Assembly (NCBI GenBank): GCA_049302075.1
Contig: JBAQLS010000003.1
Span: forward strand, 176,561-240,560
Direction of reading: 5' to 3'
DNA length: 64,000 nucleotides
From: Carboxydocellales bacterium
Lineage (GTDB): Bacteria; Bacillota; GCA-003054495; Carboxydocellales; JAJZTU01
This document shows, piece by piece, positions 1-64,000 of the stretch. The notes below the pieces were generated by a model that worked only from the letters and a program-made list of their open reading frames with translations, was not told where the DNA came from and searched no databases. Position numbers and translations under genes: made by a program. How positions within the stretch are numbered: position 1 is the stretch's first letter; the number at the start of each line of letters is the position of its first letter.

Positions 1-1368
1 GCTTGGCAAGCCGTAAAGCTGTATCCGGGAAAATTTCGCCAAGCAGACCCATTGCTGCTAATATGTATTCCCGATCCACCCACATTCGTGGGTGCTCAGG
101 CCTTAAACTAATTGGATTAGCCTGATTAAACCAGGCAGCTTTTAATATCCTGGCCGGGTCTTGATGATTAACAATTATCCCCCCGGTACCAATTAAATTG
201 GTAACAGGTGTTAAGTCCTTCCCATATTGGATATAGCATGCCCCAAAAGGAGTGTAAACTACCTCTAAGCTGCCGGCATGCCGTTCCATGGCAAGCTCTA
301 CAGCAATCTTGGCCATTCCTTCCTCCAACAGCTCTTCTTGCTCATTCATCGGCAGGTACTCCGGATTAGCTGTCACCTTGTCTAAAAACGCCTCTATTCG
401 GTCGTAGCCTTGAGCACCCAATAAACCCCTAAAGCGATTGGCACCGGCCGCCTCACATAGAGCCTTGCAGCTATACCTCATGCCCAGATCCCCTTCAACT
501 GTACGCTTAGCTAGAGGTTCCGGCAGACCTTTATACATTATTCCTGCCTTGGACGGGTCACCCTTAGCCACCGAATGAACATCTGTAGTTGCACCTCCCA
601 CATCCACTAAGACCAGCTCACCGATACCCGACTCTCTTGGGGTGCCCTGGGCCAGCAAAATAGCACCATTAAGTACAGCGGCTGGTGTAGGCATCAACAC
701 CCCGTCAAGCAGCTGTTCCGCTTGACTTAAGCCTTTGGCAGACACAATTTTCTCCAAAAATATCTCCCGGATAGTTACCCTTGCAGGCTCCACGTTAAGC
801 TTATTTAGCTCCGGCATCACATTTTCCGCAATTCGGCAATCTAACCCAGCCCCTCGAAGGATTTCTCCCACCTCTTCGGCGGCTACTTTATTACCGGCTG
901 CTACTATGGGAACTTTTAGGTTAGCTTTAGCAAGCAGCTTAGCATTTTGCACCAGCACATCCCTATTGCCACCATCTGTCCCCCCTGCCAGCAAAATAAT
1001 ATCCGGTTTTAGACTTTCCATCCTTAGTATTTCAGCAGTTGTCAATTGGTGGGCAAAAGCCTCCAGTACCCTGGCCCCAGCTCCCAAAGCGGCTAGTTTG
1101 GCAGCCTCTACTGTTAACTCCCTAACTAATCCTACCGCTACCATCTTCAATCCACCGGCGGCACTACTACAAGCCACTTTATGCCCTGCGGTCAAAGGGT
1201 CAATTCCCAGCCTGGCCTGTAAATCAGTACAGGCCTGCTGCAGGCCCTGCAAGATATTAGTCTCCACTGTTGTAAATGCTTTCGCCGTGCCAATTATTCT
1301 TTCAACCTGCAAGTCCACTAAGGTTATTTTAGTATAAGTGCTGCCGAAATCCACTAACAGGGCTAGTT
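1..1368 (-). CDS. glmL: Glutamate mutase accessory protein GlmL (MutL-type, actin-fold ATPase); C-terminus runs off the window
   Basis: Absent from the ORF track because no stop lies inside the window. Manual reverse translation from the ATG at 1368 gives MKVELALLVDFGSTYTKITLVDL... It lies directly downstream of the mutase S subunit, as in clostridial mutS-mutL-mutE operons. The + ORF 735..1337 is its antisense shadow. Confidence 0.7.
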
Positions 1369-1424
1369 CCACCTTCATCCCCCGCTTCCCGCCAAGCGTA
1401 AGCTTTGCACACTCTAAACTGGTG

Positions 1425-1889
1425 TTATCGCAAATCTTGGGTTAGATCGGTAATTAATTCATCCGGAAGAGTTCCTGGAGGATACACTCGCTTAAAGCCC
1501 ATATTTTTAAAATTTTCTTCCACAAGGGCAAAATTCTGTTTACCAATTACTAAATTACCACCCACATACATAGGTATATCCCCTATACCTGCTTCCACGC
1601 ACTTCTGTTTTAACCCCCGACAATCCAGTTCACCGTGCCCATATAATGAACTGATCAAAATTGCTTGCGCGTTTGTTTCTATCGCCGCATTGATAAACTC
1701 TTCCTGAGTTGCCAGCACTCCAATGTTAACAACCTTAAAGCCCGCCATTGTTAAGGCATATTCCAAAATGCGATTACCAACTGCGTGGACATCTGCGCCA
1801 ATTACTCCCAAAACTAAATTCTTATGCTCCACCACTTGCCCTCCCTGCCTGCACATCAGTGAAATCCGGGCTAGTTCTTGTTTCTTCAC
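1425..1889 (-). CDS. mamA: Methylaspartate (glutamate) mutase sigma subunit, B12-binding
   Basis: Contains the DxHxxG cobalamin-binding motif (GADVHAVGN). Alignable by eye along its length to clostridial GlmS/MutS ([34 protein letters not shown]). The true start may be an internal Met. Confidence 0.85.
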
Positions 1890-2014
1890 CTATTCTCTAT
1901 GCTGATAATATTTCCTCCAAATTATTCAAAAGATAATCCCGCCAATAAGACGGGATCATCTTCAGTATAAACTTATAAGGTCATAGTCACCGCTCTACCT
2001 ACTAGGGTACCAGC

Positions 2015-4120
2015 TTATCCGGCAGGTTGATATTCCTCAAAATACTGTTTGATTCCTTCAAAAATGGCCTGGGCAAATTTTTCCCGAATTTCCGCCTTGG
2101 CAAGTAAAGCCTCCTCTTCCCGATAGCTTAAATATGCTGTCTCTACTAGAATTGAAGGCATTGTAGTACCTCGCAACACCGAAAAATTTTCCTGTTTGAT
2201 GCCCAAATCTTTTCTACCAACTGCCTTAATCATCTGGTTTTGTACCGCTTGGGCTAACCTGATACGCTCTGGCCCCTGAGCAGCTAACTCAGGGATACTT
2301 GATGGTGCGTAATAATAAGTGGAGGTACCATTAGTCGTAGAATTTTCCGATGCATTAGCATGGACGCTCACAAAAATATCCGCTTTGTTTTCCAAGGCAA
2401 TGGCAGGTCGTTGCGTCAGGGTAATTTTGGTATCATCAGTGCGAGTATAAATTACCCGGTATCCGGCAGATTCCAGCTTTAGTCCCACCCGCTTGCTAAT
2501 ATCAAAAACAACATCCTTTTCCTGAAGCTTGTTCACACCTAATGCGCCAGGGTCAATCCCACCATGCCCTGGGTCAATAGCTACCGTGTGTATAACTTGG
2601 CTATTTCCCGAATTAGTGCCGTTCTGTCCGGTTTCCGACTGAACATCCCCTACTTTACTTTCAGTGGGGACAATAAGCAGCATTCGCTCATTGTCTCCCG
2701 GCTTGGTAAACCATCTAAATCCTGGTTCTAGCTCCAAATTAACCTGAACCGATGTATTATCTCCCTCAACCGCTCCAGTTGATACTTTAACTAAACCATA
2801 TTGTCCTACAGCTATATCCTGAGCATTTCCGGCCAGCTCGGCATCTCTTATTTTAACCACTAATCGATTAGGTTCCGGTTGTTCATTAACTTCATAAACC
2901 AAAGGTTCGCTGCCTAGGATGGTAATTTTGTTTTGTTCTCCGGTGTCGATACCCATTTCCAGACGGTTGGTCTTGCCAATTAATTTAACCAGCCAACTGG
3001 CAACCCAGCCAACCGAACCATCAATGAGCTTAACTTCCAACCAACTTCCATCCTGGCGCAGAGCCTCAACCCGTGTCCCTTGTGCCAGCTTGGTCACAAC
3101 CGCTGTATCTGAACCGGGACCGGAACGAAAATTTACCGTAGGACTACTTATTCTGGCTGGACAGGGCAACTGAATGGTGTCCGCTGCTGAGCTGTCACCT
3201 GTTGTATTAGTGTTACTGTTACCATTATTTTCGATTTCGGTTTCAGTATTGATTCCATTATTTACATTGCCAGTTTCCGGCTTTGTCTGGGAAGGCGTTG
3301 GCACGGCCTTCTCTTGAGTAGTTACCGCAACCAACCAACTAGCTACCCAAACGGTTTGACCCTTATTTAATTTTACTTGATACCAATCCTTTTCCTGCTT
3401 AATAACCTGAAAAGTCTCTCCCTTTTGGACTTTGCCCAGCAAGGCATAACTTGTGGCAGGTCCACTGCGCAAATTGACATAATCTCCCTTGATGGTAGCC
3501 TGTTCACTCCCGGTAGATTGCTGCTTACTATTTGAATCTGCTTTGCCCTGAGCAACAGCCGGCACGGGTTTACTTTGGGTTACTTCAGTAACCAGCCAAC
3601 CTGCTACCCAGCCCGTTTGACCTTTATTTAATTTTACTTGATACCAATCCTTTTCCTGCTTAATAATCTGAATAGTCTCTCCCTTTTGGACTTTGCCCAC
3701 CAAGGTAAAACTTGTGGAAGGACCACTGCGTACATTAACATAATCTCCTTTAACGCTAAGTACATTAGCAGAGACTTTGGTCGCTTTACTTTGGGTACTT
3801 AGTTTAGGTTGGGAGGATACCTGCTTGCTTTTTTCCGGCGCCGGTTTAACTAGCCACCCAGCTACCCAGCCTTTTTGACCGTTACGAAGCTGTATATAGT
3901 ACCACCCTTGGCTTTGTTTAACTATAGAATAAGTCTCACCTAAATATACTTTACTAATCATTTTAGAACTAATATTTGCACTGGAACGAACATTGACATA
4001 TGTACCGGTAACCACAATTCCCCCTGCTGCGTCGGCCTGAGAAGGTATGGCTGCAACCAGTATGCCCATGATAATCATCAAGATGGTAATTATCGCTTTG
4101 CGATATGATAATTTATTCAT
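2015..4120 (-). CDS. Secreted N-acetylmuramoyl-L-alanine amidase (Amidase_3) with N-terminal SH3b repeats
   Basis: Has a signal peptide and repeated GDYVNVRSGPSTS..GWVAGWLV SH3b-type units. The C-terminal catalytic motifs are VAIDPGHGGIDPGA and FVSVHANA. Confidence 0.85.
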   Translation of the reverse strand: MNKLSYRKAIITILMIIMGILVAAIPSQADAAGGIVVTGTYVNVRSSANISSKMISKVYLGETYSIVKQSQGWYYIQLRNGQKGWVAGWLVKPAPEKSKQVSSQPKLSTQSKATKVSANVLSVKGDYVNVRSGPSTSFTLVGKVQKGETIQIIKQEKDWYQVKLNKGQTGWVAGWLVTEVTQSKPVPAVAQGKADSNSKQQSTGSEQATIKGDYVNLRSGPATSYALLGKVQKGETFQVIKQEKDWYQVKLNKGQTVWVASWLVAVTTQEKAVPTPSQTKPETGNVNNGINTETEIENNGNSNTNTTGDSSAADTIQLPCPARISSPTVNFRSGPGSDTAVVTKLAQGTRVEALRQDGSWLEVKLIDGSVGWVASWLVKLIGKTNRLEMGIDTGEQNKITILGSEPLVYEVNEQPEPNRLVVKIRDAELAGNAQDIAVGQYGLVKVSTGAVEGDNTSVQVNLELEPGFRWFTKPGDNERMLLIVPTESKVGDVQSETGQNGTNSGNSQVIHTVAIDPGHGGIDPGALGVNKLQEKDVVFDISKRVGLKLESAGYRVIYTRTDDTKITLTQRPAIALENKADIFVSVHANASENSTTNGTSTYYYAPSSIPELAAQGPERIRLAQAVQNQMIKAVGRKDLGIKQENFSVLRGTTMPSILVETAYLSYREEEALLAKAEIREKFAQAIFEGIKQYFEEYQPAG
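3330..3753. repeat. Near-identical tandem duplication (about 261 bp period) inside the amidase gene, encoding two SH3b units
   Basis: 3330-3492 and 3592-3753 align almost base for base (ttatttaattttacttgataccaatccttttcctgcttaataa...). More diverged copies lie upstream and downstream. Confidence 0.9.
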
Positions 4121-4279
4121 TGTGGACCGCCCCCTGAACTAAAGATATTTTCGGTTCCAATTAGGTTATTTCTACATTAACTGCCAAAATCCTGCCGAAA
4201 CCTTGCCATTTCTGCTTTTGTAACCTTAGACCATAACTCTGGAATCCACTAACAAGGAATTACTACTATTCTGGAACAA

Positions 4280-4324
4280 CTAAAAAGCAACAAAAAAGCC
4301 TAACCTTTAATCAGGCAGGCTTTT
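4280..4324 (-). terminator. Rho-independent terminator after gerM
   Basis: On the minus strand, the aagcct/aggctt hairpin is followed by a T-run (the plus-strand A-run at 4276-4297). Confidence 0.55.
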
Positions 4325-4350
4325 GAACTGAAAACTTTACTCCCCACAAA

Positions 4351-5040
4351 CTACTTCTTGGCACCAATTAATTCCGGATTGCGTTCTAAGGGTTGGGATA
4401 TATCTAAATGTCCAGCCAACGTTTCCACAATTTGATTATCGATTAGAATTTGCACCCGTTGTACCGATTGAAACTGGGTCAAGGTATTTACAATAGCATA
4501 GACAGTGTTCCCTTCACTGGCAGAGCCTCCGGTATGTTTAGCCTTTAGTTCACTACTAAAACTGGCGATGGCTAACCCGTCAGGCCGAATGTTAATATCC
4601 AGCAGTTTAGTACCCTCAGGAATAGTTTGAACCAGCTGGCTTCCTGGCGTTGGTCCATTAAGTAGTTGCTCGATAGTTGCCCTAGCAATACTCTCAACCT
4701 TAGGAATTTCGCGAACTTCTTTGACCAACATTTGCTCATCTCTGCTGGTAAAATAAAGTACTACCTGAACCTTTTCTGAACCTAATTCAGCATTTTTGGC
4801 AGTCTGGGTAGTTGACTGCACTTGTGTATTATTCCCTTGGAGGACTTTAGCCTGTTCCTCACTTTTTTTAACCGGTTCCAGGCTCACTTCAGTCTGGGGC
4901 TTATCTTCACCGCCTATAAGTAATTTTAGTGTTTTTTCCACTGGTGAACAACCTACAGCAGCTATGCTCAAAATCACTAGACATCCCATTAAAGCAACCA
5001 CATTCTTAAATCCTCTAGTCATAAAATAATTCCTCCTCAC
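4351..5040 (-). CDS. gerM: GerM-domain lipoprotein (spore germination protein M-like)
   Basis: Has a lipobox (AAVGCSP). Tandem GerM-type segments carry LLNGPT..G and VYAIVNTLTQF motifs. Confidence 0.7.
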   Translation of the reverse strand: MRRNYFMTRGFKNVVALMGCLVILSIAAVGCSPVEKTLKLLIGGEDKPQTEVSLEPVKKSEEQAKVLQGNNTQVQSTTQTAKNAELGSEKVQVVLYFTSRDEQMLVKEVREIPKVESIARATIEQLLNGPTPGSQLVQTIPEGTKLLDINIRPDGLAIASFSSELKAKHTGGSASEGNTVYAIVNTLTQFQSVQRVQILIDNQIVETLAGHLDISQPLERNPELIGAKK

Positions 5041-5112
5041 GATAGTTGTCCTGTTCTATCATATGAGGAGGAATCCAAGTTAGAACGCAAGCCTTTGAAT
5101 TTTTGAATTAGC

Positions 5113-5304
5113 TTATTTTATTTTTTCAGCGAACAATTCGCCACCAACGGCATAATGCTCCGGCGAAGATTCATGTAAGATGACGCTTACCGCTTCCTTA
5201 CGAGCTCCAGCCACATTAACCATTACATCAGTAATCTGCCTAACAATTTCTTTTCTCTGTTCTGCGGACCTTCCCGAAAGCATCTTAACTTCAATTACCG
5301 GCAT
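5113..5304 (-). CDS. 4-oxalocrotonate tautomerase family enzyme
   Basis: 63 aa, starts MPVIEVKM (catalytic Pro1); size and pattern are typical of the family. Confidence 0.8.
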   Translation of the reverse strand: MPVIEVKMLSGRSAEQRKEIVRQITDVMVNVAGARKEAVSVILHESSPEHYAVGGELFAEKIK

Positions 5305-5385
5305 GGTGACACCTCCAAAAAATTAATTTTATAAGCATAGCATTCCACAATTTCTCTAGCTTTAATTTTTCCTTTTTGCCCCGTG

Positions 5386-5576
5386 CAGGCTGTTGAAAAA
5401 CCCGTCTAGTGCTAAGCCAGCTATGACCCAATACCCAAGGCGTACTTGCTGTACGTTGAGGATTTTGTCATAGCTGGCGACAAAGCTATCCTGAAAATTC
5501 ATACTTAATTTTCATATACTGTTGGTGCCACGTTAGTGGTATGGATATCTAGACGGGGAATTTCAGCAGCCTGCTG
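5386..5576. other. About 190-nt nested imperfect inverted repeat (structured RNA or MITE-like element) between hppA and the tautomerase gene
   Basis: Outer arms gcaggctgttgaaaaacccgtctag (5386-5410) and ctagacggggaatttcagcagcctgc (5551-5576). Inner arms ccagctatgac and gtcatagctgg. Confidence 0.5.
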
Positions 5577-5585
5577 CTGGATGTT

Positions 5586-7601
5586 TTAAAGACTGAGGAA
5601 TGGAGCAATAATCAGGGAAATAGTACCGGTTACTTTAATTAAGGCATTCAAGGACGGACCAGCAGTATCTTTGAAGGGATCACCTACAGTATCACCAACA
5701 ACTGCAGCTTTATGGGCATCTGTTCCTTTACCGCCAAAATTTCCAGACTCAATGAATTTCTTGGCATTATCCCAGGCACCGCCAGCGTTAGCCATAAAAA
5801 TTGCTAACAGTACACCAGATACAGTTGTACCGGCCAACATACCACCTAAAGCTGCTGCACCTAAACCAAACCCTACAATTACCGGTGTAAGCACAGCTAG
5901 TAAACCGGGAGCTATCATTTGCCTAATCGCAGCCCGGGTACTAATATCTACACAACGGGCATAGTCAGGCTTGCCAGTGCCTTCCATTATTCCAGAGATT
6001 TCCCGGAACTGGCGGCGAACCTCTTCAATCATTTCAAAGGCAGCTTTACCAACAGCTTCCATAGCGAAAGAACAGAAGAGGAAAGGCACGGTTGCACCGA
6101 TAAACAAACCTACCACGATCATCGGATCCAAAAGGTTCAGGACAAAAGCCTCTCCTCCGTTTGCCGACATAAATTTTTCTGCATAAGCATTGAACAAAGC
6201 TAAAGCAGTCAGCGCTGCGGATCCGATGGCAAAACCTTTAGCTACGGCAGCAGTGGTGTTACCAACAGCATCCAGCTTATCTGTTTGCTTACGAACTTCC
6301 GGACCAAGTTCTGCCATTTCGGCAATACCGCCGGCATTGTCGGCAACCGGCCCGAAGGAGTCAATTGCTACCACCATTCCAGCAGTACATAACATTCCCA
6401 TAGCCGCCATGGCAATACCATAGATGCCAGCGAAATAGTGGGAAATCATGGTTGCAGCTAGGATAACGATAATCGGTCCAGCAGTACTGCGTAAACCAGT
6501 GGCCAGTCCACTGATGATGTTAGTTGCCGCACCAGTTAAAGAAGCTTCAGCAATTTTTTGGGCAGGGGGTTTTAAGTTGGAAGTGTAATATTCGGTAATA
6601 AAACCAATGGCTACGTTAACAAGTAATCCACAGACGATGGAAACGAAAACTCCCACTGCCAACTTGGAATCAGCAGCACCGAACATTAGCTGAGCAGCGA
6701 ACCAGGCGCCAATAGCAGTAATTAGGTTGGTTCCCCACAGGCCTTTATTCAAGGCCGCTTGGGGGTTACCGTTCGGAGCCATGCGCACAAAGAAACTAGC
6801 AATTATTGAAGCAACCAAACCAAGGGCTCCAATCAACAGCGGAAATACTATGGCATTTTCCTGAAGAACACCCTTAAAAACAGTATAACCAATCAGCATT
6901 GCTGCTATGGTAGTGGCAGCATAAGATTCGTATAGGTCAGCACCCATACCTGCAATATCCCCTACATTATCGCCCACATTGTCGGCTATAACCGCAGGGT
7001 TCCGGGGATCATCCTCAGGAATACCAGCTTCTATTTTACCTACCAAGTCTGCACCTATGTCAGCAGCTTTGGTATAAATACCACCGCCAACCCGGGCGAA
7101 CAATGCAATTGCACTGGCACCGAAAGCGAAGGGGTCAATATATTCAGGATTAGGGAAAAAGTAATACAATACAGCCACACCAAACAAACCCAAACTAGCT
7201 ACAGACATTCCCATGACCGCACCGCTTTGGAAGGCCACACCAAGACCCTTGTCCAGGCCCTGGATACAAGCTTGGGTGGCCCGAGCATTAGCTTTGGTAG
7301 CAATGGTCATACCTACATAACCAGCAACTGCTGAGAAAACGGCACCTACTAAAAAAGCTATAGCCGCCATGTATGTATGTTTAGAAAAAAATAAAGCCAC
7401 AAATATAATAGCTGTAAACGGAATTAAAGTTCTATACTGGCGGTTAAGAAAAGCCATGGCCCCTTCAAAAATAGCTTGGGAAAGTTCTTTCATCCGTTCT
7501 GTTCCCTGGTCTTTCTTTAGCACACTAACGGCTGAATAAGCTGCGAATAATAACCCCAAAAGACTCGCTCCAAAAGAAATCCATAGTACAAACGACGTCA
7601 C
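5586..7601 (-). CDS. hppA: Membrane-bound ion-translocating pyrophosphatase
   Basis: 671 aa polytopic protein with [17 protein letters not shown] and [11 protein letters not shown] signature motifs. Confidence 0.95.
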
Positions 7602-7629
7602 TTAATTTCGCCCTCCTCTTCCTTTTAAC

Positions 7630-7866
7630 TTACTTAAATAGCGCTAAAAAAATTGCTGATAGCAAAAATCCGATAGCTATAAAAGTAGTTAGTTTATGCA
7701 AAAGTTCGTCTAGCCCCTTTTTCTTGCCAAAAAAGGTTTCTGCTCCACCTGCAATCGCCCCGGATAGACCGGCACTCTTTCCAGATTGGAGAAGAACTGT
7801 GGCAATTAAACCAAGGGACAATAATACATGGAATACTGTGATACTACCTTTCAGCACTCTTATCAC
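7630..7866 (-). CDS. secG: Preprotein translocase subunit SecG
   Basis: About 75 aa with two TM segments and the LLQSGKSAGLSG motif. The GTG at 7857 is the more likely start (GGAGGTGA RBS). Confidence 0.85.
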   Translation of the reverse strand: MIRVLKGSITVFHVLLSLGLIATVLLQSGKSAGLSGAIAGGAETFFGKKKGLDELLHKLTTFIAIGFLLSAIFLALFK

Positions 7867-8093
7867 CTCCTGATTCCCATTTTAATCCACACAATGTTGA
7901 TATTATAGCACAGAGCTATCAAAAAAACAATAAATATCGTTTACTTCCGGACAAGGTTTAGTTAAGATTTCGTTAATGATTTGGGGAAAGTAAAGCCGAT
8001 GTTACTATTCAAGTTTACCGTTTTGTCCTTCGATATTAATAGCATGGCGAAAAATAAATTATTACTAACTTTAATTTAAAAGGAGAGAATTTA

Positions 8094-8525
8094 ATGCGAA
8101 AAGTTCTAATAGCCACCGACGGTTCTAGGTACTCTGATAAAGCGATGAAAACAGCTAAAGACTTACTCAGACTGAATACTAACTTAGATATCACCATCCT
8201 TTGTGTAACTGAAATTCCTAACAACCTGTTTAACCTGAATAATCCGGATATAACTCTGGCTAGTTTTGAATATTCCTCTGCCGAGGCAGTAAATAAGCTT
8301 CTGGCCTCAGCTGCGGAATTTTTTACCATGGATGGATTGCAGGTGCGAACTATTAGTAAATATGGTCACCCCGCAACAGTAATCTGTGAAATGGCCCAGT
8401 ATGAGGGCTTTGACTTAATTGTGGTAGGGAGCAGGGGGCTTGGTGCAGTACAAGGCTTATTTATGGGTAGTGTAAGTAGTAAAGTGGCCCATATGGCCAC
8501 TTGCCCAATTCTAATTGTCAAATAA
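8094..8525 (+). CDS. Universal stress protein (UspA family)
   Basis: 143 aa; KVLIATDGS N-terminus and GSRGLG....GSVS C-terminal ATP-binding motif. Confidence 0.85.
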   Translation: MRKVLIATDGSRYSDKAMKTAKDLLRLNTNLDITILCVTEIPNNLFNLNNPDITLASFEYSSAEAVNKLLASAAEFFTMDGLQVRTISKYGHPATVICEMAQYEGFDLIVVGSRGLGAVQGLFMGSVSSKVAHMATCPILIVK

Positions 8526-8547
8526 GTCTAATCATACCCGGGGTTTT

Positions 8548-9231
8548 TTAGTGCTTAGACTTAACTGGAGTTCGGTTAACAAACCCGCGGTAGACTATAT
8601 AAGTAAACATTGCAGCCACAAGGGCGAAGGCTAAGTAAATCGCCCAGGTCTTACCCCGGCTTAAGTTATAACCTAAAGTAGTATACAAAAAAGCCCACGG
8701 TAACTTACCAATAGCTGTTGCCGAAGCAAAGTCCGAAAATCTAACCTTACTAATTCCAGAGATAATACTCACTGCCACCGAAGGTACTACGGGAATTAAC
8801 CTGCAACCACAAATTGCCAGAAAACCTTTTTCATTTGTATAACAAAAATCCCAACCTCTTTTTAACAACCACCGTTGGACAAACTCCTTGCCAAGATATC
8901 TGGCTATTCCAAAGGTAGCACACGCACCTAAGACCCCAGCAGACCAAATAATCAGCAAACCCATAAACATCCCATATAGAATTCCGGCAGCTCCGGCTAA
9001 TAGAAAATATGGAATTATCGGAATAGCACCTTGCAAAAAACCCAATCCGAATATAACCAGCGGTGCCCCAACTGGAAAGGAGCGAATAAAGCTCACCAGG
9101 TGGGGCAATTCTGTTTTTAACGCTCTTAATCTCAGCAACTCACCGGAGAACAGCTTCCAGCCTAATAAAATTAATAAAATTACCACCAATGTAACGGCTA
9201 ATCCATGTTTTTCGCTAAACTTATACTTCAT
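8548..9231 (-). CDS. TVP38/TMEM64 (DedA/VTT-domain) membrane protein
   Basis: 227 aa polytopic protein with a pattern typical of the SNARE-associated/VTT family. Confidence 0.65.
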   Translation of the reverse strand: MKYKFSEKHGLAVTLVVILLILLGWKLFSGELLRLRALKTELPHLVSFIRSFPVGAPLVIFGLGFLQGAIPIIPYFLLAGAAGILYGMFMGLLIIWSAGVLGACATFGIARYLGKEFVQRWLLKRGWDFCYTNEKGFLAICGCRLIPVVPSVAVSIISGISKVRFSDFASATAIGKLPWAFLYTTLGYNLSRGKTWAIYLAFALVAAMFTYIVYRGFVNRTPVKSKH

Positions 9232-9315
9232 TTTGTTTTAGCTTCCTTTTGGGATTGCCTCCGAACGCTTTATTAAAAACAGTATTCCCCAAAACAATTC
9301 CCAATATTGCTCAAC

Positions 9316-9849
9316 CTATAGTTTCAGTCTCATATCTTCAATCCGGCCTTTACTTTTTTCCAAGAAACCTTCTGAGGCCTGTAACTCATCCAAAATCTTA
9401 TTTAGAGTACTGCTTTTCGGATTAGGCTCCTGAAGTACTTTTTTTAGTTTGTTAATATTCTGTTGTTTAAGATAAAGGCTGGTAGAGAGTTCTCCCTTGA
9501 TCTCCTCTAGTATCCCTTGGGTCGGTATCGCCTCTAACTGATCCATAAGTTGTTTAGTTTGACCTTCAACCTTTTCAACTTCAGCAATGGCTTGCTGCAC
9601 ATTTATTTCAGCATAACCATACTTATTTACGATAGCCCTAGTTACTTTGTGTAGTTCCTCGGCCTTTTGCACCAGTGGTAGAACCGCTTTCACAAAATCG
9701 CCAGTAGCTTGCTTATCCACATTTGTTTTCGGAACCTTTACTGAGCTTTTTCCTCCTGAAGTCTTGGAACCTGAGCCACAGCCACTAGCGCCATTTGCTA
9801 TAAATATAATTATCAACATTAACCCTATTACTTTGAACCCATTTCTCAT
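9316..9849 (-). CDS. Hypothetical lipoprotein, coiled-coil rich
   Basis: Signal peptide with a lipobox (GASGCGS); no recognisable catalytic motif. Confidence 0.5.
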   Translation of the reverse strand: MRNGFKVIGLMLIIIFIANGASGCGSGSKTSGGKSSVKVPKTNVDKQATGDFVKAVLPLVQKAEELHKVTRAIVNKYGYAEINVQQAIAEVEKVEGQTKQLMDQLEAIPTQGILEEIKGELSTSLYLKQQNINKLKKVLQEPNPKSSTLNKILDELQASEGFLEKSKGRIEDMRLKL

Positions 9850-9966
9850 TTCCTATCCCCCATTCCCAGACTAGCATAAAAAAACCACAAATAAGAATAT
9901 TCGACAAAAAATCGAATTATCCTTCCTGTGGCAAATGAGAAACAGTTCCAATACTTTGTTAACTAT

Positions 9967-10602
9967 TTATTCTTCATCACCTTGTTCTCTGGATGCAAAT
10001 TCTGCTTCGCTGCCTAGATTACTGCCTAGATTACCGGGATTATCGTTTGTTGAGCTTTCCTCTTCGCAATCGTCCCTATCGAAATCATCAGTTGAGTTAC
10101 CCTCGTTCTCTCCATCTTCCTCTGCTTCGTCCTCCATTAAAACACTAGACGGATAAGCAACAACCACAAGTTTTGCTTCCCCAATTATTTCGACAGTGAA
10201 TGCTGTTACAATTCCCAGCTTAATATTTTCTCCGGTTATCCCAACTACACGGCAGGTAGGCTCTAGCCGTTCACAAACTACAACTTCTTCATCTTTCTCC
10301 AGTCGCCCCTCAAATTCACCAACAACTATTTGTTCATTGTACTCAAAGCTGTGTTTACAAAGGTCAGTCTTGCTATGTTCCTCATAAGAGTACCAAACCG
10401 TCACCTCGTATTTTCCGGTAATAACTACACTGTCGTGGAATGTTTTAGCTGAATACTGATGATTACCTACCCAATAGCCCAAAATGTGCTCCGGTCTATG
10501 GTCCGGTCTGATTTGGTGATCTTTGACAAACTTCTTCTTGCCTTTGGCACAGACGGTCTTGGCAATAATTTCCCTGATTTCTCCCTCATATTCCTGATGC
10601 AT
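9967..10602 (-). CDS. cotE: Outer spore coat morphogenetic protein CotE
   Basis: The N-terminal two thirds align by eye to B. subtilis CotE (EII.K.V.AKG.K.F...ILG.W..NH.Y.A....V.I.G.Y.....WYSY) and are followed by an acidic C-terminal tail. Confidence 0.75.
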   Translation of the reverse strand: MHQEYEGEIREIIAKTVCAKGKKKFVKDHQIRPDHRPEHILGYWVGNHQYSAKTFHDSVVITGKYEVTVWYSYEEHSKTDLCKHSFEYNEQIVVGEFEGRLEKDEEVVVCERLEPTCRVVGITGENIKLGIVTAFTVEIIGEAKLVVVAYPSSVLMEDEAEEDGENEGNSTDDFDRDDCEEESSTNDNPGNLGSNLGSEAEFASREQGDEE

Positions 10603-10699
10603 AATAGACTTTCCCTCCTTAATATCCGAAAAGCTGTTCCACCTCTTTTATCATATGCGTTGGGCAGTTTATCGGTAACAATTTACCTAAACTTTTTTC

Positions 10700-10737
10700 C
10701 TAAATAAAATAAAAGAGGCGGCTATGCCACCTCTTTT
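10700..10737 (-). terminator. Rho-independent terminator after sdhB
   Basis: On the minus strand, the agaggtggc/gccgcctct hairpin is followed by ttttatttta. Confidence 0.6.
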
Positions 10738-10762
10738 TACTATAATATTTTTACGATGTTCC

Positions 10763-11536
10763 CTAGGATTTAAGCCATTTTTTAATTCCCCAAACAACGG
10801 TATCCTTATTGATGTCGGCTATAGAAGTAGTAAGCGGAATTTCCTTAGGGCATGCTCGGACACAGTTTTGAGAGTTACCACAGTCAGTAATCCCTCCATC
10901 ACCCATAATTGCATCTAACCTTTCCTCCCGGTTCATATCTCCGGTAGGATGGGCGTTAAACAAGCGAACTTGAGATATAGCCGCAGGCCCGATAAACTTT
11001 GAAGCTGAATTTACTTGAGGACAGGCTTCCATACAACAACCACAAGTCATGCATTTTGATAGGTGGTAGGCCCATTCCTGGGTTTTAGCTGCCATCCGTG
11101 GACCTGGTCCAAGGTCATAGGTCCCATCAATAGGAATCCAGGCTTTAACCTTTTTAAGATTATCAAACATTTGCTTGCGATCTACCATCAAGTCCCTAAT
11201 CAAGGGAAATTTACTTAAAGCTTGCAGGGTAATAGGTTGTTTAAGCTGATCAATCAAGGCACTACAAGCTTGGCTGGCCTTGCCGTTAATTACCATAGTA
11301 CAGGCCCCACAAACTTCTTCCAGGCAGTTGCATTCCCAGACAACAGCTGTAGTTTTTTTGCCCTCACTATTAACCGGATTTTTTTGGATTTCCATCAAAA
11401 CGGAAATAACATTCATATTTGGTTTATAGGGAAGTTTAAATTCTTCCCAGTAAGGTTTCTCATTTGGATTAGCTTGGCGTCTAATTTTCAGATGAATATA
11501 CTCCGGCATTTTAAGACACCTCCTTATCCACGTCAT
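10763..11536 (-). CDS. sdhB: Succinate dehydrogenase/fumarate reductase iron-sulfur subunit
   Basis: Has the three Cys clusters (CNCLEEVCGAC; CMTCGCCMEAC; CGNSQNCVRAC) and sits in sdhCAB order. Confidence 0.95.
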   Translation of the reverse strand: MTWIRRCLKMPEYIHLKIRRQANPNEKPYWEEFKLPYKPNMNVISVLMEIQKNPVNSEGKKTTAVVWECNCLEEVCGACTMVINGKASQACSALIDQLKQPITLQALSKFPLIRDLMVDRKQMFDNLKKVKAWIPIDGTYDLGPGPRMAAKTQEWAYHLSKCMTCGCCMEACPQVNSASKFIGPAAISQVRLFNAHPTGDMNREERLDAIMGDGGITDCGNSQNCVRACPKEIPLTTSIADINKDTVVWGIKKWLKS

Positions 11537-13265
11537 ACTTCCGTGCCCTTGGCTTTATTAGAGAAACATCAACATCTTCATAACTAAGTTGTGGACCACT
11601 AGGAGTATATTTAGCTTTAGTGGTCTTCAACCAGTTGGCATCATCCCGCTCTGGAAAATCAGGTTTATAGTGTGCTCCCCGACTTTCATTCCGATTTAAA
11701 GCACCCTGAGTAATAACCCTAGCTAATTGCAGCATACCTCCTAGGTGGCGAGTAAACTGAGCTGACTGGTTGACCCAACGGGAAGTATCATTAACATTAA
11801 TCTTTTTATAGCGCTCCATTAGTTCTAATAACTTTTCATCTGTTTTACTTAGCTTATCATTGAACCTAACTACAGTTACGTTGTCAGTCATCCACTTGCC
11901 CATCTCATCCCAAATTTGATAAGCATTTTCTGTACCATTCATCTTATAAATGTTTTCCAGTTTCTGCTGCTGTGCCTTTTGCGCCTGGTCAAAAACACTG
12001 CTACTAATATCATCAGCAGATTTCTTTAAACCGCTAATATACTCCACAGCCTTCGGTCCCACATACATACCGGAATAAATTGCCGACAGCAGTGAGTTTG
12101 CCCCCAAACGGTTGGCACCGTGGTATTGATAATCACATTCCCCGGCAGCAAACAACCCAGGTATATTGGTCATATGATTAAAGTCTACCCAGATTCCACC
12201 CATAGAGTAATGTACTCCAGCGAAAATCTTCATTGGTACTTTTCTAGGGTCATCTCCCACAAACTTTTCATAGATTTCTAGAATACCACCTAATTTGCGG
12301 TCAAGTTCCTTTGCTTCAATATGGGAAAGATCCAGATAAACCATATTTTCGCCATTTATACCTAGCTTTAAGTCAACACAAACGTGGAAAATTTCCCGAC
12401 TGGCAATATCTCTTGGCACCAGATTACCATAGGCAGGGTATTTCTCCTCTAGGAAGTACCAAGGCTTGCCATCTTTATATGTCCAAATCCGGCCACCTTC
12501 ACCTCTGGCTGATTCAGACATCAGGCGAAGCTTATCCTCTCCCGGAATAGAAGTGGGGTGAATCTGAATAAACTCCCCATTGGCATAATATACCCCTTGT
12601 TGGTATACAGCTGCAGCAGCGGCACCTGTGTTAATAGCAGAATTTGTACTTTTAGCAAAAATCATTCCGGGTCCACCGGTAGCTAGAATTACCGCATCAC
12701 CCTTATAATACTTAATCTCCATGGTTGCTAACTCTTGAGCTACAATCCCCCGGCAAATGCCTTCATCATCAATTACAGCTTGTAAAAACTCCCAAGTTTC
12801 ATATTTTTGAACTAGTCCGGCCACTTCCCACCGCCTGACCTGCTCGTCACAAGCATAGAGCAACTGTTGACCAGTAGTAGCACCGGCAAACGCTGTCCGG
12901 TGACGTTTAGTTCCTCCGAAACGCCGGAAGTCTAACAACCCTTCAGGGGTACGGTTAAACATTACTCCCATCCGGTCCATTAAGTGAATGATTCCTGGAG
13001 CCGCATCACACATGTCTTTTACTGGAGGCTGGTTGGCTAAAAAGTCCCCGCCATAAATTGTATCGTCAAAATGTTCCCAGGTAGAGTCGCCTTCCCCTTT
13101 AGTGTTTACCGCGCCGTTGATTCCCCCTTGGGCACAAACAGAGTGGGATCGTTTCACTGGGCACAGAGAAAACAAATCCACTTTGTATCCGGCCTCGGCA
13201 GCTTTGATAGCAGCCATCAATCCGGCTAGTCCGCCACCGACTATGATAATTTTTTTATCACTCAT
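11511..13265 (-). CDS. sdhA: Succinate dehydrogenase/fumarate reductase flavoprotein subunit
   Basis: GGGLAGL FAD motif, the covalent-FAD His region (RSHSVCAQGG), HYSMGG and RLGANSL. Confidence 0.95.
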   Translation of the reverse strand: MSDKKIIIVGGGLAGLMAAIKAAEAGYKVDLFSLCPVKRSHSVCAQGGINGAVNTKGEGDSTWEHFDDTIYGGDFLANQPPVKDMCDAAPGIIHLMDRMGVMFNRTPEGLLDFRRFGGTKRHRTAFAGATTGQQLLYACDEQVRRWEVAGLVQKYETWEFLQAVIDDEGICRGIVAQELATMEIKYYKGDAVILATGGPGMIFAKSTNSAINTGAAAAAVYQQGVYYANGEFIQIHPTSIPGEDKLRLMSESARGEGGRIWTYKDGKPWYFLEEKYPAYGNLVPRDIASREIFHVCVDLKLGINGENMVYLDLSHIEAKELDRKLGGILEIYEKFVGDDPRKVPMKIFAGVHYSMGGIWVDFNHMTNIPGLFAAGECDYQYHGANRLGANSLLSAIYSGMYVGPKAVEYISGLKKSADDISSSVFDQAQKAQQQKLENIYKMNGTENAYQIWDEMGKWMTDNVTVVRFNDKLSKTDEKLLELMERYKKINVNDTSRWVNQSAQFTRHLGGMLQLARVITQGALNRNESRGAHYKPDFPERDDANWLKTTKAKYTPSGPQLSYEDVDVSLIKPRARKYDVDKEVS

Positions 13266-13279
13266 CTATTCCCACCCCT

Positions 13280-13912
13280 TTAACCATTAATGAATGCCAG
13301 CAGAGAGTTAAGTCCAACAAAAGTTAGGACTACAAAAAGCCCGTTGCACAGAACAGCGGAAATCCGTTGTGATTTAGGTCCAACAGTAATTCCCCAGGAA
13401 ATCAAGAAGGCCCAAATTCCATTAGAGAAGTGATACACAGCAGAAACTAAGCCAATTAAGTAAAATGCAGCAATCCAAGGATTAGACAAGGCTTCGTGCA
13501 TTCCAGCAAAGCTGATTTCCATTCCGTAGAATAAAGCACTTAATCTGGTAACGTAAATATGATAGAAAATAAAAACAAAAGTAATTAGTCCAGACACGCG
13601 CTGAATTAAGTAGGTCCAGTTCCTGAAATAGCCGTACTTACTGACATTGCTTTCTCCAAGATAGTAAATCCAAAGTCCGTATAACCCGTGGAAAACAATA
13701 GGCAAGAAAATGAACAATGTTTCAATTGCTAAAAGATAAGGTAATGACTGAAAGAACTCCACCTTCTCATCAAAAGCCTCCGCTCCCTTAAGGGCAAAAG
13801 AATTGGTAAACAGGTGCTCCAACAAAAATAAACCTACCGGGATGATTCCAAACAATGAATGAATTCTTCTGACCAAAAAGTGTTTATCCATTCCCAATTT
13901 CGCTCCTTTCAA
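13280..13912 (-). CDS. sdhC: Succinate dehydrogenase cytochrome b558 subunit
   Basis: 210 aa protein with five TM segments, directly upstream of sdhA as in Bacillus. Confidence 0.85.
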   Translation of the reverse strand: MKGAKLGMDKHFLVRRIHSLFGIIPVGLFLLEHLFTNSFALKGAEAFDEKVEFFQSLPYLLAIETLFIFLPIVFHGLYGLWIYYLGESNVSKYGYFRNWTYLIQRVSGLITFVFIFYHIYVTRLSALFYGMEISFAGMHEALSNPWIAAFYLIGLVSAVYHFSNGIWAFLISWGITVGPKSQRISAVLCNGLFVVLTFVGLNSLLAFING

Positions 13913-14218
13913 AACTATTCTCTTTTCTCAGGTTCCCCCTAAACTGTGTACCTCACCACCACCTTATAACTGCATCATTAGATAATAAGCAATAAGTGTG
14001 CCATCTTTAAGGTTGCAGATAGTTTTGGGTTAAAAACACTAAATGTTTTAGGAATAAGTGAATAAACTGGTGCGAAACCGTACTAAACCATTTACTTAGA
14101 TTTAGCCCGGGACTATCAAAACAACGGCAACTTTTAATAATCAGAAAAGAATAGCCTGAAAACCAGTCTACTTTCTTCTAATTTCTATAAATCATAAACG
14201 CAAAATTAACCCTTTGTT

Positions 14219-16039
14219 TTAATTAAACTTTTTATTTTGCAACGCAATTGCTTCCGCCAGTTCGTTTAAATAAGTCCAGCGTTCCAGCAGTTCATCCAAC
14301 TGTTTTTCCAGCTTTTGCTGCCCACCGGTTAACTCCTGCAACAGCACAAAGTCACTGCCCGCCCCATTAATTCCGGCATTTACCTCCTGCAGCTCCTTTT
14401 CCACATTTGCTATCAGCTGGTCTATCTGTTCATATTCCTTTTGTTCTTTGAAGGTAAATTTCAGGGGACGGGAGTTATCCTTATCCCGGCTATCCTTCCC
14501 CCCATTATGGCTAACCCCATTGTTTTCTGAAGCTGTTATAACAGGTTGGTCTTTGGCTTGCTCCAGGTATTCCGAATAATTGCCCAAATAAACATCTATC
14601 CGGTCATTCCCTGTAAAAGTAAATATTTTCTCCACAACCCGATCCAGAAAATACCGATCATGGGAAACAACGATAACCGCCCCGGGAAATTCATCCAGAT
14701 AGTCTTCCAGAATAGTTAGGGTTTGAATATCCAGGTCGTTGGTAGGTTCGTCCAACAGCAGTACATTGGGTGCACCCATCAGTACCCGCAGTAGGTATAG
14801 CCTCCGACGCTCCCCACCGGAGAGTTTGTCTATAGGACTCCACTGCAGATCTCGGGTAAAGAGGAACCTTTCCAGCATCTGGGCTGCGCTGATTAGTTTC
14901 CCATCAGCGGTGGGCACAACCTCGGCCTGCTCCCGGATATAATCAATCACCCTTAGGCTTTCGTTTAACTCTTGGTTTTCCTGCGCAAAATAGCCCAGCT
15001 TCACCGTTAGACCTTGATTCACTGTACCGCTGTCAGCTTCCAACCTGGCAGCGATAATGTTCAGCAGAGTAGATTTGCCGGTACCGTTAGGCCCGATAAT
15101 ACCTATCCGGTCATCCCGGGAAATAGTATAACTAAAATCATTTATTAATTGCTTTCCCCCAAAGCCTTTACATATCTGTTCCAGAGCAATAACCTTTTTA
15201 CCCAGTCGGCTGCCGCCCACCGAAATTTCCAGCTTATCCCCGCAAACAGTCGGTTTGTCTGCCTCTAGCTTTTCGAACCGGTCAATTCTGGCCTTTTGCT
15301 TGGTGGTGCGGGCCTTGGCCCCTCTTCTAATCCAAGCCAGTTCGTTGCGCCAAAGGTTTAACCGTTTCTGTTCCGCTGATTGCTCCTGTTCTTCCCTGGC
15401 CAGTTTCAACTCCAGATATTTGCTGTAATTACCGGAGTAACTAAACAGCCGGCCTTGATCAAGTTCGAGGATGCGATTAACTACCCGATCTAGAAAATAC
15501 CGGTCATGGGTCACCATTAACAAGGCACCTTTGCGTTTATTTAAATACTGTTCCAGCCAGTCTACAGCCTCGTTATCGATATGGTTGGTCGGTTCATCCA
15601 AAATTAGCAGCTCCACCGGCTTAATCAAAGCAGCGGCCAAGGCCACCCTTTTTCTTTGCCCCCCGGAAAGTGTACCTACCTGGGCAGTAAAGTCGTCAAT
15701 CCCCAACCTGGTCAGGATGGTTTTTGCTTCGCTTTCTAGCTGCCAATCATCCGGGGCCACAAGGTAAATTCCCTGCAAAACCTGCTGCAAAACTGTCGCC
15801 TGCTCATCAAAGCAGGGGTTTTGGGACAGATATCCCATGCGTACGGCATTACCGGTAACAACCAGACCCTGGTCAGCGTCTTCAAGCCCGGCCAGAACCT
15901 GCAAAAAGGTAGATTTGCCGGTACCGTTGATGCCAATGAGACCTATTTTATCCCCTTCTTCAATACCACAAGATACCTCGCTAAATAGTTTTTTCAGTCC
16001 ATAGCTTTTGGCGATATTTTCAGCTGACAGCAGATTCAT
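14219..16039 (-). CDS. ABC-F family ATPase (two NBDs, no TM domain, C-terminal coiled coil)
   Basis: Two Walker A motifs (GINGTGKST, GPNGTGKST) and two signatures (LSGGQRKR, LSGGERRR). A sigma-A-like promoter TTGTTA-N18-TATAAT lies about 40 nt upstream on the minus strand. Confidence 0.9.
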   Translation of the reverse strand: MNLLSAENIAKSYGLKKLFSEVSCGIEEGDKIGLIGINGTGKSTFLQVLAGLEDADQGLVVTGNAVRMGYLSQNPCFDEQATVLQQVLQGIYLVAPDDWQLESEAKTILTRLGIDDFTAQVGTLSGGQRKRVALAAALIKPVELLILDEPTNHIDNEAVDWLEQYLNKRKGALLMVTHDRYFLDRVVNRILELDQGRLFSYSGNYSKYLELKLAREEQEQSAEQKRLNLWRNELAWIRRGAKARTTKQKARIDRFEKLEADKPTVCGDKLEISVGGSRLGKKVIALEQICKGFGGKQLINDFSYTISRDDRIGIIGPNGTGKSTLLNIIAARLEADSGTVNQGLTVKLGYFAQENQELNESLRVIDYIREQAEVVPTADGKLISAAQMLERFLFTRDLQWSPIDKLSGGERRRLYLLRVLMGAPNVLLLDEPTNDLDIQTLTILEDYLDEFPGAVIVVSHDRYFLDRVVEKIFTFTGNDRIDVYLGNYSEYLEQAKDQPVITASENNGVSHNGGKDSRDKDNSRPLKFTFKEQKEYEQIDQLIANVEKELQEVNAGINGAGSDFVLLQELTGGQQKLEKQLDELLERWTYLNELAEAIALQNKKFN

Positions 16040-16662
16040 TGTTTTCCCGTCCCTTTATCATCTTTGTATTGGTTTATATTATACAACTATGCTGCTTACT
16101 ATAACAACTTTAACTCCCGGGCCTTGTACACCGCCTGGGTACGGAGCCCGTCTCTTCCATGGTTTGGAATACCTTCATTTAAGGGTGCGCCCCGAACAGT
16201 CAACTCAAAGATAGGGCCTGCCGTACATTACTTTTGAGGATGGAACAGGTCCATCATGGAGGATGTTACTGTGTTGCGTGATTATTGTAGCAACCTATTG
16301 GAAAAACACCGTATTCTTGAACAGCCAGCGGTCGAAGCAGGGGATGAGGACGAGGAAGAATTATAGTAGTGAGCAAGATACGCTACAATTGACAAAAGTT
16401 AATTAGCAATAGGGTCTATATTAAGTTCATGAAGCACAGTCAAATAGTGCTTCTTTTTTTATAATTGTAATTGGTGTTAATAATATAGCCCATATTCGGC
16501 ACCCCTGGGGGTACCTTCAAATGTTTTGATCACCGACAGGTAAAATTGGGTGTTTTGGGAGGAATCCACTCATGCTCCAGTTTTAGTGCTATACAGGTCT
16601 GTTCAAACATGACGGAAGATTTCAACTATAAACTGGACAGGGAATGTTGCCGCATCTTTAAC

Positions 16663-19136
16663 GTTTACATTCCACAATAGTTAGATTTCAACGTGACTAT
16701 GTTAGTATGCGGGTCCTCATACTCAAACCTGTTTACATTCCACAATGGTTAGATTTCAACGAAAAAGCTGAAGAGTATCTAAATACTATTTTTGACCTTT
16801 ACATTCCACAATGGTTAGATTTCAACCCATGCGGGCAGCACGTAGTGTTTAACCTTTACTTTCTTTACATTCCACAATGGTTAGATTTCAACGCCCGTAA
16901 TGCGGGGTAAAGATATACTGCTTACCTTCTTTACATTCCACAATGGTTAGATTTCAACTCCTGCTGAGTGTAGAATATAACACTCAATAAAGGGCTTTAC
17001 ATTCCACAATGGTTAGATTTCAACATATATCGAGATGGCAGATAATGACCGGCTGAACGGCCTTTACATTCCACAATGGTTAGATTTCAACCTAAATCGT
17101 CCTCGTCGAATGGGCGGGGCTTGGTTTCTTTACATTCCACAATGGTTAGATTTCAACAAGGCAGTCACGCCTCATTGACCTGCCCAACTCCCTTTACATT
17201 CCACAATGGTTAGATTTCAACATCGCCATGCGAGATAGGAAATCAAGTGCCGCTACTCACTTTACATTCCACAATGGTTAGATTTCAACCCTCAGTTTTC
17301 GGTCTAAAAACGTTCGCCATAAGTTCTTTACATTCCACAATGGTTAGATTTCAACTGCCTACATGCCCTACCATAAAACCCACATATTTCCTTTACATTC
17401 CACAATGGTTAGATTTCAACTTAACTCCAAGCTACAGTTAGACCTACCCGACAAGCTTTACATTCCACAATGGTTAGATTTCAACACCGCCTAGAGCTTG
17501 GCACGACTATATTTAAGGTGCTTTACATTCCACAATGGTTAGATTTCAACGAAGAAGGAAACGCCAGAAAGATATTGTTTACACTGCTTTACATTCCACA
17601 ATGGTTAGATTTCAACATAACTATTATAGACCATAGACTATCAGTAGATAGGCTTTACATTCCACAATGGTTAGATTTCAACCGGATGGCGGTTGGTTAG
17701 TCGGTGGTATCGTTGCGGCTTTACATTCCACAATGGTTAGATTTCAACCACTAGGCATAGGTATGTTAGTATTAGATATGTGCATCTTTACATTCCACAA
17801 TGGTTAGATTTCAACCTGAGCAGGAGTAACATTGTTTCGCTGAATTTCAATTCTTTACATTCCACAATGGTTAGATTTCAACTACCCCTTGGCATCCGCT
17901 GTATAAGAGGATTATACGCCTTTACATTCCACAATGGTTAGATTTCAACATAACTATTATAGACCATAGACTATCAGTAGATAGGCTTTACATTCCACAA
18001 TGGTTAGATTTCAACTAACTTTTCAGTCGCTGGCTTACTAGGTTTAGTGATCTTTACATTCCACAATGGTTAGATTTCAACATCTCAAAAAGTTGTGATC
18101 ACAACTTTTGTTGGTGTCTTTACATTCCACAATGGTTAGATTTCAACTATTTTTACTTGTATTGCCTCAGCGTCGCTACCCGCCTTTACATTCCACAATG
18201 GTTAGATTTCAACGGTGCAGCCGGTGGAGGCAAGACCGAGGCGTTGCTTCTTTACATTCCACAATGGTTAGATTTCAACGCGACAGGCTAGGGCATTTGT
18301 GGACAAGATGGTTCGCTTTACATTCCACAATGGTTAGATTTCAACTCTCCATCTCCGCACATATCAACTCCAGCACCACAGCCTTTACATTCCACAATGG
18401 TTAGATTTCAACTTTCCAGCGCATTAGGCCAACAGCAATATCCACTACTTTACATTCCACAATGGTTAGATTTCAACACAGCCGCCAAAAATCTCCTAGT
18501 CAATGATTTCGACCTTTACATTCCACAATGGTTAGATTTCAACGAAACAGGATGCCCAGAGATACATATTGCCACAAGGCTTTACATTCCACAATGGTTA
18601 GATTTCAACAAAAATCACAAGTTTTTGTCACAAAGGTATTAAAACTTTACATTCCACAATGGTTAGATTTCAACACCGTTGACCGCACGCTAGATGTACA
18701 AAAGTTACATCTTTACATTCCACAATGGTTAGATTTCAACTAGATGCGGAATGTACTATCACAGAGACAAAAAATGCTTTACATTCCACAATGGTTAGAT
18801 TTCAACCCAGTTAAGATAATTTCCTTGTTATCGCCATTTTTTCTTTACATTCCACAATGGTTAGATTTCAACCACCGCAGGCACTTCGGGGTACATCTGC
18901 CGGACTAGACTTTACATTCCACAATGGTTAGATTTCAACCTACCAGCAACCCCCTCAACGACCTCAACGACCTTACTTTACATTCCACAATGGTTAGATT
19001 TCAACAACAGAAAAAATGTAGTCATTCATAATCATGCCCTCCTTTACATTCCACAATGGTTAGATTTCAACTACCGTTTTTTGAGGTTGCAGCTTTAATT
19101 ATTTTTCTTTACATTCCACAATGGTTAGATTTCAAC
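16663..19136 (-). CRISPR. CRISPR array with 38 repeats of 30 nt and 37 spacers of 34-38 nt
   Basis: The repeat on the plus strand is CTTTACATTCCACAATGGTTAGATTTCAAC. On the minus strand it reads GTTGAAATCTAACCATTGTGGAATGTAAAG, a type I-B-like form. I located every repeat by hand. The two repeats farthest from cas2 (16663, 16731) carry substitutions, so the leader is at the cas2 side. Confidence 0.98.
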
Positions 19137-19324
19137 GCTTCGACCCGAGAAGCGCACCGCCCTAGAATACCTGGGCATATTTCTGTCGTACACAGTATTA
19201 TCATCCCCTTATATTTGATATTATTCTAAAAAAAATACTTATAATCATATTTACTAGCAGTTTGCTCATCTGTCGCACTCCGGGAAAGATTGCATTAGTG
19301 ATAGTCGACAGAGTAATTTTAAGT
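19137..19324 (-). promoter_or_regulatory. CRISPR leader (mostly AT-rich; GC-rich next to the first repeat) between cas2 and the first repeat
   Basis: Inferred from its position between the cas2 stop and the conserved first repeat, and from AT-rich sequence with T/A runs. The promoter itself is not pinned down. Confidence 0.55.
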
Positions 19325-19615
19325 CTAAAAAAAGTTGGAGGTTTTATCATCTTCTTTCCCCCAAAACTCTTTTTGGAGCCAACGTTCTTCCCTGCTTTTA
19401 AATACCAATACAGAGTCTTTATCCGCTCGAATATTCTTGCTTAATTCCATTTGTAACTTTTTCAATAAGGCTGCTGTTATCTCTCCTTCAAAAACTGATT
19501 TTTGAACATGAGTAAGGTATTTTTTGCAAGTTTTAAAAATTCTTCTGGATGCCTTTGCGCCGCCTTCATCCATCTCAATATCATAGACTAATATAATGTA
19601 CATGATCACCACCAA
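19325..19615 (-). CDS. cas2: CRISPR-associated endoribonuclease Cas2
   Basis: 96 aa, MYIILVYDI N-terminal beta strand; overlaps the cas1 stop. Confidence 0.9.
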   Translation of the reverse strand: MVVIMYIILVYDIEMDEGGAKASRRIFKTCKKYLTHVQKSVFEGEITAALLKKLQMELSKNIRADKDSVLVFKSREERWLQKEFWGKEDDKTSNFF

Positions 19616-20622
19616 ATAGTAAACCCTTCATATTTTTTATCTCCCATCAAATGCTTTATCAGTTTATAACACTCCAGTCGAATTAAATACCGGTAAGAAA
19701 CATTTTTATTTAGTCCTTTGTGTTGAATAGTACGCATTAGACCTTCGTCATATTTCTCCAAGAGCCGCTTGCGCCCGCTTTCTTTTAAATAACAAAAGTT
19801 GGACTCGCGTTCAAAGTCCTTTTCAGTCAGCATGTTCTTATTCAGCATAGAAAATATCAGACGATCGGCAATTAGTGGTTTAAACACCTCCGCAATATCT
19901 AAACAAAGTGAAAATCTCCTTTCTCCTGCGCTATGCAAATAACTCACGGCCGGATGTAGCTGGGTTTTATATATTTCTGTTAGACAAGTCACATATACCA
20001 ACGAATTTACAAACGAGATCAGTGCATTAATCATATTGTCAGGTGGACGTTTTACCCTTTTTTCAAAATCGATCTCTTGATTGATAATCTCCTTCCACCC
20101 GCTATAATAGGCTCGCCGGATACTCCCTTCTACTCCCATTAATTCATTAACATCTTGAACTTGAGCAATGCCTCTTCTTAAAGCTTTGATGTCCGACATA
20201 CAGGCTTCCAAATCTCGATCTCTTTCATTATAATATCGCAGGTTTCGTAAAATGTTGTAGCTTGCCGCCTCAATGAATTCCTTCGCAATTTCCAACCTCT
20301 TAGAGTGCTCTGTGTAATGATTTACTTGTTCAATCAGCAATTTACCAGATACGTTTGCTTCCTTCGGATAAAAACTTCCCGTATAAAAGCCGTAGTAATT
20401 GAAAAAATGAATCGGCATGGATAACTGACCCGCATAATTCAAACATTTTGTATTTAAACTGACTTCTCCAAACACATAAATATCACGTGTCATTTCCACC
20501 TTAATATCTTTAAATCTGCCCTCGGGCGTGGTAACCCGTAAAACATTGTCTTTCCTATGCAATTCTCCATTCGCAAATAAATAGAAGCTCTCTGCCATAC
20601 TGTACCTCCTTAAACATAACAA
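19606..20622 (-). CDS. cas1: CRISPR-associated integrase Cas1
   Basis: 338 aa, positioned between cas4 and cas2 with overlapping stop/start codons; Cas1-like pattern. Confidence 0.9.
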   Translation of the reverse strand: MLCLRRYSMAESFYLFANGELHRKDNVLRVTTPEGRFKDIKVEMTRDIYVFGEVSLNTKCLNYAGQLSMPIHFFNYYGFYTGSFYPKEANVSGKLLIEQVNHYTEHSKRLEIAKEFIEAASYNILRNLRYYNERDRDLEACMSDIKALRRGIAQVQDVNELMGVEGSIRRAYYSGWKEIINQEIDFEKRVKRPPDNMINALISFVNSLVYVTCLTEIYKTQLHPAVSYLHSAGERRFSLCLDIAEVFKPLIADRLIFSMLNKNMLTEKDFERESNFCYLKESGRKRLLEKYDEGLMRTIQHKGLNKNVSYRYLIRLECYKLIKHLMGDKKYEGFTIWW

Positions 20623-21098
20623 TATTCGTAATATGCGCAGTTTTTACAGATTTTGGAGTTTATGGGAGATGGCATCTTTTTCTGCGAAACGATACTTTCT
20701 ATGCATGACATGATTTCTTCAATTTTTTCCGAATCGCCTTCCAGCAATAAGATTTCCTGACGTTTTTTAATTTTTGGATAGTCCAGTATGCCCTTTTCGA
20801 TTTGAATTCCCCTTTGATTCAGGAAATACAAATAATATTTCACTTGCCAGATAGAGGCCTCTTCAATACTTTTGCTCTTTTTGATTTCATGTAATACCTT
20901 CCAATCCTTGATGAAATCCACATTTACGGTTTCGCCAATCATAATGTGTTTATGCTCTCGTCCATAAGCAGTCTCATCAATCAACTTTCCCAACAGCACT
21001 CTATCACTTTCATTCTCAAACGCTATATTATTATAAAAACACCATAGTTTTCGCCGACAAACAAAGTAATAATAAAACATAGTTCCCGTAATACGCAT
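20610..21098 (-). CDS. cas4: CRISPR-associated exonuclease Cas4
   Basis: 162 aa with an N-terminal Cys and the C-terminal CxxCxxxxxC cluster (CKNCAYYEYC) of RecB-fold Cas4. Confidence 0.9.
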   Translation of the reverse strand: MRITGTMFYYYFVCRRKLWCFYNNIAFENESDRVLLGKLIDETAYGREHKHIMIGETVNVDFIKDWKVLHEIKKSKSIEEASIWQVKYYLYFLNQRGIQIEKGILDYPKIKKRQEILLLEGDSEKIEEIMSCIESIVSQKKMPSPINSKICKNCAYYEYCYV

Positions 21099-21135
21099 AA
21101 CCCAGGCCTCCTCAACCCACGAAAAATCATTACAT

Positions 21136-23403
21136 TTAGAAAGAATGGGCTGAAAAATCTTTAACTTCTGCTTTTGGCTTTAAAACGGGTCTGATAATTC
21201 CCTCTTCGCTGTTGTATCCACATTCAGCAATGAGAATTTGTTCATAATCGTTAATTTTTATTCGTCCTATTTCAATACTGCGTGCTAAATATGAGGATAT
21301 GTCAACAGTATAATCTGAAATCCTACTCCGCGCTTTTGCTTTAATTGTTTTAGCTTGAACTTTGTCAACCCCACTGTAGTCTGATTTCAATTCATCTCTA
21401 GCACCCATGATTTCAGTCTCATGCTCTTCAAAAACCTTGCGAGGAATCACACTCACTGTATCGATGTCGCGGAACCTTTTACTAGCCTCTTTTCTGTCAA
21501 GTTCATAGGCCTGGTAGCATTGAACATAACGTACTAGGTCTGTGATAGCGGCATAGTACTCCGGCAGCTTCTCCTTTGTGTAGAGCGTTTCTACCATAGC
21601 CACTTTCTGATCTTCTCCAATCACTCCGTCAATAGACGTTAACGCTTCCTTAGAAAGTCTGTGAATTTCTTTATCAATAAATGCACCCACCCCGCTGCAG
21701 CGTTTGTCGCCGCCAGTAAATACAAAACAGTTATACGGAAGATCCAGCTCCCGTTTTCTGTAGCATCTACCCATCCGCTGGAATAAGCCATTTAAGTCGG
21801 ATAATTCCGTAAATAGCAAATCGAAATCAATATCCAAAGATGCTTCTACAATTTGGGTTGCAATCCAAACACCACTTTCAGTACTCTTCTTTTGCCCCAT
21901 TTGATAAATATGCTTCTCTTTTACCGCCCTGTCTGCTTTGGTAAAGCAACTATGGAGAAGATGTACCTGCTGTTTCTCTTCCCCCATTTTCTCTTTGAGC
22001 CTTTGATACAAATCAACCACACTTTTTACGGTATTACAAATTACTAAAATCTTCTTGCCGCCGTATTGTTTGCTGAAACTAAAAATATCCTCAACATTGA
22101 TTGCCTTATCCAACACCTTCAAGCTATGACGAATACTGTCGTCTGTAAAAATGCGAGGGGGTTCAAATTCAATTTCTTGCTCCCTCAACAAATCGATAAA
22201 AAACTGTGGCATAGTAGCTGTTAAGATAGCAAACTTACCACCCAGGCGGGTAATATAATGCAAGCCAAGGACTAGATAAGCCATTAATTCGTGAGAGTAC
22301 ATTTGCACCTCGTCAACAATCACTTTGGCATAAGATAATGTCGCCAACTTCTGCTCAAATCCCCTATAACGGAAAACAAAGCTAAATAGTTGATCCAAAG
22401 TGCAAATAGTCAGAGGCAAGGAAAGTTGCCTTGTTTTCGTGTAATAGTCATCAACCGATAGGTCTTCACCTTTTTCATTTTGTTTGTCTTTATCTCCCAG
22501 CTCACTCTGCTCAAGATAACGGATAAATGTGTCCGAATGAAGCATTCCGACCCGTTCATCCCACTTTTCCAACACGACATCTTTCGTGATGCGCTGATAA
22601 ATTGCATTAATAGCACTTTTAAGCGGCAGAGTAAAGAATCCTTTTTTATTCCCAAGCCATAAAAGGCCTGCCTCCGTCTTACCCATTCCAGTTTGAGCAA
22701 TCACAATAACATTCTTGTCTGCACTTCTTCGCATATATTTCTGCAAATCATTCCAATGCGCCCTTGTATTACTCTCCTGCCAGCGACCCATCAAGAGTTC
22801 CAATGATTCTTCCAGGAAATCATTGGTATTCTCAACCGGGACGTGTGCACTCGCAGCGTAATCCAAACGGTTGAGCAAGCCTTCAAGCATAATAAAGCGG
22901 AAAAATAATTCCCCCTGCTCCTCGTAAAATCTTTTATTTACACTGAAATAACGCTGATCGATTTCTTCAGCGAGAAATTTTCGGGGAAGTTTATCGTATT
23001 CAAAATGTTCGAGTGCATCACGTAGCCCTGCGAATTCTTTCTCAATATCAGCATTCTGAGACGGCATTTTCCGGTCATGGTGATAAGCCACCGCCTGAAA
23101 CAAAAGCTTAAGACCATCTTTTCCAAATTTCGATTTTAGTGCTTTGTAATCAATAAAAGCCAGACTCAAAAGGCCATGTGGAATTTCATCTGTAAATCTC
23201 TTCCCATTTTTAATTCGTTCCTGAAATTTATAATTCAGTTTGCCCAAGTCATGATAAATACAAGCCCACCGCAACAAATCCCAATCTACAGACATATTAG
23301 GAAATAGTTTTCGTAATAAATCCAAATTCATCAGTAGTTCATCAGAATGGCTCTGGATATCCTCTTTGGGATTTGACTTTGCCAAAGCGCGTTCGTCCAA
23401 CAC
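21136..23403 (-). CDS. cas3: Cas3 nuclease-helicase (HD domain fused to SF2 helicase)
   Basis: HD motif (IYHDLGK), Walker A (AQTGMGKTEA) and DExx box (VIVDEVQ). Confidence 0.92.
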   Translation of the reverse strand: MLDERALAKSNPKEDIQSHSDELLMNLDLLRKLFPNMSVDWDLLRWACIYHDLGKLNYKFQERIKNGKRFTDEIPHGLLSLAFIDYKALKSKFGKDGLKLLFQAVAYHHDRKMPSQNADIEKEFAGLRDALEHFEYDKLPRKFLAEEIDQRYFSVNKRFYEEQGELFFRFIMLEGLLNRLDYAASAHVPVENTNDFLEESLELLMGRWQESNTRAHWNDLQKYMRRSADKNVIVIAQTGMGKTEAGLLWLGNKKGFFTLPLKSAINAIYQRITKDVVLEKWDERVGMLHSDTFIRYLEQSELGDKDKQNEKGEDLSVDDYYTKTRQLSLPLTICTLDQLFSFVFRYRGFEQKLATLSYAKVIVDEVQMYSHELMAYLVLGLHYITRLGGKFAILTATMPQFFIDLLREQEIEFEPPRIFTDDSIRHSLKVLDKAINVEDIFSFSKQYGGKKILVICNTVKSVVDLYQRLKEKMGEEKQQVHLLHSCFTKADRAVKEKHIYQMGQKKSTESGVWIATQIVEASLDIDFDLLFTELSDLNGLFQRMGRCYRKRELDLPYNCFVFTGGDKRCSGVGAFIDKEIHRLSKEALTSIDGVIGEDQKVAMVETLYTKEKLPEYYAAITDLVRYVQCYQAYELDRKEASKRFRDIDTVSVIPRKVFEEHETEIMGARDELKSDYSGVDKVQAKTIKAKARSRISDYTVDISSYLARSIEIGRIKINDYEQILIAECGYNSEEGIIRPVLKPKAEVKDFSAHSF

Positions 23404-23411
23404 AATACCTC

Positions 23412-25023
<1,612 letters not shown>

Positions 25024-25056
25024 ACTGATTCCCCCTCAAAAATTTATTGTAGTGTT

Positions 25057-26757
25057 CTAATTGGTATCCTGTCCGTCAATCAAACCTGCGACAAAGGCAT
25101 AACCCATGGTGCTAAAACTCTTTTCTTGTCCTAAAACATCTGTAATAACCTTCGGAACTTGGCTGTTCACATAGAGGTAACAGTTGAGTGTCACATCCAT
25201 AAACATGTCAGTGTTAGAAGTTTTGAGAGCATTGAGTAACCGATAACAAATCCCCGGAAGCTTATTGTCCGAACCTTTGGCAGTATAATTCTTGCGCAGA
25301 TAATAACCCGCCGCTTTGGCTTTTTTGACTAGATCGGTGTTTACCTGCTCCTGTTCCATAGCATTTTCCATCTTCATTCCTCCCAAACTTGTATATATTC
25401 GCTGGTTAATCTTCAATAAATGATTCACATGGGACCCATTAAAATAGCATTTTGACGAATCAGAAAGTTTATAATGCAACATTCTATGGATTAAGGTAAA
25501 TAAATTCCGATTGTTGAAGATCCGGGCAATGACCTCGTCATAGATTTGAACACTTACCCCGTTTTCGCTAAAAGCCGTTTTAATCAAACTGTTTAATTCC
25601 TGCCCAGATGCTACAATGATATCCAGCATTTTTTTGGACAAGAGATTGAAACGATAGCTCTCATTTTCATATCGGACAACCTGAACATCAGCAAGCTCAT
25701 ATTTGGCCGCTTTATTTTCCGCTTCATGCAACGCACCTACCAAGGCATGATACACAGAGCGCATTCCTACTTCATGCGCGCGTAAAATGTCATTTTTAAT
25801 TTTAAAGTTAATGTTCAGCGCATTTCTTAATTGGATATTTGCATTCACATAAAGGCCCCGATCGTAAATATAGGTTACCCCTGCTGGTAAACAAGTATAT
25901 ATCAACTTGCACACCGGACAAATGGCTATGTCATTTTGAAAATTCCACACATGCGAAGATTTTTTTTCAACGTCAAAGCCGGTTTTGGTCAAAAAGCTCA
26001 AATTGTCTTTCAAATCCTTGATAGGTGTATCACAAACAAAGCAATGATATTTATATTTACTATTGTCACTCCTCAAGTAATTGGTTGCCGTATCCACAAA
26101 ATATGTTTTGTAATCGACGTAGACGTCTTTTTGCTCTGTCTTGGCGTTGAGAAAGCATACCCCATTCCAGGCATTTTTAATGATCGAATAAATGACATTC
26201 TTAGCGCCGATTTGCCGCTTCCCATCCGCACTATCGCAGTAGTCGATGATTTGCTGCAAAACAGCAAACGCTTGCTTAACTTCAGCGATCACTCTGTTTT
26301 TATCTACATCGAACTGCTGCTGATTTTTAGGTTCTTTGATTACAGCCAACTGTTTTTCCAGCGAGAGCATGTTAACATCCAAACCGATTAACTCGTAGGC
26401 GGCCTTGTAGCTGTTGCTTTTGCTATAACGCTTCACGTCTTTTATGTAAAAATTCAAGCTCTGAAGCGCTTTTAAGTCAAAACTTTCAAAATTGCTCTCT
26501 TCATAGGCATAAAGCTTGTCCTTATAAGTTACTATTTTGTACCATGACAATGTTTTCTCATAGGTATGAATTAAATATGCAAAATATTTGTCTTCGAACT
26601 TGTCCAGTAATTTTGCTGAGAATTCAACCGTGTCTACTCCCACAAAGCGGACATTTTCCTGCCCGACAACATTTATAAAACCTATTATCGCCGCATTCCA
26701 CTGCCAATCACCCAGTGTGAGTCGTATGGTATCGCTACTCATTTCATCCCTCCTCAC
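25057..26757 (-). CDS. cas8b: Cas8b (Cst1-type) large Cascade subunit
   Basis: 566 aa, positioned between cas6 and cas7, with a central four-Cys zinc ribbon (CFVC ... CPVC). Confidence 0.75.
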   Translation of the reverse strand: MRRDEMSSDTIRLTLGDWQWNAAIIGFINVVGQENVRFVGVDTVEFSAKLLDKFEDKYFAYLIHTYEKTLSWYKIVTYKDKLYAYEESNFESFDLKALQSLNFYIKDVKRYSKSNSYKAAYELIGLDVNMLSLEKQLAVIKEPKNQQQFDVDKNRVIAEVKQAFAVLQQIIDYCDSADGKRQIGAKNVIYSIIKNAWNGVCFLNAKTEQKDVYVDYKTYFVDTATNYLRSDNSKYKYHCFVCDTPIKDLKDNLSFLTKTGFDVEKKSSHVWNFQNDIAICPVCKLIYTCLPAGVTYIYDRGLYVNANIQLRNALNINFKIKNDILRAHEVGMRSVYHALVGALHEAENKAAKYELADVQVVRYENESYRFNLLSKKMLDIIVASGQELNSLIKTAFSENGVSVQIYDEVIARIFNNRNLFTLIHRMLHYKLSDSSKCYFNGSHVNHLLKINQRIYTSLGGMKMENAMEQEQVNTDLVKKAKAAGYYLRKNYTAKGSDNKLPGICYRLLNALKTSNTDMFMDVTLNCYLYVNSQVPKVITDVLGQEKSFSTMGYAFVAGLIDGQDTN

Positions 26758-27485
26758 ACTACATCGAGGCAGCCAAAGCCCATCGATCTCTTGCTGCCCA
26801 CTCCCGCCATATAGAGGTATTCAAGCAAATATTTTTCCCCTTCCAGTACCAAGCTGCCGATGGTACAGGGAATGTAAATTCCGTAACTTTTAATCACTGT
26901 TTTTTTTAGATTAATTGGCTTGATGCGCAAGGCATTAATATCACCGCTGACATCTCGACCCAAGGCATTTTCCAGTTCGGTTTTTAAGTTTCGTTTCCAA
27001 ATTTTCTCGAATCCGTCGTCCTCAAAAGTGAGATACCAGTCCTTCCCTTCTTTTCCATCATGATCCCGGATGACTATAGGAGATAGGATTTTAAAGCGAA
27101 CAGTAGTGTCCGTGATGGAATGTTCTTGCACTTTAGTTATTGATAGGGCCTTTAACTTATTATTGCAATCAGCCAGAGGAAACCACTTGTTGCGGCGAGT
27201 CATAAAAGCATTCACTAGATGCACACCCATCAAAACATCTCGCGTGGTAAGCCAGACCAGAAAGCGTTTGCTGTGAAGAGTGATTCCGTCTTTAGCAATA
27301 GTTACTTCCTGTGTAAAATATATACTAAAGCAAAAAGACTTGGGAGAGTGTCCTTGTCCGTATAATGCCATAAAAAGATCTTGATTGTAATCCATTAATG
27401 CTTCTTTTAGATAAGATAAAAACTTTCTGCGATAATCAATAGGCAACTCTTCACATCCTGTTTCAAACTCGATTTTAATACGCAT
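26754..27485 (-). CDS. cas6: Cas6 crRNA endoribonuclease
   Basis: 243 aa, first gene of the operon, with a C-terminal glycine-rich loop (GVGSKRSMGFGCL). Confidence 0.85.
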   Translation of the reverse strand: MRIKIEFETGCEELPIDYRRKFLSYLKEALMDYNQDLFMALYGQGHSPKSFCFSIYFTQEVTIAKDGITLHSKRFLVWLTTRDVLMGVHLVNAFMTRRNKWFPLADCNNKLKALSITKVQEHSITDTTVRFKILSPIVIRDHDGKEGKDWYLTFEDDGFEKIWKRNLKTELENALGRDVSGDINALRIKPINLKKTVIKSYGIYIPCTIGSLVLEGEKYLLEYLYMAGVGSKRSMGFGCLDVV

Positions 27486-27970
27486 TGCTCCACCTCCTCA
27501 TATAGATTAAATAGACTCTCGGCATTCGCCGAGTCAGTTGAAACACAGGTTCCCCTGAACCAACCTTTTGACATTCCTCCTACTTTTTGTGGGAGGATAT
27601 TTGTTATTTACCCAGATAAACTGGAAATTCGAACACAAAAATAAATGCTCGGCAAATGCCAAAACCTTGGAAAAAGCACTTGACTTTTTCAAACGCCAAG
27701 TATAATGATTCATAGTAAGTGCCATTCGTCTTTCATTTTTTCGCCTGAATTATCTCACCTAAAACTGACAACTGATTGTCATTCCAAAACTCTAACCATA
27801 AAAATAATTATCGGTTCGGTATTATACAAATTATTCAAATTATACCTAGTTTTAGTTAATATACTACACGATACCCGATTTTCCTCCTCTTTATCTCCGC
27901 CTTTATAAAATTAAACAGGATAAAGCCATATGATTAATACCGTTTAAGGCTTTATTTTCTGAGTTACAGT

Positions 27971-28017
27971 AAAAAAGCAATGCAAAAAGGGTTTCAGCAT
28001 AAAAGCTGAAACCCTTT
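27971..28017 (-). terminator. Rho-independent terminator after the AhpD-like gene
   Basis: Perfect hairpin aagggtttcagc-ataaaa-gctgaaaccctt, with a T-rich tract on the minus strand. Confidence 0.6.
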
Positions 28018-28072
28018 AAAATATCCCTGCGAAAGGAATGGATTCATTATTATCTCATAAAATGGGGTCGTC

Positions 28073-28594
28073 TTAACTTTCGATTTCCACTCCGGTATTC
28101 TCCAAGAATCGCGCTACCATGTTATAAAGCCCAATGACCAGGGTGAGTTCCACCAATTCCCGATGACTGAGGAACTGGGTGAGTTCTTCAAAGGCCGCTT
28201 CACTTGATTTAACCTGCAGGGTGACTTCCTCTGTGTATCTAAGCACAGCCCGTTCCTGCTGATTAAAAACCGGACTTTCCTTGCTTTGCCGAACAGCCTG
28301 AATTTGCTCCTCCGGCACACCTGCCTGCTTGGCTATGATTTCGTGCTGGTACCATTCATAATGGGAATCGCACAAAGTAGCGATGCGCAAGATGGCTAAC
28401 TCCCGCAGACGGGCATCCAATTGGCCTTGGGTGAGTAGCGAATTACTCAGGCGCATGAAATGGCGTGCGCTATTTTCGGCATGAGCAACCATCTTGTTGA
28501 TATTTAATGCGCTCAACTCCGACTTGCCCCCGGTTATCATGCTCCGGGTCTTTTCCGGCATCTCCTTTAATGCTAATATAGGTAATCTTGGCAT
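28073..28594 (-). CDS. Carboxymuconolactone decarboxylase / AhpD-like family protein
   Basis: 173 aa all-helical pattern with a conserved HExxxH-like region (HYEWYQHE). Confidence 0.6.
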   Translation of the reverse strand: MPRLPILALKEMPEKTRSMITGGKSELSALNINKMVAHAENSARHFMRLSNSLLTQGQLDARLRELAILRIATLCDSHYEWYQHEIIAKQAGVPEEQIQAVRQSKESPVFNQQERAVLRYTEEVTLQVKSSEAAFEELTQFLSHRELVELTLVIGLYNMVARFLENTGVEIES

Positions 28595-28642
28595 TAACCT
28601 CTTCCTCCCTTAGTTGGTTTAATTATGTAGACATAATGTGTT

Positions 28643-29629
28643 CTATTCGTTCTTCTGATTAAAGATATTGACTCCCTCTCGTTCCGTTAATTCTAATTCG
28701 CCCCGGTATACCAAGTGCATCATATGGGCCGCAGTCTCAGTAATGGCAAACCTAAGATCATAGTGGCTGATTTTTTTCCCGAAAACCTGCTTACATATGC
28801 TATAGACTGTAGCACCCCCCGCCGTCAGCTCTTTCATTAACTGTAACCTTTCCTTATGATGCTCCTGTAGATAATGAATTCTCTCCCGAAAATTGGTAAA
28901 GGGATTACCATGAGCAGGCAAAACCATTATAACTGGCAGCCGGAGGTTCGCCTCTAAAGATTGCAGGTAATTATTTAGGGGATCCGGATGAGCGTTCGGA
29001 CATAAACTAATATTGGAAGTTATCTTCGGCAATAAGTGATCTCCAGAGATTAAAACACCGAATTCTTCGTTAAAATAGCAAATATGACCGTCGGAATGGC
29101 CGGGAGTAATCAAAGCGCGATAACGGTAATCACCAAGCTGAACCATGCTATCTGCTTCCACAGTACTTTCAACCGGAATTGGCAGCATGGCAACTTCCAA
29201 ATCACTCATTACTCCGCCCATACCCTCAAGCATATCAGCCGGTACACCATAAGCTTTGAACATCTCTTTCAGGTCTTGCCGGGTTTCGGTATTCATCTCG
29301 TCCGATTTAGTTAATCCGAGCTTATTAATTTCATTCCAATCCTCAGCTGTGATAAAAACCGGGGCACCGGTAATTCCTTGCAACCAGCCAGCCGCCCCCA
29401 TATGGTCAGCATGGAAATGGGTTACATAAATAGCCCGGACATCCTGTTCTGTAATACCCTGATCTGCCATAAATTGCTGCCAGGCCTGCCTGGTCTCTTC
29501 ATTATTTAATCCGGCGTCAATAAAACACCAACCCTCGCTGCCTTTTATCCCGTAACAATTAACATGATTAAGCCGGAAAGGCAACTTCAGCTTGACCTTA
29601 TAAATCCCTAATTGCTCATGTACTATCAT
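28643..29629 (-). CDS. MBL-fold metallo-hydrolase
   Basis: HxHxDH motif (THFHADH) plus downstream His/Asp ligands. Confidence 0.85.
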   Translation of the reverse strand: MIVHEQLGIYKVKLKLPFRLNHVNCYGIKGSEGWCFIDAGLNNEETRQAWQQFMADQGITEQDVRAIYVTHFHADHMGAAGWLQGITGAPVFITAEDWNEINKLGLTKSDEMNTETRQDLKEMFKAYGVPADMLEGMGGVMSDLEVAMLPIPVESTVEADSMVQLGDYRYRALITPGHSDGHICYFNEEFGVLISGDHLLPKITSNISLCPNAHPDPLNNYLQSLEANLRLPVIMVLPAHGNPFTNFRERIHYLQEHHKERLQLMKELTAGGATVYSICKQVFGKKISHYDLRFAITETAAHMMHLVYRGELELTEREGVNIFNQKNE

Positions 29630-29680
29630 TTATAAACACCTTCTATATTTTGCATACTAATTGCCAAAACAGTCCAGAGA

Positions 29681-29995
29681 TTACAGTTCCAATTTTAACC
29701 TTCGTTTCTTCCCTTGCGATATAGCACGAAACTGTAGGGTAAGGGGTGCTTTGTTTAAGTTGACCAAATCAACTCTGTCTGTCCCCAGAAATTGAGACAG
29801 GCTTAATAAAAATCCAGCTTCATCTTTAAGCTCAAGTTTCTTGTTAAATAACACCGCAAAATCTATATCACTTAGGGCAGTCTGATTGCTCGTCCCATAT
29901 GAACCAAATAAAAAGGCAGTAAGCACTTCAGGAATGCCGGCCAAAAAAACAGGCAGCTTTTTCAATTGTTGGTCCAACTTTAGCAGTTCCGGCAT
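29681..29995 (-). CDS. Minimal nucleotidyltransferase (MNT/MntA-like) domain protein, no HEPN partner
   Basis: GSxGxxxxxxxSDID motif (GSYGTSNQTALSDIDFAV). Confidence 0.7.
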   Translation of the reverse strand: MPELLKLDQQLKKLPVFLAGIPEVLTAFLFGSYGTSNQTALSDIDFAVLFNKKLELKDEAGFLLSLSQFLGTDRVDLVNLNKAPLTLQFRAISQGKKRRLKLEL

Positions 29996-30075
29996 TTGTC
30001 TCCTCCTCCTTATTCTACCTTATTCTAGCAATGATCTACCAGCAAGTCAATGAAAGTAAATTGTCGAAAAGACAC

Positions 30076-31623
30076 TTAACCTTTGTCCGAAAAACCCTGA
30101 TTGACCTGGGAAGCAGGCATAAAGAAAACCAAGGCCAAACTAACAATTCCCAAAGCCAGCACCGCCCAATAAACCCCGTGTAGTGAGGAAGCCAAGCCTT
30201 GCTTAAGTGTGGTTAACACACTCTCCGGAAAAGCAGCCCGGCCTTTAGGGTCAAGTAAAATGTTCGCCACGTCCAATTTGATTGGCAGGTTAAGCTGAGC
30301 TGCTTTATCTTTTAAATAGCTTGTCATCTGGCTGTTTAAAATTCCACCGAACATCGCCGCTCCCACGGTATTCCCTAAAATTCGCATAAACATATTCGAG
30401 GCGGTGGCTACTCCCCTGGTTTTCCAGTCCACACTACTTTGAATTGCCACCACAAAAGTTGTGGACATCAAACCCATGCCCACCCCAATGCAGAAAGAAC
30501 CCGCAGCTGCCCACAGCGGACCACTTTCCGGGTTGAGAGTTACAAAGAACAATGAACCAATAAACAAGGCCATCGCCCCGGACACAGCAGTTTTTCGGTA
30601 ACCGTATTTTAGCATCAACTTTCCTGAAAAAGTTGAGGACAGTGGCCACCCAATGGACATCATGCTCAGGGTAAAACCGGCAACAGCAGGTGTCCGTCCC
30701 ATTACACCTTGCACATATGCGGGAAGAAAGCTGGTAATTCCAATCATTACTGCTCCAGTGGTAAAGGCAGCTAGGTTAGCAATAGTTATCAGGGGACTTT
30801 TCCAAATATCCAGCGGCATTACCGGCTCTTCAGCCCGTTTCTCCTGGATAATAAATAAACTAAACATTAAACAGACCAAGCCTAAAAGGGAAAAGATGGG
30901 CCCAGAAACCCAGGGCCAAGTGGTGCCACCACTAATTAAAACAATCATTAAGGTGCTGATAAGTACAAGTAGTAAGCCTGACCCTAAGTAATCAATATTG
31001 TGCTGCATTACTGCAATGTGCTCATGAAGAAATAGCCATATAAACAAGATGCAAAGCAGGCCTAGGGGAATGTTAATCCAAAACACCCAGGCCCAATTCA
31101 AGTATTGAACGAATATAGCTCCCAAGGCTGGTCCGATTATTGAGGAGATTCCCCATACACTGGCAATATAGCCTTGAATTTTAGCCCGCTCTTGAACTGA
31201 ATAAATATCCCCTATGATGGTTGTAGCTATTGGCAATGTCGCCCCGGCACCAATCCCTTGAATTAATCTAAAGAGGATGAGCATTTTCATGGTGGGGGCA
31301 AAACCACAGAGCAGGGAGCCAATTAGAAACACCGTCACTCCAAAGGTGAAAACCGGCTTCCGTCCAAACAAGTCAGCTAATTTCCCGTAAATTGGGATAG
31401 TGATAGCCTGGGCTAATAAATAGGCGGAAAAAACCCAAGTAAATAAGGAAAACCCACCCAAGTCGCCAATAATGCCTGGCATGGCCGTGGCCACGATTGT
31501 TGCTTCTATCGCCCCAATAAACATGGCTAGCATAATGCTGGCTAAAACTAGCGGTCGGTTAGTTTTACTTTGTTCCATCTTGCCCGCTTTAGGTTTGGCT
31601 ATGCGTTGCTTCAAAAGTTTCAC
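30076..31623 (-). CDS. MFS transporter, 14-TM DHA2 (EmrB/QacA) type
   Basis: 515 aa polytopic protein with MFS motif A (GKLADLFGRKP). Confidence 0.85.
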   Translation of the reverse strand: MKLLKQRIAKPKAGKMEQSKTNRPLVLASIMLAMFIGAIEATIVATAMPGIIGDLGGFSLFTWVFSAYLLAQAITIPIYGKLADLFGRKPVFTFGVTVFLIGSLLCGFAPTMKMLILFRLIQGIGAGATLPIATTIIGDIYSVQERAKIQGYIASVWGISSIIGPALGAIFVQYLNWAWVFWINIPLGLLCILFIWLFLHEHIAVMQHNIDYLGSGLLLVLISTLMIVLISGGTTWPWVSGPIFSLLGLVCLMFSLFIIQEKRAEEPVMPLDIWKSPLITIANLAAFTTGAVMIGITSFLPAYVQGVMGRTPAVAGFTLSMMSIGWPLSSTFSGKLMLKYGYRKTAVSGAMALFIGSLFFVTLNPESGPLWAAAGSFCIGVGMGLMSTTFVVAIQSSVDWKTRGVATASNMFMRILGNTVGAAMFGGILNSQMTSYLKDKAAQLNLPIKLDVANILLDPKGRAAFPESVLTTLKQGLASSLHGVYWAVLALGIVSLALVFFMPASQVNQGFSDKG

Positions 31624-31808
31624 TCCTTATGCCGAAAGCTTGCTTTAAAAGGGCTGAAGCTAGAACTGCCCCTTTATTAATATTAATAATAGCTATTGCT
31701 TTGTCCTCGTCCTTGTCGATCCTAATTAACCTAAATGTATAGGAGTGTTACTATGGGGAACATTAAAATAGTACATTAAAATATTAACATAAATCAGTAC
31801 TAGGTGAA

Positions 31809-31832
31809 AGTAACTTATAAAGTAACTTATAA
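31809..31832. repeat. Perfect tandem 12-mer (AGTAACTTATAA x2) in the MFS/ku divergent promoter region
   Basis: 31809-31820 and 31821-31832 are identical. Confidence 0.9.
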
Positions 31833-31909
31833 AATAGCGCAAAAATAATAATATTACAAATTGCGACAATACAAGCAAATGAAACCAAGTAATCAGGAGG
31901 TAACCATTT

Positions 31910-32734
31910 ATGCGCAGTATGTGGAAAGGGGCCATTAGCTTTGGCTTGGTGAATATCCCGGTAAAATTGTATACCGCTACGGAAAAAAAAGATGTTAAAT
32001 TTAATTATCTCCACTCAGTCTGTAAAACACCTGTCCAATATCAAAAAGTCTGTCCTGTTTGTCAGCGGGAGGTACCCATGGAAGAAATTGTCCGAGGTTA
32101 TGAGTACCAAAAGGGCAAATATGTGCTAATTGCTGAAGATGATTTAGAAAATCTTCCTGCTGCCACCGCTCGGGCGGTAGAAATTCTAGACTTTATTGAT
32201 CTAGCAGAAATAGACCCCCTATATTATGATAAATCCTATTACCTTACTCCCAATGAAGGGGGGCAAAAAGCCTATGCCTTACTTAAAAAAGCTATGCAGG
32301 ATACAGGCAAAATCGCCATTGCCAAGGTGGTTATTCGCTCCAAACAGTCTCTAGCTGCCATAAGGATCCATCAAGAAGCCTTGGTAATGGAAACCATGTT
32401 TTTCCCGGAGGAAATCCGTTCCACCAAATTCCTGGCGGAGCTGGACTATCAAACCGAACTCCATGATAACGAACTAAAAATGGCCATAAGCCTGATTAAT
32501 AGTTTGGCCGCCACCTTTGACCCAGAAAAATATAACAATGAATACCGGGCAGCCCTAATGGAGGTTATTCAGGCTAAAATTGCTGGTGAGGAAATCTCCA
32601 TCCCCGCCCAGGCCCCAACTGGTAAAGTGGTAGATCTAATGGAGGCTTTAAAAGCCAGTATTCAATTGGCTAAAACGGTAAAAACCGCCAAAGCAACTAA
32701 AGCACGGGCTAAATCAACTCGTAAAACATCCTAG
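31910..32734 (+). CDS. ku: Ku protein (non-homologous end joining)
   Basis: The N-terminus MWKGAISFGLVNIPVKLY is canonical bacterial Ku; there is a basic C-terminal tail. Confidence 0.95.
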   Translation: MRSMWKGAISFGLVNIPVKLYTATEKKDVKFNYLHSVCKTPVQYQKVCPVCQREVPMEEIVRGYEYQKGKYVLIAEDDLENLPAATARAVEILDFIDLAEIDPLYYDKSYYLTPNEGGQKAYALLKKAMQDTGKIAIAKVVIRSKQSLAAIRIHQEALVMETMFFPEEIRSTKFLAELDYQTELHDNELKMAISLINSLAATFDPEKYNNEYRAALMEVIQAKIAGEEISIPAQAPTGKVVDLMEALKASIQLAKTVKTAKATKARAKSTRKTS

Positions 32735-32761
32735 GTTGACCCCTAAGGAGGAAGTGTATTT

Positions 32762-33712
32762 ATGGTCAAATTATCCTCAAAACTTCCCCTACTCAAGCCC
32801 ATGTTAGCTGTAATGGGGGAGCCTTTTGATTCATCCGACTTTCTTTTCGAGATTAAATGGGATGGAATCCGTTGCTTGGCCTATTTAACTGAGGAAACAG
32901 TACTCTATAGTAGGAACAGCAATGATATAACCCAACGCTACCCGGAACTATCTAACCTCCATCATAAACTCCAGGGAGTGCCAATGATTCTAGATGGGGA
33001 GATTGTGGTCTTTGAAAGGGATAAACCTTCTTTTCACCGGTTGTTGACCCGAAACAGAATGACTAACAATTACCGGATTGGTCAGGCCGCAGCCCAATAC
33101 CCAGCTGTTTTGATGGTTTTTGACCTTTTATACTATCAAGGGAAAAGCCAATTACACCTACCCCTGCGGGAAAGAAAAAAATTATTAGCTGATGTAGTTG
33201 TCCCCACAGCGAATTTGAGACTGAGTGAATATGTGCAAAATGAGGGTGTGGAATTTTATCAAGCTATTTGCCGGCTAGAATTAGAGGGTATGGTAGCCAA
33301 GAAACTGGACAGTCAGTACCTACCCGGCAAACGTTCCCACAGCTGGCACAAGATTAAGCGTATCCAGGAAGAATACCTGATTATCTGCGGCTATACCAAA
33401 GGGAAGGGTCAGCGGCAAAGCCTAGGCTCACTTATTTTAGGTGGCTACCGGGGGGAATGTTTAATTTATGCCGGACAGGTAGGGTCTGGTTTTAGCCAGT
33501 CCGGTGTGGAGGAAATTAAACAACTCCTCCAGCCCCTAAGCAGAGCGGAAAGCCCCTTAGAACACTATCCCTCGTTGCCCCAAGCCCTTTGGGTGGAGCC
33601 GAAATTGGTGTGTACGGTAAAGTTCCTGGAACGGACAGAAAACGGCGAGATTCGGCATAGCAGCTTCACCGGGCTGAGGCCGGATAAAGAGCCGGGGGAG
33701 TGCCAATTATGA
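32762..33712 (+). CDS. ligD: ATP-dependent DNA ligase (LigD ligase domain only)
   Basis: Adenylation motif I KxDG (EIKWDGIR); 316 aa. Confidence 0.9.
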   Translation: MVKLSSKLPLLKPMLAVMGEPFDSSDFLFEIKWDGIRCLAYLTEETVLYSRNSNDITQRYPELSNLHHKLQGVPMILDGEIVVFERDKPSFHRLLTRNRMTNNYRIGQAAAQYPAVLMVFDLLYYQGKSQLHLPLRERKKLLADVVVPTANLRLSEYVQNEGVEFYQAICRLELEGMVAKKLDSQYLPGKRSHSWHKIKRIQEEYLIICGYTKGKGQRQSLGSLILGGYRGECLIYAGQVGSGFSQSGVEEIKQLLQPLSRAESPLEHYPSLPQALWVEPKLVCTVKFLERTENGEIRHSSFTGLRPDKEPGECQL

Positions 33713-33806
33713 TTGAACTGGGGTGCCAGGTGTAGGTCTGTTTTTGCTGTTCTGTCTGGGTGTGGTTTTAGTGGTCTATGTCTGGGTAGCAGTCCAAGCT
33801 TTGTAA

Positions 33807-34010
33807 CCGGTCGGACACCTGTCCAGGTTTGGAGCTCTTAGTTCCATACCGTGCAGATCTAAGCACAGGTGGTCTAATAAAACCGACCAACCTGGACAAT
33901 ACGGCGTCCATGCCTAGATGTCCAGGTTGGTCAATTCAGTTAGCGAGCTGGAACTTAGAACTGCACGGATAAAGCGCAGAACGCCCACACCGGACAGGTA
34001 CTCTGACCGG
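33807..34010 (+). repeat. Long-hairpin repeat, copy C (same family as 43289-43593 and 46321-46848)
   Basis: Termini are ccggtcggacacctgtcc and ggacaggtactctgaccgg. There is a perfect 14-bp inner stem, gaccaacctggaca/tgtccaggttggtc. It shares gctcttagttccata, ctaataaaa and the loop core CGTCCATG with copy A. Confidence 0.85.
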
Positions 34011-34041
34011 AGATTAATTCTTAGAAAGGAGCAAACAAATA

Positions 34042-34944
34042 ATGGATAAAATTGTGCAAATCGACAACCGGGAGCTTAAGTTAACTAATTTGGACAAACA
34101 GTACTGGCCGGAAGGGTACACAAAAGGAGACCTCCTGGCCTATTATGCTCAGGTGGCCCCCATACTACTGCCCTATATAAAAGACCGTCCCCTAACCATG
34201 AAACGCTATCCAAATGGCATAGAGGGTCACTTTTTCTACCAGAAGGAATGCCCTGAATATGCTCCGGAGTGGATTCGCACCACACCTATACCCTCCGACG
34301 ATCAGGAAAAGGTTACTAACTATATCCTAATTGAAGATCAGGCTTCACTGATGTGGGTTATTAACCAAGGCTGTATTGAGGTACACTGCCCGCTCTCCAC
34401 TGTGGACAGCCTCCAGTCTCCTAACTTGGCTATCTTTGACCTGGACCCTGCTGAGCCGGCCAACTATGATGATGCTATTGACCTAGCCTTGCTGATTAAA
34501 GCTGCAATGCAGGAGTTTGGCTTACAGTTATTTCCGAAAATTTCCGGAGCAACCGGGCTGCATATCCTGCTGCCCCTTAACCCAATTTATACCTATGCTG
34601 AAGTCAGGACAGCCCTACTGTTCATCTGCGAACTAATTGTCAGCCACCATCCTCAGAAAGCAACCTTGGAGCATCGGGTTAAAGACCGGACAGGTAAGGT
34701 TTATCTGGATTATCTGCAAAATGCCTGGGGTAAAAACATGGCCTGGGTGTACAGCCTACGGCCGGAGCCTGGCGCCCCTGTCTCCTGCCCCTTGAGTTGG
34801 GAGGAAATAGAGCAGGGCCGGTTAAAACCCGGGGATATCAATATTACCAACCTAACTGAACGCTTGCAGCAAGTGGGGGAGCTTTATGCCGGTATGCTTA
34901 ACCTTAAACAGGAGCTTAAACCGATTTTGGATTTGGTTAACTGA
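34042..34944 (+). CDS. LigD polymerase/primase domain protein (AEP family)
   Basis: DxD motif (IFDLDP) and SGxxGLH motif (ISGATGLHILLP). Confidence 0.9.
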   Translation: MDKIVQIDNRELKLTNLDKQYWPEGYTKGDLLAYYAQVAPILLPYIKDRPLTMKRYPNGIEGHFFYQKECPEYAPEWIRTTPIPSDDQEKVTNYILIEDQASLMWVINQGCIEVHCPLSTVDSLQSPNLAIFDLDPAEPANYDDAIDLALLIKAAMQEFGLQLFPKISGATGLHILLPLNPIYTYAEVRTALLFICELIVSHHPQKATLEHRVKDRTGKVYLDYLQNAWGKNMAWVYSLRPEPGAPVSCPLSWEEIEQGRLKPGDINITNLTERLQQVGELYAGMLNLKQELKPILDLVN

Positions 34945-34967
34945 GGTAGTAAAATTAAATCATTAAA

Positions 34968-36077
34968 TTAAATCCGTCCAATTTTAGCTTGTTTTTTGGC
35001 AGAGGTGCTTTTATAAATCCACGGCCGAAGCAGATAACTTGCGACTTTCAGGGGGTTAATCAACTTGGTGTTAAACAACAGCTGACCCCAATAGCCGTTA
35101 AGTTTTTTAACTATAATATCCAGTTTGTGGTTGTCTAATCCTTCGAAGGTTCGCCGGAAAACTAAGGAATTCTGGTAGCTCTTGCGTAAGGGCTTGGTTA
35201 ATTGCTCGTAATTACCCAGTCCACATAAATCATGGGCAGCATAAATCCCGGTCAAAAGGGAGGGAAATTGCCCAAAACCCAGAAAAGGCATCATGGTACC
35301 AAAACAATTCCCCACAAAAAAAGTGTTGCCAATCCGAGGATATTTACAAATACCCATAATATATCTAGTGACCTCAAAGCGGTCTGTTACCTCTAACGTT
35401 TGGTTTAAATCTTGACAAACCCGGTGATAATACCTATCCCAGAGTACATTAATATCTTGCTCTATATTTTGCTGGTAATCAGGATAACCGATAACAATGG
35501 TAGCTTCCTTTTCCGAAAAGGGAATCAGGTAGCCATATCCTTGGGGTGCCAAGCGGTTATCCAGCCAGGATATCACAGTATAACGGTCAAAGTTCCCTTG
35601 GACGGTAACCCCTTTGAGGGTAACGGTCAAATCCTGATGGAAGTCTTGAAGCTTAGCAGCATAGGCTGCATCACCGGTGGCCAGCACAACATGGGTAAAG
35701 TCCCCTAGCAGTTCTTCATAAGTAGCCAGGGAATTGAAAATAATTTCACTTTTTACCTGACGGGCTAACTGGTTTTCGAAAGAATCCTGCTCTCTACCCC
35801 TGATGTTCACAAATCCTAAATGCCCACTGATCCTGACCTGCTCATGTTCAGAGTGTAGAATCAAGGTTTTGATATTGCTGACCGGTTGCAGGAAAATACC
35901 GTGTTTTTCCGTTAAGTAAGCTATATTGTCCTGCACTGGCCGCTCTAAAACGGTCATTAAAATTTCTCCATTAACAAATCTGTCCCCTACCTGACTGCGT
36001 TTTTCAAAGATTACTGGAGTTATCCCCTGTTTTTCTAAGGTTATGGCACATGCTAGACCTGATAAACCTGCCCCCAT
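34968..36077 (-). CDS. FAD-dependent oxidoreductase (geranylgeranyl reductase-like)
   Basis: GAGLSGLACA dinucleotide-binding motif at the extreme N-terminus. The real start is probably a few codons upstream at a non-ATG codon (..VVKIAIMGAG). Confidence 0.7.
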   Translation of the reverse strand: MGAGLSGLACAITLEKQGITPVIFEKRSQVGDRFVNGEILMTVLERPVQDNIAYLTEKHGIFLQPVSNIKTLILHSEHEQVRISGHLGFVNIRGREQDSFENQLARQVKSEIIFNSLATYEELLGDFTHVVLATGDAAYAAKLQDFHQDLTVTLKGVTVQGNFDRYTVISWLDNRLAPQGYGYLIPFSEKEATIVIGYPDYQQNIEQDINVLWDRYYHRVCQDLNQTLEVTDRFEVTRYIMGICKYPRIGNTFFVGNCFGTMMPFLGFGQFPSLLTGIYAAHDLCGLGNYEQLTKPLRKSYQNSLVFRRTFEGLDNHKLDIIVKKLNGYWGQLLFNTKLINPLKVASYLLRPWIYKSTSAKKQAKIGRI

Positions 36078-36195
36078 AATCGCTATTTTAACGACAATAA
36101 CCTCCCTTAGTTCCTCTTTTATAACTATACTTTACTAACAAATAGCATGCACTAACTGTTAAAATCTATTCTCGCTCCACCCGATTAAACAAACT

Positions 36196-36232
36196 TTAAA
36201 AACAACAAGAAGCTGCCTCCTGAGAGACAGCT
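36196..36232 (-). terminator. Probable terminator after the SLH protein gene
   Basis: Hairpin gctgcctc-ctga-gagacagc, followed on the minus strand by ttcttgttgttttt. Confidence 0.5.
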
Positions 36233-36244
36233 CCAGTATGTAAG

Positions 36245-38293
36245 CTAGAGAAGTTTGGCTTTTTCCACCAGCCGCAGAATCATTACCGCTGCTTCCGCCC
36301 TGGTGGAATTATTGGCCGGGTAGAATTTGCCATCGGGCATACCAGTAATAATACCCTGGGAGATAATCTTACCTAATGGATTTTTGGCCCAGTTACTAAT
36401 TTGGTCATTGTCCTCAAAGGTTAAATCAGCCAGTTCTAACTGGATGTTAAGCTTACTTGCCAGTCTGGCAATCATCGCTCCTGCTTCTTCCCTGCTAATT
36501 AGTTTGTTGGGGCCAAAAGTACCATCCCCATAGCCGAGGATTATACCCTGGGGAGCTAACCGGCTGACAGCATCATAATACCAATCTCCCCGGGCAATAT
36601 CTGAGAAATAAGCCGGCTGATTTACTATGTCTTTCGTCCCAGCCAAGTCATACACTTTGGCTAGGATTGTAGCAAATTCCGCTCTGGTAATTTGGTTATC
36701 CGGTCTAAAGGTCCCATCTGCATAGCCTTGAAGCAGCTTGAGTGCTCCCAGTTTCTCAACTTCCTTTTCCGCCCAATGGTCTTTCATATCAATGAACATT
36801 GATTTAGGTGGTACCACCGTTATACTATCAGAACTTCCAGAACCTCTATACTCAGGTGTTACCACTAACCGGCTGTAAATATATTCAGCTATTGCCGCTA
36901 TACCTTTGTTATAGGTATCATAATTGTGGTCATCTGAATTGATGAAGAGACCTCTGATATTGTTTTGGGCTAAAAACTGTCCAACCTGGTCTTTGTTATA
37001 GACCTCTGAAGTTACCTTTTTATTACGTCCCCAACCAATATAGTCCACACCGTTATTACGCATATATGCAAGAATGGGGCTTAAACTTTCTTGGTTAGCG
37101 AATTCCGGTACACCATCATCATCCACATAGACGATGAACCTCTTGGTATTTTCCGTCCAGGTTTGCTGCTCAATAACTTCTTGGAAAGACAAGGTCCGGG
37201 TGGTTTGCATAGTTAGATTTTTAAAGGTGAAATAACTTAAATCGCTACAATAGTGATTTGCATAACTAACCAGTGGTCCAAAGCCTCCGGCTCCCGTATC
37301 CTCGATAGTGATATTTGAATCGGCCCCAGTGGTGTCATAAATCACCTGACCATCTTCATAGAATTTCAAGGAGTTTTTGGAAAGCTGAACCTTAATATTC
37401 TTCACTTCGTTAGTTGTTGTTTCAGTTGACTCTGTTGTTTCTGTTGTATCACCGCTTAGGGAATCTTTTGTGGCAACCCAAGTAATCCCCGGTATTTCCA
37501 AATCGGAAATACCATAACTCTCCTCATCATGAAAAGTGTCAGCATCCACGTTGTTTAACCTGTATAAAGTTATTTTGTTTTTTCCTGAGTACGGATATTC
37601 GTAAAGTATTAGATAACCGTTTATTTTATTTTCTATTATACTGGTATTGAAGAGGAAACCTGCCCCTTCTAAGGTGTGTTTATCAATCTTACTATCATCG
37701 ATGGAAAATTGAATGGTTTTATCCCCGGTGTTTTGGTCCGGGTAAAGCATAAAATCCTTGTATGCAGGTACACTATACCCTAAAAAGACAATATCGTTGT
37801 CTTTTGGATAAATGTGTTTAGACCTATTATTACAGTAATTTAAGGAATCATCTGCAGAACTAACATCGGTAAAATATTTGCTTTCATCCTGGGGATCATC
37901 CTCCTGATAATAAAAATAGGGCTGATTGTAAACTGAATGATAAACTGTCTGATCAACTGACCATTTCTCCGGCTGATCGCAATTAGTAGGATAGTCTGGA
38001 TGATAGTAATGATCATAAATGTTCCAGTTAAAACTATTCTTGGAGTCTACAACTGTACTTCCCGCTCTGGTGATTTTGATTCTATCCTTGGGAATGCCGT
38101 AGACCTCATATACTGCGGTTTGCACATCATAAGCGAAACTAGATACATCCAGATCACTTGAACCGACAGCAATAGTCACTTCGATATTTTGATTGCTAAG
38201 GGTGGCTGCGAAAACAGTTTGGAGCGGACCGGCAAAGGCTAGAAGAAATACCAATAAAAGTGGCATCCCTCTTTTGATTAAATTGTTCTTCAA
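36245..38293 (-). CDS. Secreted cell-wall-anchored protein with three C-terminal SLH domains; N-terminal about 480 aa of unknown function
   Basis: Signal peptide and a Thr/Glu-rich linker. There are three SLH repeats (F.D....W........G...G..DG.F.P....TR.E.A). Probable TTG start at 38293 behind GAGGAGGA. Confidence 0.8.
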   Translation of the reverse strand: MKNNLIKRGMPLLLVFLLAFAGPLQTVFAATLSNQNIEVTIAVGSSDLDVSSFAYDVQTAVYEVYGIPKDRIKITRAGSTVVDSKNSFNWNIYDHYYHPDYPTNCDQPEKWSVDQTVYHSVYNQPYFYYQEDDPQDESKYFTDVSSADDSLNYCNNRSKHIYPKDNDIVFLGYSVPAYKDFMLYPDQNTGDKTIQFSIDDSKIDKHTLEGAGFLFNTSIIENKINGYLILYEYPYSGKNKITLYRLNNVDADTFHDEESYGISDLEIPGITWVATKDSLSGDTTETTESTETTTNEVKNIKVQLSKNSLKFYEDGQVIYDTTGADSNITIEDTGAGGFGPLVSYANHYCSDLSYFTFKNLTMQTTRTLSFQEVIEQQTWTENTKRFIVYVDDDGVPEFANQESLSPILAYMRNNGVDYIGWGRNKKVTSEVYNKDQVGQFLAQNNIRGLFINSDDHNYDTYNKGIAAIAEYIYSRLVVTPEYRGSGSSDSITVVPPKSMFIDMKDHWAEKEVEKLGALKLLQGYADGTFRPDNQITRAEFATILAKVYDLAGTKDIVNQPAYFSDIARGDWYYDAVSRLAPQGIILGYGDGTFGPNKLISREEAGAMIARLASKLNIQLELADLTFEDNDQISNWAKNPLGKIISQGIITGMPDGKFYPANNSTRAEAAVMILRLVEKAKLL

Positions 38294-38739
38294 AAGACTT
38301 CCTCCTCAACATTAAACTTCACATCTGTCAAAAATCAAACTAATAATGCCGCTTCGCTAGCCCAATCTTTAAAGGACATTCGGGGTCCCCACCCCTTAAC
38401 ATCCCTTTAACACCCCCCTCCGAATGAATTTCTTGAATGTGGTTAACGTGTGGGCGTTCATACAGTGAAGTCCACCAGATAAAGAAAGCTTGGCTTGCAC
38501 CAAGCGCAGCGCAGGTGAAAGCCTTAGCTGCACTTATCCCCAGGATAATCCCGCTTATAAGTTCCTAAGGGAAAAGTAAAAGGAGGGAACCCCACCCTCC
38601 CCACTAGTATAAATAAAAAGCAATTTTAAACAGGTCGATTCATGTAAGCCTAGCCTAAGTTTTTAGTGACATTATAAGTATTTGTTTTCAATGTCCTCGG
38701 TTCTAACGACACCATTTCCTTATCCTCGAAACGATAAAT

Positions 38740-38777
38740 TAAATAAAAAAAGAGTGGTCTCTAACTACCACTCTTTC
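38740..38777 (-). terminator. Second rho-independent terminator downstream of the rib operon
   Basis: Hairpin aagagtggt-ctctaact-accactctt, followed by tttttttatttaa on the minus strand. Confidence 0.6.
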
Positions 38778-38860
38778 GACGCATCTCTAGCCCATCACAT
38801 AGGGGTTTTAGAAATAATAGGTTAATCTAACATAATTCTTACTTGTGACTATACACTGGC

Positions 38861-38920
38861 AAAAAATAAGAAAAAGGAGTGCCTCTTTTGAACTACTTTG
38901 TTCAAAAGAGGCACTCCTTT
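38861..38920 (-). terminator. rib operon terminator
   Basis: About a 20-bp perfect stem (aaggagtgcctcttttgaac/gttcaaaagaggcactcctt) right after the ribH stop, followed by a T-rich run on the minus strand. Confidence 0.8.
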
Positions 38921-38934
38921 GGCTAATCTATACT

Positions 38935-39399
38935 CTATTCCCAGGATTTCAACAAGTTGATCATTTCTATTGCGGTAGCCGCAGCCTCCCAGCCCTTATT
39001 TCCAGCTTTACTGCCGGCTCGTTCTATAGCCTGTTCAATACTATCCGTAGTAAGTACCCCAAAAATCGTGGGTATACCAGTGTCTAAACTAACCTTAGCT
39101 ACACCCTTGGAAACCTCAGAGCAAACATAATCAAAGTGGGGAGTTGACCCCCGGATTACCGCCCCCAGGCAAATCACCGCATCATACTTGCCGCTTTTAG
39201 CCATCTTTTGGGCTACGATGGGAATTTCAAAAGCTCCTGGAACCCAGGCAACCTCTACATCCTTATCTGCTACATCATGACGCTTCAGAGAGTCTAAAGC
39301 TCCCCCCAAAAGCTTACCAGTGATAAACTCATTAAACCGGCCCACCACAATGCCCACCCGCTGGCCTTTACCTATTAATTTGCCTTCATATAGCTTCAC
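38935..39399 (-). CDS. ribH: 6,7-dimethyl-8-ribityllumazine synthase
   Basis: 154 aa with canonical RibH sequence ([21 protein letters not shown]). Confidence 0.95.
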
Positions 39400-39444
39400 G
39401 TTACTGCCTCCTTCTGCCTATTGTTTTGTTATTTACTTTCTTAT

Positions 39445-40650
39445 TTACTTCAGGGACAGTATGTGTCCCAGTTTTTTCTTCTTAGTACTTAAGTAAAACT
39501 CGTTACTCTCACAAGGTTGGATTTCCAAAGGAACCCGTTCCACAATCTCCAGACTATAACCCTCTAACCCCCGAACCTTTTTAGGGTTATTGGTTAACAA
39601 CCGGATTTTCTTCAAGCCTAAGTCCGCCAGAATCTGGGCTCCAATTCCGTAATCCCTCAGGTCAGCGGCAAACCCCAGAGCTTCATTAGCCTCCACTGTA
39701 TCTGCCCCTTCTTCCTGCAGCTTATACGCTTTGATTTTATTTTTTAGGCCGATACCCCGACCTTCCTGACGCATGTACAAAAGTACCCCGGTGCCTTCTT
39801 TTTCAATCTGGCGCATGGCAGCAGCTAACTGGTCTCCACAGTCACACCGCCCTGACCGGAAAACATCTCCAGTCAAGCACTCGGAATGTACCCTTACTAA
39901 CACACTTTCCTTAGTCTTCAGGTCACCCTTGTGCACTGCTAAATGAGTCTGACCGTCCAAAACACTTTCATAAGCAGTAGCCTGAAACTCCCCGTACTCA
40001 GTAGGTAACTTGATAGTCTCCACCCGCTGAACCAACTTTTCATTTCTACGGCGGTATTGAATCAGGTCAGCGATGGTGACAATTTTTAAATTGTGTTTCT
40101 TGGCAAATTCCAATAATTCGGGAACCCTAGCCATTGTTCCGTCTTCTTTCATAATCTCGCAGATTACCCCAGCTGGTGCCAGACCTGCTAACCGGGCAAA
40201 GTCCACTGCAGCTTCGGTATGTCCAGCCCTACGGAGCACCCCGCCCTCTTTTGCTCGCAGCGGAAAAACGTGTCCCGGACGGCGTAAATCCCCAGACTTG
40301 GTAGCCGGGTTAAGAACTGCCTGAATAGTATCTGCTCGTTCATGGGCAGAAATCCCGGTAGTGGTTGACTTATAGTCAATAGAAATGGTAAAAGCAGTCC
40401 CATGGGGGTCAGTGTTGTCCACAACCATCGGAGGCAGGTCTAAGCTGACCGCCCTTGCCCCCTCAATGGGCAGACAAATCAAGCCCCGGCCATGAACGGC
40501 CATAAAATTAACAGCCTCCGGAGTGGCTTTTTCCGCCGCCATAATTAAATCGCCTTCATTCTCCCTGTCCTCATCATCTACCACAACTAGCATCTTGCCA
40601 TCCCGAATATCAGCGATAGCTTCTAAAATAGTGTTGAATTTCATTGTCAA
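39445..40650 (-). CDS. ribBA: Bifunctional 3,4-dihydroxy-2-butanone-4-phosphate synthase / GTP cyclohydrolase II
   Basis: 401 aa with DRENEGDL and [12 protein letters not shown] motifs. Confidence 0.95.
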
Positions 40651-40669
40651 GCACCCCTCTTCAGATATT

Positions 40670-41344
40670 TTATAAAAATCCGTACCTAGTCAGTAAATCC
40701 AGGTTTACGCCGGTAGGCCCGGTGCCACCTTCCGAGCTTTGCTGATCTTCCCCTGGGGCAAAGCGCAACAAACGCTCCACATATTTACCCAAAACATCTC
40801 CCTCCAAATTAACCCGGTCTCCAGTTTTCTTAAAACCCAAAGTAGTAAGTTTGGCAGTATGGGGTATCAGGGAGACGGTAAAACCACTGGAGGTTAGTTC
40901 CACTACCGTTAAGCTAATGCCGTCAATTGCTATCGAGCCTTTGTTGATTACATATTTCAATACCTGAGGTGGAGCTGCAATCTCAGTTAACACTGCAATA
41001 TCCACCACTTTTTGGCTGGTGATGGTCCCCACTCCGTCAATATGTCCACTGACTATATGACCGCCTAGCCGGTCGCTAAGCCGAAGGGCCCGCTCCAGGT
41101 TAACCCGTTCTCCTGATCGAAGGCTGCCTAAATTAGTTTTATTTAAGGTTTCGGCCATTACGTCTGCAGTAAACCAATCCTGCTGAAAACTGGTCACCGT
41201 TAGGCAAACCCCGTTTACCGCAATGCTGTCCCCTATTTTAACATCCTGCAAAACCTGCTTGGCTTTAATTTCCAGAAAGGCGGATTTACTTCCAGATTTA
41301 ATTCCCTTCAGCTGCCCAAGCTCTTCTACAATTCCGGTAAACAT
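40670..41344 (-). CDS. ribE: Riboflavin synthase alpha subunit
   Basis: MFTGIVEE N-terminus and a duplicated lumazine-binding repeat. Confidence 0.95.
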
Positions 41345-42459
41345 AGCCTCGCTCCTTTGGGAATATAGCCCTCAATTAAAATATCCTGTCCAAGCTGGCG
41401 AACGCGAACATTTTCCAGGCTTAAGGCTTCTTCCATAGTTTCAATCCCGATTCCTCCAACCGGACCAGGAGCCTGTTGGCCACCAATCAGCTTGGGGGCG
41501 ATAAACATGGCCACCTTGTCAACTACACCTGCCGTTAAGGCAGCAGCATTGATTTGAGCCCCACCTTCAACCATTACACTGGCTATTTCTCGCTGGCCCA
41601 GTAATTCCATCAAGTGGGTTAAATCCACCATCCCTTTACTGTCCTCTCGAGTAACCAATATTTCCGCTCCGGCTGCTTGGAGTTGAGCCAGCTTCTCCTC
41701 CAAGGCCCTAGGGGTAACTGCTACAATAGTAGGAGCATCAGATTTCTGGGTCAGCACCTTGGCGTCTAAGGGTAACCTACCTTCACTATCCACCACTATC
41801 CGTACCGGATCTTTACCTGCTTTATCCTCCAGACGAGTGGTTAAAGCCGGATCATCTGCTAATACGGTACCAATGCCCACTAAAATAGAATCATATTCAT
41901 CCCGTAATTCATGAACATAGGCTCTGGCTTTTTGACCGGTAACCCAACGGGAATGCCCCGAACGGGTAGAAATTTTACCATCCAAAGTCATAGCAGATTT
42001 CATCAACACAAAGGGCTGGCGGGAGGTAATATAACTTAAAAACACTTCATTAAGCTGTCTGGCCTCTGTTTCCAGAACTCCCAAAACAACTTCCAAGCCA
42101 GCCCGACGTAACTTTTCCAGACCCCTTCCTGCTACCAATGGGTTAGGGTCAGTCATTGCCGCAACAACCTTCGTAATACCCGCCTTGATAATCGCCTCAG
42201 TGCAAGGAGGAGTACGACCATGATGAGAACAGGGTTCCAGAGTTACGTAAATAGTTGCCCCTTTGGCATCCAATCCAGCTGCCTTTAAGGCATGAACCTC
42301 AGCATGGGGAGTACCCGCCTTTTGGTGATAACCCTCGCCAACTATTTTGCCCTCTTTTACAACAATTGCTCCTACCATAGGGTTGGGGTTAGTCCTACCC
42401 TTGCCCATTGCTGCTAATTCCAAGGCTAGGCGCATAAACCGCTTGTCTTCTGCTGTCAT
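41326..42459 (-). CDS. ribD: Bifunctional riboflavin biosynthesis deaminase/reductase
   Basis: Deaminase zinc motifs HAEV and PCSHHGRTPPC, plus a reductase domain. The ATG at 42459 is preferred over the TTG at 42474 on RBS spacing. Confidence 0.95.
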   Translation of the reverse strand: MTAEDKRFMRLALELAAMGKGRTNPNPMVGAIVVKEGKIVGEGYHQKAGTPHAEVHALKAAGLDAKGATIYVTLEPCSHHGRTPPCTEAIIKAGITKVVAAMTDPNPLVAGRGLEKLRRAGLEVVLGVLETEARQLNEVFLSYITSRQPFVLMKSAMTLDGKISTRSGHSRWVTGQKARAYVHELRDEYDSILVGIGTVLADDPALTTRLEDKAGKDPVRIVVDSEGRLPLDAKVLTQKSDAPTIVAVTPRALEEKLAQLQAAGAEILVTREDSKGMVDLTHLMELLGQREIASVMVEGGAQINAAALTAGVVDKVAMFIAPKLIGGQQAPGPVGGIGIETMEEALSLENVRVRQLGQDILIEGYIPKGARLCLPEL

Positions 42460-42535
42460 GTGATCACACTCCAATATCTCCTCACCAGACGGGTTTTTTA
42501 ACAGCCCGAGGTAACTAGTTTCCTAAGCACAAAGC

Positions 42536-42776
42536 AAAAACCCTGGAAGATAATTCCTCCAGGGCATAGGTCAGCAGAAAAACGCCAAACACAGCAAAAA
42601 CATTGCTGTACGTTGTTCCTTCTCCCATCCAGACTTTAACTGTCGGCTTCGGAATTGCTGAGCCTATTGCTAAGCTCTCGCTCACCGAATCTGCCCTTGC
42701 GGGCTTGCGGGCTCGGCTGTTGACCAATGGTCTGCAGCCTTACCGCCGGTACGGAATTACACCCGTCCCTGAAGGA
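42536..42776 (-). promoter_or_regulatory. FMN riboswitch (RFN element) with terminator, controlling ribDE(BA)H
   Basis: The minus strand reads tccttcagggacgggtgtaattccgtaccggcggtaa...gattcggtga...ccgaagccgacagttaaagtctggatgggagaagga, with P1 tccttc/gaagga (aptamer 42617-42776). The terminator hairpin ccctggag..ttccaggg plus T-run lies at 42536-42566. Confidence 0.9.
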
Positions 42777-42957
42777 TTTATATTTATAAGTTAATTATGG
42801 ATAATTATAAACTAGGACAATAGTAATTGTCAAATGAAAGCCATGCAAAGAAATTGGGCATTTGGCGGAGCACCCTCAAGCTTTAAATACCATATGTTAA
42901 ACTACACAGAAGTCTGTGCTTAAAAAAAAATACTGTGGATAACAGGAGGAACTAATT

Positions 42958-43248
42958 ATGTGGCGACAAATGTACGGTGATATGAACCCAACGTCTGGGA
43001 TGAGTGGTGCACAAGGTGGAATGTCCATGATGGGCGGTTCTATGAACCCCATGATGCATGGAGGAATGTGTATGCCTCCCATGCACCACATGATGCCCAT
43101 GCATTGCATGAAGCCCATGCACCATATGATGCATCCAATGATGTGCTGTATGCCCATGATGCATCCAATGATGATGCATAAACCCATGATGCATCCAATG
43201 ATGTGCTGCCTGATGATGTGCTGCAAACCCATGAAGCATCATTGTTGA
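42958..43248 (+). CDS. Small hypothetical protein of extreme Met/His/Cys/Pro composition (candidate metal-binding or spore-associated protein)
   Basis: 96 aa with AGGAGG 8 nt upstream of the ATG. My count of the given translation is 35 Met, 12 His, 12 Pro and 9 Cys. It contains PMMHPMM(CC) repeats. No signal peptide or TM segment. Confidence 0.6.
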   Translation: MWRQMYGDMNPTSGMSGAQGGMSMMGGSMNPMMHGGMCMPPMHHMMPMHCMKPMHHMMHPMMCCMPMMHPMMMHKPMMHPMMCCLMMCCKPMKHHC

Positions 43249-43288
43249 GTACTGAAACTCCGGTCAGCCTTTGTAGGTTACTGAGCCT

Positions 43289-43593
43289 CCGGTCGGATCC
43301 ATGTTTCATTTGGGGTCATTATGACCGGTCGGATACCTATTCCGGCAAGGCGCTCTTAGTTCCATACTCTAGTAGCTCTAAAGCTCTGCATACTAATAAA
43401 AGCACCCTAAACCTCGCCGATTCATCGTCCATGATTCAGCGGCGAGGCGGCCACTGTCATAAGGGTGGCCGGGGTGCTTTTATTGCATGCCGAGCTTAAG
43501 TGCTGCTACGGTACTCCACCATGAGCGCCTTCACCGGAACAGGTATCCGACCTGGTATTATGCATGTCTACGGGGAACAGGTATCCGACCTGG
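43289..43593 (+). repeat. Long-hairpin repeat, copy A (left boundary of the 43.3-46.85 kb cassette)
   Basis: Two nested pairs of termini: ccggtcggatcc (43289) pairs with ggtatccgacctgg (43593), and ccggtcggatacctattccgg (43325) pairs with ccggaacaggtatccgacctgg (43555). The three-way core at 43398-43481 has two hairpins, CCTCGCCG/CGGCGAGG and GGCCAC/GTGGCC, closed by AAAGCACCC/GGGGTGCTTT. Confidence 0.85.
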
Positions 43594-43667
43594 GTCAGCA
43601 CCCGGGGGTCTTAGGTGCGGGCTGGGAGTGGCTGTGTAGACAGGGGCATGACCCCAGAGGACCTAAG

Positions 43668-43753
43668 CGCCGGGGACCGGAATCGAACCGGTACGGGCGA
43701 TGAAGCCCGCAGGATTTTAAGTCCTTTGCGTCTGCCAGTCTCCTGCAAACCGC
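43668..43753 (-). pseudogene. tRNA-Leu(UAA) remnant; 3' about 73 nt intact, 5' acceptor/D-stem strand replaced
   Basis: The minus strand reads ..gactggcagacgcaaaggaCTTAAAAtcctgcgggcttcatcgcccgtaccggTTCGATTccggtccccggcg. It has the anticodon loop, a long variable arm, the T-arm and the 3' acceptor strand. The 13 nt where the 5' strand should be (gcggtttgcagga) cannot pair with ccccggc. Confidence 0.7.
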
Positions 43754-43897
43754 TAATAATAAGGGTTTACCCTTCGTGTATGTATTTAAGATTACAGGAT
43801 TTGAAAACGTCTGAATGTGATTTAGTGATAATCCTGTATGGTAAAAATATCAAAGTCTGTAGGAATAAGCGACAGAACAATAGTTATGTATTCGTTC

Positions 43898-44329
43898 CTA
43901 TGAAGGTTGACTGTTTAATATTCTGCTTTTTACATCTACAACTTCAGATAGAATTAAATTCTTTAGTAACGCATGACGTTCTTTTAAAAACTCCACAAAT
44001 TCATTATCATATTCACCATTAATTAGCTTATCTGAATTTGGAATTAATTGTGATTCCATAGAATGCATCTAAATCAAATGACTCTTTCAGAGCGATGTTT
44101 TCCATGAGCTTACAGTCGTCAACAATAACATCATTGGTTGAACCAGTCATACCCCCACCGTATCGATTGTTAAGAAGTGAGCCCCAAAACCAAAACTTGA
44201 ATAGTTTTCTTGTCTTTGCGTTCTTTGACTAAAATCTTTAGAAGGCAAATGCTTAAGAAAATGCATCATTGGGATAAACATAGTCTTGTAGGGTAACCAT
44301 TTAATACTTATCAATAATTTTTCAGACAT
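43898..44329 (-). pseudogene. Frameshifted remnant of a larger gene (three collinear reading-frame pieces)
   Basis: Manual translation of the minus strand gives three pieces. They are MSEKLLISIKWLPYKTMFIPMMHFLKHLPSKDF.., then (frame shift) FWGSLLNNRYGGGMTGSTNDVIVDDCKLMENIALKESFDLDAFYG.., then (frame shift) DKLINGEYDNEFVEFLKERHALLKNLILSEVVD... There is no RBS or intact frame. The family assignment (possibly DUF262-type C-terminal region) is only a recollection. Confidence 0.5.
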
Positions 44330-44462
44330 TAAAAACTTATAAGTTTTAGCACTGCTGAAATATCTTAATACTTACATATGAACAAATAAAAAAGAGGAGG
44401 AAAATACCCCCTCTATGTATAACCATAAAATTCAACCTTACGCCTCAAAAAGCCAATAGTTC

Positions 44463-45467
44463 CTATTTAAGCTCATTTGCATATACATAAGAAATAATCT
44501 CTCTATAAGGAGTCTCAATCCACCCTTTTTCTTCATGTGAAAACTCTGAGATTTCGCTCGCATTATAATGTCCGTACCTTTGCTTCACTTGTTCCAAAAC
44601 CGCCATTTCCTCTGCAGTAAAAATATCCGGGTCAAATTCTGCTAAGGGTTGAATTATATCGCCAGAATGTACATAAACTTGAGATGGATTAAGGGTTATA
44701 TATCCCAATTTCTCTAAATGCCATAACAGTCCTTCAAAATCTTGTGGAACAGGTCCGTAATCCAACTTAATATATTTCAATCCAGTTACAGAAATCGTAA
44801 AGTCTTTGAAGAAACTGAAGTCAGTATAAAATAAAAGCTTATTTAACTTTGTTTTCCATAAGTCATTCACATTTTGTGCGAAATATAGAACAGTGTTGAG
44901 AACCTTTTGAAAATCTATTTGTTTGAATCCAGATTCAATATTTATAAATGAATACTCAAGCTTTCTTTGTAAAAGATATACGAAGCTATCCTCTTCCTTT
45001 TCTTCAATTATGGACTCTATTTTAGCCATCGCTTTTTTGTAAGTGGAACTTGGTATCAAATTTTTCGCCTCAACTAAAAAATCCTTCATTATTTCAGGGT
45101 TTTGCAACAATTTTAGCAATCTATGATGAGCTTCATTTGGAATTGCACCAGTTTCATATCTATGAATTGTAATTGCTCCCCACCCTAAAACTTTACCAAG
45201 TGTCCTTTGCGACAATCCATATCTTTCTCTAATTTCACCGATGTCTTTAGGCGACATATAAGAATGGCGTTTTCTATATTCATCATATGCTTGTTCTAAA
45301 TTCTCCTCCTCCAAAGCCATATCTAACAACTCATTTCCACAAAGGCAAACCCGAATAGTCGATTCGACTTCAATATCTTCCCCCCTAACCGTAATTACCT
45401 CGTTCTTCTTAAGAATTGTGCTTTCTTTCTCTCCGCACTTTTCGCATACTATAGTATTTGCCATCAT
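44463..45467 (-). CDS. Tripartite antitoxin candidate: MqsA-like zinc ribbon + XRE-type HTH + C-terminal Panacea (DUF4065/SocA-like) domain
   Basis: CxxC...CxC zinc ribbon (CEKCGE..VCLCGN). The HTH segment is YGLSQRTLGKVLGWGAITIHRYETG. The C-terminal KLNKLLFYTDF....G......YGPVP pattern is typical of DUF4065. Strong RBS AGGAGGAGG. Confidence 0.7.
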   Translation of the reverse strand: MMANTIVCEKCGEKESTILKKNEVITVRGEDIEVESTIRVCLCGNELLDMALEEENLEQAYDEYRKRHSYMSPKDIGEIRERYGLSQRTLGKVLGWGAITIHRYETGAIPNEAHHRLLKLLQNPEIMKDFLVEAKNLIPSSTYKKAMAKIESIIEEKEEDSFVYLLQRKLEYSFINIESGFKQIDFQKVLNTVLYFAQNVNDLWKTKLNKLLFYTDFSFFKDFTISVTGLKYIKLDYGPVPQDFEGLLWHLEKLGYITLNPSQVYVHSGDIIQPLAEFDPDIFTAEEMAVLEQVKQRYGHYNASEISEFSHEEKGWIETPYREIISYVYANELK

Positions 45468-45501
45468 GCGAATCCTCCTCCTAACTTAAACCTCCTGAAT
45501 T

Positions 45502-45867
45502 CTATTTGTATGGATAATGGTTAGGTCTCTCTGCAATGTGAAATGATATGCACACGCAAAAGTCCCCACCACTGTTATCCTCTATCTTTATTTTTATCTG
45601 GAACTCATAACCATCAATATTAAAACCAAACAAGAAATAGTCTCCTGGTGGAAATCTTGTGTCACGCTCTGCTTCCGGCCCGCACAAATAATCCTTGTAG
45701 GTTAGACCAAGTATATATTCCTTAATATGACTTGGTTTTAAACCTACCCTTGACAACGAAGCTATATTCTTTTTTCTTTCCTCAAACCTAAATTGTTCCT
45801 GAGTAAAAGCTTGTTTTATCCTTAACAGGAAGCCATTAATTTCACCAATGGGTATCTTGTTTCCCAT
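45502..45867 (-). CDS. MqsR-like toxin candidate (121 aa from the ATG at 45867)
   Basis: The pattern LTYKDYLCGPEAE...GDYFLFG....G.EFQIKIKI......CVCISFH resembles the MqsR family pattern as I recall it. The GAGGTGA RBS sits before the internal ATG. The toxin-first gene order matches mqsR-mqsA. Confidence 0.6.
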   Translation of the reverse strand: MGNKIPIGEINGFLLRIKQAFTQEQFRFEERKKNIASLSRVGLKPSHIKEYILGLTYKDYLCGPEAERDTRFPPGDYFLFGFNIDGYEFQIKIKIEDNSGGDFCVCISFHIAERPNHYPYK

Positions 45868-45898
45868 GCAATCACCTCGCTTTGGTATTCCTATTTTC

Positions 45899-45948
45899 AT
45901 TATATACCATAACAAGGCAATATGAAAGCTATTTGTTATCATATGATA
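45899..45948 (-). promoter_or_regulatory. Candidate promoter and operator of the toxin-antitoxin operon
   Basis: The minus strand has TTTCAT-N17-TATAAT (-10 at 45899-45904). A perfect 12-bp palindrome TATCATATGATA lies at 45937-45948, just upstream. Confidence 0.4.
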
Positions 45949-46320
45949 GCATATTTTTGCCCTTTTTATACATGAGTTTTACAATTAAGTTCAAATGGGT
46001 TTATCTATTTATTCTCATATTACGGGGATAATATCTATTCCAATTGCTGAACATGTGTTCTGATAATGAGATGAAACCTCTACTTGTTCATACGGTGTTA
46101 TTGGATTCCGCTCTGTTAAAAAACTACCCCCATGCATTAATGCCTTTCAAGGAAAAGCAGATTTAGTAATACTGCCCCACCTATAATCTCTTAATGCCCG
46201 GCTTAGGACTACCAAAAGGTAAAGATTTTAACAGACCACAATATTAAATAATCAAATATGCATTGCGTAAAAACAAATTCCAAGGTTCACAGTTAGCGAA
46301 AGCCTTGGAATGCTTATGTT

Positions 46321-46848
46321 TGTAAGCCGGTGTCGGATAAGGTACACCTAGCTCGGTTCGGGTGAAAGTTATTTAGCCCACAAGCCAGTAATGTGGCTTG
46401 GTGGGCTTATCAGCTAATCCGGGTATACCTGTCCGGCCCAAGTCAAGTGCCGGCCTATGTCAAAGCTGTACCGTTCAGCTCAAGGCTGATTACTGGTCTT
46501 CCGACTCAAGTAACCTGCTTGCAGCTGTCGGCCAGGCTGAATGCAGCCCTTACTACCAGGTCGGGTGCCAGTGCCGGTTAAGGTACACATGGCTTCGTGC
46601 CATAGTAGCTGTTAGTGAAAGTGGGCAATAGAAAGCACCCCGGCCACCAAGGATGGTGGCCGCCTCGCCGCTGAGACAAGGACGTCGATCACCACAAGGG
46701 TACCCCGTATCCGTACGTCGTTGTACTCCTACGGCTACGTCGTCGGCGAGGTTTAGGGTGCTTTCTATTAGCCCACTAAACTTACAGCTACTAAGGTAGA
46801 TAGCTAAGTGTACCGGACCGGCACTGGCACCCGACCGGTCATAAAGAC
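46321..46848 (-). repeat. Long-hairpin repeat, copy B (inverted relative to copy A) plus adjacent partial copies
   Basis: A roughly 287-nt hairpin at 46555-46841 has arms accaggtcgggtgccagtgccgg and ccggcactggcacccgaccggtc. Its core at 46632-46766 has the same two stems as copy A in reverse-complement orientation. 46321-46547 holds further terminus-like motifs (ccggtgtcggataagg, ccgggtatacctgtccgg). Confidence 0.85.
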
Positions 46849-46868
46849 CACAAATTAAGCCTAGATAG

Positions 46869-47522
46869 TTACCGGCAGACCTCACGCAGGGCTCGGACAG
46901 CCCCCCCGATATCCGGCGCATTAAAAATCGCTGACCCAGCAACCAGAATATTAGCCCCGGCCTGGCAGATTTCCTTAGCGTTTTCCGAGTTTACCCCGCC
47001 ATCCACCTGGATATCAAAGTTAAGTCCCCGTGCTTCCCGCATACTGCGCAGTGCTTCCAGCTTAGGGATTATCTGGCGGATAAACTTTTGGCCGCCAAAG
47101 CCGGGGTTAACACTCATTAATAACACCATATCCACCTCATTCAGGATATACTCCAAAGTGGTCAGGGAGGTTGCCGGGTTTAGCGCTACTGCGCACTTTA
47201 TTCCTAGCTCCCGGATATTCTGGATGGTCCGATGCAGGTGGGGACAGGTTTCTACATGCACACAAAGCAGGTCAGCACCGGCTTTGGCAAAATCCATAAG
47301 ATAGCGATCAGGCTGTTCAATCATTAAATGGACATCAAAAACCAGCTTGCTTTTTTCCCGTAAAGCCGCTACTACTAATGGACCGATTGTTATGTTAGGC
47401 ACAAAATGCCCGTCCATCACATCAATATGCAAATACTCCGCTCCGGCTTGTTCAACTTGGGAGATGCTGGCTGCCAAGCTGCTAAAATCTGCGGATAATA
47501 TGGAGGGGGCCAGCTTAATCAT
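46869..47522 (-). CDS. rpe: Ribulose-phosphate 3-epimerase
   Basis: 217 aa with canonical APSILSADF...HIDVMDG.FVPN sequence. Confidence 0.95.
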   Translation of the reverse strand: MIKLAPSILSADFSSLAASISQVEQAGAEYLHIDVMDGHFVPNITIGPLVVAALREKSKLVFDVHLMIEQPDRYLMDFAKAGADLLCVHVETCPHLHRTIQNIRELGIKCAVALNPATSLTTLEYILNEVDMVLLMSVNPGFGGQKFIRQIIPKLEALRSMREARGLNFDIQVDGGVNSENAKEICQAGANILVAGSAIFNAPDIGGAVRALREVCR

Positions 47523-47523
47523 G

Positions 47524-48399
47524 TTAGTATCTCCTCTCTTTTTCCTTAACCTCAGCCAAAAAGGCTAGATAATTGGTGTAGCGTTCCCGGGCTATGTTAC
47601 CCTGTTCCAGCGCTTCCTTGACCACACAATCCGGTTCCCGGTCGTGCAAACAACCATTAAAGCGACACTGTCCCAGGTAAGCTGAAAATTCAGGAAAATA
47701 ACTAGCTAAATTCTCCTTACGCATTTCCGGTAGAAAAAGGCTGCTAAAACCAGGGGTATCTGCCACCAGTCCCCCGAAACTTAGGGGTAAAAGCTCTACA
47801 TGGCGGGTGGTGTGGCGTCCCCGACCAATTCTTGCACTAACTTCCCCTGTCTTTAAGGAAAGTCCGGGTTCAATACTATTCAGCAGAGTAGACTTGCCAG
47901 CCCCCGAAGGCCCGGCAATCACGGAAATTCGATGCTGGAGAGCTAGGCGAATGTTGTCTAGACCAATAGCCGCCCGAGCGCTGATTATCTCAACTTGATA
48001 GCCTGTTTGTTTATATACCATCATAAGTACGTCTAACTCCTCTGGGGTGAGTAGATCACATTTGTTAAAACACACTAGCGGCTTTAAGCCCTGAATTTCT
48101 GTTAGTATTAATAGCCGATCTAAAAGGGCCAGGTCAGGCTCAGGGTCATGGCCGGCAAAAACAAGCAGTACTTGTTCCACATTGGCAATCGGTGGTCGGA
48201 CAAGTTCATTTTTACGGGGTAGAATTGCTTCGACAACTCCTTTGCCCAACCCTGTCTCGGCTATCTGGACAATATCCCCGGGGAGAGCATTGAGTTTTTG
48301 CAGGCGAAATTTCCCCCGCAATCGGCATTCCAGCAGCTGTTTACCCACCCGTACGTAATAAAAACCACCATAGGCCTTAATGACCACACCTTCTTGCAC
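47524..48399 (-). CDS. rsgA: Ribosome small-subunit-dependent GTPase A
   Basis: Circularly permuted GTPase motifs (NKCDL, GPSGAGKSTL) and a C-terminal zinc-finger Cys/His cluster. Confidence 0.93.
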   Translation of the reverse strand: MQEGVVIKAYGGFYYVRVGKQLLECRLRGKFRLQKLNALPGDIVQIAETGLGKGVVEAILPRKNELVRPPIANVEQVLLVFAGHDPEPDLALLDRLLILTEIQGLKPLVCFNKCDLLTPEELDVLMMVYKQTGYQVEIISARAAIGLDNIRLALQHRISVIAGPSGAGKSTLLNSIEPGLSLKTGEVSARIGRGRHTTRHVELLPLSFGGLVADTPGFSSLFLPEMRKENLASYFPEFSAYLGQCRFNGCLHDREPDCVVKEALEQGNIARERYTNYLAFLAEVKEKERRY

Positions 48400-48451
48400 C
48401 TAAACACCACCTGTATTCTTAATACTTATTGACCTGACTTATTGACTTTAC

Positions 48452-50335
48452 TTAAATCGAACCCTTTTGGGCTAAATGGGTATCGATATAAACCTCATAC
48501 TTGCCAGTCCCATAAAATTTAACTGGAATAACCACAGTTTCCCCACTTGGGTACTGCTGCTCGGAATCTATCCGTCCCTCGGGATCTTTGCTATCATAAA
48601 CTATTATCTTAATCTGGTGGGGTTGCCCATCTTCCGAAAGTTCAATCCGTAAAAGATAATCCTTTACTGCCGGTCCAGGCCCTTTACTGACCGTTACATT
48701 AATTGTACTACCTTCCTCAATATTCTGCTCCGCAGTAGCAGGAGGGTCCTGAAGTACTACCGTGCCGGGAAAATATTCCGTACTTTCCACTTCGCCAATT
48801 TTAGCCATTTTAAGGTTTGCGGCGGCTATAGCGTCCATGGCATCCCTTTCGGTCAGGCCGATTACATTAGGTACAGGTCGAAACTGAGGTGTAGGCCCTT
48901 TACTAACCACTAGGTTAATTTTTGTTCCTTGGGGTTTTTCCTTCTCCACCTCCGGATCGGGATTTTGTTCAATTACAATTCCCGCCGCTATTTTTTCATC
49001 ATTGCGGGTAGTAATTTTACCTAAAGCCATTTGGCTTTGGTTAATCAGTAACTGGGCCTCCTCCTGAGGCTTATTTTTTACCGCCGGTACTGGATATAGT
49101 TTAGGCCCTTGGCTAACCAGAACCCCTATTTCCCTACCTTCCTTAACGGTATTATTCGGATCAATATTTTGGTAAAAAATCTTCCCAGCCGGTTGTTTGT
49201 CGTTATTTTGGATCCCTAAAACGTTTAACACTAAATTAACTTTATTAAGTTCAGTTTTGGCTTCATCCTCTGTTAAGCCAACCATGTCGGGTACTTTAAC
49301 TTCCTGCTTGACAAATAGCGAACCCAGGCCAAAGAGGCCGCCAATAAGCAATCCTACAACCAGTAGTGCTGCCCCAATCCAAATCCAACGCCTTTTGGGG
49401 GCAGGCTTTTTGGCTTTTTCCCCAGCCGCAGCTAATTCTAATTCCTCGGTCGAGGACAAAATCATGGTAGGGCAATCCCCAACAGATATTAGCTTAGTGG
49501 CCTCGCTAATCTGCCCGGAAAGCACCGTCCTTAAGTCATTAGCCATTTCCCGAGCTGTCTGATAACGTCGTTCCGGGGACTTAGCCATCGCCCGCAGCAC
49601 CACCTGTTCCAGTTCCGGGGTAACCTTAGCATTTATACAGGAAGGTGGAATAGGCTCCTCCTGAATGTGTTTCATGGCCATAGCAATAGGACTGTCTCCG
49701 CTAAAGGGTAATTTCCCAGTTAACATTTCATAAAGCACAATTCCGACTGAATAAATATCTGAACGAAGCCCGCCAGGTTCACCTTTAGCCTGTTCAGGCG
49801 AGATATACTGGACAGAACCAATAATAGTTCCGGCCTGGGTAACGGTATCTGAGGAAACAGCTTTGGCAATCCCAAAGTCAGTAACCTTCACCCGTCCGCC
49901 TTTAGTTACTAAAATATTGTGGGGTTTAATATCCCGATGGACAATCCCCCGCTCATGGGCATGTTCCAAGCCCCCACAGATTTGGTGGGCATAATCCACT
50001 GCTACCTGAATGGGAAGTGGTCCCTGTTCCCGGATTAATTCCTTTAAGTTTTTGCCATCTATATATTCCATTACAATATAATGGATTCCAGCTTCTTCAC
50101 CAACATCATATACGCTCACGGTATTAGGGTGGGATAGACTGGCTACTGCCTGGGCTTCCCGGCGGAATCTTTCTACAAAGTCCTCATCACAGGTATACTG
50201 GGGACGCAGAATTTTAACTGTAACCTCCCTGTGCAGGCAGTTACAGCGAGCCCGGTAGACTAGGGCCATCCCTCCGCCACCTAATTGTTCCACAATCTCA
50301 TATCGTTTGCCCAATGTTTTTCCTAGAAAGTCCAT
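48452..50335 (-). CDS. prkC: Ser/Thr protein kinase with extracellular PASTA repeats
   Basis: Hanks kinase motifs (GGGGMALVY, HRDIKPHN, DFG), a single TM segment and repeated PASTA-like units. Confidence 0.93.
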   Translation of the reverse strand: MDFLGKTLGKRYEIVEQLGGGGMALVYRARCNCLHREVTVKILRPQYTCDEDFVERFRREAQAVASLSHPNTVSVYDVGEEAGIHYIVMEYIDGKNLKELIREQGPLPIQVAVDYAHQICGGLEHAHERGIVHRDIKPHNILVTKGGRVKVTDFGIAKAVSSDTVTQAGTIIGSVQYISPEQAKGEPGGLRSDIYSVGIVLYEMLTGKLPFSGDSPIAMAMKHIQEEPIPPSCINAKVTPELEQVVLRAMAKSPERRYQTAREMANDLRTVLSGQISEATKLISVGDCPTMILSSTEELELAAAGEKAKKPAPKRRWIWIGAALLVVGLLIGGLFGLGSLFVKQEVKVPDMVGLTEDEAKTELNKVNLVLNVLGIQNNDKQPAGKIFYQNIDPNNTVKEGREIGVLVSQGPKLYPVPAVKNKPQEEAQLLINQSQMALGKITTRNDEKIAAGIVIEQNPDPEVEKEKPQGTKINLVVSKGPTPQFRPVPNVIGLTERDAMDAIAAANLKMAKIGEVESTEYFPGTVVLQDPPATAEQNIEEGSTINVTVSKGPGPAVKDYLLRIELSEDGQPHQIKIIVYDSKDPEGRIDSEQQYPSGETVVIPVKFYGTGKYEVYIDTHLAQKGSI

Positions 50336-50376
50336 CCACGCCTCACCTCGTTTCCCTTAATGCTACGGCGTACTGC

Positions 50377-51093
50377 TTAGTCCACATCCACTAATACTAA
50401 GGAAATATTATCTGTCCCACCCTTTTCCAGTGCTTGGGCTAATAGGTCATCTCCCACCTTCTGTAGATGACCTTGTTGTAATATAGCTTTAATTTCTTCC
50501 TCTCGTAACAATCCGCTTAGCCCATCTGTACAAAAGAGCAGCCTGTCCCCGATGGCTAATTCTAGCTCCTGCAAGTCTGTCTCCACTTCCTGAGCAGTAC
50601 CTAAGGCCCGGGTAAGTACGTTACGCTGAGGATGCTGGAAGGCCTCTTCTTCAGAGATTCCCCCGTTTTGCACTAATTCAAACACTAGACTATGGTCGGT
50701 GGTTAACTGGGTAAAGGAATCCCCCCGCAGCAGGTAGGCTCTGCTGTCACCCACATGAGCCACCTGAAGTTTGCAGCCCTGAAATAGGCCTACAGTTATG
50801 GTGGTGCCCATCCCCTTAAAATGGGACTGGTGTTCAGCTTGAGTGTACACTCTCCGGTTAGCATCTTCCACCGCAGCCTGTAAAATAGCCTGTTCCTCCC
50901 CTTGTTTTCCAGCCCTGTGCTCCATATAGTATTCCACTAGGGCATGGACTGCTAAACTGCTGGCTACTTCGCCGGCCTGATGGCCACCCATTCCATCAGC
51001 AACACCAAACAAGCCTAGCTCTTCCTCCGCAATTAGGGCATCCTCATTTACTTTTCTAACTAACCCTATGTTCGTTAATTTATAAAACTTCAT
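50377..51093 (-). CDS. prpC: PP2C-family Ser/Thr phosphatase
   Basis: Motifs NEDA, DGMGGH, DGL and GGTDNIS. Start placed at the ATG at 51093 (MKFYKL). Confidence 0.9.
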   Translation of the reverse strand: MKFYKLTNIGLVRKVNEDALIAEEELGLFGVADGMGGHQAGEVASSLAVHALVEYYMEHRAGKQGEEQAILQAAVEDANRRVYTQAEHQSHFKGMGTTITVGLFQGCKLQVAHVGDSRAYLLRGDSFTQLTTDHSLVFELVQNGGISEEEAFQHPQRNVLTRALGTAQEVETDLQELELAIGDRLLFCTDGLSGLLREEEIKAILQQGHLQKVGDDLLAQALEKGGTDNISLVLVDVD

Positions 51094-51126
51094 AATCCAC
51101 CCCGCCAAGAAAACTCAATTAACCAC

Positions 51127-51531
51127 TCACCTTATCTGAAAATCTAACTCCGTCTTACCTAGTTTAATTTGGTCGCCAGAATTTAAGCGAGCCCGGTGAA
51201 TCCTTTTCCCGTTTACATAGGTTCCATTCAAACTACCTAAATCAGTTAGGATATATTCATCCTGTAAAAGCTCAATTTGAGCATGCAATCTAGAGATATT
51301 AGGATCATCCAAGAACACTTCATTGGTTTCCCGGCGACCTAAGTTCGCAATAGCCTTGCCTAACCGCAGCTTCATTCCCTTGGACTCTCCAGTTTTGATT
51401 ACTAATTCTGCCCTAATCCCTGGCAGGCTTTCGGCTTCCTTGAGCACCGGCCTGCCTAGAGAAAATACCTGCGTGTGTTCCGCTTCTGGTAGTTGCGCTT
51501 TGGTTTTAAAAATACGTGAAAACCAACTCAT
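51127..51531 (-). CDS. FHA-domain protein
   Basis: The C-terminal FHA pattern is GR....N...L.D..ISR.HA.I.......L.DLGS.NGT.VNG. Confidence 0.85.
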   Translation of the reverse strand: MSWFSRIFKTKAQLPEAEHTQVFSLGRPVLKEAESLPGIRAELVIKTGESKGMKLRLGKAIANLGRRETNEVFLDDPNISRLHAQIELLQDEYILTDLGSLNGTYVNGKRIHRARLNSGDQIKLGKTELDFQIR

Positions 51532-51547
51532 AGCAACCTCCTTTATC

Positions 51548-52603
51548 TCAAGTGGCTAAGCGACGACGAAGTTGGCCGCAGGCGGCGTCAATATCCGTCC
51601 CTAATTCCCGGCGCACCGTGGTCTCCATGCCATAGCTTTCCACAACTTTTTGAAAGGCCCGGACTTTTTCCAGGGAGGGCTTAGCAAACCCTTTACCCTC
51701 TACCGGGTTGACTGGAATCAAATTTACATGGCAGAGCAGTCCTTTGAGTAATCGGCCCAAGTTATGTGCCTCTTCCGAACTGTCATTTACCCCAGACATA
51801 ATGGCATACTCAAAAGTAATCCTACGCTTGGTGGTGGCAATATATGCCCCACAGGCCTGAAGTAGTACTGCTATGGGATACTTTCGGTTGATAGGCATTA
51901 TTTCATTCCTGACCTGATCTGTAGTGGCATGGAGAGATATGGAAAGGGTGATATCCAAATTTTCTAAGGCTAAGTCGTTTATTTTCGGCACCACACCACA
52001 AGTGGACAGGGTAATATGCCGCTGTCCGATGTTTAAACCTTCGGCATGATTAATCAAGCGGATAAATTCTAAAACCTGGGCATAGTTGTCCAGAGGTTCT
52101 CCCATGCCCATGATGACTACACTACTAACTCTGCTCCCAGCATCTTCTTGGGCTCGGACTACCTGGTCATAAATCTCCCAGGCTTCCAGGTTGCGTACCA
52201 TCCCTTCAGTAGTAGAGGCACAAAAGCCGCACCCCATTCTACAACCGACTTGGGTGGATACACAAACACTCAGGCCATAGTTATGCCGCATGAGTACACT
52301 TTCTATTGTTTCACCATCAGTGAGCTTAAAAAGATACTTAGTTGTCCCGTCCTGTAAGGACTGCTGTCTGGTCACTATTTTCAGGTTGCCTATCCAGGAG
52401 CGCTGTTCCAGCTTCTCCCGCAACGGCTTGCTTAAATTAGTCATTTGGCTAAACTCAGCAGCACCTTTCTGCCATAGCCACTGCCACACCTGGCGGGCTC
52501 GATATGCTGGTTCACCTAAATCCGCAATGAATTCAGTCAAAGCCCGGTTATTAAGGGTCTTTAAGTTAGTGCGTCCATCAGTACATAAAGCTTTTTCCAC
52601 CAT
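51548..52603 (-). CDS. rlmN: 23S rRNA/tRNA adenine-C2 methyltransferase, radical SAM
   Basis: CxxxCxxC (CRMGCGFC) and a conserved C-terminal Cys (AACGQL). Confidence 0.93.
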   Translation of the reverse strand: MVEKALCTDGRTNLKTLNNRALTEFIADLGEPAYRARQVWQWLWQKGAAEFSQMTNLSKPLREKLEQRSWIGNLKIVTRQQSLQDGTTKYLFKLTDGETIESVLMRHNYGLSVCVSTQVGCRMGCGFCASTTEGMVRNLEAWEIYDQVVRAQEDAGSRVSSVVIMGMGEPLDNYAQVLEFIRLINHAEGLNIGQRHITLSTCGVVPKINDLALENLDITLSISLHATTDQVRNEIMPINRKYPIAVLLQACGAYIATTKRRITFEYAIMSGVNDSSEEAHNLGRLLKGLLCHVNLIPVNPVEGKGFAKPSLEKVRAFQKVVESYGMETTVRRELGTDIDAACGQLRRRLAT

Positions 52604-54000
52604 TATAGTTTCCTTTCCCAGCGGGCTATAAAAAACCCATCAGTGCCGTGGAGATGAGGCATTAATTGGACATAGCCTTGGGTAGCAGTGATTAAATTAC
52701 CATTAGCCAGCAAGCTTTCCGGCAAGAACGGGGTTAAATCAGTTAGCTGAAACCGGGGGTAATTAAGGGAAAAATTCTGCATCACTTGGTGATTTTCCTC
52801 CTTGGTGATAGTACAGGTACTATATACTAACGCCCCACCTGGCTTAACGCACTCAGCGGCCTTGGCTAAAAGTTGTTGCTGCAGATTCGCTAGTTCCTGT
52901 ATTTGGGCAATATCTTTGCGCCAGCGAATTTCTGGCCTTCTTCTTAAAACCCCTAAGCCGGAACAAGGGGCATCCACCAGCACACAGTCGGCTTGCTCCG
53001 CCCACTGCCCAGGTAACTCCCTAGCATCTAAAGCTTGGATTTTTACTATCTTAACACCAAGTCGACGGCAGTTTTCCTCTACTAAATTTAATTTATGAGG
53101 ATGAATATCCAAAGCAATAATTTCTCCCTGATTACCCATTAACTCTGCCAAATGAGTGGTCTTGCCTCCTGGAGCGCTGCAAGCATCTATTACTGCAGCT
53201 CCCGCCTGGGGGTTTAGCACCCTAGCTGCCAGCATGGAACTCTCATCCTGCACTTGAAACAGTCCCTTCCGAAAGCTGTCCAGTCTGGTTAAAGCAAACA
53301 AGTCCCGTACTACCAAGCCCTCCGCCGCATAAGCAGTTGGGGATATTTCCATGCCCTCTGCGGTCAAAATCTCAGTCAGCTGTTCCCGGCTAAGCTTCAG
53401 GGTGTTGGTCCGCACCGTCAAAGGAGGAACCTCATTATTGGCCCGGCATAAGGCTATGGTTTCTTCCGTCCCCAGCTCCTTAAGCCATTTTTCCACCATC
53501 CAGCGGGGATGGGAGTAAGTTACCGTCAAGTGCTGGACTACATCCGGTTTCAGCCCGGGATATTCGATATTTTGGAGATTACGTTCAATATTACGCAGCA
53601 CCCCGTTTACTAAACCTGCAGTGCCTTGATGACCATAGATTTTGGCTAGATTAACCCCTTCATTGCAGGCTGCAGAAACGGGTATCCGATCCATCAGCAG
53701 CAACTGGTAGGAACCTAAGCGTAAAATTTCCCTAATCCAGGGATCCAGCTTGTCCAGCGGGCGGCTGAGAAATCGGCCTAACACCCAATCTAGCTTGCCC
53801 CGCCATTTTAGCGTACCATAAACCAGCTCTGTAGCAAGACCCCGGTCTAATTTATTTAAATTTGTTCCCTCTATGGTACGGTTCAGGGCTATATTCGCAT
53901 AGGCTCCTTCCTCTTCCACAGCATGGAGAACCTGCAAAGCAACCTCTCGAGCACTGGCCGGTTTTTTTTGCTTGCCAATAATAGAGCTTTTTGCATTCAT
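52603..54000 (-). CDS. rsmB: 16S rRNA m5C967 methyltransferase
   Basis: NusB-like N-terminal domain, a SAM motif (DACSAPGGKT) and catalytic PC/TC motifs (DAPCSG, YSTCT). Confidence 0.92.
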   Translation of the reverse strand: MNAKSSIIGKQKKPASAREVALQVLHAVEEEGAYANIALNRTIEGTNLNKLDRGLATELVYGTLKWRGKLDWVLGRFLSRPLDKLDPWIREILRLGSYQLLLMDRIPVSAACNEGVNLAKIYGHQGTAGLVNGVLRNIERNLQNIEYPGLKPDVVQHLTVTYSHPRWMVEKWLKELGTEETIALCRANNEVPPLTVRTNTLKLSREQLTEILTAEGMEISPTAYAAEGLVVRDLFALTRLDSFRKGLFQVQDESSMLAARVLNPQAGAAVIDACSAPGGKTTHLAELMGNQGEIIALDIHPHKLNLVEENCRRLGVKIVKIQALDARELPGQWAEQADCVLVDAPCSGLGVLRRRPEIRWRKDIAQIQELANLQQQLLAKAAECVKPGGALVYSTCTITKEENHQVMQNFSLNYPRFQLTDLTPFLPESLLANGNLITATQGYVQLMPHLHGTDGFFIARWERKL

Positions 54001-54030
54001 GTGCTAAGGACTCCTTTTAATTTTTCTAGG

Positions 54031-54807
54031 TTATTGTGTACCCAGAAAAAATTCAATAGCTTTTTTTACTCGCTGCTCGTCCACCCAGGTATCCTTGCAA
54101 GGCCCATGGGGTCGACTATTAAAAACTCCTAAAACCGGGAGGGGGTTACTGTCTTGAATTCCGCTGGTTAAATCCCGTTCACAGGCAATAGCCACAACCG
54201 CTCTAGGCTGGTACTCACTAATAAATTTTCGGGCTAACGTTCCCCCGGTAGCCACCGCCACCTTCACCCCATACTGAGCTTCCAGACCTAACAACCTGTC
54301 CACCGAACACCCCCCACAGTGTTGGCAATTATGGATATTAGCAGTTATCTTATGGAGGCAGTCATTCATCTGTAGGCAATGAGGGGCTAGCACCAGTATT
54401 TCCGAAGCTTGGCAGGTGATCTTTTCCGAGCGGACTAACTGGTTGTTTACCTCAATAAAAGAACTGCGAATTTTTGCCTTGCTAAAACCCACTACCTGGC
54501 CCAATGGAACTGCTAGCGGAAACAACAAATTAATTGCCACCCGCATGAAGTTTTGTAAACCAGGTACTGTCCGAGCCTGCCAGAGGGTAATAATCACTCC
54601 ACAAATACCAAAACCCACCACCAGCAGGAAGGTGATTATTACCCCTAGTAGTAGATAGAGCAACGACTTTTCCAGTAGAAAACCACGGTGAGTAAAGAGA
54701 TACCACATTAAGCCCATTAACCCCACTAACACTAACATACTTGCTGTTAGCAAGCCTACAAATAACCGCTTTTTAGGTTTTAGGGGGTCGAACAGGGTAA
54801 TTTCCAT
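54031..54807 (-). CDS. DUF116 family membrane protein
   Basis: N-terminal TM segments and a Cys-rich C-terminal domain (CQHCGGC). Lies between fmt and rsmB. Start placed at the ATG at 54807 behind GGAG. Confidence 0.65.
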   Translation of the reverse strand: MEITLFDPLKPKKRLFVGLLTASMLVLVGLMGLMWYLFTHRGFLLEKSLLYLLLGVIITFLLVVGFGICGVIITLWQARTVPGLQNFMRVAINLLFPLAVPLGQVVGFSKAKIRSSFIEVNNQLVRSEKITCQASEILVLAPHCLQMNDCLHKITANIHNCQHCGGCSVDRLLGLEAQYGVKVAVATGGTLARKFISEYQPRAVVAIACERDLTSGIQDSNPLPVLGVFNSRPHGPCKDTWVDEQRVKKAIEFFLGTQ

Positions 54808-54808
54808 T

Positions 54809-55801
54809 TCATTCTCCTTTTCCCAAGCGGGTGCCCACACTAATATTATGTCCTCTTATAAACTCCTCCACCCTTAACCTGCGGCTTCCCTGGAGCTGAA
54901 TTTCCTGAAGTAACAATTGACCTTGTCCGGTCTGGACCACCAGGCCTCTTTCTGGAATTACTTTTAGTACTTTACCAGTATCCTTGGCGACTTCTTCCCC
55001 GCCAAAATCTGCTACACCAACATTTACTACGCTGGCCTCCCTTTCCGGGGTCCATACTTCTGCTTTCCAGACCTTCAAAACTTTTTCTTCCCAAAGAGTG
55101 TAAGCTCCCGGCCAGGGATTCATGCCTCTAATTTGGTTCCAAAGCTGTTCAGCTCCCCGGCCCCAGTCAATTAGTTCATGCTCCCGTCGGAGCATTTCAG
55201 CATAGGTAGCTTTACTGTTGTCCTGGGGTGTACGAGGTGCCTGTCCTAGCTTAATGCCCTCAATTGTTTTCAGCAGTAATTGTGCTCCAACTTCCGCTAA
55301 TTTATCATGGATAGTGCCGACAGTATCTTCAGGGGTAATGGTTATGGGCTGACCTAAAATCATATCTCCCGTGTCCAGTCCTTGATCCATAAACATCGTA
55401 GTAACACCTGTTGTTTTTTCCCCGTTCAGCACCGCGCGGTGAATAGGAGCGGCCCCCCGGTAGTTAGGCAGTAATGAAGCATGGACATTGACACACCCAT
55501 AGGGAGGTAAGTTTAAAATTTCCGGGGACAATAGCTGACCAAAGGCAACCACCACAATTAGCTCAGGCTGGATACCCTTTAGCAGGCTGACAAACTCCGG
55601 AGTCCTAATGCACTCCGGCTGATATACCGGTATCCCGTACTCAGTTGCTTTAACCTTAACCGGCGAAGGGGTCAACTGCTTCCCCCGCCCCTTAGGGCGA
55701 TCCGGCTGGGTAATAACCCCCAATATTTCCTCACCGCTCTTAACTAAGGCCTCTAGGCAAGGTACAGCAAAATCCGGTGTTCCCATAAAGATTATCCGCA
55801 T
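54809..55801 (-). CDS. fmt: Methionyl-tRNA formyltransferase
   Basis: MRIIFMGTPDFAVP N-terminus and the HASLLP..RGAAP motif. Confidence 0.95.
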   Translation of the reverse strand: MRIIFMGTPDFAVPCLEALVKSGEEILGVITQPDRPKGRGKQLTPSPVKVKATEYGIPVYQPECIRTPEFVSLLKGIQPELIVVVAFGQLLSPEILNLPPYGCVNVHASLLPNYRGAAPIHRAVLNGEKTTGVTTMFMDQGLDTGDMILGQPITITPEDTVGTIHDKLAEVGAQLLLKTIEGIKLGQAPRTPQDNSKATYAEMLRREHELIDWGRGAEQLWNQIRGMNPWPGAYTLWEEKVLKVWKAEVWTPEREASVVNVGVADFGGEEVAKDTGKVLKVIPERGLVVQTGQGQLLLQEIQLQGSRRLRVEEFIRGHNISVGTRLGKGE

Positions 55802-55812
55802 TTGGCAACCCC

Positions 55813-56268
55813 CTATTTATTTCTCACCACATTCGTCGCCTTATCTACGAACAAAATTCCTTCCAAGTGGTCAATTTCATGTTGCAAGGCCCGGGCTAAC
55901 AAGGCCTCACCCTCAATGGTTTGTTGTTGTCCAGCTCGATTTAAGTACTTAACAACAACCTTATTAGCTCTAGTCACTTCGCCCGCCATTCCGGGAATGC
56001 TTAGACAGCCTTCGGTGTCAGTTTGTTCACCTGCTTGTTCCAGAATTTCCGGATTAATCAACTCAATTAAACCTTGTCCTGCATCTATTACAATTACCCG
56101 TTTAGAAATGCCAATTTGGGGCGCAGCCAAACCTACCCCCTCGGCAGCATACATAGTGTCGGCCATGTTATGTAGTAGTTTAAGAATGTTAGCACTTATT
56201 TTAGGTACCGGTTTAGCAACTTCCTTTAAGACGGGGTCGCCAATCTTTACAATTTCAAAAACAGCCAC
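55813..56268 (-). CDS. def: Peptide deformylase
   Basis: Motifs GVGLAAPQIG, EGCLS and QHEIDH. The GTG at 56268, behind AAGGAGG, is preferred over the track start at 56298. Confidence 0.93.
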   Translation of the reverse strand: MAVFEIVKIGDPVLKEVAKPVPKISANILKLLHNMADTMYAAEGVGLAAPQIGISKRVIVIDAGQGLIELINPEILEQAGEQTDTEGCLSIPGMAGEVTRANKVVVKYLNRAGQQQTIEGEALLARALQHEIDHLEGILFVDKATNVVRNK

Positions 56269-56361
56269 CGTAAAGACCTCCTTAAATGTTGGTATCATCC
56301 ATAGTAGTTATGTCGACGCAGTCGATTTTCTTGCTTTGGTCCATTCCCTTATATAGTATAA

Positions 56362-58872
56362 CTACATCATCGCCTGAGGTTCCACATCCACGCTAATTTG
56401 CACTTCACCAGGGGTCGGGCTGTTCCAGGCAGTTAGACCCTGTTTAACCACTGCTAATAGTGTTGCCGTTTCTGGGCCTTTCAAAGCCAAATGCCAGCGA
56501 AAACGGCTGCGAATGCGGGACAGGGGAGCGGGAGCGGGACCTAACAGTTGGTACTCCTCAGCACCTTCTGCCAATATAGATCGAAACACCCCGGCCAGTC
56601 CTTGGGCTTCTCGAATTAGTTTTTGCTCGTCTTTGGCGGTGAAAATTACTCGAATCAGTGTACAAAAAGGAGGGTAGTCCAACGTCTCTCTTAACTCAAT
56701 TTCTTCCTCATAGAAGCTGCTGTAATCATGTTTTTGGGCATTTATAATACTATAGTGTTCTGGGGAGTAGGTTTGGACCACCACTTCGCCTAACTTTTGA
56801 CCCCTTCCGGCTCTGCCGGCAACCTGAGTAAGCAGTTGGAAGGTGCGTTCACCAGAGCGAAAATCCGGAATATTTAAGGATGTATCCGCACTAATTACCC
56901 CTACCAAGGTAACATTGGGGTAATCCAAACCTTTAGCAATCATCTGAGTCCCCACTAGCACGTCCGCCTCGCCTTGCTCAAAGGCGGTTAAAATAGCCTC
57001 ATGCGCCCCCTTACGGGTAGTAGTGTCCACATCCATACGTAACACCCTGGCCTGGGGGAAAACCCTGGTTAACTCCTCCTCAACCCGTTGGGTACCCGCC
57101 CCGAAATAGCGAATATATTTACTGGCACATTTGGGACAGACCAGGGGATTAGCCTCCTGGTAGTCACAATAGTGGCAACGCAACTGCTGGCGGGGGGAAT
57201 GATAAGTAAGCGCAATATCACAGTCTGGGCATTTTAAAACTAAACCACACTCCCGGCAAACCACAAAAGTGGAAAAACCCCGGCGATTGAGAAATAAAAT
57301 AACCTGTTCCTGCTTTTCTAAACGCTGTTGAATCTGACTGGCTAATAAATCACTGAAAATGGAGCGGTTACCCTCCTGTAACTCCCGGCGCATATCTACT
57401 ACAGTTACTACCGGAAGTGGCCGGTTATCCACCCGCTCTGCTAAAGTTATTAAGCGATAAGTGCCTGTTTGGGCTTGATGATAGGTCTCTACTGCCGGCG
57501 TGGCGCTGCCTAGCAGCACCACCCCCCCCTCCAGTTCAGCCCTTTTTAGGGCCACTGACCTGGCATGATAGCGGGGTTTTTCGTCTTGCTTATATGAACT
57601 TTCATGTTCTTCATCAATTATAATTAACCCTAGTTTATCAAAGGGAGCAAATATTGCTGAACGGGCTCCTACTACAACTTCCACTTGATTTTCTTTAATT
57701 CGGCGCCATTCATCATATCTTTCCCCTAGGGACAATCTGCTATGTAAAACTGCCACTTTCCGGCCAAATCGAGACTTAAACCTGGCCACCATTTGGGGGG
57801 TTAGGGAAATCTCTGGCACCAAGACAATAGCTTGGCGGCCTAAATCCAGACAACGGGCTATAGCTTGTAAATAAATTTCCGTTTTCCCGCTCCCGGTAAC
57901 CCCGTGTACCAAGAAAACCTTAGCTATGTCCTGGATTTCGCCCAGCTTTAGCTGCTCCAAGGTAGTATAGATACTTTCTAAGGCCAGCTGTTGTTCAAAT
58001 GTTGGCAGAAGTGCCACTGAAGGTTGAAAATCCCTTCCTGCGTAGGGATCGCGCAGCATTTCTTCCTGGTAAACTTCCAGCAGCCCTTTTTGAGCCAGGT
58101 TTTGCACTGTGGCGGTAGTAGTACCAGCCGAGGCAGCAGTTTCGGACAATGTTAAGCCAGCGGTCCGGGCAACTGTGGCTAGCACAGCCGCTTGTTTGGC
58201 CGCTCGAGCTCCTAAACTGGCCAGTTTTTCATTTAGTTTATCCAGGGGAAACAACAGCCGAACTGCTGTCCGGGTTTTCTTCTGAACCCGGGAACTTAAC
58301 AGCGTTCCTACCCGGATAAACCCAAGCTGTTTAAGCTTGGCCAAGGTTACCGAGGCTTTGGCGGCACCAATTTGACGTCCTACAACCCCAGTCTCTACCT
58401 CACCACCGTGGTCCTCTAATAGTTCCATAATTTTTTCAGATAGCTCATCCAGTTGCTGTGCCTCCGGTTCAGCTAGCCACTGGGCAGCGAGGGGAGTAAG
58501 GGTAATTATTTTTTTCCCCTGCACCTTTATTCCGGTGGGCATAATACACTGCAGGGCCTGGACGTAACTACACAGATAATGTTCGGCCATCCACTCAGCT
58601 AACTTAAGCATGGCCGGGGTAAAGATAGGCTCTGCATCTAGAGCTCGGATAATTGTTTTCAGCTCTAGCTTGCTCACCGCCTGGACATCTTCCGCAGTAC
58701 CACAACCTGTTACATAGCCCTCAATTGTCCTTGGCCCAAAGGGAACTAAAACTCTCATCCCTAAAAGGTTAGTTGCGCTTAGCTCGGACGGTATCCGGTA
58801 GGTAAAGGCTCTGTCCAGCTTTGGGCTGGAAATATCCACATAGACCTGAGCATACTCAGCACCGCTGGTCAT
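56362..58872 (-). CDS. priA: Primosomal replication restart helicase PriA
   Basis: 836 aa with Walker A GVTGSGKTE, DEEH, and the Cys-rich zinc insertion (CRECG..CPDC..CHYC..CPKC). Confidence 0.95.
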   Translation of the reverse strand: MTSGAEYAQVYVDISSPKLDRAFTYRIPSELSATNLLGMRVLVPFGPRTIEGYVTGCGTAEDVQAVSKLELKTIIRALDAEPIFTPAMLKLAEWMAEHYLCSYVQALQCIMPTGIKVQGKKIITLTPLAAQWLAEPEAQQLDELSEKIMELLEDHGGEVETGVVGRQIGAAKASVTLAKLKQLGFIRVGTLLSSRVQKKTRTAVRLLFPLDKLNEKLASLGARAAKQAAVLATVARTAGLTLSETAASAGTTTATVQNLAQKGLLEVYQEEMLRDPYAGRDFQPSVALLPTFEQQLALESIYTTLEQLKLGEIQDIAKVFLVHGVTGSGKTEIYLQAIARCLDLGRQAIVLVPEISLTPQMVARFKSRFGRKVAVLHSRLSLGERYDEWRRIKENQVEVVVGARSAIFAPFDKLGLIIIDEEHESSYKQDEKPRYHARSVALKRAELEGGVVLLGSATPAVETYHQAQTGTYRLITLAERVDNRPLPVVTVVDMRRELQEGNRSIFSDLLASQIQQRLEKQEQVILFLNRRGFSTFVVCRECGLVLKCPDCDIALTYHSPRQQLRCHYCDYQEANPLVCPKCASKYIRYFGAGTQRVEEELTRVFPQARVLRMDVDTTTRKGAHEAILTAFEQGEADVLVGTQMIAKGLDYPNVTLVGVISADTSLNIPDFRSGERTFQLLTQVAGRAGRGQKLGEVVVQTYSPEHYSIINAQKHDYSSFYEEEIELRETLDYPPFCTLIRVIFTAKDEQKLIREAQGLAGVFRSILAEGAEEYQLLGPAPAPLSRIRSRFRWHLALKGPETATLLAVVKQGLTAWNSPTPGEVQISVDVEPQAMM

Positions 58873-59012
58873 TATTTAACCTCCATAAAAAACACAATGG
58901 ATTTTCGGATATAATTATATCAGATTTATGGACACAAGAAAATCGACTGCGTAGACTTACTTCCATGGTAGTCGATTTTCTCGTACACTGGGAACGAAAA
59001 AACCCAGAGGTT

Positions 59013-59189
59013 TTATCTCTGGATTTCTTTAGCAGGTTGTGAGGTTTTTAGCGCGCCATAATTAGCACTTTCCCCACCCATAAAGTTTTGAGTCCGCTTT
59101 TGAACCTTGTCTAAATCCTTATTAGTACTCCGAAAAAACAAATAGGTAACCACAATGATAACTGCCAAAAAAATAACCCAATAAAACAA
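59013..59189 (-). CDS. Possible small membrane protein (58 aa, TTG start), not in the ORF track
   Basis: Manual translation gives (M)FYWVIFLAVIIVVTYLFFRSTNKDLDKVQKRTQNFMGGESANYGALKTSQPAKEIQR. GAGGTGGGGA lies 4 nt upstream, and there is one clear TM helix. Confidence 0.4.
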   Translation of the reverse strand: MFYWVIFLAVIIVVTYLFFRSTNKDLDKVQKRTQNFMGGESANYGALKTSQPAKEIQR

Positions 59190-59290
59190 CTTTCCCCACC
59201 TCTAATAGACTATTTATTAGTATTCTATCTAGGCTTTTTGCTCTAAGTGTAATATTCGACATTTTTCAGCAATTTCCTTCTTTATTTTCA

Positions 59291-60511
59291 TTATTTATTT
59301 TTGCCTGCTGCCCGCAGTGCTGCTGCTTTATCCGTCCGCTCCCAAGGCAGATCCAGATCAGTCCTGCCAAAATGACCGTAGGCGGCAATTGCGCGATATA
59401 TAGGTCGACGTAAATCAAGTTGCCGGATAATCCCTGCCGGACGTAAATCAAAGTGCTCCCTAATCAGTTCCCCAATCCGCTCCTCGGAAATTCGACCAGT
59501 TCCAAAGGTCTCCACCATGATGGAAACCGGTCTGGCCACTCCGATAGCATAAGCTAACTGCACTTCGCATCGTTCAGCCAATCCTGCTGCCACAATATTT
59601 TTGGCTACATATCTAGCAGCATAAGCTGCCGAGCGGTCTACCTTAGTGGGGTCTTTACCGGAAAAAGCTCCCCCCCCGTGTCTAGCCATCCCACCATAAG
59701 TATCCACAATAATTTTTCTTCCCGTCAAACCGGCATCCCCTTGAGGTCCCCCAATTACAAATCGTCCTGTAGGGTTAACAAAGTATTTAGTCTGGTCATC
59801 CAATAACTCGGGAGGAATTACCGGCTTAATAACTTGATCAATAATGTCCTGGCGAATAATCTCCAGGGAAATATCTGGTTTATGTTGAGTAGAAACAACT
59901 ATAGTATCCACTCGAAGTGGTTTGTTATCCTGATATTCCACGGTAACCTGAGTTTTGCCATCCGGACGCAGGTAGTTAAGCTGATGGTTTTTTCGGACTT
60001 CCGCCAGCCTTCTAGCCAACTTGTGGGCTAGGGTAATGGGCATTGGCATCAATTCCGGAGTTTCGTTAGTGGCATAACCAAACATCATCCCTTGGTCGCC
60101 TGCACCAATAGCCTCAATTGCAGCCTCGCTTCCAATAACCTCGGTTGAAGCATCACTCGTTTCCCCGCTCCTTGCTTCTAAAGCCATATCCACACCCATG
60201 GCAATATCCGTTGACTGTTCATCGATTGCCGTTATAACTGCACAGGTATCACAGTCAAAACCAAACTTAGCACGAGTATAACCGATTTCCCGGATAGTTT
60301 GCCGGACAATCCGGGGAATATCCACATAGCATTTAGTCGTAATTTCCCCCATAACCAGCACTAGACCGGTGGTAACTGAAGTTTCACAGGCAACCCTTGC
60401 CATGGGATCCTGCGCTAATATGGCATCCAGAATCCCATCGGAAACTTGGTCGGCTAACTTATCCGGATGTCCCTCAGTAACCGATTCCGAGGTAAACAGT
60501 GTTTTTGCCAA
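59291..60511 (-). CDS. metK: S-adenosylmethionine synthetase
   Basis: Canonical [13 protein letters not shown] and GGGAFSGKD motifs. The TTG start has its AAGGAG RBS inside the last codons of coaBC. Confidence 0.95.
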
Positions 60512-60517
60512 GACTGC

Positions 60518-61789
60518 TCACTCCTTATTGCGCTGCCGGGTAATTTCCAGAACCTGATCAAGGATTGCTCCGGCTACCTCTGTTTTGGGCATCAAAGGTA
60601 ATTCCTTAATGTCACCGCTGGGAAAAATAAATTTTACCACGTTGGTGTCACCACCAAAGCCCGCCCCTTGTTGGGTTACATCATTGGCTACAATGAAATC
60701 TAAATTTTTGCGTCGAACTTTATCACTGGCATGTTGAATCAAGTCATTGGTCTCGGCAGCAAAACCTACAAGTATTTGCCCTTGTTTAGTTTTCCCCAAG
60801 TGAGCCAAGATATCAGGATTACGTTCTAGCTCTAAAACCAAATCGCCTTCGCCTTTTTTGATTTTCTGCTCAGCCAGTTGTTTAGGCCGGTAGTCAGCCA
60901 CCGCAGCGGATTTAATAACTACATCAACTATGGGGTAAAGTTCGGTTACTGCAGTATACATTTCCCGAGCGGATTCTATTTTTATCAATTCCACATTAGC
61001 CGGGGTTAGGAGATTAGTAGGTCCGGCTACTAGAATAACCCGGGCCCCTCTTCGAGCTGCCACCTCGGCAATGGCGTAACCCATCTTGCCGGTGCTCCGG
61101 TTGGTAATAAACCTAATGGGGTCAATAGACTCCCTAGTTGCTCCTGCTGTGACTAGCACAGTCCGGTCTAAATAATCTTCCACCTCACCATTTAATTTAT
61201 CCTCTGGCTTAGTATATTCCCTAGCACCGCTATCTGCGCATATCCCACTGGCCAGAACACTCTCCCCCGCTGCTAAAATGGACTCCAGCTCAGCTAGCCG
61301 GCCTTTACCCTCATATCCACAAGCTAATCTGCCACTACCCGGCTCTACAAAGTGGTAGCCCAGTCGTCGTAGTTTATCTAGATTTGACTGGACTATTGCA
61401 TTGGTGTACATATGAACATTCATGGCCGGAGCAAAAACAACGGGCACCCTAGTGGCCATTATCGTTGTAGACAACGCATCATCAGCTATCCCATTGGCTA
61501 CCTTGCCAATTAGGTTAGCTGTAGCCGGCACCACCAGGAAAAGGTCAGCTTTATCAGCCAAAGCTACATGCTGTACCTCCCAGGCCTTTGGTTCGGCAAA
61601 CATATCAGTAATTACTAAATTCTTAGATAACGTCTGCAGCGTTAAGGGGGTAATAAATTGTTGAGCTGAAGCAGTCATAATAACCTGAACTTCAGCTCCC
61701 TGTTTAATCAAAGCACTTACTAGCTCTGCAGCTTTATAAGCGGCAATTCCCCCGGCAACTCCCACAACCACCAATTTATTATGCCACAT
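60518..61789 (-). CDS. coaBC: Bifunctional phosphopantothenoylcysteine decarboxylase / synthetase
   Basis: Flavoprotein N-domain (KLVVVGVAGGIAAYK) plus a CoaB domain. Start placed at the ATG at 61789; the longer track ORF would overlap rpoZ. Confidence 0.92.
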   Translation of the reverse strand: MWHNKLVVVGVAGGIAAYKAAELVSALIKQGAEVQVIMTASAQQFITPLTLQTLSKNLVITDMFAEPKAWEVQHVALADKADLFLVVPATANLIGKVANGIADDALSTTIMATRVPVVFAPAMNVHMYTNAIVQSNLDKLRRLGYHFVEPGSGRLACGYEGKGRLAELESILAAGESVLASGICADSGAREYTKPEDKLNGEVEDYLDRTVLVTAGATRESIDPIRFITNRSTGKMGYAIAEVAARRGARVILVAGPTNLLTPANVELIKIESAREMYTAVTELYPIVDVVIKSAAVADYRPKQLAEQKIKKGEGDLVLELERNPDILAHLGKTKQGQILVGFAAETNDLIQHASDKVRRKNLDFIVANDVTQQGAGFGGDTNVVKFIFPSGDIKELPLMPKTEVAGAILDQVLEITRQRNKE

Positions 61790-61805
61790 AGTCTCACCCC
61801 GATAA

Positions 61806-62018
61806 TTACTTAATGCCGATTTTGGTCCGCTCATACACAATTTTATCCTCGGCAATTTCCCCCAGAGCAACGGATACCGGCTTGCCCTGGATATGTTCCT
61901 GATAATCACCTGGCTCAGTTAACGCCCGAGCCCTTTTGGCGGCAACAACCACCAAAGAATACCGACTGTCCACCTTATTCATCAACACATCCAGAGATGG
62001 TTTATTCATATATGGCAC
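61806..62018 (-). CDS. rpoZ: RNA polymerase omega subunit
   Basis: 70 aa with the motif SRYSLVVVAAKRAR. Confidence 0.92.
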   Translation of the reverse strand: MPYMNKPSLDVLMNKVDSRYSLVVVAAKRARALTEPGDYQEHIQGKPVSVALGEIAEDKIVYERTKIGIK

Positions 62019-62070
62019 CCCCTTCTAAAAAACCTCTATGCGTCAGTTCGCTCGTTTTCAAGGGTTTGTC

Positions 62071-62685
62071 TTATTCTTTAATCTTTATTCGCTTTTCCTT
62101 TTCCTTTTTAAGAATGGCAGCCAGTTTGGCTGTAGCTGCTTGGACAGAGTCATTAATTATTACATAATCATATTTATCCGCTTGTTCCAGTTCCCAGTCA
62201 GCCGCTTCCATGCGTTTGGCAATAACCTCCGGAGCATCAGTAGCCCTGCCCTCAATTCTTTTCCGTAGTTCCGCCAGAGAAGGTGGGGCAATAAATACAA
62301 AAATTCCTGCTGGGTATTTTTCCTTCACCTGAAAAGCTCCCTGAACATCAATCTCTAGAATAATATCCTGAGCTAATTGCAAGGACTGCCTAACTGGACC
62401 TTTTGGAGTTCCATAGTAGTTGTCATATACCTTAGCCCATTCAATTAGTTCATCCCGATCTATCATCCCTTGAAATTGTTCCTGGGTCTTAAAATAATAA
62501 TGCACACCATCCACTTCCCCAACCCTTGGCGGGCGGGTAGTTGCGGAAACCGAGTACCGGACCTGGTTTTGTTGGCTAATTAAAGCCTGACAGATTGTCC
62601 CTTTTCCAGTTCCCGATGGTCCGGAAATCACCAGTAACAGACCCGGTACACATTTCTCCCCTGTCGTTGCCCTCTGTGCAGCCAT
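62071..62685 (-). CDS. gmk: Guanylate kinase
   Basis: P-loop GPSGTGKGT and TTR..R..E..G..Y.F. Confidence 0.95.
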   Translation of the reverse strand: MAAQRATTGEKCVPGLLLVISGPSGTGKGTICQALISQQNQVRYSVSATTRPPRVGEVDGVHYYFKTQEQFQGMIDRDELIEWAKVYDNYYGTPKGPVRQSLQLAQDIILEIDVQGAFQVKEKYPAGIFVFIAPPSLAELRKRIEGRATDAPEVIAKRMEAADWELEQADKYDYVIINDSVQAATAKLAAILKKEKEKRIKIKE

Positions 62686-62703
62686 TCCTTTCCCCTTTCA
62701 AGC

Positions 62704-62976
62704 TTAGTCCGTCGGATCGTCATTATGAGTCGCATCTTTAGATGCTAAACGATGGGCAACAGTCTCCGGCTGAACAGCGGAAAGCACTACATGGTCACTG
62801 TCAGTAATAATAACCGCCCTAGTCCTTCTACCATAGGTTGCATCAATCAGCATTCCCCTGTCCCGAGCTTCTTGAATAACCCGTTTTATGGGTGCTGATT
62901 CCGGGCTAACAATTGTCACAATCCGATTTGCCGAAACAATGTTTCCAAAACCAATATTAATCAACTTGATATCCAC
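62704..62976 (-). CDS. remA: RemA/DUF370 family regulator
   Basis: 90 aa; [40 protein letters not shown] is canonical. Confidence 0.9.
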
Positions 62977-62997
62977 AACTAAGTCCCCCTCTGTTTA

Positions 62998-63891
62998 TTA
63001 TTCGATATTTTGAACCTGTTCCCGTATCTTTTCAATTTCACTTTTTATGTTGACGACTATATTGGTTATAGTCAAATCATTTGCTTTAGACCCAATTGTA
63101 TTGGCTTCCCTGTTCATTTCCTGAACTAAGAAATCCAGCTTCCGACCCACCGGTTCAGATAGCTCCAGACTTTTTCTCAACTGTTCTAAATGACTATCCA
63201 GTCGAACCAATTCCTCAGCAATGCTGCATCGATCGGCGAAAATCGCCACCTCCGTAGCTAGTCTGGTTTCATCTAGGTGGACATCCGTCAGGTAACTCTG
63301 GATTCTTTGGAGTATTTTTTCCCGGTATTCGTTGACCACTAGGGGTGCTCGTTCTGAAATATCTTTGAGCCAATTTTCAACATTACGGGACCTTTGGATT
63401 AAATCCTGTTTAAGTGTTGTTCCTTCAATCCCCCGCATGGACAGCAATTGCTGTAAGGCCTTTTCCAATGCACCATGATATACCTTCCAAAGCTCCTCCA
63501 AATCGTCCTCTGCTCGTTCCACGGTAATCACATCTGGGTATCTGGGAATGAGGGTGTAATCCACCACCGCCTGGTTACCGATTACTTCCGCCATTTCCTT
63601 CAGTGCATTATAATACGCCAAGGCCAGGCCTTTGTCAACTTTTACCACTTTAGTGGCGTCACCCTGCTCTTCCAAAGAAACAAATACATCCACCCGGCCT
63701 CTAGACACTATTTCCAGCAATAATTTTCGGGCTCGGTCTTCTAGGGGAGCCAACTGTTTAGGTTGACGGAACACCACCTCAGCAAAGCGGTGATTTACCG
63801 ACTTTAACTCTACGATAAAACGCTTACCCGCCCCTGCCTGCTCACCACGACCGTATCCGGTCATACTTCGTACCAATAGTTCACCATCCAA
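62998..63891 (-). CDS. yicC: YicC/YloC family stress-induced endoribonuclease-like protein
   Basis: SMTGYGRG N-terminus and a C-terminal EMNREANTIGSK motif. The start codon is uncertain (TTG at 63891 or 63876, or ATG at 63864). Confidence 0.88.
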   Translation of the reverse strand: MDGELLVRSMTGYGRGEQAGAGKRFIVELKSVNHRFAEVVFRQPKQLAPLEDRARKLLLEIVSRGRVDVFVSLEEQGDATKVVKVDKGLALAYYNALKEMAEVIGNQAVVDYTLIPRYPDVITVERAEDDLEELWKVYHGALEKALQQLLSMRGIEGTTLKQDLIQRSRNVENWLKDISERAPLVVNEYREKILQRIQSYLTDVHLDETRLATEVAIFADRCSIAEELVRLDSHLEQLRKSLELSEPVGRKLDFLVQEMNREANTIGSKANDLTITNIVVNIKSEIEKIREQVQNIE

Positions 63892-64000
63892 TCTCTAGAG
63901 CTCGACTTTATAGTATAAGCAACTAGATTTATAAAATAATATTTCGACTCAAAAAATGAAAATCCTTTGAGTAAATTCACTTTTTCTCGGCTTTTCTTAA

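Follow-up and report, generated by a model that had tools for sequence, protein, structure and literature searches.

The Met motifs of CusF, PcoC/CopC, CueO, and Ctr1 are segments of folded extracytoplasmic proteins, which are encoded together with cop, cus, or pco genes. Hpn and Hpn-like of Helicobacter are tiny cytoplasmic low-complexity Ni-storage proteins; they carry His runs and Cys pairs and act as metal buffers. Methionine-rich proteins (MRPs) are readily oxidized and are then reduced by Msr enzymes, and those studied mostly carry signal peptides (PMC3514235). Among them, FeNos/MRP1 of Nostoc has 33% methionine and 12% cysteine (Liang et al. 2012, PMC3514235). For MrpX of Azospira suillum, experiments have established a system in which a Met-rich peptide is sacrificially oxidized; MrpX is a periplasmic polypeptide with 20% methionine and 44% charged residues, and its operon includes yedYZ (MsrPQ) and is controlled by an ECF sigma factor responsive to RCS (PMC4436054). 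Moreover, the Met/His-rich tails of lactic-acid-bacterial laccases are reported to capture Cu and Ag (PMC12723717).

Proteins of the spore surface offer a second point of comparison. The cotD gene is listed in the late mother-cell program of B. subtilis (PMC517825). The B. subtilis sigma-K consensus is tabulated as KCACM / GCATANNNTA (PMC3416734) and has also been printed as MWCM-16-CATANNNTD (PMC9562818), and a 15-nt spacing between the -35 and -10 elements was the sigma-K optimum in Eichenberger et al. 2004. [quoted passage not shown]

Here, we describe an ORF that encodes a small protein dominated by methionine and lies in a 64-kb stretch of DNA, the whole of which is called the window below. 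The coding sequence and the repeats within it are as follows.

42958 to 43248, plus strand: Met-rich coding sequence, 96 codons plus TGA with an ATG start; product of 11.1 kDa, pI 8.7, 36% Met and 46% sulfur-containing residues.
43078 to 43208, plus strand: codon-phased tandem repeats within the coding sequence, with periods of 12, 15, 18, and 30 nt (TRF) and units such as MMHPMMCC and KPMMHPMM.

The position, translation, and composition agree exactly with what an earlier sequence-only reading of this DNA had quoted: 35 Met (36.5%), 12 His (12.5%), 12 Pro, and 9 Cys, with three CC pairs (at residues 63, 83, and 88) and HHC at the C terminus. Our count adds 9 Gly, 4 Lys, and 1 Arg, and about 6% of the residues are charged. 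Extreme methionine together with high cysteine is shared with FeNos/MRP1, and the Met content exceeds the 21 to 33% of the characterized MRP set (PMC3514235); no sequence relationship to natural MRPs was detected, and the ORF differs from them in being His/Pro-rich, in having no signal peptide, and in its sporulation-type promoter. The Met content is far above chance, since the long ORFs of the window average 2.3% Met and the binomial probability of at least 35 Met in 96 residues is ~2e-32, a value to be read with the reservation that residues and codons are not independent events because the C-terminal two thirds are built of repeats. The first 30 residues, which are nonrepetitive, hold 8 Met (P ~3e-7). 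An identical 23-nt repeat pair, 60 nt apart, lies inside the ORF, and the C-terminal two thirds are the product of recent codon-phased DNA duplications. As the sequence-only reading had also stated, there is no signal peptide or transmembrane segment in the product (maximum Kyte-Doolittle 19-residue window of 0.92). AlphaFold2 on the single sequence gave a mean pLDDT of 49.6, coil with at most one short helix, and no confident structure, and the product is predicted to be disordered.

The region is rich in ATG and CAT, and four of its six frames are open, namely the Met-rich frame and three others. We considered, as a rival, a 96-residue protein with 36% His (42952 to 43242, minus strand) that would bind Ni or Zn. 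Its frame is open, its synonymous-codon score is positive, and it lies on the strand of most genes in the window. Nevertheless, the antisense ORF, which mirrors the Met-rich one codon for codon, encodes His by CAT 35 times and by CAC never, against a genomic usage of 0.66/0.34 (P ~5e-7), as expected only if the ATG codons of the plus strand are constrained. This exclusive use of CAT on the antisense strand therefore points to a constraint acting on the single Met codon of the plus strand, where the His codons themselves (9 CAT, 3 CAC) are in line with expectation. Moreover, sites that are synonymous in the plus frame (Pro CCC/CCA/CCT and Cys TGC/TGT) would alter residues if read on the minus strand (Gly/Trp/Arg and Ala/Thr, respectively), and the antisense ORF has no usable Shine-Dalgarno sequence, the nearest GGAG lying 13 to 16 nt from two candidate ATGs. 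We consider antisense coding hardly credible. In the plus strand, 35 of the 36 ATG trinucleotides fall in the Met-rich frame and every TRF period is a multiple of 3; together with the all-CAT antisense His codons, these patterns argue for the plus frame as the selected one. Synonymous codon usage of the Met-rich ORF scores -0.05 bits/codon, compared with +0.09 +/- 0.03 for the genes of the window, and is not gene-like; such usage is uninformative for the choice of strand, since Met has a single codon and His is preferentially encoded by CAT.

Next, the region 5' of the ORF was inspected for expression signals.

42944 to 42949, plus strand: Shine-Dalgarno sequence AGGAGG, 8 nt 5' of the ATG of the Met-rich ORF.
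42870 to 42874, plus strand: putative sigma-K-type -35 element GCACC (consensus KCACM).
42890 to 42899, plus strand: putative sigma-K-type -10 element CCATATGTTA, matching 9 of 10 positions of the consensus GCATANNNTA, 15 nt 3' of the -35 element and ending 58 nt before the ATG.
42833 to 42804, minus strand: sigma-70 promoter of the rib operon, a perfect TTGACA-18-TATAAT, divergent from the Met-rich ORF.

The near-ideal ribosome binding site seen earlier is thus present; AGGAGG occurs 48 times in the window, about 20 of these sites being similarly spaced 5' of ORFs of at least 96 aa. Scored against the Bacillus consensus, from which the host, of a Desulfotomaculum-like lineage, is distant, GCACC-15 nt-CCATATGTTA is the sole zero-mismatch match to KCACM-N15-(N)CATANNNTA on both strands of the 64-kb window (128 kb), where ~0.09 such sites are expected by chance. 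Its -10 element deviates from GCATANNNTA at the first base alone, which is weakly conserved. In silico, the arrangement by which promoters of the sigma-K regulon are recognized (KCACM, 15 nt, GCATANNNTA, and a suitable distance to the ATG) was found here. The chance that AGGAGG at 8 nt and a zero-mismatch sigma-K site so suitably placed occur together is well below 1e-4. A promoter scan found no good sigma-70-type promoter on the plus strand in the ~150 nt 5' of the ORF; the best plus-strand candidates are two 9/12 matches far upstream, within the rib leader.

The host organism appears from its genes to be a spore former. Among the products of the window are CotE (PF10628, E = 1.5e-38) and a protein with a Germane domain, and the closest named relatives of the RibD encoded there are from Desulfotomaculum, Desulfallas, Desulfofundulus, and Pelotomaculum, which together indicate that the host sporulates; from its relatives, it is probably a strict anaerobe. 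No sigK gene is among the genes of the window. The 5' region of cotE carries TTACC-15 nt-GCATATGATA, which ends 46 nt before the ATG and has one mismatch to the sigma-K consensus; across the window, only five sites, this one included, have one mismatch or none. The cotE match thus provides an internal positive control of the sigma-K motif in this genome. The sequence-only reading had mentioned sporulation and coat loci in passing, and, with the sigma-K consensus match and CotE in the genome, this has become the best-supported lead.

That reading had placed more weight on metal ligands. We counted 13 MxxM, 5 MxM, 8 MxH, and 7 HxxM spacings in the product, and such Mets-type ligand spacings are a trivial consequence of its composition. 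The dense motifs, with their thioether and imidazole ligands, resemble the Cu(I)/Ag(I) sites of CusF, PcoC/CopC, the CueO insert, and Ctr1; unlike in those proteins, the motif here makes up the entire ORF, and there is neither an export signal nor a cop, cus, or pco neighbor. Hpn consists of His to about one half and contains little Met, whereas the ORF has 12.5% His and 36% Met. No metallothionein profile (SmtA/BmtA or MymT-like) matched in Pfam or NCBIfam at E <= 10, and AlphaFold2 found no fold. Judged from the sequence, ligation of metals by thioether, imidazole, and thiolate groups of the protein is chemically plausible.

A vegetative, cytoplasmic, metallothionein-like sponge or chaperone would, under metal stress, buffer Cu(I), Ag(I), Ni, or Zn and draw on all of these spacings as well as on the three CC pairs and the HHC end. 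Disordered small proteins rich in Cys and His are generally known for metal buffering, and the laccase tails introduced above provide a parallel for the capture of Cu and Ag. Nevertheless, several observations speak against such a role. The neighbors and the scanned parts of the window hold no metal-responsive regulator, efflux ATPase, or chaperone, and no metal-homeostasis domain or cop, cso, czc, or ars gene or regulator; a sigma-70-type promoter was not found, whereas a perfect sigma-K match is present. Moreover, Met-motif Cu(I) sites known so far lie outside the cytoplasm, whereas the ORF product has no export signal, no metallothionein family in Pfam or NCBIfam matches it, and conservation of the gene does not extend even to close relatives. 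We consider a vegetative metal buffer improbable. Of the earlier metal-ligand idea, the abundance of MxxM, MxH, and HxxM is borne out, while metal genes, a sigma-70 promoter, and an export signal are missing; the idea is compatible with a coat location of the protein.

Among coat proteins, CotD (PF11122) of the Bacillus inner spore coat was compared with the ORF in detail. Expression of cotD is sigma-K dependent. CotD proteins have 74 to 107 aa, the ORF 96 aa. In both, a stand-alone gene encodes a low-complexity product with much His, Pro, and Cys, CC pairs toward either end, and no signal peptide. The N-terminal CotD motif PIVHPTHCC resembles PMMHPMMCC of the ORF, with P-(I/M)-(V/M)-H-P-x-x-C-C in common, and BLASTP aligned the two with E = 0.022 in a single pairwise comparison. 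A profile HMM built from 11 CotD proteins scored the ORF at 18.8 without the null2 correction, compared with 5.7 +/- 2.8 for shuffled sequences, of which 1 in 1,000 reached it; this score is inflated by the repetition of the motif in the ORF. With composition correction, the score fell to -10.2 and 430 of 1,000 shuffles did equally well or better, and the alignment covered positions 2 to 24 only. The PF11122 profile itself gave no match to the ORF at E <= 10 (hmmscan); as a control, a B. subtilis CotD sequence, 99% identical to the database CotD, matched it at 1.1e-15. The invariant CotD core T-x-V-P-H-I-H-P-x-H-T-T-N-V-N-H ... H-V-H-Y-F-P-H is missing from the ORF, Met makes up ~3 to 5% of CotD (from the alignment) against 36% here, and the CotD relatives retrieved are from Bacillus or Metabacillus only. 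Membership in the CotD family was rejected, as there is no PF11122 match, the core is absent, and the similarity is lost under composition correction. Judged by analogy, it is plausible that the Met-rich protein acts in the coat as CotD-type components do, though it lies outside that family.

Overall, we tentatively favor, at somewhat less than an even chance, a real monocistronic and lineage-specific gene of the late mother-cell sporulation program, whose product would most likely be a structural component of the coat or outer surface. The coat or surface assignment is suggested by the sigma-K promoter, the strong ribosome binding site, the missing export signal, the small, disordered, Cys/His/Pro-rich product, and the restriction to one lineage; at the sequence level, the frame and the spore-former context lend further support. 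The absence of orthologues weakens a claim of conserved function, yet it is normal for late coat genes, and the orphan status of the gene fits, by analogy, the spore-surface class of Eichenberger et al. We infer a course of events in which sigma-K RNA polymerase would transcribe the gene late in sporulation from the site at 42870 to 42899, and the strong Shine-Dalgarno sequence would then direct translation of the 11-kDa disordered, basic polypeptide. An export signal would be unneeded, since the mother-cell cytoplasm is where coats are built. The protein would be deposited on the forespore, where the three CC pairs and the C-terminal HHC may allow cross-linking through disulfides or bridging metals. 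The dense Met, His, and Cys side chains may then form a coat layer that ligates Cu(I), Ag(I), Ni, or Zn and sacrificially absorbs oxidants.

A late-sporulation protein without a structural role would be served by the same promoter match, which counts equally for it. Such a protein could be a reserve of sulfur amino acids for germination or a sacrificial antioxidant sink of Met and Cys that methionine sulfoxide reductases would recycle. Sulfur is present in 46% of the residues, the ready oxidation of Met-rich proteins and their reduction by Msr are documented (PMC3514235), and MrpX is a precedent for a sacrificial Met-rich peptide (PMC4436054), which the ORF resembles in being a small Met-rich polypeptide for which sacrificial thioether oxidation is plausible chemistry. 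Of the features of MrpX, namely export, high charge, and the yedYZ/msrPQ operon, none is present here: MrpX is periplasmic, 44% charged, and encoded with yedYZ, whereas the ORF has no signal peptide, ~6% charged residues, and no msr gene nearby. The probable strict anaerobiosis of the host also argues against an antioxidant sink or reserve, and a storage role of this kind is not known for bacterial spores. We regard this alternative as doubtful, on a par with the vegetative metal buffer.

Within the favored coat reading, a bolder version can be formulated. The gene may encode a newly born, lineage-specific spore-surface protein, composed almost wholly of soft-ligand residues (36% Met, 46% sulfur-containing, and 12.5% His), that arose when codon-phased repeats expanded at an integration hot spot and became wired directly to sigma-K. 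To the spores of an anaerobe it may provide a thioether/thiolate "armour" that sequesters thiophilic metals, namely Cu(I), Ag(I), and possibly Hg or Cd, or that quenches oxidants; judged from the sequence features, we hold this to be unlikely. If true, it would amount to a previously undescribed coat chemistry, and the protein would rank among the most Met-rich that bacteria naturally make. To our knowledge, a Met-dominated composition is not a signature of coat proteins, which speaks against the coat reading. Were the protein made and found in the coat, Met-dominated chemistry would join a low-complexity coat repertoire that is rich in Tyr/Gly/Lys, in Cys, or in His, and the gene would be a clean example of fast recruitment of new surface proteins to the sigma-K regulon. 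It would also give studies of Cu(I)/Ag(I) binding and of methionine oxidation a useful natural polypeptide of 11 kDa that bears 35 thioethers.

To place the protein among known sequences, we searched for homologues, and the earlier impression that it belongs to no named family held. Pfam and NCBIfam at E <= 10 gave no family match, a word-indexed search of 5.8 billion proteins gave no homologue, and an exhaustive phmmer search of 1.84 billion representatives gave no real one; the single phmmer match, a satellite-like repeat protein, was rejected as spurious. A tblastn search of plasmids gave no match either, and a literature search for the peptide motifs of the ORF found nothing. Since the composition filters of HMMER and BLAST may hide low-complexity relatives, DNA was also scanned with a pattern of degenerate codons for the most repeated unit, PMMHPMM. 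This pattern matched 33 times in GTDB species genomes, 76 times in JGI metagenomes, and 8 times in IMG/VR, collections from which the source species is absent or in which it is masked, and none of the matches is an orthologue; they are compositional analogues from unrelated taxa, among them Met/His proteins with signal peptides in Alphaproteobacteria, a 316-aa Cys/Met/His protein of a Rickettsiales MAG, and eukaryotic low-complexity domains. The pattern MHPMMCC had no match in viral contigs, and a scan of GTDB genomes for related loci gave 16 pattern matches, none of which was confirmed by tblastn. Look-ups of the exact ORF, of eight versions with alternative starts, and of two antisense ORFs found none of them in a collection of 15 billion proteins or in a gene-position index, while RibD from the same contig (MFZ3170636.1) is present in the protein collection; automated annotation may not have called the Met-rich gene. 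A gene of such composition evades homology-based searches and possibly automated annotation as well.

As the sequence-only reading had it, the ORF stands alone, divergent from the rib operon, with an FMN riboswitch and ribD-E-BA-H on its 5' side. On its 3' side come a hairpin element of ~390 nt, a tRNA-like remnant, and a toxin-antitoxin pair; an SLH protein and rpe are also among the neighbors. As had been said, none of the adjacent genes is a maturase or transporter. A precursor of a RiPP, Cys-rich or chalkophore-like, might be sought in a small stand-alone ORF rich in Cys and His. No radical-SAM, MNIO, cyclodehydratase, protease, or exporter gene, and thus no maturation or export partner of that kind, was found within ~6 kb on either side, and at 96 aa, with no leader/core organization, the product is unlike known precursors; we consider such a precursor very improbable. 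A role as a leader peptide or attenuator was rejected, as there is no same-strand biosynthetic gene downstream. Rfam matches over the ORF were discarded as well, being chance resemblances to miRNA and snoRNA models only. Two features lie downstream.

43250 to 43637, no strand assigned: long imperfect-palindrome element, starting 2 nt past the stop codon, with a folding energy of -200 kcal/mol (z = -9.2).
43448 to 43471 and the bases that follow, plus strand: terminator-like stem-loop with a U-run, inside the palindromic element (terminator scan).

In relatives, the syntenic order is pknB-rsgA-rpe-Hist_deacetyl(-Fur)-FMN riboswitch-ribD. In loci L035 and L036 (83% RibD identity), a Hist_deacetyl gene, of the histone deacetylase family, lies where the Met-rich ORF sits, and in L041 (75% RibD identity) Hist_deacetyl and Fur replace it; the ORF is absent from these places. 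Other contigs with RibD homologues were set aside as evidence on synteny, as they break within the conserved core of the FMN riboswitch, an assembly artifact that makes them uninformative. DNA homology with the relatives ends at 46869 (the end of rpe) and restarts at 42814 (within the rib promoter); positions 42815 to 46868 are therefore a strain- or species-specific islet of 4 kb. It contains the Met-rich gene, two inverted copies of the palindrome, a degenerate tRNA-like sequence, and the toxin-antitoxin pair, which consists of a SocA/Panacea-MqsA-type antitoxin and a 146-aa partner. The mobile-element debris around the gene counts against the coat reading, as does the recent repeat expansion, which is expected of a young or drifting ORF.

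An alternative is that the ORF is young or nonfunctional, that is, open ATG/CAT-rich repeat DNA in a recombination hot spot that happens to lie behind promoter- and ribosome-binding-site-like sequences and is unexpressed or has no selected function. The gene is a singleton with no homologue in the databases searched, it is absent from the syntenic site in two relatives, and it adjoins palindromic repeats, a tRNA remnant, and a toxin-antitoxin module. The identical 23-nt repeats mark a very recent expansion, three other frames are open across the region, and the codon usage score given above lies below that of the genes of the window. The lack of conserved orthologues, which the sequence-only reading had named as counting against a functional gene, is thus found in part: none was detected, and two relatives do not have the gene at the syntenic site. 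On the other hand, three independent signals coincide at the ORF (the exact AGGAGG 8 nt from the start, the zero-mismatch sigma-K site, and the strict phasing of ATG triplets with the codons), the enrichment in Met reaches into the nonrepetitive N terminus, and the all-CAT argument places the constraint on the Met codons of the plus frame. We judge this alternative unlikely, though less so than the metal buffer or the sulfur reserve. If the ORF is unexpressed, it would be merely a repeat-generated frame in a variable islet.

The palindromic element belongs to the islet and not necessarily to the Met-rich gene: a second, inverted copy lies at 46551 to 46866 and a partial one at 33806 to 33849. 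The stem-loop within the copy next to the gene could nevertheless end the transcript of the latter.

The islet of 4 kb at 42815-46868 of the window stands where a relative's contig of 83% RibD identity (L035) has, in the corresponding stretch 4542-5657, a Hist_deacetyl gene. In relatives, this gene encodes a protein of 347 aa and lies between rpe and the rib promoter; a tblastn search for Hist_deacetyl in the window returned nothing, the gene having left no remnant there. The contigs of relatives reached via RibD homologues (L037-L046) have first bases that coincide with window positions 42616-42658, within the conserved FMN riboswitch core, and the same break point recurs across many independent metagenome assemblies of relatives. 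This common break is an assembly artefact from a shared 31-mer, and because the assemblies break in the riboswitch core, the region upstream of the rib operon is hidden in these genomes.

The following features lie in the islet or share its repeat.

43250-43637: imperfect-palindrome element
46551-46866: inverted copy of the element
33806-33849: partial copy of the element
44463-45467 (-): 334-aa antitoxin-type protein, with an MqsA-like zinc-ribbon/HTH N-terminus and a SocA/Panacea antitoxin domain
45502-45942 (-): 146-aa partner, in an overlapping-operon arrangement with the 334-aa protein
43668-43747 (-): degenerate tRNA-like sequence, Rfam tRNA-Sec, 32.6 bits, below threshold

The toxin-antitoxin cassette is bracketed by the two larger copies of the palindromic element (~320-390 nt), which are mutually inverted and share about 73% identity. 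The element folds into one hairpin of great length (-200 kcal/mol, z = -9.2), and no Rfam family matches it at a threshold as loose as E <= 1. It is either a MITE-like sequence or a structured RNA not described so far. As for the cassette itself, the partner of 146 aa matches nothing in Pfam and is a candidate novel toxin. No tRNA was called by ARAGORN at the tRNA-like sequence, which shows up to 87% identity to parts of Clostridioides, Priestia and Bacillus plasmids that carry no annotation and are presumably tRNA genes. It is probably the leftover attachment site of an integrated element.

Sequences around the promoter of the Met-rich gene, together with sporulation genes elsewhere in the window, were also recorded.

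42852-42863 (+): AATTGGGCATTT, just 5' of the -35 element of the Met-rich gene
42905-42918 (+): 5-bp inverted repeat CACAG-AAGT-CTGTG, at its predicted transcription start
9970-10602 (-): cotE, with a sigma-K-type promoter, TTACC-15-GCATATGATA, at 10649-10678 (-)
4354-5040 (-): Germane-domain gene, with CATATGATA upstream at 5057-5065

The first of these agrees with the GerE box, RWWTRGGYNNYY. The relevance of this likeness is doubtful, since Clostridium reportedly lacks GerE (PMC517825). The inverted repeat may act as an operator or form a 5' stem-loop.

Proteins of comparable composition were found in other bacteria.

L022 (Rickettsiales MAG) 7040-7990 (-): 316-aa Cys/Met/His/Asn/Gly protein with CHPMM repeats; identical protein in L087
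L003 (uncultured bacterium) 2277-2585 (+): 102-aa membrane-anchored Met/His/Cys protein
L012/L063 (Alphaproteobacteria): signal-peptide Met/His proteins

These are compositional analogues, and homology to the window ORF is demonstrable for none of them. A large uncharacterised ORF of 601 aa lies about 1.3 kb from the CHPMM-repeat protein in L022.

Two further loci of the window concern DNA repair and defence.

31910-34944 (+): clustered NHEJ genes for Ku, ATP-dependent DNA ligase and LigD primase-polymerase
16657 to about 19150: CRISPR array, 38 copies of the 30-nt repeat CTTTACATTCCACAATGGTTAGATTTCAAC at about 66-nt spacing
19606-27485 (-): cas1, cas4, cas3, cas5, cas7/DevR, Cas8-like CXXC_CXXC protein and cas6, adjoining the array

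In relatives, the LigD genes are immediately 3' of the rib operon, whereas in the window an SLH-domain protein and an FAD oxidoreductase separate the two. The CRISPR-cas locus is a type I system.

Follow-up and report, generated by a model that had tools for sequence, protein, structure and literature searches.

The segment described here occupies the gap between a small Met-rich ORF and rpe in a 64-kb stretch of DNA (64,000 nt, hereafter the window), and it consists of two related repeats, A and B, with a tRNA fragment, a broken ORF, a toxin-antitoxin (TA) operon and further pieces of repeat between them (Table 1). The A-B interior is compositionally foreign, with a GC content of 0.29-0.39 over positions 43750-46300 versus about 0.48 in the flanks. 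The original prediction had described this interior as AT-rich and as made up of accessory or decayed items, and both points held, as the tRNA-Leu remnant, the frameshifted ORF, the TA pair and the partial repeat copies were all confirmed. It had also placed the segment between the Met-rich ORF and rpe, which is correct as to position, but the Met-rich ORF does not belong to the conserved backbone: it has no homology to relatives and no Pfam or NCBIfam match, and it sits within the lineage-specific segment, outside the A-B pair.

Table 1. Features of the rpe-rib gap and the third repeat copy, in window coordinates
Feature	Position	Strand	Remarks
Met/His/Cys/Pro-rich small ORF, 96 aa	42958..43248	+	From the ORF list; AGGAGG upstream
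Repeat A	43289..43593	+	Plus is the element orientation used; the TwoAYGGAY-sense strand would be the opposite one
GC-rich spacer with small hairpin	43594..43667		3' of the tRNA fragment; GC 0.59
tRNA-Leu(UAA) fragment, D-loop to 3' acceptor strand	43668..43747	-	
Frameshifted ORF remnant	43898..44329	-	From the ORF list
Intrinsic-terminator-like hairpin and T-run	44393..44414	-	Downstream of the antitoxin gene
Antitoxin, 334 aa, MqsA zinc-ribbon/HTH fused to SocA/Panacea	44463..45467	-	
Putative toxin, 121 aa, distant MqsR-family member	45502..45867	-	Upstream of the antitoxin
Promoter-like site TTCATA-16-TATAAT	45899..45926	-	Upstream of the toxin gene; consensus match only
Partial/degenerate repeat copies	46326..46550		Short hairpin first, then more fragments
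Repeat B	46555..46875	-	
Repeat copy C	33797..34016	+	Third and most decayed copy of the family

As had been proposed, A and B belong to one family and are inverted relative to each other. In a blastn search of the window with A, two blocks of B were matched, both on the opposite strand (E 4.5e-19 and 8.8e-18, ~73% identity), and the family HMM scored A at 247 bits on the plus strand versus 76 on the minus strand, and B at 230 bits on the minus strand versus 76 on the plus strand; the end matches quoted earlier for the two copies are also real in the sequence. The overall identity of A and B is 69.8%, with a longest identical run of 22 nt (column identity in a MAFFT alignment, 74%), and copies in a different genome are just as close, at 73% for A versus L017a and 74% for B versus L018. 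Each repeat folds into a single long hairpin whose tip is branched (-165 kcal/mol for A and -187 kcal/mol for B; z = -12.8 and -14.1, respectively, versus dinucleotide shuffles). Within A, an inner hairpin element of 233 nt (43324-43556) is enclosed by an outer hairpin shell (43289-43323 and 43557-43593), giving A doubled ends, and the hexamer ATTATG abuts the inner element on both sides (43318-43323 and 43557-43562), which could be a target duplication. The inner element of B measures 285 nt (46555-46839), and one of its tip hairpins carries an insertion of 53 nt; its neighbours at the possible duplication are TTTATG and AGTAAG, and its 36-nt left extension (46840-46875), homologous to the outer shell of A, supplies the stop codon of rpe (46869-46871). 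Since this 36-nt outer extension is common to the two copies and one hexamer is similar in both (ATTATG/TTTATG), A and B may come from one compound ancestor and not from independent insertions. The short hairpin at the start of the partial copies (46326-46450) contains GGTATACCTGTCCGG and duplicates part of the arm of B.

The family is dispersed well beyond this locus. Besides three full copies in the window (A, B and C), it was found at at least eight sites on seven contigs of the MAG SKS3.bin89 and at one site in another MAG. L038 and L046 contain short derivatives made up of the ends only, and additional solo ends lie next to full copies. Its members are non-coding, 220-300 nt long, bordered by terminal inverted repeats and palindromic over their whole length; the conserved termini are CCGGTCGGATACCTGTCCCGG, and the conserved ends CCGGTCGGRYRCCWRT on both arms have six matches in the window, where none was expected. 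In the family alignment (79 pairs), 93.2% of the cells are paired, and compensatory double changes occur in 42 of the 79 pairs, whereas shuffles gave 20.7 ± 2.6 and slid controls 8-10. Copies in the related MAG retain 73-79 Watson-Crick pairs of 79 (77-79 in four of five), and the window copies have 8-25 mismatched pairs; in copy C, which has lost one hairpin, Watson-Crick pairs make up only 35 of the 60 scored. C occupies a spacer with the Ku-ligase genes on one side and the LigD Prim-Pol gene on the other; this spacer is 330 nt long here and 33 nt long in the relative L005, and B is missing from the rpe loci of all relatives compared. Thus, the family behaves like a MITE, being short and non-coding with terminal inverted repeats, multi-copy and dispersed, with conserved termini, strong covariation and presence or absence at orthologous sites, and by these features A and B would be old, decayed members of it. 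No flanking repeat was seen at copy C or at the relatives' copies, no autonomous partner with the same ends around an ORF was found in the window or the other loci examined, and no transposase domain was found in the tested window ORFs or next to the relatives' copies, so that we infer the mobility of the family from its distribution only.

The new point of this work is the link of this repeat family to TwoAYGGAY, an orphan RNA motif (RF01731; Weinberg et al. 2010, PMC2864571) whose closing stem P1 is often very large, as its discoverers noted (PMC2864571). Membership of RF01731 is set by the Rfam gathering score of 43 bits, and three copies in SKS3.bin89 (L010 and two in L017) match the model end to end with 51.5, 51 and 48 bits; the L018 copy reaches 42.3 bits. 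By model score and sequence, the intact relatives of A, B and C in the related MAG are TwoAYGGAY RNAs. The window copies gave no match to RF01731 even at E<=10, and the family HMM finds both these and the copies positive for RF01731 (E 1e-43 to 1e-69), so that, judged by this homology and the alignment, they are diverged and decayed relatives of bona fide members. The covariation of the long P1 stem, far above both controls, is also as in TwoAYGGAY. On the motif strand, the loops read AUGGAC and a degenerate AUGACA in A, AAGGAU and AAGGAC in B, and AUGGAC in the single hairpin of C, so that none of the three carries two AYGGAY loops.

Such a link could also mean that A and B are functional TwoAYGGAY small-RNA genes, for example CsrA-titrating ones, whose position near the island is accidental and which contribute nothing to its mobility or structure. 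The homologues that pass the gathering score, the strong covariation and the GGA apical loops kept in A and B are consistent with this, and a CsrA-binding hypothesis has been published for the motif (PMC4333381). Nevertheless, we consider it unlikely, as all three window copies fail the model, one loop of A is degenerate, B has its insertion and C lacks a hairpin, and the high copy number, truncated derivatives and nested ends suggest a repeat element. Moreover, the counts of G-U pairs (22) and A-C mismatches (15) show no clear preference for the former and give no strand signal, and intact copies are almost purely Watson-Crick; thus, a DNA palindrome fits better than an RNA under selection.

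Regarding the interior, the tRNA-Leu fragment scores 32.6 bits to the Rfam tRNA clan, below threshold, and can be aligned with the last 68 nt, at the 3' end, of an authentic tRNA-Leu(taa) in L027; because 16-18 nt of its 5' end are missing, it is non-functional. ARAGORN called no gene at this site and no tRNA gene in the 64-kb window. A tRNA-targeted integrative island was considered and rejected, as there is only this 5'-truncated tRNA-Leu and no intact tRNA in the window; no direct repeat of the fragment was found at the far edge, and no integrase domain in the ORFs tested or the stitched ORF remnant. This remnant consists of three pieces in two frames (~146 aa when stitched), with no Pfam match for the pieces or the stitched sequence. 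The TA operon is intact, with its own promoter-like site and terminator-like hairpin, and is predicted to encode an MqsR-like toxin and an MqsA-Panacea antitoxin, in agreement with the pair named in the original prediction. The antitoxin matches PF15731 (4.6e-11), PF13274 (2.1e-17) and TIGR03830 (96.5 bits), and its nearest homologues are at most 60% identical. The putative toxin itself has no Pfam match and was assigned via its homologues, three of six of which match PF15723 (MqsR); it is 55% identical to the ORF preceding the homologous antitoxin in L050. As in a type II TA system, an antitoxin with MqsA and Panacea domains adjoins a small conserved partner gene, and in another MAG the same two-gene module stands by itself, flanked by minE and rodA.

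The relatives (Rpe 69-83% identical) have neither the interior nor the repeats at the rpe-ribD gap. Homology to them stops at about 42842, where the -35 box of the rib promoter lies, and resumes at 46872, with the last sense codon of rpe. The right junction is exactly B's outer end, close to which the backbone had been said to resume, and the suggested comparison with related genomes showed the interior to be absent from them, but the left edge of the lineage-specific DNA lies about 450 nt outside A. In five relatives, rpe and ribD are neighbours with differing cargo between them, namely a histone-deacetylase-family (Hist_deacetyl) gene alone, this gene with an agr cassette, this gene with Fur, or znuABC, Fur, ArsP and DUF1980. 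Since the relatives carry different genes there, the gap is a variable hotspot. Even the closest of the genomes compared share only ~80% DNA identity with the window, too little to order or count the events.

The inverted geometry had led to two earlier suggestions, a composite mobile unit and an invertible or recombination-prone segment, and neither is supported. In a composite MITE-bounded transposon, a transposase encoded elsewhere and acting on the outward-facing ends of the two repeats would have moved the 3.6-kb block, TA operon included, into the rpe-rib gap; the copies are indeed inverted with the same end outward on both sides, the right backbone junction falls at the outer end of B, the low-GC foreign cargo is confined between the copies, the family looks mobile, and MITE-bounded composites have been documented in other bacteria (PMC13367494). 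However, the bracketing copies are not near-identical but diverged (69.8% identity, with the 53-nt indel) and are decayed hairpins, the left backbone junction is displaced from A, and the outer flanks show no direct repeat (left, ctgagcct; right, cagacctc) and thus no target duplication around the unit. Interior sequence was not found elsewhere in the window or in the other loci examined, and the absence of a transposase or integrase, noted from the start, was upheld for the ORFs tested within ~15 kb; beside the relatives' copies there was likewise no transposase. In addition, L017 in the related MAG has the same outward-facing inverted (tail-to-tail) pair between convergent genes with a spacer of only 80 nt, so that the inverted geometry needs no cargo to explain it. 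Nothing shows that the A-B block moves as one unit, and we regard the composite transposon as quite improbable. Homologous recombination between A and B that flips or deletes the interior appears highly improbable, even with inverted homologous repeats ~3 kb apart: ~70% identity and a longest perfect match of 22 nt fall below the usual needs of RecA-dependent exchange, no site-specific recombinase gene was found among the ORFs tested within ~15 kb, and no promoter or gene is placed so that inversion would switch expression. We can offer only as a doubtful speculation that TwoAYGGAY elements are mobile DNA palindromes, outward inverted pairs of which, such as A/B here and the L017 pair, are functional units that take up and carry foreign DNA like this TA island via an enzyme recognising either the CCGGTCGGATACC termini or the twin loops (GUCCRU/AYGGAY).

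The explanation we prefer, with a probability of roughly 0.6, is that the segment is a mosaic of independent events and not one mobile cassette, with the TA operon kept through addiction. It would have accumulated in the gap that separates the rpe-rsgA-prkC operon from the riboflavin operon and is variable among relatives. Elements of the family seem to sit preferentially just past gene ends, although only seven of nine full-length copies with readable neighbours have the same orientation as the adjoining gene. A and B would be tail to tail because one came to lie after the Met-rich ORF (plus strand) and the other after rpe (minus strand); the arrival of B may have taken away the last rpe codon and given a new stop codon. 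The ~2.7 kb of low-GC DNA between them was probably acquired horizontally, the truncated tRNA-Leu would most simply be the scar left by an island after integration at a tRNA gene or recombination with one, and the TA operon probably persists because it is addictive or useful in defence, with the remainder decaying around it. A repeat-bounded unit would look alike too, since the right edge lies at the end of B to the base and the low-GC DNA fills precisely the interval bounded by the inner ends of the two repeats. Viewed as a cassette, the locus is nothing unusual: a gap that varies among strains and has collected repeats and a TA island. The useful by-product is the repeats: in this lineage, the TwoAYGGAY motif behaves as a proliferating, decaying palindromic repeat, which is a concrete and testable alternative to the proposed CsrA-sponge role, and at rpe such an element rewrites the 3' end of an essential-pathway gene.

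Compared with known systems, the TA operon shares with MqsR/MqsA and Panacea type II systems the toxin-first gene order, the MqsA zinc-ribbon/HTH domain, the Panacea (DUF4065) domain on the antitoxin and the occurrence of the two-gene module alone in unrelated contexts (PMC8832971), whereas its antitoxin fuses MqsA and Panacea domains and its putative toxin is too diverged for direct detection by Pfam MqsR. With TIME-COMPs and integron mobilisation units (PMC13367494), the locus shares two small non-autonomous elements bracketing accessory cargo, but the copies here are 30% diverged, with no flanking duplication and no sign of the unit elsewhere. The A/B family resembles bacterial MITEs and ERIC, Correia and REPIN-type repeats (see also PMC3184786, PMC11602168) in being short, non-coding and intergenic, in its terminal inverted repeats and whole-length hairpin, in its many copies per genome with deletion derivatives, and in its insertion beside gene ends; it differs from MITEs in having no identified parent IS or transposase and no consistent target-site duplication, and its conserved three-way tip with twin loops is untypical of IS-derived MITEs. 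With TwoAYGGAY RNA, the intact homologues of A, B and C share the very long closing stem P1, the two apical hairpins and apical loops reading AYGGAY on one strand, whereas the window copies, with one or both loops altered, fail the model. The published TwoAYGGAY descriptions examined contained no repeat-like behaviour. In contrast, the A/B family reaches ~35 nt further on each side than the Rfam model, with conserved termini, and is multi-copy, nested, truncated and variably present between genomes.

We put the probability at about 0.6 that a mosaic has formed in the variable rpe-ribD gap, in which old TwoAYGGAY-type repeats (Rfam RF01731) lie behind two convergent genes with a decayed acquired fragment between them. 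When the rib-to-rpe interval was compared, prkC-rsgA-rpe and then ribD were found to be kept in the contigs of all relatives (Rpe 69-83% identical). The gap between them holds a histone-deacetylase-family (Hist_deacetyl) gene alone in loci L001 and L005, this gene with an agr-type cassette and other ORFs in L006, the same gene with Fur in L051, and znuABC, Fur, ArsP and DUF1980 in L052. The hairpin repeat is absent from all five of these loci. Rpe and the antitoxin of the window both have 100% identical counterparts in an NCBI MAG that bears the label Carboxydocellales bacterium. The L006 gap (5463-10654, MAG SKS3.bin89) was found to contain an agr-type quorum-sensing cassette, made up of a LytTR regulator, a 43-aa ORF, AgrB and a histidine kinase, together with an M10 peptidase.

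In nucleotide alignments with relatives, the right break falls just after the last sense codon of rpe (...TGCCGG), past which the relatives read GAATAG and the window reads TAACTATC..., the extension of repeat B; thus, the stop codon of rpe, which lies within the first bases of this extension, is supplied by the repeat. At 46869-46875, the window rpe lacks the final Glu codon that is present in the two nearest relatives (L001 and L005). The left break, at about 42842, coincides with the -35 box of the promoter for rib, and the lineage-specific DNA covers 42842-46871, Met-rich ORF included. The original prediction had the backbone resume within about 20 nt of the outer end of B and took A and B as the bounds of a cassette. 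The right junction does coincide exactly with the B end, but the left edge could not be upheld, because the lineage-specific DNA begins about 450 nt outside A. The Met-rich ORF, which consists of nearly nothing but Met, His, Cys and Pro (MHHMMPMHCMKPMHHMMHPMMCC...), matched no family and is absent at the rpe-ribD locus in relatives; its product may be a metal-binding peptide, since the relatives' gap carries Fur or znuABC.

Features of the locus and of the third repeat copy (window positions)
Feature	Position	Strand	Details
Repeat copy C	33797-34016	+	third window copy of the family
FMN riboswitch	42613-42780	-	86 bits, ahead of ribD
FMN riboswitch/rib promoter	42833-42804		TTGACA-18-TATAAT; marks left edge of conserved backbone
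Met-rich ORF	42958-43248	+	96 aa; strong RBS
Repeat A, outer hairpin	43289-43323 and 43557-43593	+	encloses inner element; A is compound
Repeat A, inner element	43324-43556	+	nested in short outer hairpin
tRNA-like stretch	43668-43747	-	32.6 bits, under threshold
Three ORF pieces	43898-44329	-	two frames
Terminator of toxin-antitoxin operon	44414-44393	-	
Antitoxin	45467-44463	-	334 aa; MqsA and Panacea domains
Putative toxin ORF (locus tag WA118_01430)	45867-45502	-	121 aa
Promoter-like site of toxin-antitoxin operon	45926-45899	-	
Degenerate shorter hairpin and more fragments	46326-46550		
Repeat B, inner element	46555-46839	-	
Repeat B, left extension	up to 46875	-	36 nt; homologous to outer shell of A

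The predicted homology and inverted orientation of A and B were borne out by blastn, pairwise alignment and a family HMM. A matched B on the reverse strand of the window in two blocks (blastn, E 4.5e-19 and 8.8e-18), and 74% of the aligned columns are identical, with a 53-nt insertion in B. Because each copy is itself nearly palindromic, orientation was checked with the HMM, which gave A 247 bits on the plus strand and 76 on the minus strand, and B 230 on the minus and 76 on the plus. Each folds into one long hairpin with a three-way junction at its tip (-165 kcal/mol for A and -187 kcal/mol for B; z = -12.8 and -14.1). The GC content of the repeats is 0.52-0.59, the family ends are CCGGTCGGATACCTGTCCCGG, and six instances of the end motif GGTCGGRYRCCWRT were counted in the window vs. 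0 expected. ATTATG immediately flanks the inner element of A on both sides. Copy C, with about 85 nt of unexplained sequence, occupies 33712-34042 in a Ku-ligase-primpol cluster, between the genes for the ATP-dependent ligase and the LigD Prim-Pol, where the corresponding spacer in L005 is 33 nt; empty-site alignment did not define the exact ends of C, as the intergenic regions, at about 80% identity, have diverged too far.

The DNA between A and B had been described as AT-rich and as holding a tRNA-Leu remnant, a frameshifted gene remnant, an MqsR-like/Panacea toxin-antitoxin pair and further partial repeat copies, and all of these were recovered. Its GC content is 0.29-0.39 at 43750-46300 vs. 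about 0.48 outside. ARAGORN reported no tRNA anywhere in the window; the tRNA-like stretch aligns with 68 nt at the 3' end of an authentic tRNA-Leu(taa) and retains, in order, the D-loop, the anticodon loop CUUAAAA, a long variable arm, the T-arm and the 3' acceptor strand, the 5' acceptor strand being absent. No att-type direct repeat of this fragment was found at the opposite end of the low-GC stretch. The frameshifted ORF had no family match in Pfam, either as pieces or stitched, and the interior DNA had none among plasmids. The toxin-antitoxin operon looks intact, with a promoter-like site, two ORFs and a terminator. The putative toxin had no direct match in Pfam, NCBIfam, PADLOC or PDB sequences and is tied to MqsR through homologues only, three of six of which match Pfam MqsR_toxin. 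In L050, a locus in an unrelated MAG, the ORF that comes before the homologous antitoxin shares 55% identity with this putative toxin; the closest antitoxin homologues reach at most 60% identity. In L050 (5512-7011), the homologous toxin/MqsA-Panacea pair stands alone between minE and rodA, which shows that the pair moves as an independent module.

The original prediction proposed that A and B carried the interior as a composite mobile unit, which we consider improbable, although the exact fit of the B end to the backbone junction, the confinement of low-GC DNA between A and B, and the outer extension common to both would suit it. Identity between A and B is 69.8%, which does not exceed that of A with L017a (73.4%) or of B with L018 (74.4%), copies in a different genome; thus, the two are not recent duplicates of a single active element. 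No direct repeat was found at the outer flanks, no interior sequence recurs elsewhere in the window or in the loci compared, and no transposase or integrase domain was found in the interior or in the nine neighbouring ORFs tested. The face-to-face geometry also arises without cargo, as in L017: of the nine full-length copies with readable neighbours, seven run in the same direction as the gene after whose 3' end they lie; hence, a pair placed behind convergent genes points inward. That the segment between A and B inverts, the other proposal, is highly implausible at this identity, with a longest identical run of 22 nt. An integron-like attC array was rejected, as the copies are inverted rather than co-oriented and IntI is absent. 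In the mosaic that we prefer, palindromic repeats would have settled behind the two convergent genes, the decayed fragment between them would have been horizontally acquired, and the toxin-antitoxin module would probably account for its persistence.

Collections were scanned with patterns for the repeat ends. In the genome scan, made with the left-end pattern, real members occurred only on contigs of SKS3.bin89, the assembly to which L006 also belongs, and of one other MAG, the remaining matches being chance ones in high-GC genomes. Metagenome contigs gave 0 matches to the strict end pattern and 23 to a loose one, all chance by HMM; viral contigs gave 0 and plasmids none. In the full-length hairpins on these MAG contigs, 73-79 of 79 pairs are Watson-Crick (77-79 in four of five copies). 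When nine copies were aligned, 93.2% of cells proved to be paired, and compensatory double changes affect 42 of the 79 pairs vs. 20.7 +/- 2.6 in shuffles and 8-10 in slid controls. Mini-hairpins of about 60 nt on two contigs (L038 1985-2048 and L046 2575-2637), built solely from the two element ends, are internal-deletion derivatives, and the outer shell of A is of the same type; additional solo ends adjoin full copies in L010 and L018. In L017, from a related MAG, two convergent genes enclose an intact tail-to-tail TwoAYGGAY-type pair (3612-3838, plus; 3918-4144, minus) whose members are separated by an 80-nt spacer. The sequence of this spacer also begins contig L025 (1-58), adjoining another copy, and for this reason the pair with its spacer may itself be a repeated unit. 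Outside the hairpin, about 45 nt past the right end, L017a, L018 and L010 share a conserved flank (...ATTTTCnGnGnGGTA...TCATG), which lies upstream of the motif on the AYGGAY strand and may serve as a promoter or belong to the element.

A, B and C gave no RF01731 match, even at E<=10. In A, one tip loop is kept as AUGGAC and the other reads AUGACA; the loops of B read AAGGAU and AAGGAC, B also bearing its insertion, and C has lost one hairpin. The count of G-U pairs (22) does not clearly exceed that of A-C mismatches (15), and there is thus no evidence as to which strand, if any, is selected as RNA. The relatives' copies match RF01731 over the whole model length at 51.5, 51 and 48 bits (gathering score 43), on the strand whose conserved tip loops read AYGGAY. 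The discoverers described TwoAYGGAY as a motif with a pair of AYGGAY loops, in which the P1 stem is frequently very large, and reported it from Clostridia, gamma-proteobacteria and gut metagenomes (PMC2864571 and supplement). According to one published proposal, the motif binds CsrA (PMC4333381); no CsrA gene was found in the window. A 2025 preprint still regards the motif as relatively unexplored. The locus itself is ordinary, and the point of interest is the connection between this MITE-like family and the orphan TwoAYGGAY motif.

Follow-up and report, generated by a model that had tools for sequence, protein, structure and literature searches.

The DNA analysed here is a 64,000-nt stretch of a Carboxydocellales genome (the window). 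It contains three diverged copies of an inverted repeat, A, B and C, whose stems persist while their sequences turn over. The locus raises the question of what is being kept: a single-strand fold, a repeat that moves, or both.

Structure and covariation of the rods

A repeat search combined with a profile search of the 64 kb gave exactly three copies plus one 20-nt end fragment (Table 1). The copies form rods of ~215-295 nt without coding content; A and B are tipped by a three-way junction and C keeps a single apical hairpin. Intact copies are rods of ~240-295 nt with a P1 of ~75 bp, and the junction with this long P1 is predicted in A, in B and in three intact copies (L2a, L2b and L3) from a related MAG. 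The full A rod has a minimum free energy of -144.7 kcal/mol and a z-score of -14.4 against 200 shuffles; the shuffle comparison for its 95-nt core gives z = -6.6.

Table 1. Coordinates of the repeat copies and their parts in the 64-kb window.
Feature	Position	Strand	Remarks
Copy A, full rod	43318..43560	-	~75-bp P1 closing the three-way junction; folded (AYGGAY) strand is minus
Apex of A	43392..43486	-	Closing helix AAAGCACCC/GGGUGCUUU and two hairpins; includes 43398-43481
Hairpin 1 of A	43412..43447	-	CCUCGCCG / 20-nt loop / CGGCGAGG; AUGGAC at 43427-43432 is the AYGGAY motif
Hairpin 2 of A	43449..43470	-	GGCCAC / loop CCUUAUGACA / GUGGCC; loop without GGA
Duplicate of A terminal segment GGAACAGGTATCCGACCTGG	43574..43593		Exact, 20 nt; other copy at 43536-43555
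Copy B, full rod	46552..46845	+	Folded strand is plus; back to back with A, 3 kb away
Apex of B	46625..46772	+	
Hairpin 2 of B	46642-46661	+	GGCCACC / AAGGAU / GGUGGCC
Hairpin 1 of B	46663-46751	+	CCUCGCCG...CGGCGAGG; 73-nt loop (53-nt expansion) holding AAGGAC
B outer flank	46846..46871	+	Part of the inserted DNA; outside the rod
Copy C	33800..34015	-	Best read as a degenerate chimera; between the LigD ligase and LigD primase-polymerase genes

The strings quoted in the preliminary description for A (the reverse complement of 43398-43481) and for B (46632-46766) are present as written. The two copies share, as it stated, the closing helix AAAGCACCC/GGGTGCTTT, the hairpin GGCCAC(C)/(G)GTGGCC and the hairpin CCTCGCCG/CGGCGAGG, and the last of these hairpins has a 20-nt loop in A and a 73-nt loop in B. 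The arms do lengthen the pairing, to 243 nt in A and 294 nt in B. The 20-nt duplicate beside A is either a 38-nt tandem duplication or a remnant of an element end. Just outside the A rod, plus-strand positions 43250-43322 hold another two CTCCGGTC(A/G)G motifs, and from each of them it is 29-36 nt to the following motif of this type. These motifs resemble the terminal ACCGGTCGG of the element and may be remnants of another decayed copy or subterminal repeats.

Copy C does carry the perfect 14-bp stem that had been reported for it, GACCAACCTGGACA/TGTCCAGGTTGGTC around the loop GGCGTCCATGCC. This stem had been called unrelated to those of A and B, which proved incorrect: it is the homologous closing-helix and hairpin-1 stem, with ACC-AACCTGGACA in C corresponding to ACC-AACCTCGACG in L2a. 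C is composed of one arm, hairpin 1 (minus-strand loop GGCAUGGACGCC) and the same arm type in reverse complement, without hairpin 2. Because both arms are of the same type, the closing helix is mismatched and a 95%-identical relative (L004) has two back-to-back copies at this site, C is best read from its sequence as a back-to-back pair that lost its centre and left a chimera of two copies. Such a central deletion would account for both the perfect 14-bp stem and the absence of hairpin 2.

Covariation was measured on an alignment of the five intact copies (A, B, L2a, L2b and L3) from two genomes. RNAalifold predicted 92 pairs in this alignment, and 94.6% of the cells are standard pairs. Both sides had changed in 35 of the 92 pairs, a count drawn from few sequences for such statistics; the shuffle mean was 13.6 and none of the 500 shuffles reached 35. 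When the partners were slid by 1-3 columns as a control, at most 6 pairs were double-changed. The double changes are spread over the outer stem (17/54), the inner stem (10/20), hairpin 2 (3/7) and hairpin 1 (4/9), and the hairpin 1 stem is 100% paired across the alignment. Covariation is strong in all helices, and therefore the claim of a conserved fold holds and covers the whole rod. The preliminary description had placed the conserved pairing in the core; the core does covary, but its limits were drawn too narrowly, since the outer stem covaries as well.

The strand that folds was examined with the union of pairs predicted independently for each strand in the five copies. On the AYGGAY strand, which is the minus strand in A and the plus strand in B, 24 cells were G.U versus 9 that were A.C, and 14 cells were G.A/A.G versus 4 that were C.U/U.C. 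An invariant G.U pair lies beside an A/A mismatch (alignment columns 47/264) in 5/5 copies. The excess of G.U and G.A points to the AYGGAY strand as the folded one; this bias is suggestive rather than proof because the cells are not independent events. RNA and ssDNA are not distinguished by it. A covariance model of the apex (R1) scored 79-103 bits on the AYGGAY strand, whereas its matches on the opposite strand stayed at or below 35 bits or were missing at E<=1. Its scores in the window were 87.6 bits for A on the minus strand (no reverse-strand match at E<=1), 78.7 bits for B and 39.9 bits for C on the minus strand versus 19.4 on the plus strand, which places C on the minus strand. Pairing that is kept despite sequence turnover had been taken as the signature of a functional fold. 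The covariation of every helix, together with the G.U/G.A strand bias, bears out selection on a single-strand fold, RNA or ssDNA.

Relationship to the TwoAYGGAY family

The preliminary description could not match the fold to the signatures of RNase P, SRP, tmRNA, 6S, T-box or hammerhead RNAs. The fold is already catalogued: read on the opposite strand, the loop core CGTCCATG, which that description had correctly singled out, becomes CAUGGACG, the AYGGAY loop behind the name of the Rfam family TwoAYGGAY (RF01731). GGA is present in the hairpin-1 loop of every copy seen. The RF01731 model, whose gathering threshold is 43 bits, scored 51 bits on L2a and 48 bits on L2b at model positions 1-168, on the same strand as the fold. 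These alignments span both hairpins (AUGGAC, ACGGAC or AGGAC loops) and include the inner P1 with its conserved CUCUUA.../...UAAGAG motifs. An Rfam scan of the window, at the gathering threshold and at E<=10 and including short stretches, returned no RF01731 match on A, B or C. The window copies are nevertheless homologues of a model-positive copy, because nhmmer with L2a as the single query matched A (E 3e-28), C (1.5e-19) and B (1.8e-17) over nearly their full length on the same strand.

Weinberg et al. 2010 (PMC2864571) described TwoAYGGAY as a three-stem junction in which two terminal loops carry AYGGAY and P1 is in many cases very large; it occurs in Clostridia, gamma-proteobacteria and the human gut, and its original alignment includes Psychromonas ingrahamii (NC_008709.1). 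Their verdict was 'probably RNA, not cis-regulatory', and the motif was not flagged as repetitive or transposon-associated. Gardner and Eldai 2015 (PMC4333381) noted that both loops fit the CsrA-binding motif and hypothesised that these are CsrA-binding sRNAs in Clostridia; Bacillaceae-1 (RF01690) is their second hypothetical candidate for CsrA sequestration. A literature search found no paper tying TwoAYGGAY to mobility or to experiments.

The element shares with the published family the junction with two hairpins, the long closing P1, the inner P1 motifs CUCUUA.../...UAAGAG, hosts among Clostridia-type Bacillota and independence of particular genes. A and B both have the three-stem junction with a very long P1. 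They differ in a P1 that extends ~40 bp past the Rfam model and in their loops. A has AUGGAC in hairpin 1 only, and its hairpin 2 loop is CCUUAUGACA, a variant that recurs in L3. B has AAGGAU and AAGGAC, with R and not Y at position 2, the latter in its 73-nt loop. C has a single hairpin with AUGGAC, and L2b has ACGGAC twice. The family as published is not flagged as repetitive, whereas here sites are empty in related genomes. Because the window copies fall below the model threshold and lack two AYGGAY loops, they are filed as a variant and not as plain members. On sequence grounds, the conserved core first noticed in A is the three-way-junction tip of a divergent TwoAYGGAY-class element.

Distribution, insertion sites and neighbouring genes

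A 21-base fixed-spacing pattern from the left arm was found in one genome among 185,579 species representatives, the MAG 'Bacillota bacterium SKS3.bin89', at loci L001-L003. This MAG is a relative with ~81% rpe identity. The left-arm pattern had no match in metagenome and viral contigs, and a right-arm pattern had 11 matches in metagenomes, all of them attributable to chance by nhmmer, including one at a coding-like locus (L034). Plasmid and phage sequences gave no blastn match to A. The copy number is 3 in the 64-kb window and ~5 were found in the MAG, where L002 holds the pair L2a/L2b, 68 nt apart. The arms of A are 76-78% identical to those of L2a and L3 and 64% identical to those of B. The arms of A are thus nearer to L2a and L3 than to B, and therefore the subfamilies either predate the split of the genomes or moved between them. 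Three back-to-back pairs were identified on the AYGGAY strand: A/B, L2a/L2b and C1/C2 of L004. The Logan contigs of this 95% relative break off inside the copies.

Comparison with related genomes revealed filled and empty sites. At the site of C, the spacer between the ligase and primase-polymerase genes is 329 nt in the window versus 32 nt and 47 nt in two relatives (83% and 74% primase-polymerase identity, respectively) in which it is repeat-free. Around A and B, five related assemblies keep the order prkC-rsgA-rpe-deacetylase-FMN riboswitch-rib and are copy-free across this syntenic region. In place of the deacetylase gene the window has B, a 146-aa ORF, a SocA/MqsA-type antitoxin gene, a tRNA-like fragment, A and a His-rich ORF. 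Homology between rpe and its counterparts in relatives extends as far as ...TGCCGG; the final codon is missing, and the B flank, the 26 nt outside the rod, supplies the TAA stop. About 19 nt of this flank resemble the A flank (TTAATTTGTGGTCTTTATG vs TTCATTTGGGGTCATTATG). At the murI site of L003 the insertion of ~325 nt comprises the rod plus ~50 nt per side, and the site is empty in relatives with 96% and 88% murI identity. Presence/absence polymorphism, a criterion for MITEs, was therefore found at the sites of C, A/B and L003, and absence from relatives could in principle reflect loss instead of gain.

Besides the rod itself, the filled sites contain ~30-50 nt on either flank that the empty sites lack, with no clear target duplication. 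In a search for target-site duplications A was flanked on both sides by ATTATG, and B, L003, L2a and L2b had no matching flanks. Within the inserted segment of L003, beside the copy, positions 3936-3990 (minus strand) consist of three to four tandem units of ~12 nt (TGTGTAAGTCTT), and the equivalent empty site of the 96% relative has one TGTGTAATCC.

The copies occupy unrelated intergenic places in either orientation. Their neighbours are Ku/LigD, the rib operon and rpe in the window, and NrfD and cytochromes, transketolase and murI, and PGI in the MAG. A protein gene such as a transposase or nuclease had been proposed as a possible companion; when the neighbours were checked across the window and MAG loci they were unrelated, and no protein was common to the copies. 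A promoter scan found nothing promoter-like adjoining A or B. The sole terminator-like matches fall on the non-AYGGAY strand, where hairpin 2 precedes the T-rich closing helix, and no copy is followed by a T-run on the AYGGAY strand. No transposase, RAYT or other mobilising gene was detected in the 64-kb window or in ~200 kb of related DNA, and a Pfam scan of the 28 window ORFs gave no RAYT (Y1 HUH transposase). No full-length IS with the same ends was found; nhmmer and R1 matched only the copies listed here in the window and the related loci (~197 kb for R1). The preliminary description had set a functional fold against an origin of the copies as the ends of a known IS or MITE. That origin is partly borne out: sites are empty in related genomes and a conserved promoter or terminator is absent, but no known IS or transposase was linked to the copies. 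Repeat-like behaviour of this kind is compatible with a selected fold.

Several known element types were considered and rejected. A transposase, reverse transcriptase, nuclease or Ro/Rtc partner encoded next to the copies does not fit, the neighbours being unrelated housekeeping genes. Retron msr-msd, integron attC, IS200/IS605 ends, the IS110 bridge RNA and the TnpB/IscB omega RNA were dismissed for the absence of the required adjacent gene and for misfit in size. The copies are chromosomal and dispersed, which argues against a plasmid single-strand replication origin. A tRNA-like sequence near A (43668-43747, minus strand) scores 32.6 bits as tRNA-Sec (threshold 47) and is not called by ARAGORN. 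Its anticodon loop is CUUAAAA, and it has a long variable arm and a good T arm, with a defective D arm and 5' acceptor strand. It was rejected as a real tRNA-Sec and identified as a defective tRNA-Leu(UAA)-like 3' fragment, probably the attachment-site remnant of an integrated element.

Other features of the window were recorded alongside. The segment that stands in for the histone-deacetylase-family gene between rpe and the FMN riboswitch of the five related assemblies spans ~4 kb (~42840-46871). It encodes the SocA/Panacea and MqsA-type antitoxin (44463-45467, minus strand) and, upstream of this gene, the 146-aa ORF (45502-45942, minus strand), which has no Pfam match and is possibly the toxin partner. 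Positions 42952-43242, just upstream of the rib operon leader, are of low complexity, with tandem repeats at a start-to-start spacing of 30-75 nt; a minus frame would encode a very His-rich protein of ~96 aa (MMLHGFAAHHQAAHHWMHH...) and a plus frame is Met/His/Pro-rich. A perfect sigma-70 consensus (TTGACA, 18 nt, TATAAT) lies at 42804-42833 on the minus strand. Just after it is a full-length FMN riboswitch (42613-42780, minus strand, 86 bits), which heads ribD-ribE-ribBA-ribH. Sub-threshold matches to Vibrio RNA AS9 (39 and 33 bits; threshold 50) fall inside ribBA in the window (40449-40547, plus strand) and in L004 (4234-4332, plus strand) and most likely reflect conserved coding sequence. 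A 682-aa S-layer homology domain protein is encoded at 36245-38293 (minus strand) between a DAO-like gene and ribH; L004 lacks it, and the two flanking genes are adjacent there. The ~3.5 kb at 16040-19600 have no ORF of 130 aa or more and contain some twenty small plus-strand ORFs (43-98 aa), with flanking genes that are all on the minus strand.

Competing explanations and implications for the family

The explanation we favour, with evenly balanced confidence, is a non-coding hairpin element that is apparently mobile, is selected for its single-strand fold and possibly acts as an RNA that displays GGA loops. With its short flanks the element would measure ~300-330 bp and would be a small non-autonomous repeat that spreads within this Carboxydocellales lineage by means of a factor encoded at another locus, in the way that RAYTs serve REPINs. 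The target of selection would be the single-strand fold of the AYGGAY strand. Read-through transcription of this strand would yield a putative long hairpin RNA, which may offer one or two junction GGA loops to a protein; the hypothetical partner put forward in the literature is CsrA. Counted for mobility are the empty related sites, the shortening of rpe by one codon at the B flank, the back-to-back pairs and the contig breaks. Counted against it are the low copy number, the lack of a clear target duplication and the lack of a mobilising gene in the DNA examined. The age of the copies within one genome, seen in the 64% identity of the A and B arms, fits long-lived functional paralogues and a mobile population equally.

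Correia/NEMIS, ERIC, RUP and bcr1 are small non-coding intergenic repeats that form long hairpins once transcribed, vary among strains and can fuse to gene ends. Their ends are defined inverted repeats that correspond to those of an IS, their insertions are bordered by target duplications (TA or TTTAT, for example), and their copies are usually near-identical. The window element is likewise small, dispersed, non-coding and variable in presence, and it sits at a gene end in the case of rpe. It differs from these MITEs in that its copies are strongly diverged and have covarying apical hairpins of their own, and neither a target duplication nor a parent IS was found.

REPINs offer a second comparison. 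They are mobilised by RAYT transposases and show compensatory changes across the REPIN hairpin (Bertels and Rainey 2011, PMC3116915). Like the window element they are non-coding intergenic hairpin repeats that persist in a lineage with compensatory pairing, which here is seen as the 35 double-changed pairs out of 92. They also rely on a factor encoded elsewhere, as the window element would. Unlike it, they are ~100 nt long and consist of two short inverted REP sequences and a spacer, whereas in the window rod an uninterrupted but imperfect helix of ~75 bp leads to a junction with two further hairpins. REPINs have no three-way junction or GGA loops, reach tens to hundreds of copies and are known mainly from Proteobacteria. 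As a tentative extension, somewhat doubtful in our estimate, TwoAYGGAY may be, in place of a set of conventional sRNA genes, a long-lived population of mobile hairpins, a Bacillota counterpart of REPINs, whose two GGA/GTCC loops on the junction dock a dedicated trans-acting protein and whose fold is kept by selection on docking. Docking could involve an RNA-binding regulator, CsrA for example, or else a domesticated transposase that works on ssDNA.

The copies might instead be a family of trans-acting sRNA genes, duplicated and kept by the host, in which expressed copies use two A(N)GGAY loops to titrate a CsrA dimer or another protein. We consider this rather unlikely, although the verdict of 'probably RNA', the hairpin-1 GGA of all copies seen, a strand bias compatible with RNA and the retention of pairing in each of the diverged copies of one genome all agree with it. 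CsrB/RsmY/RsmZ sRNAs also present GGA in hairpin loops, and the two sites of the window element, ~25-30 nt apart, could fit one CsrA dimer. Those sRNAs, however, combine numerous GGA sites with a regulated promoter and a terminator of their own, and each comes from a single-copy gene in Gammaproteobacteria; the window element showed none of these traits. The window element has one or two GGA loops versus the many of CsrB/Rsm sponges, hairpin 2 of A and of L3 has none, the promoter is not conserved and the AYGGAY strand lacks a terminator. Orientation is arbitrary, with C antisense within the ligD operon and B abutting and truncating rpe. Long near-perfect RNA duplexes are RNase III substrates, and the near-perfect runs of up to ~20 bp within the ~75-bp P1 would be expected to be cleaved as such. 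The presence/absence pattern and the chimeric or fragmentary copies also resemble the dynamics of repeats rather than genes. A cis-acting mRNA element gained by insertion, which would serve as a processing, stability or termination signal in the neighbouring operons, is improbable. Correia and ERIC repeats have been shown to act in these ways, the rpe stop is 24 nt away from B, C separates two ligD genes and the L003 copy has convergent genes on its two sides; in addition, hairpin 2 followed by GGGGUGCUUUU scores as terminator-like on the other strand. Such a signal is difficult to reconcile with inconsistent orientation to the host transcript and functionally unrelated neighbouring genes, and the conserved loops and junction exceed the needs of a stability hairpin.

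Two further explanations concern the DNA itself. A and B could mark, in inverted orientation, where a single larger mobile unit (the 4-kb island) terminates on either side, with pairs of the L2a/L2b type as derivatives without cargo. They are inverted with an identical junction core and bracket the antitoxin-like gene, its partner and the tRNA-Leu-like 3' fragment; B falls exactly at the synteny break, and the same back-to-back layout recurs in 3/3 pairs seen. We give this only a slim chance, because A is ~450 nt inside the other boundary of the island, solo copies occur (L003), the interval from A to B is free of recombinase and transposase genes, and the arms of A and B are only 64% identical. 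Least probable is a neutral palindrome, in which template-switch (quasipalindrome) correction of the arms maintains the pairing without a selected function. The two arms of a long inverted repeat can be made alike by intramolecular template switching, and double changes all along the rod would be consistent with this process. It does not explain why the same asymmetric internal loops, such as the invariant G.U by the A/A mismatch, recur in all copies of both genomes, why the two short apical hairpins covary independently, why G.U and G.A are biased to one strand or why conservation of the loop motif reaches the Rfam family.

TwoAYGGAY has been an orphan Rfam family since 2010, and the sole published idea for its function is the hypothesis of a CsrA sponge in Clostridia. 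The RF01731 model overlooks the divergent members found here. To the description of the family this locus adds the strand that probably folds, a P1 that reaches ~75 bp and an instance in which one of the GGA loops can be dispensed with or can give way to a conserved CCUUAUGAC loop. It also adds, for at least one lineage, empty related sites, truncation of a gene end, back-to-back pairs and assembly breaks. If this repeat behaviour generalises, work on TwoAYGGAY would need to treat it as a mobile element that has a protein partner and not as an sRNA gene.
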